A stretch of 63,853 nucleotides of DNA, the filler included, from Klebsormidium nitens (Eukaryota; Plantae; Klebsormidiophyceae): assembly GCA_000708835.1 (NCBI GenBank). It is 6 parts of 6 records of this genome, joined end to end, with 100 filler letters (N's around TTAATTAATTAA, not from the genome) between each part and the next. Parts side by side here need not be neighbours in the genome. Positions count along the whole stretch, not along the records: positions 1 to 24,394 come from DF237535.1; 5 more parts are not named here. One strand, 5' to 3'. The position numbers were made by a program, and so were the translations under genes. Of the stretch, positions 1 through 63,853 are shown in pieces (positions within the stretch are counted from its first letter, which is position 1; every line of letters starts with the position of its first letter). Under the pieces are notes generated by a model, which did not search any database, was not told where the DNA came from, and saw nothing but the letters and a program-made list of their open reading frames with translations.

Positions 1-10027: not shown

Positions 10028-11488
10028 TTACGCCCGCTTCCGCTTCTGTCCTACTTGCTGGCTCGGAACTTCACTTTCCCAGTCGTAGCCGTCGTAGAAC
10101 ATGTGCTCGACTGTCACCTCGCGCTCCGGCACGTGGGTGAGGTGGTGACGGAGGCGCTCGATGTATGCGCGGTTGCGATTCTCCCACATGCTCTTGTCTC
10201 TGATCACCGGCACGCCTAACTTGTTGTATTGAAAACAGCTGGGAACCTTCCTTCCTCCAGCCGACGTGAAGCCGTCTGGGTTGAATCGCAGCTGGACCTG
10301 GGGCCGGTTGCCGGCGTCCTGGAACAGCTCCATGAGCCTTTTGTTCTCGCACGCGGAGTTCCGGTGCTGATCCTCGTCGTTCTCTAAGTGCACGGTATGA
10401 GTGTACATGTCGACGAAAACGTCGGGTCTCCTCGCCGAGCAACCTCCTTGGACCCTCTTGTCGAATGTTATGTCCGCGTGCTCGGGGAGAATGTCTGCCG
10501 CTTTGATAGCGTCAGCGAAGTGCTGCTCTTTGACCTTGAGATTCCGAGAGACCTTCTCGCCTGGAAAGAGATGCACGAAGCACCGGAGGCAGTGTCCTCT
10601 GTAACGCTTTCCGACGTGGGTCCCACACCCGTTGACGCACTTCGGAGACACTACATTCACCATCTCGACAGACTTGCACTTGCCGCAGTGTGTGGCCTTG
10701 TCGCCTTCCATTGCGAACGAAGGCTGCCCCCTCCCGCAGGCGCACTTCGGGGATACTACGTTCACCAAATCGACGGATTTGCACTTGCCGCAGTGTGTGG
10801 CCTTGCCTCCTTGATGTCCGAAAGAAGGTACCCCTTCCCCACAGGCGCACTTCTTGTGCTTTACATTTACCATGTCGTCGGACTTGCACTTTTTGCAATG
10901 AGTAGCTTTGCCGCCTTCGAGTCCGAATGAGGGTGCCCTCCCACAACCACACTTCATACTTCTTACATTCACCATGTGCTCGCCCTTGCACTTGCTGCAA
11001 TGCGTGGCTCTACTGCCTCGGACACCGAAGGAAGGTGCCCCCCTCCCACACGCACACTTTTGGCTCTTCACGTCTATCATGTTATCGGATCTGCACTTGC
11101 TGCAATGGGTCGCTCTGCCACCCTTGAGCCCGTACTGCGGCTGGCTCTTTCCACAGAAGCACTTTGGAGACACCACGTTCTTCATATCAACGGATCTGCA
11201 CTTGCCGCAGTGAGTAGCCTTGCCACCCTCGATACCGAATGCAGGGTACCCCTCCCCGCAGAAACATTTCCGGTGTGCCACGTCCACCAGATCATCAGAC
11301 TTGCACTTTTTGCAATGAGTAGCTTTGCCGCCTTCGACCCCGAAAGACGGCCACTTTCCACACGCACATTTCCGGTTCACCAAATCCACCATCTTCTCAG
11401 ACTTGCATTTGCTGCAATGAGTTGCTTTGCCGCCTTCTATTCCGAAGGAGGGTCGCACTATGCGACAAGGACATGTAGCCTTCGCCAT
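10028..11488 (-). CDS. EsV-1-7-type Cys-rich repeat protein (8 repeats) with C-terminal PD-(D/E)xK/Vsr-like endonuclease
   Basis: Eight ~34-35-aa units CxCG...PSFGxEGGKATHCxKCK, then RRPDVFVD...LENDEDQH...LRFNPD. Confidence 0.85.
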   Translation of the reverse strand: MAKATCPCRIVRPSFGIEGGKATHCSKCKSEKMVDLVNRKCACGKWPSFGVEGGKATHCKKCKSDDLVDVAHRKCFCGEGYPAFGIEGGKATHCGKCRSVDMKNVVSPKCFCGKSQPQYGLKGGRATHCSKCRSDNMIDVKSQKCACGRGAPSFGVRGSRATHCSKCKGEHMVNVRSMKCGCGRAPSFGLEGGKATHCKKCKSDDMVNVKHKKCACGEGVPSFGHQGGKATHCGKCKSVDLVNVVSPKCACGRGQPSFAMEGDKATHCGKCKSVEMVNVVSPKCVNGCGTHVGKRYRGHCLRCFVHLFPGEKVSRNLKVKEQHFADAIKAADILPEHADITFDKRVQGGCSARRPDVFVDMYTHTVHLENDEDQHRNSACENKRLMELFQDAGNRPQVQLRFNPDGFTSAGGRKVPSCFQYNKLGVPVIRDKSMWENRNRAYIERLRHHLTHVPEREVTVEHMFYDGYDWESEVPSQQVGQKRKRA

Positions 11489-11693
11489 CTGGGTAAACGC
11501 GTCGGGATGATCGTACTGAGTCCCGAAGGCTCCCTATATCGAATGCCTCAGGTACATTGGGGCACTTTTTGACATCCACATGAAATTCCGCAGACCCGAA
11601 ATGGTCATATATCGATCGTTATTCCCATAAGTACATCGGGATCGAACTGAGGAAATATTGGGAAGACCTTGGACCCGAGAATGGCTGTCCATC

Positions 11694-12794
11694 TTAATAT
11701 GAAGTAGGAATAAATTGCCAGCGTAGATCACGGCATATCTGTTGCCAGATCGAGTCATGCGTTCGTAACTTCTGTCTGCTCTTCAACAGGGGCAGGTACG
11801 GTAGCATCTGATCCTCCCCGAGCAACTGAAAAAACTTGAAGAGGACGTAATTGTAGCTAAGAAAGTTTGACCTCCCCTCCGGCGCGTACTTTTGAAACGG
11901 CTCTTGCACCGCCGAGAACATGACTATGATCTTCTCCTCGGTCTCCGGGCTCAATCGTGGTGGCGACACCCCTAGGGACTGGCAGATCGACACTGAATGC
12001 TCATAGAACTTGGAGAGATTCAGCTTCTTCAGGTAGCCCCGCACTCTCTGTGGGTTGATCTCGTCGACAGACGTTATGCGCGCCTTTCGGAATTCGGCCT
12101 TCACTTTGTCGATCACGTCCTGGGGGATGACCGTGGTCTCTTTGCCCAGGATTTGGTTGAGCCACTCGATGAGATGCACCGCCCTTTTGTAGCTGAAGGA
12201 GGGTGTCACGTTGCACGTGATCTCTTGTTCGTAAGTTAGGTTCTCCCTGGAAAATCCCAGGACGGTCTCGGACAAGCCGCACTCGGGGCACACCATGGAT
12301 CCCTCGTGGGGGATTGATAAGAGCGTGACCTCGCAGTCGGGGCACGTGTGTATATCTTGTTTGTACTCGCCTTTCCTTATGAGTATGTCCGTGAGGGCCG
12401 AGTGAGCTGCTGCGTATTGAGGAGACAAGGGATCGGCCGTGGCGACGACGTACTTGAGATTCAGTGTGCCGAGTCCGGAGGTACCCTTGTCCGCAGTCTG
12501 TACGGTGACAAAATCTTTGATGTTGCCGTACTTTCTCTGGGGCGGCTTCTTCGATGATTCTTCCTCTTCTTTCTTTCTCTCGTTCTCTTGGAGTTCCTTT
12601 ACTCTCTTCGTCTCCGTCTCATACTCTCGGAGCAAAGGCGCCGCGTTGAGAAGGTACTGAATCTTATCCGAAGAGAGTTCTCCAGACGCGCCTCTCTGTC
12701 CTTCCAGCTGATGTAAGCGGTTCCTGTGCATCGTCTCCAACGTTGAGGCCTGAAAGGTAGCCATGATCCGTTCGATGTTTGAAGAGTTCGACAT
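11694..12794 (-). CDS. VLTF3: Late transcription factor VLTF3-like
   Basis: Zn ribbon CPDC...VCPECG, FSYKRAVHLIEWLNQILGKE, and RSNFLSYNYVLFKFFQLLG...LLKSRQKL...D.IWQQIC..L.WQFIP. Confidence 0.93.
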   Translation of the reverse strand: MSNSSNIERIMATFQASTLETMHRNRLHQLEGQRGASGELSSDKIQYLLNAAPLLREYETETKRVKELQENERKKEEEESSKKPPQRKYGNIKDFVTVQTADKGTSGLGTLNLKYVVATADPLSPQYAAAHSALTDILIRKGEYKQDIHTCPDCEVTLLSIPHEGSMVCPECGLSETVLGFSRENLTYEQEITCNVTPSFSYKRAVHLIEWLNQILGKETTVIPQDVIDKVKAEFRKARITSVDEINPQRVRGYLKKLNLSKFYEHSVSICQSLGVSPPRLSPETEEKIIVMFSAVQEPFQKYAPEGRSNFLSYNYVLFKFFQLLGEDQMLPYLPLLKSRQKLRTHDSIWQQICRDLRWQFIPTSY

Positions 12795-12868
12795 TGCACG
12801 AGTCCCTAAATAGCGTCACACAAAATTCGTTCGAGTGCTCTTTGCTTATTTCGAGACAATGCACAGGG

Positions 12869-13645
12869 ATGAGAGAGAAGAACGTGCTCAGCATAGACAT
12901 CGGAATCCGATACCTCGCGTACTGCCTGATGGGACCAGAGACGAAGGAGGTCAAAGCGTTTGGAATTCTGGACATAGGGGAGGAGGGCGTCACCCACAAC
13001 AGGATCGATTCGGGTACCGTCGCGAGGCTGAAGAGAGCGTTCGATGGACTGCTCGAGAAAATCGAAGAACCGAGCATAGTGATTGTAGAGAATCAACCAC
13101 CTATAGCGAAGCTCATGCGAGTGATCCAAGGCATGACCGAGATGTACTTTGTCTGCAGAGAGGGCGTCGATAGGGTCGTCGTGTTCGACGGACGAAAGAA
13201 GATAGTAGGGGCCAGAACGAAGGGGCTCTCCGGCAGAGCGAACTATGCACAGCGTAAGAAGGCAGCCGTGGAAGAGTGTGCAGGATTCCTTCGGTCTACC
13301 GCACAGAGCGAGGAGACGCGTCTGATATTCAAAGGTTCCAAGAAAAAGGACGACCTGGCAGACGCTCTGATACAGGCACTCAGATTTATCGACGAGGCAC
13401 GGAAAAAAAATATCTGTTGTCCAGTATATACGACAGGAAGCTATGGCCAGGACCAAGGGAGCGGGTGCCAAGACCTCGTCCAAGAGCAAGCCCAGGAAGA
13501 CCGCAACCAAGAGCCGGACCAAGAGAAAGTCGTCGTGGGGAAAGAAGGGCTCGAGGAGCGTGACCGTCTTCACTCCTTTGAAGATGAGCGGGAAATCCGT
13601 GGGGGGTTGCGAATTTCCTCAGGGGCCGGCACTGACCCTGGATGA
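12869..13645 (+). CDS. RuvC/poxvirus A22-like Holliday junction resolvase
   Basis: VLSIDIGIRYLAYC, IVIVENQPP and KKDDLADALIQAL supply the acidic catalytic motifs; C-terminal extension overlaps the next ORF. Confidence 0.85.
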   Translation: MREKNVLSIDIGIRYLAYCLMGPETKEVKAFGILDIGEEGVTHNRIDSGTVARLKRAFDGLLEKIEEPSIVIVENQPPIAKLMRVIQGMTEMYFVCREGVDRVVVFDGRKKIVGARTKGLSGRANYAQRKKAAVEECAGFLRSTAQSEETRLIFKGSKKKDDLADALIQALRFIDEARKKNICCPVYTTGSYGQDQGSGCQDLVQEQAQEDRNQEPDQEKVVVGKEGLEERDRLHSFEDEREIRGGLRISSGAGTDPG

Positions 13646-14132
13646 TGCGATGGCTCGTGAGTACACAAAGTATGCTCGCCAGATGTATGTGGTGATGGCG
13701 AAGTTCCGCAATCTCGATAGGTGTCTCATCTTGAAGCATGGGCCGACTTATACGGGCGCTAATCTGAACCGTTCGGAGGCCGAAGCTCTAGCGGACCTGC
13801 GTCTCAAAGCCAAAGATATCCAGCACCAGTACCAGCAGTCTTGCGCGAGAAAGAACTTCCAGTTCAGATGGAATACAAAGACCGACTTCAACCGTCAGGC
13901 CCTGGTAGACAAGGATAAAAATGAATTCGCACAGCTCGAGGCCTCGTACGGTGTCGGAGCGATGGACAACAAACTGGCAGGGGTGGGTAGTAAGTTCGAC
14001 CCAAGTGGCTGGGCCTGTGCTGCTTTCTCTAGAGCGTCGCCTTTTGCTGACATGGCCTACGATGAGGGGTTCGACGGAGACTACGGTGACGACTACGGAG
14101 CAGATGAGGGCTTCTACGGTGACGTCTACTGA
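13443..14132 (+). CDS. Basic viral protein with histone H3-like N-terminal tail and acidic Tyr-rich C-terminus
   Basis: MARTKGAGAKTSSKSKPRKTATKSRTKRKSS; GTATATAC 11 nt upstream of the ATG. Confidence 0.7.
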   Translation: MARTKGAGAKTSSKSKPRKTATKSRTKRKSSWGKKGSRSVTVFTPLKMSGKSVGGCEFPQGPALTLDDAMAREYTKYARQMYVVMAKFRNLDRCLILKHGPTYTGANLNRSEAEALADLRLKAKDIQHQYQQSCARKNFQFRWNTKTDFNRQALVDKDKNEFAQLEASYGVGAMDNKLAGVGSKFDPSGWACAAFSRASPFADMAYDEGFDGDYGDDYGADEGFYGDVY

Positions 14133-14600
14133 TCAGTCTGTGGCGTAGGGCTTGTTGTCGATGTGAAGCCATTCGTTAGGGGGGAGCGCAGACTCCTTCA
14201 ACCTCCTCATCCTTTTGCGGAAGCGGTGCATCAAGAGGGCCAACATAGCCGAGAGGAATAACAATGGTATGGTGTTCTCCACGGTCATCAGCTCCCACGT
14301 GGTACGTAGCCGGGCGAGCACTCCCTTTGAGAGCTGCCCTGTCAATCGGTGGATGCAAGACAAGGTGGATCCGAGTCCGCTGACGCCTGCCGACACGATC
14401 GTTCGCTCCTGAGCATCGACGGGCGCCTCCGAGAGTACGACGTGTCCTGTGGCCTTCGCGCTAGGGGTCACGGAGAACGGATCGTCGGAAACGAGCGTCT
14501 TGGTCATTCCGATCTCGTCTGGTCGCGTAGCTGTCAACAGGTTCGAAAATGGGATCCCCTTTGCCGAAAGCTTGGAGGCGCGCTTGAGTGTGTCGCCCAT
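14133..14600 (-). CDS. Viral hypothetical protein with C-terminal transmembrane helix
   Basis: ATG 14600 inside the longer listed ORF; IPLLFLSAMLALLM followed by a basic stretch; stop abuts the neighbour's stop. Confidence 0.55.
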   Translation of the reverse strand: MGDTLKRASKLSAKGIPFSNLLTATRPDEIGMTKTLVSDDPFSVTPSAKATGHVVLSEAPVDAQERTIVSAGVSGLGSTLSCIHRLTGQLSKGVLARLRTTWELMTVENTIPLLFLSAMLALLMHRFRKRMRRLKESALPPNEWLHIDNKPYATD

Positions 14601-14693
14601 CTTCTCTGCAGTAAGCTGCAGATTATTCACGATGACCTTTTTCCCAGCGTCCGTCCAGGATGCAGAGAAAAAGTTCACGCGCCATCTTACAAC

Positions 14694-15230
14694 ATGTCGG
14701 CCGACTTTCAGAGGTTGCTCAAGGAGCGAGAAGAGCAGCTCGGTGGACGAGAAGCGTCCCCCAACACGGCTCCGCCCCCACAGAATCCAGTCAATCCTAG
14801 CTTCGATCCTCGCGATAGTCTTCAGACACGTTCCAACGGCGCCGCTCCTGCAGAAGGGGGTACTCCTCTGAGCATGCTCTATGACCAGAAAGAGCCACCT
14901 GTTGAGATGATGCAAGAAGAAGGCAACCCAGAAGTACAGAGAGAAGTGTACTACCAGAGACCCATATACGAACCCCAACTCGCCCCTCTGGAGCCACCGC
15001 CCAGGGACGCTTCGGACGACGCCAACAGGCGTCTCGGCATGACAGTGTTCTTAATCTGCATGACACTCTTTGCACCCCCTTTGCAGGCGAAACTAGCCGA
15101 ATTTCTCCCGCGGGTCCTGACTTTCGACGAGAGTTGGCAGCAAGTGATCGTACGAGCCCTCATGACGTCCTTTGCATTCTATGCGTTCCGGCGATTCTTG
15201 ACCAGTCCGAAAACTCAGCTGATGTATTGA
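14694..15230 (+). CDS. Viral membrane protein, Pro-rich N-half with two C-terminal hydrophobic helices
   Basis: ATG 14694 (MSADFQRLL), divergent from the 14600 gene; LGMTVFLICMTLF and VIVRALMTSFAFYAF. Confidence 0.6.
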   Translation: MSADFQRLLKEREEQLGGREASPNTAPPPQNPVNPSFDPRDSLQTRSNGAAPAEGGTPLSMLYDQKEPPVEMMQEEGNPEVQREVYYQRPIYEPQLAPLEPPPRDASDDANRRLGMTVFLICMTLFAPPLQAKLAEFLPRVLTFDESWQQVIVRALMTSFAFYAFRRFLTSPKTQLMY

Positions 15231-15821
15231 TCAAGGGATCCAGACGGGCCGCCTCATGATGACCGGCGCTCCTTTGATCGGTGTGTGCCTGATCGTGCTG
15301 CCGCAATAACGCCCCGGGTTCGCCGGGCTGAAAGCTTGATAGTTATACAGTTTGGCTTCTAGGGCTAGTTCTAACAAGCGCTTAAAGTTCTTCTTAAACT
15401 CTGCATCGTGGTCCCAACCATTGCTCGCCATATGTGCCAGTTCATGCGTGAGAACAAAGGTGACAGTGTCTTCGTGCTGTTCTCTCTTATCTTCGGGGAT
15501 GCACAAGGTCATCTCCGCTCCCTTATCTCTTGTGTAAGCTGCATAACCGACGGAAGGGGGTATCGCTCGTATTCGGGTGTTGTGCCTTTTGTAACGTGCG
15601 ATCAATCGTTTGACGACCGGATCCTCTCGGATGCTAGGATCGGCATTGTTTGCTAGCCAGCGGATGAACCGACGGAGTCTCCTGTTTGCAAACACGATCA
15701 CGCTGTGCTCCTCGTTGATCTTTGAGAACCGTCTATCAGCAGTCGTATTCCTGATCCGGAGCATGAGCAGTATTACTAAGAGAGACAGGAATAATTTCTC
15801 CATCGCCCCATCAAGGTCCAT
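15231..15821 (-). CDS. NCLDV WLM-like zinc metallopeptidase
   Basis: N-terminal TM, AAYTRDKGAEMTLCI, HELAH zinc motif, H.EF..NF..LL, and YCG. Confidence 0.85.
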   Translation of the reverse strand: MDLDGAMEKLFLSLLVILLMLRIRNTTADRRFSKINEEHSVIVFANRRLRRFIRWLANNADPSIREDPVVKRLIARYKRHNTRIRAIPPSVGYAAYTRDKGAEMTLCIPEDKREQHEDTVTFVLTHELAHMASNGWDHDAEFKKNFKRLLELALEAKLYNYQAFSPANPGRYCGSTIRHTPIKGAPVIMRRPVWIP

Positions 15822-15906
15822 CTTCTACACTGCAATCATCGTACAAAAAAAAGCACGTCGCGAGGCGGTCCAATTTATTCTTTGGCGATTGTAGTCAGGA
15901 GGAGCT

Positions 15907-17679
15907 ATGGCTGCCGCCATCAACACAACTCTCCAGAATACTGCTTAGCCCCTGACTCCGATACCTTTGGGTCCGATAGTCGAGAATACGACCCAAGCGC
16001 CACAAATAGCGACCGCAACGCCCAGTCCCGTGATAATCACGCAGATCCCTACGCCGAGGGTGACCGAAACCACCCCGCTTCCGACGCAGCCTCTTCCTGG
16101 TGCTACCACTCCACTACCGACGCAGTCTCTTCCTGGTGTTACCACTCCACTACCGACGCAACCTCTTCCAAGTGCGGCCACACCGCTGCCGACGCAACCC
16201 GTTCCCGGTGCGACAACTCCACTGCCCACGCAGCGCCCTCCGATCACTCCTGCTCCCACGCAACCTCTTCCCGGTGCAACGACTCCGCTTCCGATACAAC
16301 GCCCCCTCGTCACCCCCGCTCCGACGCAGCAACCTCTCATAACTCAAGCTCCAGCTGCTACGCCGACACTCTTGCCGAACGCTCCCACTAGGCCTCCTCT
16401 TGCGACGGATCCGAGCCCCATAACGCTTCCACCCGCACCCGGCTTTACTCCCAGTCCATCGATCAATCCGACGAACATCAGCACGCTCTCCGGCAACAGC
16501 AGCTCTACGCACTCGTCGGCACTTATTCTCGCACTATGTGGTACTTTTGGTGGCTTTGTTCTCCTGCTGTTACAGCTCTTCTTCGCGAGACGCTGTTGGT
16601 TGCGGCGTGTCAGGAGGCGAGGTCCGCCCGAACTTCCAATGACCGAACTGACATTTGAGACCTTGACTAAGACTCGCCTGAGTGACGAACCTCAGGTCCG
16701 GAGATTTGAAAAGACTCGTTTCAACTACGAGGAGCTGGCGAGAGCGACCGACGACTTTTCGGACGAGCGGCTCCTCGGGCTGGGTGGATTCGGCAAGGTC
16801 TACAAAGGAGAACTGCCGGATGGGCGAACCGTGGCCATAAAGTGGTCCACGGTCGAAGGCCCTGCCGCCGTCGGCGAGCGCGAGTTTCAATCGGAGTTGG
16901 AGGTCATCTCGCGGGTGCATCACAAACATCTCGTCTCCTTTCTGGGTTACGCCCTCGAAGGGAACAAACGGCTGTTGGTTTTGCAATACATGAGCAACGG
17001 TACGCTTCAATCACTCATTCAGTCACCCAGATCCCTCACCTGGCCGGCGAGGCTCAAGGCAGCAATAGGTGCCGCGAAAGGACTCACATATCTACATGAG
17101 GATTGTCAGCCCAGCATCATTCATCGAGACATTAAATCTAGCAACATCCTGATGGACTCGAACATGGATGCACGCGTGGCCGATTTCGGCATCTCGAAGC
17201 TGAAGGAGGAGTCGACACTCGATACCCATATCAGCACGAGGGTCATGGGAACTTTCGGATACCTCGATCTAGCCTACGCAAGTACCGGTAGGTTGACGAA
17301 GGAATCTGACGTCTACGGTTTCGGGGTGATGTTGTTGGAACTCGTTTCGGGTCGCAAGCCGGTGGACATGACCAGAGATCCAGGAGAAGAGAGCTTAGTG
17401 GAGTGGGCGCGTCCTATAATCGAAGACAGACTATACTTCCGGCTCATAGACCCTTTCTTACGTGACGAGGGTTACGAACGAGCAGAGATAGTACGCATGA
17501 TCAAGACCGCTGGCATGTGCATCAACACTGTCGCCCACATGAGGCCCGGCATGTCTCAGGTAGTGCGTTTCTTGGAAGGAAATGGCCGCCCCGAAAGTCC
17601 CAGACGTAGGTTTGGGAGCACAGACTTTGAACAGACTAACACGGTCGTAGAGCCCGAAGAATTCAGCTCGCCGAGATGA
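15907..17679 (+). pseudogene. Intronless PERK-like receptor kinase (Pro/Thr-rich ectodomain, TM, Ser/Thr kinase) with in-frame TAG at codon 14
   Basis: ATG 15907 reads MAAAINTTLQNTA*PLTP in frame with the listed ORF. TM ALILALCGTFGGFVLLLL; RFNYEEL..AT..FS, GLGGFGKVYKG, HRDIKSSNIL, DFG, HISTRVMGTFGYL. Confidence 0.85.
16069..16340 (+). repeat. Coding tandem repeat, ~36 nt / 12 aa (TTPLPTQPLPGA), about 8 units
   Basis: Visible in both the DNA and the translated ectodomain. Confidence 0.9.
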
Positions 17680-17719
17680 GTAACCATCCGAGATCGATCG
17701 CATAGGCTCAGAGACCCTG

Positions 17720-17811
17720 AAACCCTAAATTTCGAGGCCTCTTATTTCGAACTACGAACCCTAAAACCAACCACGTGATTGAGAAACGACTTTGGACAGT
17801 CAAAACCCTAA
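17720..17811 (+). promoter_or_regulatory. Telo-box cluster and G-box upstream of the MYB-like gene
   Basis: AAACCCTAA at 17720-17728 and 17803-17811, AACCCTAA at 17757-17764, CACGTG at 17772-17777. Confidence 0.4.
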
Positions 17812-18071
17812 AAAACGACTGTAGTGTGGTACAGTTTCGGACGGGGCGTAAAAGTGACGCGCAGTATACCGAGTGTTGCCGCGACAAGCGAACGACGACA
17901 TTTTCGGATGGCATTAGTCGAGACTGCCACTCATCATCCGAAAGTACCATCCGAAAACGACACTTACAGGAAAGATGGTCTCGTCCAAAATGCAGCCACT
18001 GGTAGCATACATCTTTCCTCCTTGGAGACAACGTGCAAAGCAAAGTATCGCCCACTTTGCTGAATTCAGCC

Positions 18072-18833
18072 ATGCGCTGGTCGAAGCAAGAAGACCTCTC
18101 TCTGTTCAGTATGGGTACCTCCTTGTTGAAAATTGATGGAGGTATCGACTGGAAGAAAGTGTCGAGGAACATCCGCCACTCTCTGCCAGCAAAAAAACGA
18201 GTCACGAGCAATGCTTGCAAAGCCAGATGGAGTGTCCTCTTCCTGGAGAAGAGGCCGTGGACCTTTGAAGATGATGTGATTCTCGCTCAGTTTTTCAGAC
18301 ACGTCGGGCACCATTGGGATTCCTGCGCGCGAGGTTTAGGTCGGACCACCAGTGGTGTGCTGGAGAGGTGGGACTGGCTCACACACAATGAGATGGTGGA
18401 CTTGAGAGGTGAGTAGACCAGTCTATTTCTGTCGTCGTTGACCTACTTCTGAAGTAGCTCATTGTAACATCGCAACACAGTATACCTGGGTTGGGATGTC
18501 GCACTTACCCAGATTCCTCGCCCTAATGCAGGCTATCACAAGCGTGAGGAGCTATTCAACGAAGATTTCATCGCGCACAAGAAGAGGAAGAGAGAACTGC
18601 ACGCTTCACCGAGCTCTTCGGCTCGGTCAGAGCTCAGCTTCGATGAGGATGTAGACAGCGATCTCTGGAAGTTGCACGAATTTGTCGACACCTCGAGCAT
18701 CAGCCTAAAGGATTGGGAAGTGGAGGAAGAGATTCTCTCTCAAGAAATACTGAGTGTGCCTAGAACAAAGTCAGAAGTCGAGCTACTCTGTGATGAGTCT
18801 TGGAATGACATTGAGGATTTTTTCTATGACTAA
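18072..18833 (+). CDS. Two-repeat MYB/SANT protein with acidic C-terminus; join(18072..18408,18481..18833), 229 aa
   Basis: RWSKQED...IDWKKVS...CKARW and PWTFEDDVIL...HWDSCARGLGRT...ERW. Splicing out 18409-18480 joins these in frame to VYLGWD...ESWNDIEDFFYD*. Confidence 0.75.
18409..18480 (+). other. 72-nt GT-AG spliceosomal intron in the MYB-like gene
   Basis: AG|GTGAGT donor and aacacag| acceptor; removal restores the frame. Confidence 0.75.
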
Positions 18834-18871
18834 GAGTGCGGATTTCCTGAGGAATTAAGTTTGTTTTCAGT

Positions 18872-20416
18872 ATGCCAATGGCCACCGAGGTCCAGACGAT
18901 CATCGAAGCAGCTCCTCTGCTCGCTTTAGATAGCACATTGCCATGTCAGGAGAAAGCCTCTCACTGTGACAGGGTGGCTGAGGCCAACTTGAGCCTGTGT
19001 TTGAAACGGATTCCCGTCACGATGCGCGTGGATGGTGTCCCGGGTGGACTCCGTAGGGACACCCGTATGCACGATTGGAGAGTGTATATGACGCTGGATA
19101 ACGAAGAGGATTCTCTCGAAGAAAGATTGCAGAAAATAGATGAACTGTTGCTCATCGAGGATAGAAGAGAGGCCAGGTCCTTCCTGTACAATCAGCTAGC
19201 ATGTCTATATCGCAAGCTTGCGAGCGTGCCCACACACCCTGGTGACGCATGTCCCTTTATGAGCCTGCCGGAAGAGTTATGCTTAAAGATAGCATCCTAT
19301 CTCACGGATTCGAAAGACCGGGCGAATTTTGCCTTATGTAACACCGTCACGAGGGATGCAGAGAGGCATTCCAAAAGGTGCATTCGAATCTCAGCGAATC
19401 CCGACAAGAAGAAACTCAGGCGACTACTCGTAGCTAGCCAGAGTGCAGAGAGGCTCGTGTCGGATGGCCCAATAAAATCATCTCTGTTGCCCACAATCCT
19501 CAAGGATGGTACGGACATGCTGACGGCTTTTAGTGAATGCCCGATCGAGGTCTCGAGCTGGAAACACGTCCGGATGCTCTTCCGACGAGCCGTATCGGTG
19601 TCTCTGATCGTCGACGCGTCTTGTATGACAGAGGGGCATCTGTCGAGATACATAAAGTCCGACCGGTTCTCGACCATCAAGAGTCTACGGCTTCGACAGG
19701 TCGGTCCCTCGGAAGAAATCATCTCTTCAAAAGTCTTTTCTCATTTGTTGGATTCTCTCCCCGCATTGGAGGATCTTCGCGTGTTAGACATGCGGCTCAC
19801 TCGGCGTCATTTGCTAGCTCTCTCCAAGTGTCCAGCACTGACCACTTTAACGGTGGTACATTCGACTACTTCCGAGGGTGAGGCGGAGCCTCCCGAGAGA
19901 CTTCCGGATTTTGCACTGCAGGAATTGGAGATCTGCAATAGTCGGGAAAGAGCGGTACTGCCCACAACCCTACAGGAGATTGTTTCTGCTTCGAGAAAGA
20001 CGCTCCAGCGACTCATCTTCGACCAATCCCACTTTTACGACACCAGCACCCGGCACACGATGGTCGCACATGCACTGGTAGACCTGGAAATGAATCGATG
20101 GAGCGATCTGTGGTACCTGCGTTTCGACGAGAGACTCTCGAAGTTGAAGCACCTCGTCATCAGGAGCGACTGTCAAATATCCATGGAGTTACCACACGCA
20201 TTCGACGAGCTAGAGACTCTGGTCATTGGTAGCAACACCTCGGCCAGGCTAATCGACCTGTGCGGTTGCGTCGCATATATATCTATGTGTAGGATCTCCA
20301 AATTCCCTAAACTCAGAGTGATAGAGACGCGCTTGGACATGCAGACTGCATCATCCCACGCACTCTCTCAGTTCGCCAGGCAGCTGGGTAAAGACATCGA
20401 GCTGAGGATCTTCTAG
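18872..20416 (+). CDS. F-box plus LRR-like protein, intronless
   Basis: FMSLPEELCLKIASYL..SKDRANFALC F-box, followed by LxxLxL repeats (LPALEDLRV, CPALTTLTV, LSKLKHLVI, FPKLRVIE). Confidence 0.75.
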   Translation: MPMATEVQTIIEAAPLLALDSTLPCQEKASHCDRVAEANLSLCLKRIPVTMRVDGVPGGLRRDTRMHDWRVYMTLDNEEDSLEERLQKIDELLLIEDRREARSFLYNQLACLYRKLASVPTHPGDACPFMSLPEELCLKIASYLTDSKDRANFALCNTVTRDAERHSKRCIRISANPDKKKLRRLLVASQSAERLVSDGPIKSSLLPTILKDGTDMLTAFSECPIEVSSWKHVRMLFRRAVSVSLIVDASCMTEGHLSRYIKSDRFSTIKSLRLRQVGPSEEIISSKVFSHLLDSLPALEDLRVLDMRLTRRHLLALSKCPALTTLTVVHSTTSEGEAEPPERLPDFALQELEICNSRERAVLPTTLQEIVSASRKTLQRLIFDQSHFYDTSTRHTMVAHALVDLEMNRWSDLWYLRFDERLSKLKHLVIRSDCQISMELPHAFDELETLVIGSNTSARLIDLCGCVAYISMCRISKFPKLRVIETRLDMQTASSHALSQFARQLGKDIELRIF

Positions 20417-20808
20417 ATCGCTTGTGTCTCCAAGAATCGATTCCAAGCATCGGCGCTCCTCTCGCCCTGGTATACGCTGGTCTTTCCCGTGGCCAAGTCC
20501 CGGAGAACGAAACTCGGAAATCCTCGCAGGCCGAGAGAATTCGATTCGCTGCGGTCTATGCTCGCATCTACCTTGCGCAATGCGACGTCGCCGCGATAGG
20601 ACTGCTCGAAGCGAGACCATTCGGGAAAGGCCCTCTTGCAGAAGCCACAAGTCGGAAGATAGAAGTAGGTGAAGACGTATCTCGGAGCTTCGCCGAAAGC
20701 CTCATATCTCTCAGAGGTGTGTGGAGTGGAAAACCAACCGTTTGTGTAAGCATATAGGCCTATAGCCGCACCACCCAACAAAAAGTACACGTGACCGAGT
20801 CCGTCCAT
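20413..20808 (-). CDS. Thioredoxin-like protein with N-terminal membrane anchor
   Basis: YFYLPTCGFCKRAFPEW, VDAS, GFPSF and YQGERSA; GTATAC 2 nt upstream of the ATG. Confidence 0.87.
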   Translation of the reverse strand: MDGLGHVYFLLGGAAIGLYAYTNGWFSTPHTSERYEAFGEAPRYVFTYFYLPTCGFCKRAFPEWSRFEQSYRGDVALRKVDASIDRSESNSLGLRGFPSFVLRDLATGKTSVYQGERSADAWNRFLETQAI

Positions 20809-21960
20809 TTGTATACACTTGTTACAGAAATTTAATCAGCTCATTCAGGTCAGCCAGCCACAGCGTCTTCTCATCGTTGCTACGCAGGTCAGCGATCTCT
20901 CTCTGCACGTCTTCCAAGGATGCCTCTACTTCCCTCAGCCTCTCGTTCGTCAGCATGGTCAGCCGCATGCCCATCAGGTCCTTGGCCTGATCGGCAGACG
21001 GCGTCGGTTCCACGGTCTCCACAATGTCTCGGAGCACGTCGCTCTGTTCCCGCCTCGCTATGATCAACCTCCCGTGCACCACCGCTCTCACGAACACACG
21101 ACGCTGCTGCAGGTTCTTCAGTCGCTCCTCGGCCTCAGCGAGGAGGTGCTCCTTGCGCCTCTTGTAGAGCTCTAGTCGAGCGCCGTAGTACTCCTCCAAC
21201 ATGTCGTCGACCGTCTCGTACTTGCGGATGATTCCCCTAGTATCAAACGCGCATATGTTCTTGTCGCTGAAAGATCGAGAGAGGTCCAAGAGCTTGTGCG
21301 GGTCTTCGGATCCCAGCAGAGCCTCCAGGTCTGCCTCGCTCTCAAACGTCAGTTCAAAGTGCACTGTGTCCTCCGTGGAGAGGTTGAAGACGTCCCTCAA
21401 GTTCTTCACCTTGCCAGACTCCAGAAACTCCTTGTAATCGTCCGTCCAATATCCCACAGGCAGTTCGTCGACCACCAGGACTCGGGGTGTCTTTCGCCGG
21501 AAGGTGCCTTTCACGGCGTACATTCCTGGGCCCTTCTCTTCCACCGAGCCCTTGAACGAGTTCCAATACGGGGGAAGAGAGGAGGGGGGTCCCCCTCTCA
21601 GCATGGCCTTGAGGTTTGCGACGACCGCCGCGGGCTCGCGAGGCAGGATCCTGGTGGAGAAGCCATAGCCAACTCCGTTGCAGCCCGAGACCAGGGCCAT
21701 CGGAATGACCGGAGCGTAGTACTCGACCTCCACCTTCTCTCCCTCCTCTTCGAGCCTCCTCAAGAGCGACGCGTCCCTCGCGTCGAAGACGTGCTTCATG
21801 ATCGGCGTCAGCCTGGTGTAGATGTACCTGGCGCTCGCCGCATCCTGCCCGCCTTGCAGGCGCGTCCCGAACTGCCCCATCGGTTCGAGGATGTTGAGGT
21901 TGGTGGATCCCACGAAATCTTGCGCCATCTTCACGATCGCGCTCGCCAACGAGGTCTCGC

Positions 21961-22542
21961 CTACGAAAGATGTTATTGCGTTTGGAGGCGTGAATTTCTT
22001 TCTATATGCACCGTAGAGCCACTACGATGATAAGTGGGGAGCTCCTACACGATTGTGGTCTCAACCAGGAAGAACGATTTGCGGCAATTCGTGAATATTT
22101 CGATGGTATCTTTCGCAACAGAGTGGGTGCCGACTGGCAGCTGTTGAGATCTATCGATACTTTATACGAAGAGGAGCAGGACGATGAGTGCAGAAAAGCC
22201 TCTTTAGATAAGAAATTCGAGCTCGTAAGAGGCAAGCGAGACGACTTCTTCAGAACCTTTCTTAAATATCTAGAATACGACAAGATAATGATGAAGAAAA
22301 CACAGCAATCTTTGGAGGACGTGAAAGAATTTCTTAACCGTAAAACTATCGAAACGAACGAATAATGCAGTAGCTTTACTGCGACCTCTGTCAGAGAAAA
22401 CATGGAAGCCACGCGGCACAACCTCATAGAGACGATACGAGAACTGGATGCTGAGATACTGAGGATGCTCGAGGTGTGGGGCTTAGACGCTGTGAAATTG
22501 CACGACAAACCCCACGGTCCTTTGTCGGATCGACAATATCAC
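21961..22542 (-). other. 582-nt GT-AG intron in top2 (phase 1, in YRHG|E) containing an antisense ORF
   Basis: CACG|GTGATA donor and ctttcgtag|GC acceptor; the unspliced frame hits a stop at 22424. Confidence 0.9.
22006..22365 (+). CDS. Intron-nested antisense ORF, 119 aa, helical and charged
   Basis: Lies wholly inside the top2 intron; ATG 22006 (or 22027) to TAA; AT-richer than the flanking exons. Confidence 0.65.
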   Translation: MHRRATTMISGELLHDCGLNQEERFAAIREYFDGIFRNRVGADWQLLRSIDTLYEEEQDDECRKASLDKKFELVRGKRDDFFRTFLKYLEYDKIMMKKTQQSLEDVKEFLNRKTIETNE

Positions 22543-23142
22543 CGTGCCGGTAGCTCGTCTTCAGAGCGACCTGCGCCGCCAGTTGCGCCACCTTGATCTC
22601 TTTCGTAAAACTCTGTTCGCCTGCCTGGAGGAGCGTGAAGAGGATCTTGCGCTGGGACGGCTTCAGACCGTCGAACACGCTGGGGATGTGGCGCTTGATC
22701 GCGGCCAGCCCGAAGAGAGCCAGAGGCCCGTAGACAAAGTCTGTCAGCTTCACATCCGGGCCGGCGGGTTCGGAGGGAGCGTTGCAGGTGGCGTCGACCA
22801 TCCACTGCTGCCGCTCCGCCGTCATCTTGTTGGAGAACGCCAGCCTCATGCTGCTCTGAGCCTCAGGGTCTGCCACGAAACGGCTGGTCTTCATGGTCTG
22901 GAAGATGACCTTCGCCTCGCTGGATGTGTGCGTGCCGAGACCCTTGTAATACTTCACAGTCCAACCCGATCGCCCTTCTCGTGCCCTCCATGTTTCGAAT
23001 TGCTCCTCCGTGTAGAACGAGATCGCCTCGCGTACCCGGCCTCTCGGGAACGCCTTGATCACGGGAGTGTCCAGAGTCCAGACGAGTCCCAGCGTCAGGA
23101 GCTCAGGCCAGAACGTGTTGATGAAGTGGATGATGAGCCCCC

Positions 23143-23588
23143 CTGCGAGTGGGCGCGAGCTTCTGCACAATCTTGAAATTCGGGCGATCCAGACAGAATA
23201 AAAGCAACGTACACTTTAGAACTCGAGGGATGCCTCACTACGAGACTTGCTATAAATGCAGACTCAAATATAATAGGAAAACCGGGAAATGGCCTGAGGA
23301 TGATCGTTTCAAGGCCATATACAGAAAAGAGATCAGGGACGGTGACGAGAATGCTGCCGAGCTCCGAGCGCGCCTTGCCAAGTTCTGGTATCTGAGCGGT
23401 GGTGGTATGACGAAGTACAAGGCGTGCAAACGGTGTCATAAGCATGACCCCAACATCGCTGAGATCATGGACCACGTTCCCGACGGCTGGATGGTGCCGA
23501 GTAAGGGAGAAATGATCTTGAAGGATTTAGAAAAGCCGTGTGTCGTTATGTGAGGCTGTGCATCCAGAGCAAAGTGGAAGTAACTCAC
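23143..23588 (-). other. 446-nt GT-AG intron in top2 (phase 1, after DGIHI) containing an antisense ORF
   Basis: ATAA|GTGAGT donor and actcgcag|GG acceptor regenerate HI-R-GLII. Confidence 0.93.
23230..23553 (+). CDS. Intron-nested antisense ORF, 107 aa, two CxxC motifs (putative Zn-binding)
   Basis: MPHYETCYKCRLKY...KYKACKRCHKHD; fills most of the intron; upstream AATAAAA. Confidence 0.7.
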   Translation: MPHYETCYKCRLKYNRKTGKWPEDDRFKAIYRKEIRDGDENAAELRARLAKFWYLSGGGMTKYKACKRCHKHDPNIAEIMDHVPDGWMVPSKGEMILKDLEKPCVVM

Positions 23589-23766
23589 TTATGTGAATCC
23601 CGTCCACGTCGGCGTCCGATGCGATCAGCACCCTCCCGTATCTGAGCTGATTCAGGTCCGTGTACTTGAAGAAGTGCTTCAGGCCGAGGATCTGCTTCAG
23701 GTGTCCGATCTCCTTGTTGTCAGCTAGCTTCTGTGCGGACGCGTCCGTCACGTTCAGGAGCTTGCC

Positions 23767-23852
23767 CTGCAGAGAGACGTTTTACCAGCCATCAGAGCTG
23801 CCCAATCGCCTCGCGGCATGCGCGCATGGAGGTGACACCCGAAGAGACTCAC
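23767..23852 (-). other. 86-nt GT-AG intron in top2 (phase 0, PLR|GK) with no nested ORF
   Basis: CGG|GTGAGT donor and ctctctgcag|GGC acceptor. Confidence 0.93.
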
Positions 23853-24185
23853 CCGTAGCGGAAAGGACCCCTAGTACTGTCTTTCTTTGAGGTCCAGCCC
23901 CCCTACGCCGGCGGTCACGAAGGTCTTGGCGGAGTCTCCCTCGGTCAGGACGAGTGTGCAGCGCCCTGAGTCCTTGGTCCCCGCCCTCGGGGCATCGTCC
24001 AGCTTGGGAATCTTCAACCTCTGGCACTTGGACCCGTTGGTGGCGACGAGAAGGCGCTGGTCCTTGGCTTTGGACGCGGCGAGCGCAATCTCCTTGAGCT
24101 TCAGCCGGTCGATTGCCTTTCGGACGTCCTTTTCCGGCATCTCGCAGCGGCTCCCAAACTTGTACACCGGCAGGTTGCATGTATC

Positions 24186-24394
24186 CTGCAGAAATAAAAT
24201 CTCTATTTGGAAATATACTGGAAAATGGATCCCATGTACATTCTGCTCATCCTCTCGTGGATCGGGGTGGCGTTGCTCATCATTGTGACGATTCGAGTCT
24301 ATGAATCTTCATATCGAACTCGTCCCAGTATATTGTCCGCGCGCGTATGGCGTATCTGCTATCTGCTTTGCTCGATATCGTATACTGAGTCGCG
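24186..24394 (-). other. 3' part of a further top2 intron (donor lost in the gap) containing an antisense ORF
   Basis: attttatttctgcag|GAT acceptor gives DTCNLPVYKFGSRCEM, the segment that follows QTK in topo II. Confidence 0.8.
24225..24394 (+). CDS. Intron-nested antisense ORF with N-terminal TM helix, truncated by the gap
   Basis: MDPMYILLILSWIGVALLIIVTIRVYES...; ATATAC 6 nt upstream of the ATG. Confidence 0.55.
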
Positions 24395-24671
24395 NNNNNN
24401 NNNNNNNNNNNNNNNNNNNNNNNNNNNNNNNNNNNNNNTTAATTAATTAANNNNNNNNNNNNNNNNNNNNNNNNNNNNNNNNNNNNNNNNNNNNGTGAGA
24501 CACATTCAGGCCACTTCGGACACTCCGCTTGTGCTGGCATGGAGGCGCTTTCATGACTCGTTCAGCGTTCAACCTGGTGGATGAAAGGACGACTCGGAGT
24601 CACGAAAAGCACAGCCCGTGCTTTTAGAATCCAGCCCCTTCTTTCAAATCGCAACCCATGCTCACGCGCAG

Positions 24672-25855
24672 GTGTACCTTTCGGACGCGTCCGGCGCGTC
24701 GCCGCTCGTGTACGCCGCCTCCTGGTGGTCCGAATCGGACGTCGGTACGTACCTCTCGGACGTGCACGCGCCCATCTGGACCAATCTGATGGCCGTCAAG
24801 GCGCCGCTCCACCGCAGCCTTTCGTGCATCTACTTTGGCAACTCCCCCGCGCTTGAAGCGTGAGTCGTTTCGTACCGACCACTTTTCAACCCTCTGCCCG
24901 TGGCAGGCTATGAGGAAAAAGCGGATACAGCTGTTTGCGTGACCCTCACGAGGGATTCAAAACCGCTTTACGTGATCTTCGACCGTCTGATCGCTCTACT
25001 TTGAGAAGTATTGGCATTTTGGGGAGATTCCTCCGCCTTCTATGCTCAACACCAGGCACGCCAGTTTGAGGGGGAGGCCAGGCCTACCAACAGCTCTTTT
25101 TCGTGGAGACCCCACAAGAAGGGGTCTGCTCTCTCTTTGATTTTTTTCCCACTTTTTAAACTGTCTTTGGCGGACGCGCACGCCTTGACCGCTGTGACAA
25201 GTCCCCGACCGCTCTCGCTTATGAGACAGCGAGACGGCGTTTACGAGACTGCTGTTGGGCAGGTGCAAGGTTGCCGAGCTTATCGTCGGTCTGATCATTC
25301 AGTCGTGATCTGATCAGACACTCGACCTCGGTCTATTGACGATACGAATTTTCTCCCTCGTTTGATCTTCTGGTCACCTGCTTGATCTTGCGTTGAGAAT
25401 CCATTGGCTGTAATTTCGAGGCGCTTCAAACAGCCTGACGTCCTGCCTTAAAAGAGCTCGTAGTACTTCCATCCCCAATCAAAAGTCCCTCTTTCAAGCG
25501 TGCCGAAGCGTAACGGAATGCTGCAACTTGAAGTTCCAAACGCTATAAGGACTCAGCCGTTATTGCTTAATCATATAATGATTTGAGCTAGAAGGTAGTC
25601 GGCGGGACCCACATGGCTGCAATTGACAATACGGACCTGTCTACCAAGGGGACGGGGTACGAATGTTGCTCACTCACTCTCTATCCTCGGTTTCGCAGGC
25701 GGTTCGGGATGCCAGGTCCTTTTTGGGCACGTCACTACCTTTTCTACGTCAACGGGCGGCCACTGACGCTGATCTACGAAGCCTTTTCCAACGCGTTGGA
25801 GACATATCTGGGGCCGAACGACCGTTGGACGGCGCCGTTCGGCCGGCTGGCTTGA
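24672..25855 (+). CDS. Host Ycf21/DUF98 chorismate pyruvate-lyase-like protein, 3' exons 24672..24859 and 25699..25855
   Basis: VYL...LVYAASWW...PIW..L...L.R....IYFGNSPALEA|RFG..GPFWARHYLFY..G.PLTLIYEAFS..L..YLG matches cyanobacterial Ycf21; GT-AG junctions restore the frame. Confidence 0.85.
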
Positions 25856-26869
25856 CTGCCCCACCGGTCGTCTTGGGGCAAAGGAAAATGGTTCCGGGTT
25901 GAGGGGTACATGCCCCTGGAACATAAGGAAACCAGCCTGGGACGGGTGAGGTCAGTTAGGAGGGTTAGGGTGGGTCAGCGGGGTGCGGGGCGGTCCGGCT
26001 CCTGTAAAAATTTCTATTTGTGCACTCGAGTGATATATGGTCAAGAAGGCTTTGAGGCCCGGCCGGTCTGCTCTGCCGAGGATAGCCAAAGCAGTTACAC
26101 GTGTAAAGACCCGTCCGTAAGAATAGACAATTGCCAGAAAATGAACTTATATGATCGTGGTGCGCCGTTACGTCTAGTACTCAGTGTGGAAGTCTCACAC
26201 AAGGCACGCGGTGTCAGCTCCAGAATCTGGGTTATGCGCGGCTAGGGCCGTCGAGCGGCAACCACGAGCCTCGTCAGCGGCCGCCGTCAGCCAAGATGCC
26301 AAGTCCGCCGTCTTGTTTCAAACGAATTTGACAAGTTGCTGGTGAAAGGAAATGGCTGACAAGAGTCAGAATTGTATAGAGTTGTACATAAGGAAGATCT
26401 GTCTGATCTATTTTTTTATCTTGCGTTCATCGATAACCCATGCATGAGTCTTTTGACGTGACCGTCAAACCTATCTGGAGTATCGCTAATTCAATCTACT
26501 TGTAGTTGTATTCCTCCGTCTGTTGCTGAAATCAACAAGCGCTGGCCAAGATGATGTCAGATGAAGGGTGATCATCATCTCCGCTATGTCGACACTCCAA
26601 AACCAAAGGAGTCGTTTCTCGTCCCAAACTTTTCATTCCGCGAGTTGAATTGAATTCTTTAGAAGCTGAATGGGCAAAGTGTAAACAGGATCCACAAAGC
26701 ACTTCAGTAGGTGAATCGCCCGCGCACCGTACGTCATCATCAGTTTCGCCAATATCAGGCGCATTTACCCGCCCAAATCTTCTCACCCAGTCCCGCTGGA
26801 TTCCGTTGTCCTCATTCCGTCCGGTTCCGGTTCGTCTGATCCGGCGCTGCTCCTGTATCTCTGTGGTTT

Positions 26870-27220
26870 TAGGAATTTGCTTCTCCGCACCGCCCACATC
26901 GCCCCACCTAGTTCGACCCTCCGCCCCATCCCGGCTGGCTTCCGCTGTCGTCATTCGGTGGCATTCCCGTTCCGTTCCGCTGCTCATCCATTCTCGCCTC
27001 GAATCTAGATTTTGCCATCTCCGCACCGCCCACATCGCCCCACCCACTCCCTCCCCCCATGCAATCCGGCTGGCTTCGGGTCTCATTGAACCGTTGAGCT
27101 CCCGTTCCGTTCAGCTGCTTGTTTAATCGTAAATCACCGGGATTCTGCTTCTCCCCACCGCCCACTTCACCCCACCCAATCTCTCCGCTTCACCCTTCTA
27201 CCACTTCCGGCTATCTTCCG
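26870..27220. repeat. Three diverged ~135-bp direct repeats
   Basis: tctccgcaccgcccacatcgccccacc...ccggctggcttc at about 26880, 27015 and 27148. Confidence 0.8.
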
Positions 27221-30016
27221 TCACTCTCTGCCAGCTGCACTTTCGTCCTTCCGTTCCGCTGGCCCTCCGCTTCCTCCTCCCCCAGTTGCCCAGCCCCCGA
27301 CGCCCTTTCACCGTGTCCTTTGAGCCTGATCGAACTCTCGGCCGGTCTTGAATGTGCTTTCTCCGCCCAGCTAGTTGCAGTCCCATCATTCGACGGGGGC
27401 TCTGTCGTATTTTCCGGGGGGTCTGCTGGCGGCTCGTCCTTCTCGGGCGGCACCGGTAGAAAACGTCCTGCAGGCTCGGCAGGTTAATTGACGTCACACT
27501 CTCCGTTTTCCTGACTTTTCATCCCCCGGGGCACTTCGACTGCGGTCAACTTGAAGCTGACGTCAGCGGGGCGGGGGAAATGACGCTGCGGGCGCTGCAG
27601 TCGCTCCGCTTGCCCTTGAGGAGCGCCACGTGGCCCTCTTTTGGGGTCTTTGGGCGGCTGGATCAGGTCAACGATGCCCCGGTCTTTCTTGGTGGGCGCT
27701 CGGTCCTGCCATAGGATGGGCCGGGCTCGACGGTGTCTTTCCATCTTTCTGCTCTGAGGAGAACTGGTGACCTTATTCTGAAGGTGTTTCAATTGGGATA
27801 ACCCGCTGTGGAATGCGCGGTCAATCCGAGGGATGTATCTCCGAAGCTTTGAGCCATTTACAATGACTGGTGTAAGGGCATCGAAACAAACACGAGCCAC
27901 GTTTCGCTTGAAGAAAAAGTGGTTGATGCACGTCTCTTCGGGTGTCCCGCAAAGCAAGGAGCGACTGCCGGAGTTTCACGAAACTTGACGGACCGTTGGT
28001 CACACGGTGGGGAAAGGACAAATGATAAAAGAGAGCCAGAAGATGGATCATCAGTATACCCGCCGAAGATCAGAAGTAGATTTGACGAGGTTAGTGGCTC
28101 GCACTGAAAGCACAATCGGAATATACTGTGGGGCTTGCGAATGTGACGGTTCCGTTACGAGCACACTCTTCCCTTGTCTATGAATCGGTCCAAACAAGGG
28201 TTTTAGCTTACGGTTTGAAAATCATCCTGAACGAATGATGCTTCTTATTTGCTACTATTCCAGTGCGCTGCTCGCTTTGGGGGGGCGTGCCAACCTTCGT
28301 CAAATTCCATCAGCTGCGGACACAGGTAAAAGCACTGTTCAAACCCCGACCCGTCGAAAAGTTGCAATAAGTTTAGCACGTCCCCAAAATCCTATCCAGT
28401 CATGCCAGTGTCGAAGGGCTGGTCGCCCGCACCTTCCGCTGTTCCGCTGTTCCGCTCTCCGGCTTCTTGGTGGCGGCGGGGAAGAAGGAGTTGACGGGCG
28501 GTTGCAGGCGTGCGTCGTACTCGTCCGGCGCTTTGCCGGCGTCCCTCAGCAGCTTCAACTTCTTACTGGCCGCCAAGATCGACCGCAGGCATCTTGTACG
28601 ACGGGGTCCTGGAAGCGCAGAAGTTTTCAATCTCTGTGCCAGCTCTCTTGATGTCTTGGTTTTGCAGTGGCTATTTGCTCCGGACAGGGAGTGAAAAGAG
28701 ATTGCTACATCAGCCCTTTTTGGCCGGTTGCTGGGGTCTCGTGGGGCTGCAATTGTAAGCACAAGTGGTGTAAGCACAAGCTTTCTTTTCAGCTTGGTTG
28801 CCTTCGACGAGGTTGCCCTGTTGGATCAGCTTGCACTTCAAGAGGGGTCCTAAGCTCAGGTTTTGTAGTTGCTGTACGCTCTACGTATTCAAAGGGCTGC
28901 TTCTAGCGCTCGCGAAAGAGCAAATAAGCAAGAATATTGCAAAAGATCAGCACTCCGTTTTGAAAGGAAACCATTCAGAAATGGAATTTGTGATATGAAC
29001 GTGAGCCATGCAATGATCTTCTAAAATGAAGAAAGTTGTGCAAGAATTGGCTTAATTGGACGCCATCTGCAGAGTTTTCGATCTTCGGGCGACGCAGAAC
29101 CCCCACTGCATGCAGGAAATCAACGTACATGCGACTATTCCGCATGCATTTCCGTCCAACCCTGCAGGGTCCATGATTTTGCTTGACGTTGGTGCCGTGT
29201 GGACCGCAAAAAACCCTTGGCACCGCATAGATACCATGTATTAGTAAATCGTACGTGTCAAATCATGAGGGGGTATTTTATTTTTGTGATGAAGTATGCG
29301 TTACTAATTGGATTGGTCCAATCCCGCACAAAATATTCCATAAGCGCACGAGGCTTTCGCATACGCATATGCACAAATGGATCCTCCGACACTGTATATG
29401 CATGCATTAGTCATTGCTGCCTTTCTGCAGCTATCACAACTAACAAATTTCTGCATCTCAACATGTCGATCGGCTATGACGTTCAAGCTGAATCGGATCT
29501 CAGCTAATGTCAAATTCGACTTTAATTGTGCCCCATGAAGTGACTGCTATCAAGAATCAATATTGATCAAGTAGTACAGATTTGTGGAAGATACCAACCA
29601 TATCATGCAGGGCCTTGATGTCTTACTGCCGTGAGCGTCCCGCCAGAAAGATGGTCTCTTTTCACACGCCGTAGCCAGTGCGGCCATAGGCTTCTCATGG
29701 CATACGATATTTGTGATTGTTGTGTTGCGCATGTTCAATAACCGACCCTTAAAGCTTCTTGGCTTATCGATTGAGCTTGTACAAACATGTTCGCTTGAGA
29801 AAACAACGAGTCGTAACCAAACGGGACAGTGCAAATGTGACCACAATCAACGGCATCAGGCCGAGATCAAGCCAGAAAGCGACGATGCTCATTACCTAAT
29901 ACGGGGAAGCCTTCCGAGTACGAGCGCGGAACACTTGCGTCAGCACGTCGATCTTCAGCACTCCGGACATTTCAAATCAAGTTTGCGGCAGCTAATACTT
30001 GAAGCTATTCAATCAA

Positions 30017-32163
30017 TCAGGCAAACCCTCTCGCTTTCTTGCCATTCTGGCCGCTGGCTCGCAACATGGCCCAAAGAGCAGACCATGCGATGGCAACTAC
30101 TGGAAGCCCCACATACACATAGTCCATTCTTTCGAAGGTTTCCAACGAGTCCTCTTTTGTCATTGTGTTTGCGTGAGGATACGGTGTGTCAGGTACTTGG
30201 ACCCCAAGAAAGCTGCACAGCGGCTCCCAGCCGTCCTTTGCGTTGAATATAAGCAGGCGCTCTGGGGCAACTCCGGCAATAACCCGGTGGCGCCAACCCA
30301 GTACAATATGACAGATCAACAGGGCGTTCGATCTCAAGCCTACGTTCCAATCAATACTTGAGGTCAAATTGAAGGCAATCGTGCAGCTCGTACGTACATA
30401 CTCTGCTCGTTATTTACCCAACAAGAACTTATGCACCTCAGCTTGAAGTTGTGAAGTTTTTGAGCTGATGCTACGCACGTTCAGAGCACCAGCGACTTCT
30501 GATTCACGACTTCAACTAGCATAAAGTGATGGTGGTAAGAATCGGGTGCAGATTCATTGCTTTCCTTAGAACTGCAAATTCGAGACCTGGTGACCAACGC
30601 CGTACGCTTCCAGTAATACAGTAAGCATTTCGATCAAGCACTTCAAACCAAGCAGATCAATGAAAGTATTATGCACGCTAAGCTGCCTTCCAATCCGGCC
30701 AACTACGACGATGCTGACATCTAATGAGCGTCGGACTAGCCAATTCAGTTGCTCCATCCAAGAACGTTTTTGCGAGTTCCCTGCTTTTGATGTAGCTCAA
30801 AAAGTTACATGAAGCTTGCAGTTTGAGTCAGCTCACTTCCTGAGCCACGTGCCGCTCGAAAATGGTGCGGGCCGCTTCTTTGTTGTCAAAGGAGCCCTCA
30901 AAGGTTCCAGTCTTTGACCACAAGATGTCGGAGATGGTGCGCCTCTGGAGGTACTTCTGCTTCTGTGCCAGCTTCAACCACGGAAATCGCTTGAACTTGA
31001 GCAGCACCGCATTGTTATGTGCATAGATCGTGGTCTGTGCACTTCTGTACCAGCTGTTAAAGTCGCGCACAGAGAGGATGACCTTGGCATCCGGGTGCAA
31101 GTCGCATAACTCGCGCCAATACCGGCAGCCAGGCCAGTCCACCTGCCAAACAAAGAGGGGACTGGCAGATGGTCAAACTCTGAAGTAACTTTGAGATAAA
31201 CTCCTTTTTAGGAATCTGCCGATCTCACCATACGCCCCAAGCAAACTTGATACACAGCTAGCAAACACTCTTTGTCCACCATGGAACGGTGGAATCGTTC
31301 AATTACTGCGAGTGCTCTGCAGAGCACTTCGGGTGAGGATCAGCCAGAAGCAGCTCAAAGATGTGTCTAAGCACAAACAAGCTTAGCTTTAGCATACCCT
31401 CTTACAGTGGAGACAAAGACCTAACATACCTCAAATTCATGACTCAAAAGTCTTGCATGATGACCAGCAATGATGCACACTTCTTGGCTCCAGGTTTATT
31501 CCAAATTGCACATCATCTGAATAGGTAACCATCTTTGAGATTGATTCCAGGTACAAAAAGCAGCAGCGGCAGCTAGGACAAATTGCGGCACAAAAAAGTT
31601 TGTTGTACAACAAGATTACAATGACCCGCTTCAACTAGTCTAGATCTCTTAAAATTCTATCAACTTTGCCTAATAGGTCTGTGTGTCCGCTTCCACTTCT
31701 TTATTAGTTCTCTCACTGGCTTGCGGCAACGTCCGCATGACAGGAGCACCAGTTTATCATTGATTTCGATCGTTGTAATGTGTCAAGATTGGGCTAAGGT
31801 TGGACAATTCACAAACTGCAGCTTTGCTGGCTCGGCAGTAGTGAGCAGCAACGCTCTAAATCCGCTATTCTTGTGGCCCTTCACATTCTGCTGCTGCCAT
31901 GCCGCACACAGGCGCATGGAAAACAATGCACACTCACCGTTGAAGCATACCCCTTACAAGCCTCCCTGAGCTTCGCCGGATCCGCTCTGCCATACTCTTG
32001 CTTGCTCTCCTCAACGGCCCTCCATATTGCCCCGGGCCTTCACCTCGCTCATATGATTGCAAGGGCCAAATCCAAGCTCCGTCAAAGCAGCCTTCAAGCT
32101 GGTGGTGCCCGTCCTTCCAAGTCCTGCCCCTATTATCCGCAGCTCATTCGCAGGCTTTGCCAT
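30017..32163 (-). CDS. Host sulfotransferase-family (Sulfotransfer_4-like P-loop) protein, multi-exon; internal exons not fully resolved
   Basis: IIGAGLGRTGTTSLKAAL..LGFGPCNHM (32045-32163), VDWP...P.AKVILSVRD..SWY.S (~30830-31143), and RLLIFNAKDGWEPLCSFLG..VP..PYPHAN (~30020-30270). Confidence 0.82.
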
Positions 32164-32609
32164 AATGATGGCATTGGGACTACAAATGTAACAAAGGGTG
32201 GGAAACGGCAAGACGAGAGTGTGTTAATAGGGCTGTCTGGGGGCTATATGGGTACTCTAGGCCATACTGTCACAGGCTATAGTCACATTTCACTATTTGA
32301 GAGTCACATGCAAACCACCGCATTGAATGCAGCGATTTATGTAGAAGCAGAATAATACTAATAGTAGAACGACAAGCAGCAACCTAGCTAGACCCGCCGA
32401 CGACCCGCCACACTATCCCCGCATGCCCCGCTGGATCAGCTCTAATTCAGGCAGAGTTGCTTTTGGCAACTACGGTATGTGCCTCTTGCCACAGTGTGAC
32501 AGGCAAACAATTGATACCGGTACTTGTTAAAGTTGAGATTTTGACGGGCCTTGCATTAATTTGGTGTCTAACTTCGATTCAGATTCTGATTCCGTATGAG
32601 TACCAATTA

Positions 32610-33026
32610 GGGTACCATCACTTTGAAGTGGCACCCCCTTAGGTATTCTGTTGGGGGGGGGGCTCGGGTTGCTTCAACCAATCTCAAGTGGGGAGGAGGG
32701 GGGGGGGCTGAGGCCTTTGGCTTGGGGCGAAGCCCCAGCCAAAAATTCAGCTCAAGAACATGCTTTTTCATGCTAATTTATCAGGTTTAAGCCCACTGGT
32801 CAGAGATTCTGGACCACGAGTGCAACAAAGAAGCACTTTTCAGGGGCGAATTCAAGCATACGAGAGTGCTTATGTCCAGAAACTTTGCCCGGGTGGTGGC
32901 TATGTGGACCGGGGCCTTGACCTTTTTTGTGAAGACAATGCCGGGAGGGGGGGGGGGTCTTGAGACCCTCAAGCCAAAGTGCCTCTAAAATACCTAACCG
33001 GGTGCCACTTCAAAGTGACGGTACCC
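32610..33026. mobile_element. Tourist/PIF-Harbinger-like MITE, 417 bp
   Basis: ~38-bp terminal inverted repeats starting GGGTACC(A/G)TCACTTTGAAGTGGCACCC with 3 mismatches; TTA target-site duplication at 32607-32609 and 33027-33029; no coding capacity. Confidence 0.87.
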
Positions 33027-33444
33027 TTAGGTATAGTGGACAGCCTGGGCTTATACTGTGGACGTGGCTGTGGACGTCATGTGGACGGTCCAACCGGGGG
33101 TACTGACAAGTACCGCGCGCGCGACACTTCAAGAATTTCAAGACAGAAAACGGTTGAATACATATCGGCCGCACTTTGACTAAGCCTAGTCCAACTTCTG
33201 TACTAGAGCAGTCTAGGTTCACAGTGTTCACGCGAGCCGGCCTGCCTACCTATGTACCTAGACTCACGAGACTGGGAACGACAGTCCGTCAGGGCCTCGA
33301 GGCCTCAAGTTTGCCTCAAGTTTGTCACTTTATCACTGTCTAANNNNNNNNNNNNNNNNNNNNNNNNNNNNNNNNNNNNNNNNNNNNTTAATTAATTAAN
33401 NNNNNNNNNNNNNNNNNNNNNNNNNNNNNNNNNNNNNNNNNNNC

Positions 33445-36400
33445 ACGCTGCTTCCCCGGCATGTACTCTATATCGAAGTCATACTCTTGTAACTTCAAAG
33501 ACCAGCGCATCAACCTTGTATTTAGGCCCTGACTATTCATCAACCACTTCAAACTGGCGTGATCTGTCACCAAACTGAACTTCGTTCCAAAAAGATACGG
33601 CCTGAAATGCTTCACCCCCCAGACTACTGCCAAACACTCCCCCTCAGTTGTTGGGTAGTTCCTTTCAGCCGCAGTCGATGACTTGCTTGCATAAGCGACC
33701 ACGTGCTCCTGGCCGTCTGCCCCTAACTGAGCCAAAATCGCCCCTATTGCCGTCCCTGAATAATCCGTTTTAAGTATGAACCGGTGAGAAAAGTCTAGAC
33801 GAACAAGGATTGGCGGTGAGATCAGCCGTTCCTTGAGCTCTTCGAACGCCCTTTGTTGCTCTAATCCCCAGCTATACAGCACTTCCTTCCTTAGTAACCC
33901 CGTTAATGGCCCAGCAAGCTTTGAAAACGACCGCACATATCTTCTGTAGTATCCGCAAAGCCCCAAAAATCCTCTCAGTTCTGATACGTTTCGAGGAACC
34001 GGGTAATGTTGAACACAAGCTATCTTTGCTGGATCAGATTTCGACCCCTCCCTATTAATCACATGCCCAAGATACAATATCTCTTGCATCGCGAAGCTAC
34101 ACTTTTTTGGACTGATCTTCAGGTTCGCCATCCTCAAAGCCTCAAATACTTTCTCCAAATGCCCCAAATGCGTACTGAAATCATCACTATAAACCAGGAT
34201 ATCATCCAAGTATACCGAGCAGAAATTCCCAATGAATGGCCGCAGCACAACGTCCATCAGCCTCTGAAAGGTGCATGGAGCGTTGCATAGCCCAAACGGC
34301 ATCACCCTGAACTGAAATAACCCCAGCGGCGTCGTAAAAGCCGTCTTCACTTTGTCCCCTGGTGCTGGCCAATGCTATCTGNNNNNNNNNNNNNNNNNNN
34401 NTGCTGCTTCCCCGGCCTGTACTCTATATCGAAGTCATACTCTTGTAACTTCAAAGACCAGCGCATCAACCTTGTATTTAGGTCCTGACTATTCATCAAC
34501 CACTTCAAACTGGCGTGATCTGTCACCAAACTGAACTTCGTTCCAAAAAGATACGGCCTGAAATGCTTCACCTCCCAGACTACTGCCAAACACTCTCCCT
34601 CAGTTGTTGAGTAGTTCTTTTCAGCCGCAGTCAATGACTTGCTTGCATAGGCTACCACGTGCTCCTGCCCATCAGCCCCTAGCTGAGCTAGAATCGCCCC
34701 TATTGCCGTTCCTGAATAATCCGTTTTGAGTATGAACCGTTGAGAAAAGTCTGGACGAACAAGGATTGGCGGTGAAATTAGCCGTTCCTTGAGCTCCTCG
34801 AACGCCCTTTGATGCTTTAATCCCCCGGCAGCTATACAGCACGTTTTTCCTTGGTAACCCCGTTAATGGCCCAGCAAGCTTTGAAAACTACCGCACATAT
34901 CTCCTGTAGTATCCGCAAAGCCCCAAAAATCCTCTCAGTTCTGATACGTTTCGAGGAATCGGGTAATGTTGAACACAAGCTATCTTTGCTGGATCAGGTC
35001 TCGACCCTCACTATTAATCACATGCCCAAGATACAATAGCTCTTGCATCGCGAAGCTACACTTCTTTGAACTGATCTTCAGGTTTGCCATCCTCAAAGCC
35101 TCAAATACTTTCTCCAAATGCCCCAAATGCGCACTGAAATCATCACTTTAAACGAGGATATCATCCAAGTATACCGAGCAGAAATTCCCAATGAATGGCC
35201 GCAGCACAACGTCCATCAGCCTCTGAAAGGTGCATGGAGCGTTGCATAGCCCAAACGGCATCACCCTGAACTGAAATAACCCCAGTGGCGTCGTAAAAGC
35301 CGTCTTCACTTTGTCCCCTGGTGCTAATGCTATCTGCCAGTAACCCCACTTCAAATCTATCAGCGAATACCAGTGTGCCTTCCCAATCTCGTCCAGCAAG
35401 TCGTCTATCATTGGTAAAGGATATGAGTCCTTTACCGTAGCCTCATTCACCTTTCTCAAGTCTATGCAAAACCTGTCGCCCCCATCTTTCTTCTTTGTAA
35501 TCACTGGACATGAAACCCACGGACTTTCTGATGGCTCTATGATTCCGTCCTCTAGCATCTGCTTGACCTCCCTTATGATAACCTCTCGTTCTTTTTGAGA
35601 CAACCTATACGCCCTCTGTTTAATTGGAGGATGATTTTCTGTGTAGATCCTATGCCAAACCAAATCAGTGTATCCCAGCCTCTCATTTTCCCACAAGAAA
35701 ACGTCTCTGTATGTTGCCAGTAATTGGGTGATTAGCTGCTTCTGAATTCCGGTTAGTCTCTTACCCTTTTGAATAGCTCCCAAGCCCGTGAGAATACTCT
35801 CCACTTCCGAGCTCGTACCACCCATCGTATTGCGCCAGTCTACCATTGCGTCCAATTCTGATTCACTTACCAGGCTTTGAATCTCATTGTACAAAGCCAG
35901 ATCACTGCTCAGCCCTAGCTGCTCATCTCGAAATACTTCCACTACTTCGTCCACGGCCTTTTCTTCAAAAGGCTCCTCAAAAAGTACCTCTAATCCTAGT
36001 CCATCTAGTTTGCCTGCATCCTCCCAGTCTTCAAAGCTAAATGCCTCTGAAGCCTTCCAAAATTCCTCTACCTCAGGCAGCACGGCCTCTTCTATTTCCG
36101 ACCATTCCTCACTCCAGTCCGACTCCTCATCGAACTCCATTTCCTCCTACGGGTCATTGTTAAGGCTGTCTGCACCTCCTGAATCCACTTCAGTTTCCAA
36201 ATCAGACTCTTCTTCCCTCTGTTTATCTTGCAATTTCACAAGGGAACTGTGCCCTAGGAGCCGGCCTCCTTTCAAACCTTGCCCCCTCTTTTTGTTCTTT
36301 TCTTTCGTTGATCGTATCCAATGGTTCTATTTCCAGATAAGCTGCCATCCCAGTACTTGCTTCAAATGCTAGTGGAAGGGTTCCTTGATGCTGATGATCA

Positions 36401-39300
36401 ACCCAGAAGTTCAAAGTCCTGGAATGGTAGTCTATGTCAGCCCCAATGACGTGCAGAAAGTCATTCCCCAGCAGAACATCGTAGTTCGTAGCTTTCACTA
36501 TATGAGCGTCCAATGCTACCTCGAATTCCCCAATTTTGATAGATATTCTGGGCAACAGCCCCATCGGGGTCTCTTTCTCCCCTGACGAATTCCTGAAGCT
36601 ACACCTTGATGGCAAAAGTTTACCCATCAGGTCCAACCTCCTAGCCACCAGCTGACTGATCAAAGTATGAGAACATCCTGTGTCTATGTACCCTTCTACT
36701 GGCAGGGCCCAGTATTTCAACAGGTGCTCTAGCCACAGTATACTCCGAAAGCAGCACCTGGGCCTCTGCATGATGACTCTGACTACTACCAACTGCCCCA
36801 GTCTCACTGATCCCAGCTTTTGGCGTTGTCAAATATGTCAGCAGCTCTTGTCGAACCTTAGGCGCCAGATCTATCAAGGTCTGAAAGTCCACTCGGGCCT
36901 GTGTTGACTTTAGTTGATTCAATATTGAGTACGTTTCAGCCTTTTGCTGAACCACAGCCCGACTGGCACCAGTCTGATACCTAGCTGGCCTCGTGTAACT
37001 CCTTGTTGCAGAACCGGCGCCCTCTACTGGAAATTGCCTTGAACCTCTGCCATCCGCCTGACTTTCATTCGGCTGCCCTTCTGCTGCATCCTCGGTCTGC
37101 CGCCTCGGTAAATTCAAAGGAAATGGAGTCCGCTTTGCAGGTCTCCCTTCCCCGTCGTCACCTCTTTCACGGGTTCTCTTCAGTGCTGCATACACATCTG
37201 CTATCAGTGCATACTCTGCCGCCGGCTCTAACTCCTGCTTCGAACCCTCTATCAAGTCCTTCACCCATTCACGTCCCTCAAAGAAGTCTGCCATCAGTGC
37301 TGACCCCTTTTGAACCTGCTTCTTTACCTCATCAATCTCCTTTATCAGTTCTTCAAAGCCTAAGTTTCCCGTTTCTGCAGCACCTGCAGAAGCTGCTGAG
37401 TCTGCTAACCCTGGGAACCTACCATCATTCTGTGGACAATCTCTTGCTATGTGTCCCCTCTGCCCACAGACATAACAACCATCCTTTCCATATTGCAGTG
37501 CATTCCTCTCTTCCACATGTGCCAACAGCTTTAAATTTTCTAACTTCTTTGCAATATCATCTACCTCACTGCGAACCTTCGCACTGGCTGAACCATGCCC
37601 ACTTCCTGGATTCGGCCTGACTGGTGGACTCGGTTCTACCGGCCTTGTATTTACTGGCTGACTTCTAAACTCTGTTTCCCTTCCTGGCCCAGTATTCTCA
37701 GCCCTGCGCGCCGGTGGGACATACACGTTCTGCCGTGGTCTGCTCGAAGGACCCCTCCTTTGATCAAATGACTCTAGAGCTGTTCATACTTCCCCACTGA
37801 TCAACTGGCCCTCTGTCGAACTCGATGGACTCGTAGTAATCCGCAGCCTCTACTGCCTCGTCCAGTTCCTGAGGAATTTTCATCTCGACTTTGTACCTTA
37901 AGCTCGGCCTCAGACCAGTGATGAACCTGTACATGAGCAAGTCATCAGACACTGCATCATCCAGCTTTGCTGCTAGGTATTTCAGCTCCTGCAAAAATGA
38001 CTTAGCCCTTTCGCCAATCCTTTGTACCCTTGTCTCAAACTCCCTCCTGAGATTGAGCTTCGAACTCAGCCGTGAGAATCTTTTTACGACTTTATCTCCG
38101 AATTCATCAAACGTCCAATCATCGCTGTCCTTGTTAGACTCCAACCAATTATCTGCCTCTCCCTGCATGAATGCATATGCCATGCCTCTGCACTTTGAAC
38201 CCACCCATGCGCTCGCCAGCGCTACCTTTTTGAACGTTCGCAGCCATTCCTTTGGATCATTTCTACCATTGTAAGGTGCAAGTAACCGGCTCAAGACCAC
38301 GTGGTCCGAGCCATTCATTATGTCAGCCATCTTGTCTTCCTTTTGATACTTCTGCCCACCGGGCACTATATAAGTTATATACACTTGTACCTCAGCTGAA
38401 AATCCTCAGCGCACAGCTTCATTCAAGCGACGGTGAAGAGGCTATGTACCAGTGACAACCTTATACCACGTACAGCCCTTCTTACTAGGTTACCCAGCCT
38501 CCGAACAGGCTATTCCAAGTAATAACACTCTGCTGAAATCCTCAGTGCCACCACCAATCACAATCCGTGCCTCTATCAACAGCCTTGTCTCAAATCACTT
38601 TAGTAACCACAGCCTTCCAGGATTCCAGCCTAGCACTTGAATCATCCAATCGACTATGACTCTATCACTCTACAACCCTCAGTTATCTACAATGCCTAAG
38701 CCCCACGGCTGCCTTCGGCGCTTTATACTTAGCCGCAACAAGCCTGATCCCGAGTCTACCGAACCGCCGCTCACTTCCTGCACAATCCCTGGACAACCAG
38801 GCCCGCCGAGTCTGCTGTGCAGCACCTCAGGTGCTGGACAGGACCTCCGGCCTCGACTCTGACACTTCGTCGCTTGGCCGACTCGCTCGGCACTCTACAC
38901 GTGGTAAAATGACATTAGCCAAATTCTCGACTCGCTCGGCACTCTACACGTGGTAAAATGACTTAGCCAAATTCTCGACTCGGCCGCCGACGCGTGCGGT
39001 ACTTCACCAAAATTCTCGCGGCGACTTCCACGCAACCAGTATGAAGCACGTCAAATGTACACTCGTACACCGAAAATCCCGGTAATCCGTACACTCGGAA
39101 CTCAAAAGTACACTCACTTTAACTCGACCCAATGATTAGATTGCCAAATCGCCAATGACTTAACCGTTCTGACACCGTCTGACACCGCCAAGTCCCTTAG
39201 TCTTATATCAACCCCTTCTAGCGCGATTATACTTCACCAAAATCCCGCAGGCTAGGATCTTATCCCAGGCTAAAAAGCTGAAATTTCACCCCTGATACCA
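33445..39300 (-). mobile_element. Degenerate Ty3/Gypsy LTR retrotransposon: gag, CCHC knuckle, protease, RT, RNase H; RT/RNH portion present twice
   Basis: Gag domain 37764-38384, CYVCGQRGHIARDC, IDTGCS protease, VMPFGLCNAP...YLDDIL RT, and TDYS..AIGAIL...FSLVTDH RNase H; frameshifts and stops between segments. Confidence 0.92.
38876..38980. repeat. ~52-bp direct duplication in the retrotransposon 5' leader
   Basis: cgactcgctcggcactctacacgtggtaaaatgac(a)ttagccaaattct occurs twice. Confidence 0.9.
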
Positions 39301-40200
39301 ACCAAGAGCGCACTCGCTCGACAATACACCCACGGGCTAACACCCATATAAAAATTCGCTCGCAGCTGAAGAGGCGCTGGGATTTGGCTAAGTCAGAATT
39401 AGCTTTCCGATAACTTCTCATCCAAGTTATGAGCTTCGAATTCGGATTCCGCCCAATTTATAGTTCGGGAATCACTCTATAAGTTCGATAATTTCTAATT
39501 CCTAGATCTCTGTCGAAAAGCAGCCATCGATTATCGACATTATCTATTTTATTCAAACAAACATTATAGACTGCTATGCTATCTGCAGCATACTATTTAT
39601 CTACCTATTTCTAATGATTAAATTCTAGGTCTTCGTCTTCGATCTTCGGCTTTCTTCCCGTCGGAGTAGGTCGCGACACCCCGTAACGTTCCTGTTACGT
39701 CACCAGCCTGACATCTTAATGGTCTGAAGCGGCCTTCTGGAAGCTTCCAAAGCTCCATAGCCTATGAAACACCGTTTGCTTATATGAATATCCCTAAGAA
39801 TCCTGCGAGGATCACGCTCCTCGTGCATGCAATCTCATAGCATGTCTTGGAATGGTATCATGCTTGAGCGCCACAATGACATGAGATTCATCATCCGACG
39901 ACGACGCATTCACAGTCTTTGATCAGCCTATCTAACTGGGCCCAACTACATGTATGGCTTAATAACGAGTGCTAGCCATTGATTCCACGGAGTGAGGATA
40001 TTGATCATGCAAGGTCGAACAGGAGCATGGATGATACACGCACGACAACCCATCAACCATGATTGCCAAAAGCTCTGACATCGAGAGTTACCATCTTGTA
40101 TACACAACCGTAGATCGACTTCTGTACAAGGTTCCCAAACGCCCTTCCAATGGCTTGGAGGAAAACAGGCTACATTCAAGAGAATCCGCAATATATGACG

Positions 40201-43200
40201 TTACAAAACCCGCTCTTTACTACTCAGATACGAAGACGGTATCTTGGAAGTAAACTGCGGCAGCATGTCATCCCTTTTCCGCTTGAGGAAATTGAAGATG
40301 CCGAGAAGCGTTCCCCTTGAACGCTTCCCACCGCCCATGTAAGTGGGATCGGACTCTGCGCACACAAGCAAAAGTTGTCAGCTCCCCTTCGTCGCTGAAA
40401 CCACCAGTGAAGCGGAAGAAACTCGTTTACCAGATTTGCATGCTTCGCAAATAAAGCATAGCTTCAGGTGCTTTCAGGATCCATTGCTGAGTCGCCTTAC
40501 CGAATGACAGCTCATCGATGAAATATTCCTTCGAACTCACCTAAGAACCGAAGTTCCCCGCTTCTGTCTGATTTTAGTCTTTTCGCCCTTTCCGAACATC
40601 TTAGAGTTCCGGTATTGCCAAGGACGAAGGACAAAAAACCATACAGGCTACTTGAATAACGCAACGGGGGATCGATAGACGACTCTAAGGTTTGCGAAGT
40701 CTGCCCCAGTGCCACGCAATCCAAACTTTCTGTCCTTTTCCCTCGAAAGTCATTAAGCCAGACCTTAAGAGCATATATCAGAGCTCGGTCAAAAGATACT
40801 AGTGTCTTGTTTTCAGTGACTCGCTCCCTCGAAGGAGTCGTAGCTGCTGTAGGTATCAAAATGCGTCCTTCCAGATTCAGTGTCTCGATCAAAAGTGCAA
40901 TTAGAACCGGTCATTTGCCAGCGGACACCGACAGAAGAGTGACAAGCTATGCAAGGATTTTTAGAGGGAGCCCCACACACAACGACGTAAGCTTTCTGCA
41001 CTTCGGACTGAGCGACAACAATCAAAATGCCAGCTTCTCATTTGGTCCGACACGGCCGCTTTCGAGCCCCAAGACTTCTTCATATCCCGCAATTTCTCTC
41101 GTGTACATGAACAAACAATCAAAGACACCGATACCATTCCTGTTGGGTGCAGCCAAACTTATCTTCCGAGTACGTGAGCAGTCTGCTTTCCGTAGCACCA
41201 CAGTAAAACGGACCGTTTCAGATTCAAACTTCTTAACAGTCACCCTGTCTGATGTGTATCCCTTTAGAAGCGCCGAGTCACCCGGCTCACGGGAACGCGC
41301 TCTTGTTCGCCGCATAAAAGCAAAGTGAAAAAGCCCGTTCAATATATTCGAAATCAAGACAAATCTCACTTTGTCTGGTGTAACCGCCGTAACTAGCGCC
41401 GGGCACCCCAGCGTCGGTGGCATACTGTCGTTAGCCGGATAAAAAGGAAGAAAGAGAAATAAAAGTTCCAAATTTGTTCTTCAACCAATCTCACCTTGTC
41501 TGGTGTAACCACCGTAACTAGCGCCGGGCCCCCCGGCGCCCGGTAACACGCTCTCGTTCGCCGCGAGCGAGATGAAGTAAGCGAACGGGATGAGCCACAC
41601 CATTATCAGGAAGAAGCCGATGACGTACTCCAACGTCAGGTACGGCCGCTGATAGTCATAGGCGAAGAAGCGGAACCACACGATGTGGCTCAGAACGACC
41701 AGACCTGGAAAGGGGCGAAAGCTTTTCAATCAAAGAATGGTAGCAAAATGGGCTCACGAGCGGTGGACTCCGAAATCGGAGAATGGAACCACACGATGGG
41801 GCTCAGCACGACCAAACCTGGAAAGGATCGAGACCTGACAACCAGGAATTGCATGCAAACGAGCAGTGGAATCCAACATCGGAGAAGCGAGATTACACGG
41901 CGTCGCTCAAAACGACCAGACCTGGACAAAAACAAGACTGGTCAATTTGGAAATGCTTGCAAAATACACAAACGGTGTAATCCTCAAGTGAAGAAGCAGA
42001 ATCACACGACGTGGCTTTAAACGGCCAGACCTGAAAAAGGACGAACATGGAAATTTGTCCAATCAAAGTGCTTGCAACATGCAGTCACCGAGGGTGGAAG
42101 TCTTAGACGGAAAAGTGGAATAAATGTGGCTCAGCACGACCAGGCCCGAGAGCGAACGGAAACCGAGTCACTTCGATCAAAACCAAGTCGAATCAAGTGC
42201 TTTATGCCAGCGAGAGGCTGTAACGAGCGCTGAGAGTCTCAGACGAGAAAGCGAAGCACATAATGTTCTTCAGCACCAATGGTCTGGGCGGTAAGAAGCT
42301 TGGGGTTTCAAGATCGAGTTCATGTGAAGTCTGTCAACAAAGCTCTCGCTGGTGCTTTCGAGGAAAATTTGTATCGAAGAGTTTTGCGTTTCGATACTGA
42401 GTTCGCCTGATTTTCCAACTATGACGACGACAGATGACACCGATTGCTCTTGGTATGCTAACAACACCACTCTGCCTTCATATCCTGGCAAAACAACGGC
42501 GCGACGGATCGAGTCGGTTGAGCCGGTATGGCGAGTCGTCAATGGTATCTTAATAAGAAACGGACCATTCGACTTTTTACAATCCCTGGTGAAAGCTCTG
42601 TCTTGTCATCTCGATAAGTGTGCAGCTCAATGCTTCCGCGATTACTCACAATGGGAAGAAGCACTGGCCGAAGTCAAGCTGGCTGAAAGTTGCTGGTGAA
42701 TGCATTCAATATCCGAATCCCTGCCTATTCCTGCTGCCTTGAAAGCATAAGTTGCGGACTCAGGACTTGAGCCTCGGCCCAGCAAAGACTACTAACTCCC
42801 CCCCGGGAGTGCAATGATATGGGATCGATCGGGATTACTGTTATTGAATCTTCTCGAAGCCTTTGGTTCTACCCTCTGCCCGCTTTCGATGCTGGCAATA
42901 GCTGGAACTACGTTGTAATGTGCGTTCATTTAGCCAAGCGAACTTGATGCCCAAGCACAAAAGTCCGGTAACTGCTGTATCTGTCCAAATCTTTTCACCA
43001 GAGAAATGACGTTGAACAGATTGCCAAAAAGGTGACGTTTACCGGAAGTGAGACCGATTTGTACCAACGGCAAGCACAAACGGATTCTGACAACATCCGC
43101 ATAAATCGCCTTCCAGTGAAGATTGGATTGAAGGAAGTTCGAAGAGCCCATTCTCACCGACACTCCCAAGAAAGTCCGGAGACGTGAGAGAAATGTACGG

Positions 43201-45681
43201 GAAGGTCTTGAGCAGCCGGTAGTACACGACGTGCGAACCGATCCCGACCGCAATCGGGAGCACCGGGAGGCGGTCCCAGAGGAGGAGTGCCACGTGGATC
43301 CCAATCACTACCTGCAAAAAGGCAAAGTTGGACATTGTTCGTAAAAAATCGACCTTGATAGAAAGAGAAGACCCAAATCGCGTCTTAGGCCATTTGTCTT
43401 GCAAAATCGACCTTGGATAGAAAGAAAAGACTCAAATCGGGTTGTAGGCAATTGATCCCGACCGTGTTGGGGAGCACCGGAAGGCGGTCTAGAGGAGGAG
43501 TGCAACGTGGATCCCCCTCACCACCTGCAGCATAAAATGATGAAATAAAATGACTTTCCCAAAGACTCAACCTTGGAAAGAGAGAGAACCATCAGCCCCG
43601 CCGCTTAAACAATGGATCCCAACCGCCAAGCGAGCAAAGGGAGGCGGTCTGAAGATGGATCCACCACCTGACTTGCGGAAAGTCGAAGTTAGACATTGGC
43701 ACGCCAATTGCCAAAATCGACTTATTTTACGATTCGACGATTTGTATACGAAGGAAGAAGACTTGACCGCTTCTCAAGAGATTGATTCTGACCACAAATG
43801 AAAGAGCCGGTGCAAAGGAGGAGTGCCAATTCTGCATTTCAAAAGACTGGTTGAGAGGAGAGAAGGTAGGACCAGGCGATGTTGGCAAGTGTTCTGACAC
43901 ATCTACCCGTAACTTGATAAGGGCTTAGAAAGCTTGGATATGAACGGACGCCCACAGCTTTCAGATTCAGCGCTAGGCGGTACCAGAGGATTGGTGCTAC
44001 TAAAGGCCAGAAAGAGAACAGCACACCACTGAGAGGTTTGCTGAAAGCTTCAGCAACCCCCCTGACTGCTCACAGAGCGGGTTCAAGGAGGATCAGTAGT
44101 TTTGGGACCGGGGCCGGAAATCTTGTTGGAAGGGCTGACATGGCGACGTTTGGGGGATTGACCCGAGGCTTCCCGATCAATGATTGGTCGAAAGAAACCT
44201 AGCCCAAAGTTTCGCCCCTAAACCCTTCCGCGTTGACCCTTCCAATAGCATCCCAGGACACAGTCCCAGGATTACTAACTCTCCTTAACCCCGCTCTTAC
44301 CAAAATTGAGCTCTTGCGTTGGGCACAACAGGTAGCCACGCCCAGCGTGCTCCTGATAGGTGGGCTTTGCGTCGAATCAACGACACAGTGCGAAGCGCAA
44401 GGCTTTGCAATTCCAGGCACGCAACGAGCGGCCAAGAGAGCACAATAAACAGTTTGGCGCTGTACTTGAAAATTGAAGCCAAAGACCTGAAGTGGTTCCT
44501 AGAGCGTAGTCGTCACATGGGGATATATTTGTTAGTAGCAGAGTGAAGGGACCATGAGACTTTGCACTGCCCAAACCCACCAATCTGTCCCATCACACCT
44601 TTCTGATCAACAACCGAAGTGGTTGACCCAATCAGGTGGAGAGCAAAGTAAGACGGCAACATGCAGGATTCGAAGCTGGGGGGAACTTGAGTACTTTGAT
44701 AGCTCCCGGTGGTTGAAGGACGTATAGAAAAAGGATCATCCTCTGATGAAATTGGGCGTAGGGGCTTGATGGAAGCATCACCGAAAGCTCACGGCGTCGC
44801 CCCCTTGGCCGATCACAACCTGGGACGGCACTGACGATTCAAATCTGGACAAATTGAACCGTCCGATCAGAATTGCAAACTCGCTTGCTACGCCCACTTC
44901 AAAAACGGTATCTTCCAGCTTTTTCATAGATCTTGATTTTCAGTTGCCTACCTTGATAGCGGTGCCGATGACCCTTTTGGTGAGCCGCGTGTATTCCTCC
45001 ACAAGCTCCGCAATGTAGTACAAGCCGGTCGCTGCAAAAAATGTAGATGCAGATGCTAAATCAGGAGTGCAGAACGTAAGATTCGATCTCATGGCTGTCC
45101 AAAATGCAGGCTTGGTCTGAATGCGCAAGGAAAGCATAATGCTGTCGAGCGACAGCCTTGCAACGCAGGTGTGGCCGTAATGTTCCCGAGAAAAACGGTG
45201 CTGTCAGCAGCTGACGGAGAGCAAAACATGCTTTGACCCACGAAATGAATGCTGCCCGATGACTTTTAGGCTTTGCGTTTTAGGCTTTGCGTTTCGAAGT
45301 ATGCAGGCACCGTTTGCACCTGTCCGGTGGCTGTCTAGAAATAAGGGCAAGAAGAAACTGGTGAAGGAAAAGGGGCAAGCTGTTTGGTGGGCCGTCCGAA
45401 ACCTCCGAGTTGATTAAAAAGTTGCTGGAAAGGGCTTGATTGACGTCATAGAAGTCTCTCATGAGCTACCAAAGAACACGATCAGCAGGATTCCCAACAC
45501 CTCTGCGATTTATGGGTTTTTTCCGCAAAATCAGAGTTGTGAAAGGTTACATGCAGAACCTTTCTGTGAGCAGCACCAAAGTGTTGTCGGTTGCAGCAGA
45601 TTGCTTACCCAAGCACACCGCGAAGAACACTAAGAAAAGGTAGCCTCCGACGTAGACGATGAGTGTCGAAAGGGGAAACAT
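40201..45681 (-). CDS. TEX261: Host TEX261/Svp26 (Erv26-family) membrane protein; exons 45609..45681, 44952..45031, 43158..43311, 41495..41704, 40201..40355 (223 aa)
   Basis: All junctions GT-AG and in frame: CL-A-TGLYYIAELVEEYTRLTKR, YYRLLKTFPYISLTSP, GFFLIMVWLIPFAYFISLAANESVLP. Confidence 0.88.
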
Positions 45682-46238
45682 GGCGTCCCGGTATGGCCTT
45701 GCAACTATAATGTTTGCTCTCACTTAAAAAGCGGAAGGCCTGAGAGCGGTCTTTCCTCACATTCACTCCATTCTATTCTCTTCACAGTGCCAGCAGAAGA
45801 GGAACCCCCGCTTCACAAGAGCCAGAACTGCTGAAAGTGGGCGCCCATGCCTCAACTAAAAGAGGTGTCCGATCGCTCTGACTACTTTACACTCAGACAG
45901 AACAAGAACTTGTGAGCTGTTCAGTGAGCTGTCTCTGGATCTCCCCTCATCTCTATCGACCAAGCACCTTTGGCTGATCGCAGCAACGCTCAGTGACACA
46001 TCAGAGACTGTTTGTCGCCGGAATAACCACGTGGGACGATCCCATTGAATGCATTTCGAAGAAGGGGGGCATGTCATTTCGAGAATTGCAGACTGAGCTC
46101 TAGAGTCTAGCTAACTTTGAACTTGAAGTTATCACAGCTCGTCTTTGAAGTTCGAAGATCAAAAAGTCTGGATTCGTATCTCAGCCTTTCAGGGTTCCTG
46201 CAATTAGAGGGGCAACCAGCAGGGAAGGCATTCGATAG

Positions 46239-49200
46239 GTGCCCATACTCATAGCCAAGGAGGTATGGAAGGCAAGGGGGGCGCTTCGTCTGCCAATTTG
46301 GGAGATGAGACGAAACTGCAAAAAGCTCAGGAGAAGGCGGTTTGGGCCAAGACTATGCAGAATCTGCAGCTCAGGTATGTCAGCATTCATCTTGAAGAGC
46401 AGGCTATCACAGAATTCCTGGCGCATTCAGTTTCATGGGTCCACAATCCAGCTTACTTTGCAGAACCCTAATTTGGCATTGACCCTAATGAGCTCAAGAA
46501 ATGTGCCATGGCGGGGGAATGCTTCTGTGACCCGCGCAGAAGAGGAGAAGCTGAGCTAGATGCTGTTTGATTGGAAAAGAGGTGGTCATTTTGCATGCAG
46601 TACAAGCTCCTTAGGCTCCTCTTCGATTGCTTTACATTGTGTACCACTTTATTAAAAAGCCCCTCCTGGAAAGGGACAGGGGCAGCTGTTGGACTTCACA
46701 GGTATCAGCTCACTAGGCGCTTTCTTTTGGGCACATTAAGAGATAGGAGAATGGGGGCAGAAAGTGAGCACTGGCAGTGGCCACCTGGGTCCCATTCTCA
46801 TGACAGAATGCTTCTTTTCCAGGCTGCCTCTTTCTTTGTAGGGCGCAATTGCCCCACCTTTTCAGCACAAGACAAGCTCTGTTGGAGAGGATAGAAGACA
46901 TTTGATCTTGGAAGCATCTTCTGAGCTTCTGATAAAGCTCACAAGCGAGTACCGATTCAAGACGCAAGCAGTCTAGACATCTGGCCTTGGGTAGCAGCGT
47001 TAATTGCCCAAGGAAGCCCCACAGAAGTGCTCATCCATGGGTCAAACAATCATGAGTACGATGGTCCCCTTTCTCAAACGAGTATTTATTCCTAGGCTTC
47101 CCCTCCATTTCCAACTGGTTTCCCTCCCCTCCTTTCTTTCAATTGCAGGCTTAAAGCCCATGAGCGTGAGATGGAGATTTTGTACAGCGGGAAAGCGAGC
47201 ACAGGAAATGAGGAGCTGCAGCGGATTGCAGAGGCGGTGAAAGAGGCTGCGGTGGCTAGGCAGAGGCTAGGTAAGTCCCCATTACTACCTTTGGTGCCAC
47301 TCCCTACCGACCCACATACAAGCTCCTTGTGGGGAGGAGTTAATCAACAATGAAATGGGTCAAACAATTCTCTGAGATCAGCCTCGTCAAAGTTTGGCAG
47401 CATGTGTGGGATATGACAACGACACTTAAATTCCTCTTTGCAGTCCATTCTATATGCCAGATCCATCAGCGTTAGAATCCTCCCGTATGCCCTCTGCGAA
47501 CACTCAAAGCATCCAGTTGGACATTCGAGCTGCAAACTCCAGTGTCCAACATCTGATCATCTTTAAGCAATCGCTTGTTCACCACATCTTTTATGTGATT
47601 GCCGCAGACAAGCGCATGGCGGACCGGTTCGCAAGTTGCGGAAGCTGCAACGTCCAGTGTTGAACATTCAAACGGGCCCTGAAAAGTCCTCTAATAAGTG
47701 GCAAACTTGAATCCATCCTTGCTCGTCTTGAACATTGCAGATGAACGGATGGCCGATCGGCTGGAGCGTGTTCAGTCGGACGTTCGGACGCTGCAAACCC
47801 TGGTGTCCAACATTCGGACGGGTCCGGAGTACATGGACGAGCTGGCGCGGACGATGGATGCGAGCGAGGCTGACATCAGCGCACTCAAGGAGGAGCAGCA
47901 GGACAGGTAGGGGCGTAATCACAAGACAAGGTCTCCACATATATTGTTCTTTACAAAGCAATCCATAACACTTGCCGCCAAAAGGCCGTCACTGGTTTTT
48001 TCTTCACCTTGGAAGTTCTTTGTTCTGGTTTCTGTGCTGTGCGTGTCTCACTTTGTGTATTCCGCCAAGATTTCACTTGTATGAGGCTAACGCCCCCACG
48101 GGGGGCTCTTCACACGAGGCCTTTTTGCGCTGCAGGCCGGATTGTATCAACGGAAGTACGATCCGTCATTCTTCTCACTGACAGGGCCTTATTCTGACTC
48201 CAAAGACAGCAAAAGCATTAAAAGAGATGAAGGGAGTCGAGTCATGTTGCAACTTGCATTCCTGTTTTCGAACTGGGCAACTTTGGATTGCTCATGCATA
48301 AGCTTTGACCCGCAGTTACGACACCCTCTGCCGGCACGAGCGCGTTCTTTCAAAGGAGATCGACGGCTTTGGTTCACGCCTCGAGTCTTGGGATCGCGGT
48401 CCCTCGTCTCCAGAGGCCCTCCCCGCACGGACGAGAAGCGCTCCTCTGGGGGGGCGGTCCAAGGGGGCAAAAGAGGGGGGGGGACTGTTGCCGGAGGTGG
48501 AAGAGTACGAAGAGTTCGTCGAACGGACGGGGCTGATGGGGGGCTGGGATCCGGTGGACCATAAGCGGTTTCTTCGGATCTTAGCGGAGCATGGGGTGAG
48601 CAGAATGCAGATTGCATTTGTAATTTTGGTTTTCGTTGGCCTCCTCTGACCGACCTAAACCAGTCCTGTTGGTGGGGTGCTCCGTTCGTGGTTCTCATTG
48701 TCTGTATTTTCAAGTTGGCTTCGTCTCTTCATGGAGGCCTGAGTATAAATGGCTTTAGTACGCCACTCTTGGATTAAAAGATTCTGCACCGGACGGAAGT
48801 TGTGGTTGGAGAGCGCACATTCCCTGCGTTTATTGGACACTTCCTCCGTGGTTTTTGTTTGAGGTTAAACGAGCACTGGTCGCTCTTTGATCAAGCTGTT
48901 CGTCGATCGGATTGGTTATGATGAAGAGTGGTATCAAGCAGGACCGCCGTTCAGATTTTTCTTTCTTATAAGTTCCGAATGCAGGCAGAATTTGGTGCTC
49001 AAGCGACCCAGGGACGCTCCCCTGATGAAGTCACCCAGGGGATCCCGATCCTTTCATTCGAGCGAACTGCACAGACCCTCCGATTTTGTTTCGTAGTCGA
49101 AAATCAAACGGCCGGAACAACGATGCCTCCAAACGAAACCAAGCACTTCTTTCAACGTCGGCCAAAGTGTCATGCTCTCTTCTCATCGATGCCTTGGACC

Positions 49201-52200
49201 AGTACTGAATCGGTCAGAAGACGCTACCGCTCGATCACTCACGCTATGTGTGCCGCCCCGGCCCTGACCACGTGGCACAAGGAGGCGCGCCTTCTGTTAA
49301 CAATCTTGAGTTTTCTAAGCCGTATGCATCCAATATTTCCTCATCCCTGACTTTGGGAACACCCTGAATTGCGACTTCAGAAGCCGCGATTGCGGTCCAA
49401 ACTCCTCAACCTCTTAGGTGACACTGCAACAAAGAGCGAGCTAGCTCTTGCTCTTTCAGGCGAGCTCAGAAACTGGGCTACCTTTCCAACTTCTGGACTT
49501 CGTGGGTTACGCTGCAAAACCTAAATTGAAACCCCACTTTTTCGTTCAGGGCGATTACAGCCTCTCGGTCCAGCCCGCCGTCGCGGAGCTTCTGCTTTTC
49601 GACCGGAAGGAAATCATCGCCCACTGTCGCTGGCACGCCGAATTTGAAGAGCTTGCCAAGCGCAAGCGGGGCGCTATCATGGCGTGGCGGGCGCAGAAAG
49701 AGGTGAGATCTCGCTCATCGTCTTTCTCCGTCTTTCGGTCTTTTCTGACGACTTTGTTTTGTTTTCCCGCTTCGTTTCAGCTGTGTCTGAGGTCGTGATT
49801 GACCGATTGGTGCATGTGCCTTGTTGTTTACATGATCTACCTCCTAAGTGGTCCGAAAAACGCTGTAAGATCAGCTCTCAAATGGTTGAAAAGCAGAACG
49901 ACTCTTTAGGTCGATGTCAAGGATTTCAAAGTCCGTGCTTCAGAAGGGAAATACGTGCTCAAGAGCGCTTTCACTGGTCAAGAGCGTGTAGCACTTTCTG
50001 CCCTCTTTTTTACAGCCGGGCCACTTTTGCCTCCACTTTGACGGGAGGAAAAGGCTTCACTCTTGCTTCCATAGTGTCAAGAACCTTTGAGAAGAGACAC
50101 AATGGCAGTCACTGGTCTGCATTCTTCCCGTAGTCAAGTATCTGAGCTGTATTTACAACATCGGTTCTGCAGGAAGATAAGGCGGCCGCAGTGACTGCCG
50201 GGGCTGCTCCAGGCGACTAGTGTGAAAAAGTCCGAGAGGAGCCCGAAAAATCTGTATTGAGTACCTACTAAAATTCCGTGCCAATTCACACCCCTTGTCC
50301 GCAGGAAGATAAGGCGGCCGCAGTGACTGCCGGGCTGCTCCAGGCGACTAGTGTGAAAAAGTCCGAGTAAGAGCTCGAGAAACCTGTATTGAGTACCTAC
50401 TAAAATCCGTGCCAATTCACACCCCTTGTCCGCAGGAAGAGAAGGCGGCCGCAGTAACTGCCGGCCTGCTCCAGTCGACGAGTGTCAAAAAGTCCGAAGA
50501 GGAACGGGACGAGGCGGAGCGCGCGGCCGAGCGGGAGCGGCAAAGAAAGCGGGCGCAGCTGCAACAATGGAAGGTACGGCTTAGTGCATTTCGGGGTTCT
50601 AGGGTTCGTTATCTTTACTGCTCTCACAACGGATGGAGGCAGAACATGGACTCTCAGTCAACCGTGGAAGCCCACTTTGGCTATAATCTGAAGGACTCGT
50701 AGACGGAGTTATTCACTGACGAAAGGACCTTTTGGAACCGTCGATCTGAAGGGTATAGTCTGGGGGCGTCCTCGAACGCGACCGGCAATCAGTTGGCGTT
50801 TTCCTCTTTAGGTCTTCAGTGCTTCCTGGCTTTCAGGTCCAGGTTTTAGTGCAGCGAAGCTGGAGCGGTGGAGGGAAGCGGAGGAGCTGCCGGAAATGGG
50901 AAGGAAGTACGTTTTACGAAAGATGCTCGTGACGTCACAAAACGTGCTCTCGGGCATCATTTATCTACTCTCCGAATCTCCTCTTAATATCAAGCAAACT
51001 GCTTGTGAATCATATAGTTGCTCATGACTCAAAAATTGTGCTCTCGGCGTCTTAAAGCGCGCTCTCGCTGTCATTGAACGTGCTGGTGACGTCAGCGAGT
51101 CGCTCCTTGCAGGCAGAAAAGGAGGCCGCCGAGCGGGAACGGAGAGACGCGGAGGCGGCGGCAGAGGCGCAGGCGCAGTCAGGAGCCAAAGAGGCGGAAC
51201 AGCGGAAAAAGGTAAGAATTTTCTTTTTCTCTTTCTTTGCTTCTTATTTTCATCTTTTTTCGTTTTGGTGTAACTTGTCAATGGACAGCCGGAGGACATT
51301 AGCTTCAAGTGATTTAGCGAAATGAGGTTTTGATGGTACTTAGGGAGCGCCTGGTATCCTACGTGCTGAATGGAGGTCAAACGGTCCTCAATCGTGACGT
51401 CAGCATTCCCTGGGCCAGGTTTCAGTCAGGAGCCAGCTCCTCTTGAGTCGCCTTCTAAGACCAGGCCCTTATCGAGCTCATGGGCTACGGGAAGTTGAGG
51501 TGGAGTTTCCGGTCCACCCCCTCCGGGTGGGTCTTTTCGGCCACAAATCAGTGGGTTTTAACGCTCGGAGACTGAAACACCGGCTGTTTGATCTTGGAGT
51601 TTTCAAGCAATACGAGTCAATTTGAATAGCAGAAGTGGTATCTCTCGGAGCAGATCCCGATAATGTTGTGTCGGTCTTTAATAATTTTCTCAAAATCCGG
51701 GTCGTCGCAGACTGCAAACCCCATATCGCTTCGCATGGCCTTACCTCATCAAAATTTCTTTCCCGTCTCTGGAGAATCTGCGTCCCTGATTCGTAAGGCG
51801 CTAACGTCGGTTAATGACATCAGCACGCCCCGCCCTCACGTCAGGAAAGGGGTCACGTGCTGCCTTGTAACCCGTCTTGCGAATTCTCCTCGCGAGCAGC
51901 TTCGGCTTCATTTCGATTTTTATTTGTGGCTTAAAGTAGTATTTATTTTACAAGCCGTTCTGTGCGGGCCTTCATTTGTGTCCCTTCAATTTGTCGCGAA
52001 CGGGTCTTTCGTATACACTGATTACTTTGTGTTGGTGTGGGTTCATTCACGGTTACGTCCAAGGTCTACTCATTGACACCAAACCTGCTTTCTCGTTTAG
52101 GCGCAACTAAGGGAGGCCGTAGCGGTGTTCAAAGAGAAGCAGAAGCAGGCAGAGGAGGAAAGACAGCGGACAGCGGAGGAGGAAGAGGAGCGGCGGAAAC

Positions 52201-53195
52201 GAGAAGCGAGCGGGATCGAGGCCGAACTCAGGAGAAGGAGAGAACGGGTACGAGTGGATCTCTTATTCGGGGTGTCTTCAATGAGACTGCGCATCCGTTG
52301 CTGTTGAGTCGCCAGCGGAATGATCGAGTGTCCGATATGCGAAACTCAGAGTAGAAGGAAACGGAAGGAAAAAGCAAAACCGGACGATCAAGATCGCTGC
52401 CCATAATCGGGCGCAATATCTCGGGGTCGCAACGATGCATCCCAACTCAGCGGAAGCGTTTGGAGCATTGGATGTCGCGACACTTCAGGAATAGAAAGCC
52501 CAAACCAAACACTGAAAACCGAACCTTATAAAATCACCCGCTCCGCACCCGTACCCACCCTAAACCCCCAAACTAACCCTACCCGTCCCAGGCTGGTGAT
52601 CTCACTATTCCTGAAGCTTACTATTCCTGAAGTGTCATTGCATGAGCATTGGGCGTTGGGAGCGTTGAGCGTTGTTACAGTCTCTGGGTTTATCTCAAGC
52701 TGGCGTCATCTGCTGACGAAAGGCTCAGAACCTCACAACAGTTTGCACAGCTGTCCGAAATTCCTGTGCGGCCCCCAGTAAGCAAGAACCGGGCACCGGC
52801 CGCCTCTTACGAACTTTGATTCGGAGGCACGTGCCAAACCGCTGACGTCACCAACCGCCCGGCTGCTGACGTGGCACGGCCTGGCGGCAGAGCTGCGGCC
52901 TCGCTTCCGGACTTTGATTACGATGTACGCGGTAATGGCTGACGTCACTGACCGCCTGGCTGCTGACGTGGCAAGACCTGGCGGCGGACTTCTGCAGCCC
53001 CCTCATGTTGACTTTGACTCGGAACGCACGTGCTAATCCGTTGACGTCACTGACCGCCCGGCCGCTGACGTTGCAGGACCTGGCGGCTGTATACGAGCGG
53101 CGGGCGTCCGAGCAGGATCGGGTGCAGCAGGAGCAGCAGCAGAAGGAGGCGCGCCTCGAGCGGCTGCGGAGGCCGGTGCAAATAGTCGTGGACCG
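46239..53195 (+). CDS. CCDC112: Host CCDC112-like coiled-coil protein, at least 9 exons; both ends unresolved
   Basis: ISALKEEQQDRYDTLCRHERVLSKEI...LESW, GGWDPVDHKRFL and HCRWHAEF..L..RKR.AI..WR recall CCDC112; GT-AG exons at ~46239, 47147, 47740, 48313, 49550, 50435, 51114, 52101 and 53078. Confidence 0.72.
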
Positions 53196-54829
53196 GTGAG
53201 CAAAAGCTCTTTTCTTTTTACTTTTTTGTTTCTATTTCTATTTTTATTTCGTCCTCGTTCTTTTCGTATCTTCCACCAGATCTTGCTTTGACCTCCTTTC
53301 CTTTCCTGTCGCCTTCTTTGTATTCGTTAAACTTCCTTCTCCTTTTCGTCTACGACTGTCTTGTGCGCATAAAGCTTTCGAAGGCCGGCGCAAACTGTCG
53401 TGAATCTATGAGCTCCCTTCGTCGTCCTTTTTGTGTGTCCCTCTGTGTCCAATCTTCTGTCGTTTTGGTCGTGCTCGCACCAGTTTCAATCAGTTTTTTT
53501 GGCCCAAGAAACCCTCTTCTGGCTTGAATTCATACCGGGACTTCCTTTGCCCGAAACACGCTTGACACACAACTGCTCCAGAAGACAAGAGTCTACTGAG
53601 AATCTCTGCTGTCAGCATCGGCTTTCACTCCTGGACTAATTCAATGGGAAACGCTGGGTCGGTCTCCGCTTAAAGCAGTCTAGACCATTCCCGGCGATAA
53701 GCATGCTCAATGTAAGACTTTCTACTCTGTACATCAGAGCCGTGTCTCATGCCGCGGTTTCTTGTGCAGGGACCCACATCGTTTGCTCAAGGAAACGGCA
53801 TCTCTTATCAATCGGAAGTCGCCTCAAGGAGAAGAGGAGTCCAAATTGTTTGTCGACAAGGTGGTCAACGTGCGGTATCACCAAACAAAGGCGCTACCGA
53901 CTTGGAGGCAGGTGGAGAACTGACGTCACGCTGACCGCGATTTGCCACGTTTGGGGTCAACCGGGCAGAGTGTATCTTTGCTCGCGATGTCTGACTGCAC
54001 GTCAATGTGCCTGCCAGCTCAATGTGTTCGTATTAGAGCTTGTGCAGGCGTGTAGCAGGACCCACGTCGAGACTCTGCACTCCATGCATGCCTGGCATGT
54101 GCCGTCTCAACATATACCCGAATTGAAAACCTCAGTACGCTTGCACAGCCCAGGTGCAACATGGTCACATATGATCAGTGCAGTGACACTGTGTGCATGC
54201 GCGCACAATAACAGCATGTCACGATATATGTGCGACATGAGGTCTCAATATACGTCTGCCGTCCTGNNNNNNNNNNNNNNNNNNNNNNNNNNNNNNNNNN
54301 NNNNNNNNNNTTAATTAATTAANNNNNNNNNNNNNNNNNNNNNNNNNNNNNNNNNNNNNNNNNNNNACGCACTCAACTTCTTTTATCTTAATCTGCCAAG
54401 CAATCAGCTCCTCTTATCTTAATCTCATTGCTATTGCAATATCTGGTGTCCGTTCCGGCTCGGTTTTTCCTTGTCAGATCGTCGTGTTAGCAAACAATCA
54501 TGAGGAAACTAGAGATCCGACTGTACGACCTTCTGGAGTTGACTTTGATGGACTTTCGCCGACTTTCGCACAGTCTCTTCGACCCTCGACTAATCATTTC
54601 AAAAGTGCCTAGCCGACCAGCGAGATTGTTGCTATCGGCGGTGAGTCGGAGTTAGATGAGTATCTCTTTGACCTCCGCGGTTCCGATCACCAATTTCCGA
54701 CATGTCGTCTTCGACACTATGTTTTCTGATGTGACACGTCATCCATTCAGTGTTCTTGGTGCCTTTCGAACAGAATCGGCCGTTAGTGTAATCAGACTCT
54801 GTCCTCCATTATGCACTGTTGAAACACGG

Positions 54830-56020
54830 CGTTGTTTGGAATGAATGATCGATTGATCAAGTTCACACAATACATATCGAATTTTCGGAGTCTAGCTGCG
54901 CTAAAGCTCTGCGGTCTGTGTGCTATGCTAGACTCACTCAAGTAGAGTCACACTCCTAGTCTGGGTCACACTGACAGCCTAGTAGGCTCAGTTGACCGCG
55001 GATAAGCAAGCCCGAAGATCTCGCGCAAATCTGAATATCTACGGCTATTATCGAATCTACTCATTACGGCGGTTATCTTAATAAGTCATTCGGGTGTAAC
55101 GCTGTAACCCGCGCGCATTTGACCGCCAACCACTAACCACCGGTATCGTCGAACTCCCGTCGACGTCACCCAAGAGATCGCGCACACTTAATGCCCGAAT
55201 CTCAACACACACTTCTCACATGTCCGTTCTGAGTACAAAAACGCTACCGCTAATTCTTTCGCGCGGCTCAAACTGCCAATGCTACTATGTCGACTCCTCT
55301 TCCATTTACTCCTACTTAGTATAGAGTAGAGGATTAATGTTCCAATCCAAGTTTTGATCATCCAACTAATTAACCGATTATTCACCCGCCCAAGCCAGCT
55401 CTGTGTACACAAAATGCAAAGACTTTCGCCTTCTCCATTGTTCGCCTCCCTCTCAAGTTCCGCGGTCTACGTATGTTAGCCCCGTTGCCTCTCCCGTTTT
55501 GAATCAGGCCACTCAAAAAATCCAGGTTGCTCTTGCTGTGAAATCTGTGGATCTTGGACGTACTTCTACTGTGCCTTTGCGAGCTTTGCCTAAATTTGAT
55601 GGTCGTAGGAAAGGCTTGACTGCGAAATCTTGGTTAAAAGACCTATAACAGACTCGTATTCTCTTTAATATGTGTTGAAACACAGCGTTGTTGGAAGTGA
55701 TTTTGAATCAATCAAGTTCACACGATGTATATGGAGTGTTCCGAGTCACCGCCTATCTCAAGGTTTACACTCTAGCCTAGTAGGCTCAGTGGACCGTCAC
55801 CTAGCAAGTCCGAAAATTTCACTCTATACCGTACATCGACGGCCAATATCGAACCTACACAATATCGACGGTTAACGCCAAGTCATTCAGGTGTAACGCT
55901 GTAACCGCGCGCATTTAACCGTGTACGTAACTACAAGTTACCGTCGAATTACCGCCGACGTCGTGATCCAAATCCCCTAGAATCACCCAAAGATTCGGTC
56001 CTCTAAATGCCCGTATCTCA
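54830..56020 (+). repeat. Diverged ~350-bp direct repeats flanking a gag-like fragment (LTR retroelement remnant)
   Basis: Shared caagttcacac...tagtaggctcagt...aagtcattc.ggtgtaacgctgtaac.cgcgcgcattt at ~54830-55190 and ~55685-56020; LPKFDG...AKSWL lies between them. Confidence 0.5.
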
Positions 56021-56685
56021 AGNNNNNNNNNNNNNNNNNNNNNNNNNNNNNNNNNNNNNNNNNNNNNNNNNNNNNNNNNNNNNNNNNNNNNNNNNNNNNN
56101 NNNNNNNNNNNNNNNNNNNNNNNNNNNNNNNNNNNNNNNNNNNNNNNNNNNNNNNNNNNNNNNNNNNNNNNNNNNNNNNNNNNNNNNNNNNNNNNNNNNN
56201 NNNNNNNNNNNNNNNNNNNNNNNNNNNNNNNNNNNNNNNNNNNNNNNNNNNNNNNNNNNNNNNNNNNNNNNNNNNNNNNNNNNNNNNNNNNNNNNNNNNN
56301 NNNNNNNNNNNNNNNNNNNNNNNNNNNNNNNNNNNNNNNNNNNNNNNNNNNNNNNNNNNNNNNNNNNNNNNNNNNNNNNNNNNNNNNNNNNNNNNNNNNN
56401 NNNNNNNNNNNNNNNNNNNNNNNNNNNNNNNNNNNNNNNNNNNNNNNNNNNNNNNNNNNNNNNNNNNNNNNNNNNNNNNNNNNNNNNNNNNNNNNNNNNN
56501 NNNNNNNNNNNNNNNNNNNNNNNNNNNNNNNNNNNNNNNNNNNNNNNNNNNNNNNNNNNNNNNNNNNNNNNNNNNNNNNNNNNNNNNNNNNNNNNNNNNN
56601 NNNNNNNNNNNNNNNNNNNNNNNNNNNNNNNNNNNNNNNNNNNNNNNNNNNNNNNNNNNNNNNNNNNNNNNNNNNNNNNNNNNNN

Positions 56686-56870
56686 CACGCAACGTCGTGT
56701 GCTTGCTCACCGGGGCGTAGACCTCGTCGAAGTCAATTCCTTGTTTCTGCACGTAGGCCCTGGCCACCAGCCGGGACTTGTACCGCTCCACATTCCCGTG
56801 AGCGTCCCGCTTATCTTGTAAACCCACTTCATGGGAACCGGCTTGACCCCTTTCGATTTTTCGACGATCT
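56686..56870 (-). mobile_element. Ty1/Copia reverse transcriptase fragment
   Basis: [52 protein letters not shown]. Confidence 0.9.
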
Positions 56871-57889
56871 CCCACCATAAGAAATCTGAGTTGGCCCAGC
56901 GCTGGGCCTTTTTCCCTGCCTCCCGTCCGGTGCGGACACAATGTCGCACCCCCCATTCTACCGTAGATCTCCTGCCAATGTTGAAGTTCCGACCGTCAGA
57001 TCGCCGTTGGAGGTCCTGGAAAAGTTCGCTTGACACCGATGTTTGCGGTTTTGAGTCTGGATTTGGATACAACCGCTGGTCGGATCCGGGTACAAGGTTG
57101 AATACCCGTAGGTTCAGCGTAGGTACCGACCGCTGAGAACTACCGATCTGTGTGCGTCGCCAAATAAATACTGCGTCAGTTTTCTTCCAATTTAATTTAA
57201 ATGGTGCCGTTAACGAAAATATTACCTAATTTTTCAAAATAATCGCGGCGAGCTGAGGCGACCATCCGGGCAGTCTAACGGACTGCAGGTTTGAAGTTGG
57301 ACCGAACGGTCGTCCGTACCTGATTATGACTTATCAGCAACGTGTCGCTCACGCGACTAACCAAATCAGGAATTCATAATGAGACCGTACCACGAGCGTA
57401 CGGTATGTCAGAGATCATGTACTGTATGTCAGATGTACAGGGCCCGTGACTATATGTCGGGCACTCTACAGGTCTGCAAATCAGTCTAGTCAGCCTACCG
57501 GCCTCAAATTCTGACCGGTAGGCCGGCGGCCCAAAACATGTACACGTTAACTGTTCGAAGGCCGACCGTGGTCTGCCGGCGCTACTCCACCCAGCCAGGT
57601 TCACCTAAGGCTCAGTACCCGGTGTGCTCTAGCACCGGGACCTCGAAGGCGTACATGTTCAAGTACATGGTGAAATTTAGGCCGCCACGCAATGAACCTC
57701 CAGTGTTAGGATTCGCTCCACGGTACACTAAGGTAAGCTTTCAGGCATCAAGCAGCCTAGATCGAGAAAAAACTGTTGAGCGCGCCAATTAGAAGGCCGT
57801 ATTTGGCAATGTCGCACCCTCGAACATCCGCCTGCGGGAGGTAGGCAAAAAGGCCCTGATCCCGTGCTTAGATTTCTTATGACGTCCCC

Positions 57890-58110
57890 TTCTCCAACAA
57901 GGACGCATCTTCTCGTCCATCGACTTCCGCCAGAGGTCACTCTCTTCTCCCCCTACGGCTTCCTGATAATTCTGCGGTTCTGGGTGCTCCCCCGTTCCTC
58001 TGGGGTGCTCCTCCGCTTCCGTATTCGCCGCAAAGTTTGCGCGATACCATTCGTCTGGCGTGCGTCTCTCACACGCTGGGTACCTCTGAGCAGCCGGTGT
58101 TGGCATCCCT
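57890..58110 (-). mobile_element. Ty1/Copia pre-RT fragment
   Basis: EPQNYQEAV...W.KSMDE.M motif. Confidence 0.75.
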
Positions 58111-59398
58111 ATGNNNNNNNNNNNNNNNNNNNNNNNNNNNNNNNNNNNNNNNNNNNNTTAATTAATTAANNNNNNNNNNNNNNNNNNNNNNNNNNNNNNN
58201 NNNNNNNNNNNNNAAAAAACTTGCCTTTGGTGAATAGTCAACGGAACAAAACATTCTGCGGAGCTTTCGCTGGACAGGACTCTCGCCAACGAAGACGAAA
58301 CTCCTTCACAAGGCAGCGGAATCTTCTGGCCATTTATTAACGAACTGACGGTTTGCCGCCAAGTGCGATTGGTGATTGAACGTGCTCAGCGGGGTTGCGA
58401 CGTTGGTCCCTTATGAATGCAGAGGAGCCCGAAACATTGAAGAAAGATGATCAACTCGATTTGAGCATCTAGCAAACAAGAGAGCTGACGCATCAAGTTC
58501 CGCCAGCGCTAAAACATGTTTAAGCGGGAGAACCCATTCCGCCAATGGAATTGACGAGTCTCTCAGTGCAACGAACTTTGCTCCGGCAAGGCAACTGAAA
58601 ATGGGGAGGAAAATGGCGAAGAAACTTCCATTGATCACGGGGCCCCTTGGCTTCAAACAGGAGCGGAATCGGGGCCTGAACGGACTGTTCCGCTCCGAAA
58701 GAGTGGCGAACGGACCGGATCTAGATCCCGCTTCGAGGCCGCTTCACAAAGAGCAGGCCACAAATCGGAGCATGAACCGATTCCTATTGTCTGTAAACCG
58801 GCCTCGAACCGGGGGGCAATTCCGGTTCATCCGCCACTTTTCCGGAGCGGAACTCTCCGGTTCGGTCCTGATTCGGCTCCAATTCCAAGCCAATGCGCTC
58901 GTTAAATATCACTACAGAAGGCCATGTCAAAGTGCTGGTTCGAAGCTTGGAGGACGGCCCAATTGCTTGTGGGGTAAACGATCGAAAGGAAGGATGAACA
59001 GGATGCAGCTGACACAGTCTTCAGGAATTTTGAGATGATGCCAGCCGGGGGTCGTCACCATGTTTGACGCGAGAAAGATGAAGAGGGAACGAAGAAAAGG
59101 CTCGGAATGGGAGCAGAAAAGTTGAGAAGCGGAAAGGAAAGCTTTAAAGGAAGCGGAAATGCTGATAGCGGAAGCGAATCTATGGCGGAACGTCACAATC
59201 TATCTTTCTAGCTCGAGAAGCCAGTGTCATGCTTTGGCAGTCATGTAACGCAGGTGAGTAACGTCGGATCTTTCGCCTCTCTCCTTACTGAAATAAATAG
59301 GTTGCTATCACATGCACAACAGGTTGAAGAAGCCAAAAATCGCGCACTAGGAACCGACCGAGGCGATTTTTGCGACCTTTAAGTGTCATCCTTCTTAC

Positions 59399-59551
59399 CT
59401 CGTTCTGGGCGCTCCTGGCCGCCTCCTGGTCGCCTCGAAGAAATGCAGTGACCGTCGTGGCGAGCGCCACGTCCGCTTCGGCCCTGAGGCGCTCCAGGTC
59501 GTAGAGAGCCGAAGCAGCCTTCGCGAGCGTGATCGTGACGTCGTCGACGTC
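59399..59551 (-). other. Isolated phase-0 exon-like segment of an unidentified host gene
   Basis: gctcag|GAC...GAG|gtaaga; 51 open codons DVDDVTITLAKAASALYDLERLRAEADVAL... Confidence 0.35.
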
Positions 59552-62500
59552 CTGAGCAACGATGAATTAGGACAATCTCAGAAACGACGTATACGCACAA
59601 GGTTGGTTATTAATACTACATAGCTCTACGTTTTTCGAGCTCGATTCGCCTCAAAAGATGAAAGTTTCATTTGATTTGGTCACTACCTTCTTTAGAAAAG
59701 AGTGGTCGAACGAGAGTGGCTCGAATACTCAGTACCCCGCCGTTGCGCCGTGATTTGGAGACTTGGTGGAGGCGACTTTCCAGATGAATATCCGGATCAT
59801 ATCCGTGCTTGTTTGCAAAACGAAGTTACGCAGAAAATCAGGTACTGACCAGGTTACGCTTCGATTCATTGAAGTGTCTCAGAGACGAGAACAATTTAAG
59901 GGCCGCAGCTTTTCGTGTGGCCACGATTCGGCGACTGAGCGTCGAAGACACCAAGGCCTTTATGTAGACTCTGGAACATGGGATCGGCGGTGCTCAGGCT
60001 GTCACTACCTGACTGAGATGCTAATTTTACCAGAAAGTAAGCTCAATAAGTTTTGGAACCCAATGAGCCCTGTCACATATGATTCAATAGCAGGCGAAGC
60101 GGGATGAAAGCATTTTTCTTGAAATTTTAGGCCGAGTGCGTAACGGCAGAAAGCCTCGTAGATTTGAGATTTTCAAAAGAGAAGCAAAGGCAGCGTCGCA
60201 CGAAGTTTGATCTCAAAAATGCAAGCAAAAGACGAAAGCGAGGAGCTCGGAGCCGGACGGATGCGACGACGAAGTCAAAAAAAGACTCCGACTGCGGAAA
60301 AGCAGTGATATTGGCACGGGGGCAAAACAGAGAATCTAATGGCAGAAGGAGCTCGAGCGGACGGGCAATCAAAAAGAGTACATGCGACCAACTTGCCTGC
60401 GATGCCGCGCCTTTGCCGTGGGCTCGTTTGCGGGCGGCTTCGTTTCGTCCTGCAGGTTAATGAGTTCAACATTAGGCGTTTGCTATCTGAGAGAAGAGGG
60501 GAAAATAGCGACAACGCAGAGCTTGGTCAGTACGTCTGTCGTTTGAAGCGCTTTTTTCGTACTCAGCTTGCAAGCGGCAAAACAACAATGGGTCCCAGAC
60601 TCTGTTTCAACAACCTTAAAGAGGACGATGTTGGACAGTCCCACACGGCGACCAGATGCCCCTAATCCGACTAGCTTAGCCGCTCGCGAAAGCCACGTGG
60701 GCCAAATTCGTAGCGACGGGCAATAGATGCGTGCTAATTAGATGTCGCAGGGAGCGACATGGGGCAGACCCCCTTCAAAGACACTATTCAGATCGCTCAA
60801 TCAGGTGTCGGTCAATGCGGTCTTCAGAAAGGTTCTGGGCAATCCGTTGCTATCCAGCCTCAGAGCTGAAGAACCTTGCCTTGGCAGACACAACGGTTCC
60901 TGTGAGAAGAATTCTTTGCAGGTCCTGCCCTTTGTAGCAGTTAGGAGAGGACTTCTGGATTTACACTGAATTAGAGCAGTCGCATTAGATTCAAATTAGA
61001 TTGCTAGCCATGCAAGCCCAACTTGTGAACCAGATGAAGGAAGAGTTCTTTGTGGCTGCAAGCTGATGCGGAGGCTGCCAGCCTAATCATAAGGAAAACG
61101 TTTAAAAGGACATTGATTCGATGCGTAGACTTGCAAGAGGAGATTAGTAAGGGCTGGGTTACTTATGCACTTTCAAAGCCTTCTCACCCTGAGTCCTCAA
61201 GGAGTCCGAACGCTGTGAATGTGGATTACCTCTGGACTGCTCCGGCGCTTTTGGAGCTGGCCTCGTGTCGTCTTGAGCGGACCCCCTCGTACGGCTCTGG
61301 CTTTTTCGGGCCTCCAGACGTGCTTCCCCAGCTCCAGTCCCTGCGAAGGGCAGTGAGCAGAAGGTCTTCTCAGGACACGTGTCAATCGAGAGTGCTAATA
61401 ATTGATTGTTCTTTCATTGCTTGTCAACCCCACACGCTTTCAAGGGCCCAATATCAATTTGAAGGTTAATTCAGAACTTCGAGCATCTCCGTATCCACCA
61501 AGGACAGCCTCTAAGAACCTGTTCAAAGAGTGCGCTCGCTCTTAAACTGACCAAGACAACAAGATCTTCCACCAGAAAGGCGGGTCAGAGTCATCATAGT
61601 CCATTAGTCAGGCCCGAATAAGAGGAGTTGATGATCTGAAAGCGGCAACCAGAAGAGGAGTCTACACACAATTCAAAAAGGCGCATGCATGATCAGGGAC
61701 TCGCAAAACTTCCTCACGAACGGAAAAAGACGGAGAGACATTTTCTTCGGACGGATGAGGGACCCCAGAGAAGGACTGTAAGTTCCTACGAAAAGTCCTT
61801 TATTGTTTCTGATCTGTACGTTGCGGAGCAAAGCCGCGCAAACGTGAATCCATTGGAAAGCTGTGCAATCTCTGTCGATCCAGATTCTGTCGGTTCAACT
61901 TGTGTGGGGCGGCAAGCTTGGCCGCAAGTCGGGTTGTGCTACAGCTCCTCTCCATAGATTATGAAGGACTCGTCAGGCTGCCTTTATCGAGATATAGCCT
62001 TGCTGAGTCCACGCAAGACTGTGCTTTCTACATGTTCGCAACACGTGAAATTGTATGCAGAGGACCTGACTGGTCATGTACAACNNNNNNNNNNNNNNNN
62101 NNNNNNNNNNNNNNNNNNNNNNNNNNNNTTAATTAATTAANNNNNNNNNNNNNNNNNNNNNNNNNNNNNNNNNNNNNNNNNNNNTTATAAAGCGCCACTC
62201 CAATAGGTATATTACTTGCAATCGTGAGAAACCTCATGTACAAAACTTATTAACCCGGGTGTAGGTGCAAGCTCCGCATTTTCTTGTATCCGACCTTTTA
62301 GAACAGAAACAGGCAGCAAGTCAATTTGAGATGCTCACCTCCATGCAAGATGGCTCAACACTCCAATAACGAAATTGAAAGCCTCCAAGAGTCCGAACAC
62401 TCGATCTCCGGTTAGTACCGGTCCTCCTCTTCAGAGGGGGCTCCTGAGGCTGCAGCCTCCGGCTCCCCCCCTGGAGCGACCCCGAAGCTCGCACCGGCTC

Positions 62501-63853
62501 CGCATCGGCTCGCACCGGCTCGCCGTCTTCTCCGGGGGCAAATTAGGGTCTTGACTCTTAAAGTGGTAATTTGATTTCGTGAAATCGCCGGACGCTGAAT
62601 TGAGCGGCGGAACTTGTCGGCCAAATTTGGGTGGAGGTCGCAAGCGTCAGAGTGCCGAGTTTCGAGCCGGCAGTCCGCGCAGCGACCGGAAATGCGCAAC
62701 TTCACCGAACGATTCGCCATCGGGTGACGTAGACTTGACGTCAGTGGAACTACCCCTTTAAACCCTGGCAATGTGTTTTAAGATCAAACATTGTTTATTT
62801 CAGATGCGGTCATAATCTGGACATATTCACCAAAGATTTTTGAAAAAAGCTCGTTGACAGCTTTCCAAAAACATATTTGGTTTTAAAATGTGCCCCCCCA
62901 AGAGAGAGAGGGAGATTATAAACATGGATAAACATGTTTAAAACAAAAAAACATGTGTGTACGTATGATAGGGCACAGCCACATGTATTTGAAGCCAATA
63001 AAAGAAAAAACAAAACATGTGTATAATTAAATAAACGTGTTTAAAACAGGGTTACCTAACTAGGACGACACAATCCGCCTGCGGCGGATTTAGCAGCTCG
63101 CCTCAATATAGACAGATGCATATTATTTAAGAAAATGTCTTCAATGAGGGGGGGTGGGAGGGCGCCCCGACTCACATTCATGGGCGGGTGGGAGGGCATT
63201 ATTGATTCCCGTGCGGGCCCCGGTACACTTTGTCTTGTTACGGGAAATGAAGGTCTAAAACTTAGTAAAAGGGTTCCCTGTCACATCTTATGGTATTTTT
63301 GTGATTGGCTGGGTGGGAGGGCGCCCCGGTTTGGAAATATAATGGCTTTTTGATATCGGTGCTGACCGGGACAAGACCCCAGGCATCATATTGCAATGCA
63401 CTGCTAAACACGGCCAAGACCGGGCCAAACAGAAACTGTTGTACAGCTTGGCAAACCCCGAAAGTGACGGGAAAAACGGGTTATTTTTTATTGTTTGGTG
63501 GATGTAGGGGACTTTCAGTGGCCCAAAAACACTGAGTGGTTTTCAATGTTCGGTTGGTCCATTCCCGCTTAAACCGGAAAACCACGGCGGCCGACGTTGC
63601 TGTATGTCGAGGGAAATACTTCCCGTAAAATTCCACCGTACAATCTTGGCTTTTGTACAGCATAATGCAATCGGCCTAGAACTTTGACCAAATACGTAGT
63701 ACAACGTCACCGCTGTTTTAGACTCTGGGTGCCGGGACGTCGTACAGTGAAATTATTTGCCGGAGAGACCCCACATCCGGATGTCCGCTTTACCTCGCCC
63801 CATATAAATATGGGCGAGCAAAAAACATTGGACCCTGATGGTCACTTCATATT

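Follow-up and report, generated by a model that had tools for sequence, protein, structure and literature searches.

Spliceosomal introns that carry genes are known from mirusviruses, in which they have GT-AG ends (PMC12768974, in the available part of the text), and this report on mirusviruses was the only paper describing such introns in the literature searched. An earlier note on the DNA studied here had pointed to nuclease-bearing spliceosomal introns in mirusviruses as a precedent, and that precedent does exist in the same source. In phages, MobA insertion is described as always falling in the Toprim domain of the phage topoisomerase (10.1101/2022.08.31.505936). In Klebsormidium, an expansin gene adjoins VLTF3 in NCLDV-like contigs classed as phycodnavirus-like (PMC5294986). 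Here we describe a topoisomerase II gene (top2) with long, gene-carrying insertions in a 63,853-nt stretch of Klebsormidium nitens DNA (assembly GCA_000708835.1), hereafter the window. The origin and spread of new spliceosomal introns is an open question on which these insertions bear.

An endogenous nucleocytovirus stretch and its top2 pseudogene

The viral stretch and the parts of top2, with the evidence for each, are as follows (a bar in a motif marks the junction).

4169..20808, no strand: rest of the endogenous nucleocytovirus stretch, with DUF5764, DUF5759, expansin, EsV-1-7, VLTF3, A22 resolvase, kinase, myb, F-box/LRR and thioredoxin
20822..21960, minus: last exon of top2 (DNA_topoisoIV domain); Pfam PF00521, E 7e-64, and tblastn to homologs
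21961..22542, minus: intron A, 582 nt, phase 1, GTGATA..CGTAG, in the YRH-G|E motif; GT-AG ends, homolog collinearity
22543..23142, minus: top2 exon (TOPRIM_C, start of topoisoIV domain); domain match, tblastn to homologs
23143..23588, minus: intron B, 446 nt, phase 1, GTGAGT..CGCAG, immediately following the DxDGxHI motif of Toprim (DGIHI-R|GL); GT-AG ends, homolog collinearity
23589..23766, minus: top2 exon (Toprim); tblastn to homologs
23767..23852, minus: intron C, 86 nt, phase 0, GTGAGT..TGCAG, in the PLR|GK motif, without cargo; GT-AG ends, homolog collinearity
23853..24185, minus: first surviving exon of top2 (transducer/Toprim start), with an in-frame TAG at 23871-23873; tblastn to homologs
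24186..24283, minus: 3' end of probable intron D (pyrimidine tract and CAG), at the QTK|E position of homologs; acceptor AG ending at 24186, donor and upstream exons outside the window
24284..24394, no strand: high-copy host repeat closing the viral stretch, then an assembly gap; depth ~3000 versus 15, contigs breaking at 24284-24313

The stretch is an endogenous element of Nucleocytoviricota: NCLDV markers (VLTF3, A22, EsV-1-7, DUF5764 and DUF5759) lie in DNA flanked by a Ty3-type retroelement and host-like exons, and top2 falls outside the cellular clade, albeit on a long branch and with an unsure placement in a FastTree phylogeny of 54 of the 120 listed proteins. The gene that the earlier note had called a giant-virus topoisomerase II is supported as a nucleocytovirus top2. 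Its exons sum to 2250 nt. The single 750-codon frame expected upon intron removal is nevertheless not open: the TAG closes it at codon 105. This stop appears without differences in contigs of sequencing runs X1 and X3; both runs come from the same sample, and this DNA may itself derive from X1. Because further genes near top2 also contain stops (those within the element lie at 23871, 15946, 7515 and 22363), the copy is decayed; it is a pseudogene, which the earlier note had overlooked.

For each of introns A, B and C, GT-AG ends occur only in the register listed among the 19 tried (-9 to +9), and the chance of finding them in a random segment of the same length is 0.35-0.39%. Their removal restores collinearity with homologs at PLR|GK (106/106), DGIHI-R|GL (105/106) and YRH-G|E (106/106), so that the proposed placement of the junctions within conserved motifs holds. 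The combination of GT-AG ends with removal that leaves a collinear, conserved protein is that of spliceosomal (U2-type) introns, and judging from these boundaries all three were likely removed by splicing. Of the four GT-AG introns originally proposed, these three are complete, whereas the fourth is represented by its acceptor. A public gene model (P0003) uses the same junctions for A and B and the same acceptor for C; the RNA-labelled runs X5 and X6 contributed only short pieces here, which match the host top2 and the repeat and so speak neither for nor against expression. The introns have no sequence similarity to one another, and their GC contents are 0.45 (A), 0.50 (B) and 0.605 (C), against 0.57-0.62 in the top2 exons. 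The neighbouring core genes had been described as intronless; VLTF3, A22, DUF5764 and DUF5759 are indeed contiguous ORFs, but 18409-18480 in the nearby myb gene is a candidate GT-AG intron of 72 nt, whose donor is again GTGAGT.

Group I introns and inteins typically insert at conserved motifs, which would favor self-splicing elements of one kind or the other. However, no Rfam group I or II model matched at E values up to 5, and the folding z-scores are -0.32 and -1.38, in keeping with the claim that the signals are spliceosomal; spliceosomal ends without group I/II structure are also a feature of mirusvirus shintrons. An intein should be an in-frame, open insertion, but the 446- and 86-nt inserts break the frame, and none of the three sense frames of the 582-nt insert is free of stops. 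An assembly artefact is contradicted by a single contig that runs through 17000-24313 without differences. This group of explanations is largely refuted, and we consider it highly improbable. As to introners and host transposons, introns A-C have no extra contig depth in X1 (at 85% likeness, versus ~3000 on the repeat) and no second copy within the window, and thus lie outside any high-copy host repeat family; near-identical copies are lacking and no terminal inverted repeats at the intron ends are among those listed, although older, diverged families could escape such comparisons. Finally, the interrupted gene is top2 in a VLTF3-bearing nucleocytovirus stretch, not the mirusvirus terminase gene that defines MING-1 introns.

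Reading frames nested in the introns

Reading frames on the strand opposite to top2 were found as follows.

22006..22365, plus: ORF A, 119 aa, predicted all-helical, no homolog; ORF call, homolog search, model
23230..23553, plus: ORF B, 107 aa, intact, CxxC pairs C7/C10 and C66/C69, small unnamed family; homologs, fold model
24225..24284, plus: third ORF antisense to top2, of which the initial 20 codons are unique and hydrophobic before the repeat truncates it; ORF call, read depth

All are antisense and start 39-87 nt from the acceptor. The earlier note had placed such an ORF in three introns; this stands for A and B, whereas the third is unique for 20 codons only, because the high-copy repeat begins at 24284; that this ORF consists mostly of host repeat had been overlooked. 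The third ORF begins like a membrane-anchored protein. By eye, a TATAC-like element lies upstream of some viral ORFs and nested ORFs.

ORF B occupies 73% of intron B. Its length is unusual relative to shuffled sequences (p=0.005 for one strand, 0.028 for either strand), its codon score (0.23) falls inside the range of viral genes (0.14-0.37) and is reached by fewer than 1 in 1000 shuffles, and its GC content (0.50) is within that of neighbouring viral genes (0.48-0.58). A search of 1.84 billion representatives gave 9 matches, 7 of them true homologs, and one homolog has 61% identity over the full length; P0129 and P0130 are unrelated repeat proteins and were removed from the family. Among 500 BFVD matches of the fold model (pLDDT 82.6), the top 8 (E 3.5e-4 to 3.5e-2, two below 1e-3; the next match has E 0.3) all belong to uncharacterized proteins from cedratvirus, mimivirus, pithovirus and medusavirus, and such fold relatives are present in at least two copies each in medusavirus J1 and pithovirus LCPAC304. 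Judged by these comparisons, ORF B is a real, conserved, virus-type gene, and its product is predicted to bind zinc. Neither sequence, Foldseek nor VIA-align searches found a PDB match (best Z 3.1), a negative that does not establish the fold as distinct or novel, and Atlas matches reached only 0.75. There is no invariant His, Asp or Glu across the 8 aligned rows of the family and no nuclease match in Pfam, NCBIfam, PHROGs or PDB, although a divergent nuclease may escape such searches; in these respects ORF B is unlike known homing endonucleases. Scans of viral, metagenome and genome contigs gave no usable genomic locus for its homologs. One match in a phage (L001) and one in a bacterium (L002) were rejected as due to chance, the family profile finding nothing in either.

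ORF A compares similarly with shuffles (p=0.002 for one strand, 0.010 for either; codon score 0.25, within the same viral range and again reached by fewer than 1 in 1000), but homology and fold searches, which the earlier note had suggested for the nested proteins and which gave relatives for ORF B, gave none here: 9 candidates contained no homolog, there was no usable Atlas match, and the low-confidence helical model had no BFVD match. Its frame stays open for 76 more codons past the TAA, to 22596, so the true gene may be longer and the TAA a premature stop. The sense strand of intron A also has an ORF of 141 codons, but this frame mirrors ORF A and was regarded as its shadow.

The cargo could also have arrived untargeted: in a virus that uses the nucleus, ordinary recombination would have brought small viral accessory genes into top2, and they would have been kept only where GT and AG allowed splicing, as one-off, immobile insertions. 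That the cargo genes are mutually unrelated and lack signs of a nuclease, that ORF B has fold relatives in several nucleocytoviruses, multicopy in two of them, and that the third ORF has its membrane-anchor-like start all agree with this. On the other hand, such a process does not predict a strong bias toward conserved motifs, nor three long insertions in one gene with the shared antisense, acceptor-proximal layout and none in the flanking core genes. We hold it to be rather unlikely.

Insertion sites and the origin of the introns

When windows are ranked by conservation, the three sites of introns A-C fall within the top 1.1%, 1.5% and 8.0%, and the joint bias (p=2e-4; 6e-3 against Gly-adjacent sites only) indicates that insertion at conserved motifs exceeds chance. 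Site D is unremarkable (top 19%). A related top2 without intron B is present in the same DNA sample: loose ends in X3 at 23106 and 23140 read as viral-type top2 (D-x-D-G-Y-H-I-L-G-L-I-I-H-F, translated by eye), uninterrupted across site B. The comparison of endogenous copies proposed earlier has thus yielded one relative that lacks the intron at site B. Viral top2 loci were uninterrupted at A, B and C in 80 of 80 cases, but these 80 had the best E-values among at least 560 loci, and such a ranking favors uninterrupted genes, so the count gives no frequency. Scans of viral and genome contigs found no second intron-bearing locus, and a top2 exon scan of viral contigs no close relative; a degenerate pattern (donor after DxDGxHI) had one match, rejected as not top2.

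The introns might instead derive from the host: recombination within conserved motifs, where viral and host DNA are most alike, would have transferred their positions from the host top2, or they would have been gained after integration, as in eroding endogenous viruses, with cargo added later. The decay of the element, the short, GC-rich intron C, the donor shared with the short myb intron, and reported intron gain in decaying viral elements (PMC12768974, in the available part of the text) are all compatible with this origin. However, the cargo is virus-like in fold and codon use, introns A-C are not high-copy, and gain after loss of function gives no cause for preferring conserved motifs. Moreover, the one host top2 intron that is visible, near 23922 (in DNA contigs, missing from RNA contigs), sits where the viral top2 has none. 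We regard a host origin as quite unlikely.

The account that we favor, with modest confidence, is that the three GT-AG insertions were spliced out by the host while the virus was active, and that the two long ones are gene-carrying introns of the virus lineage, probably spread by homing-type recombination. The spliceosome of the host nucleus would remove the introns during viral activity; splicing would render insertion into an essential motif harmless, and a conserved motif would provide a target common to related viruses. The cargo would have its own transcript, made from the opposite strand and beginning within the intron close to the acceptor. The predicted zinc-binding ORF B product may recognize or open the intron-less site, or maintain the intron; cutting activity, if any, would be novel or provided by another gene, and intron C could be a member that never had cargo or lost it. 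In the strongest version of this account, these would be spliceosomal homing introns of Nucleocytoviricota, with ORF B founding a family of small zinc-binding proteins for site recognition or cutting, which would differ from known homing endonucleases and would carry spliceosomal introns to conserved motifs in the replication genes of giant viruses; we regard this version as unlikely. Several observations weigh against the favored account. ORF B does not resemble a known homing endonuclease, and its fold relatives in viruses such as mimivirus and pithovirus may be ordinary free-standing genes. ORF A is without homologs and possibly broken, the introns are mutually unrelated, and site D lacks marked conservation. 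There is one copy, pseudogenized, in an element whose myb gene holds a short candidate intron, and intron gain is reported for decayed endogenous viruses (PMC12768974, in the same part of the text).

Comparison with known systems

The best reading is that introns A and B are likely virus-acquired, gene-carrying spliceosomal introns resembling the MING-1 and shintron introns of mirusviruses, here in a replication gene, and that such introns, possibly mobile, likely occur in Nucleocytoviricota too. If true, this would extend them to a second virus realm and to topoisomerase II, and would show that the strategy has evolved repeatedly among giant viruses that make use of the host nucleus. It also cautions against taking each intron of an endogenous giant virus for erosion after integration. 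The small, well-folded ORF B and the intron-less target site are directly testable, in a cultured alga.

As far as the available parts of these sources describe them, mirusvirus shintrons (PMC12768974) share with the top2 introns GT-AG ends, the absence of group I/II structure, protein-coding cargo and location in a core gene of a large DNA virus. They differ in that the top2 introns belong to another phylum and realm and are known from one decayed endogenous copy, in that shintrons occur mainly in virion morphogenesis genes rather than in a replication enzyme, and in that the cargo here has no HNH, GIY-YIG, VSR or PD-(D/E)XK signature. MING-1 introns of mirusvirus terminase genes (PMC12768974) resemble intron B in that an essential gene is interrupted at a conserved site by an intron encoding a small protein with no recognized nuclease active site; by its description, MING-1 is set apart by having reportedly no homolog outside Mirusviricota and a site fixed across orders, whereas ORF B has nucleocytovirus fold relatives. 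The introns of punuivirus, pandoravirus and chlorovirus (10.64898/2026.10.09.758095; PMC5995976) are likewise GT-AG introns of nucleocytovirus genes processed in the host nucleus, but they are mostly short (punuivirus mean 176 bp), and the main text of the punuivirus report mentions neither nested genes, homing, intron-encoded proteins nor topoisomerase. The NCLDV inserts of Klebsormidium (PMC5294986) have the expansin/VLTF3 arrangement that is also present in the window; the main text of that report mentions introns twice, neither time for top2 among its available passages. Lastly, the MobA/gene 60 cassette of phage T4 (10.1101/2022.08.31.505936) parallels intron B: a viral type II topoisomerase has, in the metal-binding region of Toprim, an insertion that carries a gene and is neutralized by processing; as described there, MobA is a demonstrated HNH endonuclease, and rescue is by gene splitting and ribosome bypass, not by splicing.

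The viral stretch, its decay and its edges

The nucleocytovirus topoisomerase II gene (top2; 20822..24185, minus strand) lies in a gene-dense stretch at ~4-24 kb, where we identified the nucleocytovirus markers VLTF3 (E 5e-49), A22 resolvase, EsV-1-7 repeats, DUF5764, and DUF5759, together with plant-type expansin, kinase, myb, and F-box genes. The available text of PMC5294986 describes expansin beside VLTF3 on NCLDV-like contigs of Klebsormidium nitens, an arrangement matched here by a virus-borne expansin (8876-9910, minus strand); thus, the viral insert as such was already known. A public protein labeled as K. nitens, P0003, is identical to the last top2 exon in the homolog search. In a FastTree phylogeny of 54 proteins its branch is long and its placement unsure: it groups with three environmental proteins of 1054-1082 aa, outside a 22-row clade of plants, fungi, and other named eukaryotes.

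Features around top2
about 1500-2150, judged by eye: integrase/chromodomain-like fragment
7161-7600, minus: ORF with an in-frame stop (7515-7517), a sign of decay
15907-17679, plus: proline-rich, membrane-spanning receptor-like kinase frame, the kinase ORF being its 3' part; in-frame TAG at 15946-15948
18072-18833, plus: viral myb gene; candidate 72-nt GT-AG intron (18409-18480, GTGAGT donor)
24660-25855, plus: host-like chorismate-lyase (Rv2949c-like) exons directly past the gap, showing where the viral stretch ends on the right
33388-38330, minus: Ty3/gypsy retrotransposon with gag, protease, RT, and RNase H

The kinase is a virus-borne receptor kinase of plant type. The A22 resolvase ORF (12869-13645, plus strand) overlaps the next gene by ~200 nt past an A-run near 13400, a possible frameshift. 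A GTATAC or TATATA element precedes several viral start codons at a short distance (7709, 9917, 13425, 20811) and is possibly a viral promoter motif; similar elements precede the ORFs nested in top2.

The viral element is decayed, because stops interrupt top2, the kinase (15946), the ORF at 7515, and probably also ORF A, nested in intron A of top2. The earlier note had read spliced top2 as a single 750-codon frame; that frame is closed by an in-frame TAG at codon 105 (23871-23873). DNA contigs of the same sample agree with the sequence without a single difference, one of 7463 bp over 17000-24313 (run X1, possibly the source of this DNA) and another over 22226-24186 (run X3). From 24284 on, where contig depth jumps from 15 to about 3000, the sequence is a host repeat.

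Introns of top2 and their insertion sites

Complete introns of top2
21961-22542, minus: intron A, 582 nt, phase 1, GT..AG ends
23143-23588, minus: intron B, 446 nt, phase 1, GT..AG ends, starts GTGAGT
23767-23852, minus: intron C, 86 nt, phase 0, GT..AG ends, starts GTGAGT

These ends fall exactly where the earlier note had placed them. For each intron, only one of 19 registers gives GT-AG (chance rate per segment 0.35-0.39%), and the seven residues around junctions A, B, and C are collinear after intron removal in 106/106, 105/106, and 106/106 homologs of at least 1000 aa (13 shorter ones of 119 were left out). The P0003 gene model agrees at junctions A and B and at the acceptor of C; it takes an upstream donor for C, by which a conserved stretch is lost. 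A probable fourth intron, D, has its acceptor end at 24186, where homologs run on upstream through QTK|E; the window holds no ATPase-domain exons. Of the four introns proposed earlier, three with opposite-strand ORFs, A, B, and C are complete and ORFs A and B stand, whereas the repeat from 24284 limits the third ORF (from 24225, plus strand) to 20 unique codons and prevents closure of intron D. The earlier note had called the neighboring core genes intronless; the neighborhood as a whole is not, as removing the candidate myb intron lengthens that frame from 114 to 229 codons.

Inteins were ruled out, since B and C break the frame and A is stopped in all three sense frames. A self-splicing element or an artefact is very improbable: an Rfam scan of the introns (E up to 5) returned a sole, irrelevant match (E 4.5), and folding z-scores were -0.32 for intron B and -1.38 for intron A. 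The introns are also unlike a young transposon family: we found no sequence common to A, B, and C, or to them and the rest of the window, and no extra contig depth over them in X1.

The proposal that insertion occurred at conserved motifs holds for A, B, and C, whose ten-residue windows rank in the top 8.0%, 1.5%, and 1.1% for conservation (site D, top 19% only). Three random sites are as conserved with p=2e-4, or p=6e-3 when drawn solely from 97 Gly-adjacent sites. Phage MobA elements always insert within the Toprim domain of phage topoisomerase, according to the portion of 10.1101/2022.08.31.505936 consulted. Untargeted gene insertion, rescued through splicing, is unlikely but the leading alternative; homing-type spread would best account for the site bias.

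None of the 80 viral top2 loci fetched is interrupted at A, B, or C (the best 80 of at least 560, a set biased to uninterrupted genes). One viral top2 (L023, 2943-3400) repeats ~70 codons in frame up to the PLRGK motif, a duplication or assembly artefact. Loose ends of X3 contigs at 23106 and 23140, translated by eye, read as a second viral-type top2 uninterrupted through site B; it matches window 23106-23140, X1 differs synonymously at the 23106 end, and the glimpse is of 30 letters in single contigs. Site B thus appears, from these contig ends, to differ in intron presence among relatives. Short matches to same-sample contigs, at 23106-23140 and also at 21857-21902, indicate at least one viral-type top2 besides the copy described here, intron-less at site B. 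Separately, 23922-23961 matches host top2, whose adjacent intron is present in DNA contigs and absent from RNA-labeled contigs X5 and X6.

Reading frames nested in the introns

ORF A (22006..22365, 119 aa) and ORF B (23230..23553, 107 aa) lie on the opposite strand, with starts 45 nt (A) and 87 nt (B) inward of the acceptor ends. In 3000 single-strand shuffles, frames of such length were improbable (p=0.002 for A, p=0.005 for B). By codon score, A (0.25) and B (0.23) match 16 neighboring viral ORFs (0.14-0.37).

ORF B has a full-length homolog at 61% identity, and seven of nine profile hits are family members; the other two, repeat proteins, were excluded. In the 8-row alignment, C66 and C69 are present in 8/8 rows, C7 and C10 in 7/8, and P22, Y31, W53, M80, P84, and G86 are also kept; no His, Asp, or Glu is invariant. 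The CxxC pairs predict zinc binding. The ORF B model (pLDDT 82.6) matches eight uncharacterized cedratvirus, mimivirus, pithovirus, and medusavirus proteins (E 3.5e-4 to 3.5e-2, TM 0.38-0.58), beyond which scores drop to 0.3; a PDB search gave nothing clear, and contig scans recovered no genomic context for any ORF B homolog. For ORF A we found no homologs; its model is helical with low confidence, and its frame stays open for 76 codons beyond the TAA, across the donor.

Origin of the introns and known systems

The top2 introns are a real, unusual feature, known from a single decayed copy. Because of their viral-type cargo and conserved-site bias, the long introns were probably in the virus before integration. 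A host-derived or post-integration origin is rather unlikely. Per the accessible text of PMC12768974, spliceosomal introns are generally absent in nucleocytoviruses; pandoraviruses and some chloroviruses are exceptions, as are endogenous elements undergoing decay. The virus most likely exploited the host nucleus and spliceosome, a use reported, in the sources available, for pandoraviruses, chloroviruses, and punuivirus. GT-AG-bounded insertions would then carry no protein-level cost to top2, and antisense cargo could be transcribed separately. The whole reading, gene-carrying introns of the virus lineage, spliced by the host and spread by homing, is one we favor by a little; it is graded down, despite homing's best fit to the site bias, since no nuclease was identified.

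In the literature listings and accessible article texts covered, spliceosomal introns that carry genes were described neither for a nucleocytovirus nor for top2. The mirusvirus precedent mentioned in the earlier note does exist, nucleases included: the accessible text of PMC12768974 counts over 2,000 genes in mirusvirus spliceosomal introns, among them 334 endonucleases (shintrons) and 271 MING-1, the latter without a nuclease site. The top2 locus would work like a mirusvirus MING-1 or shintron intron, and we assign it to neither class.
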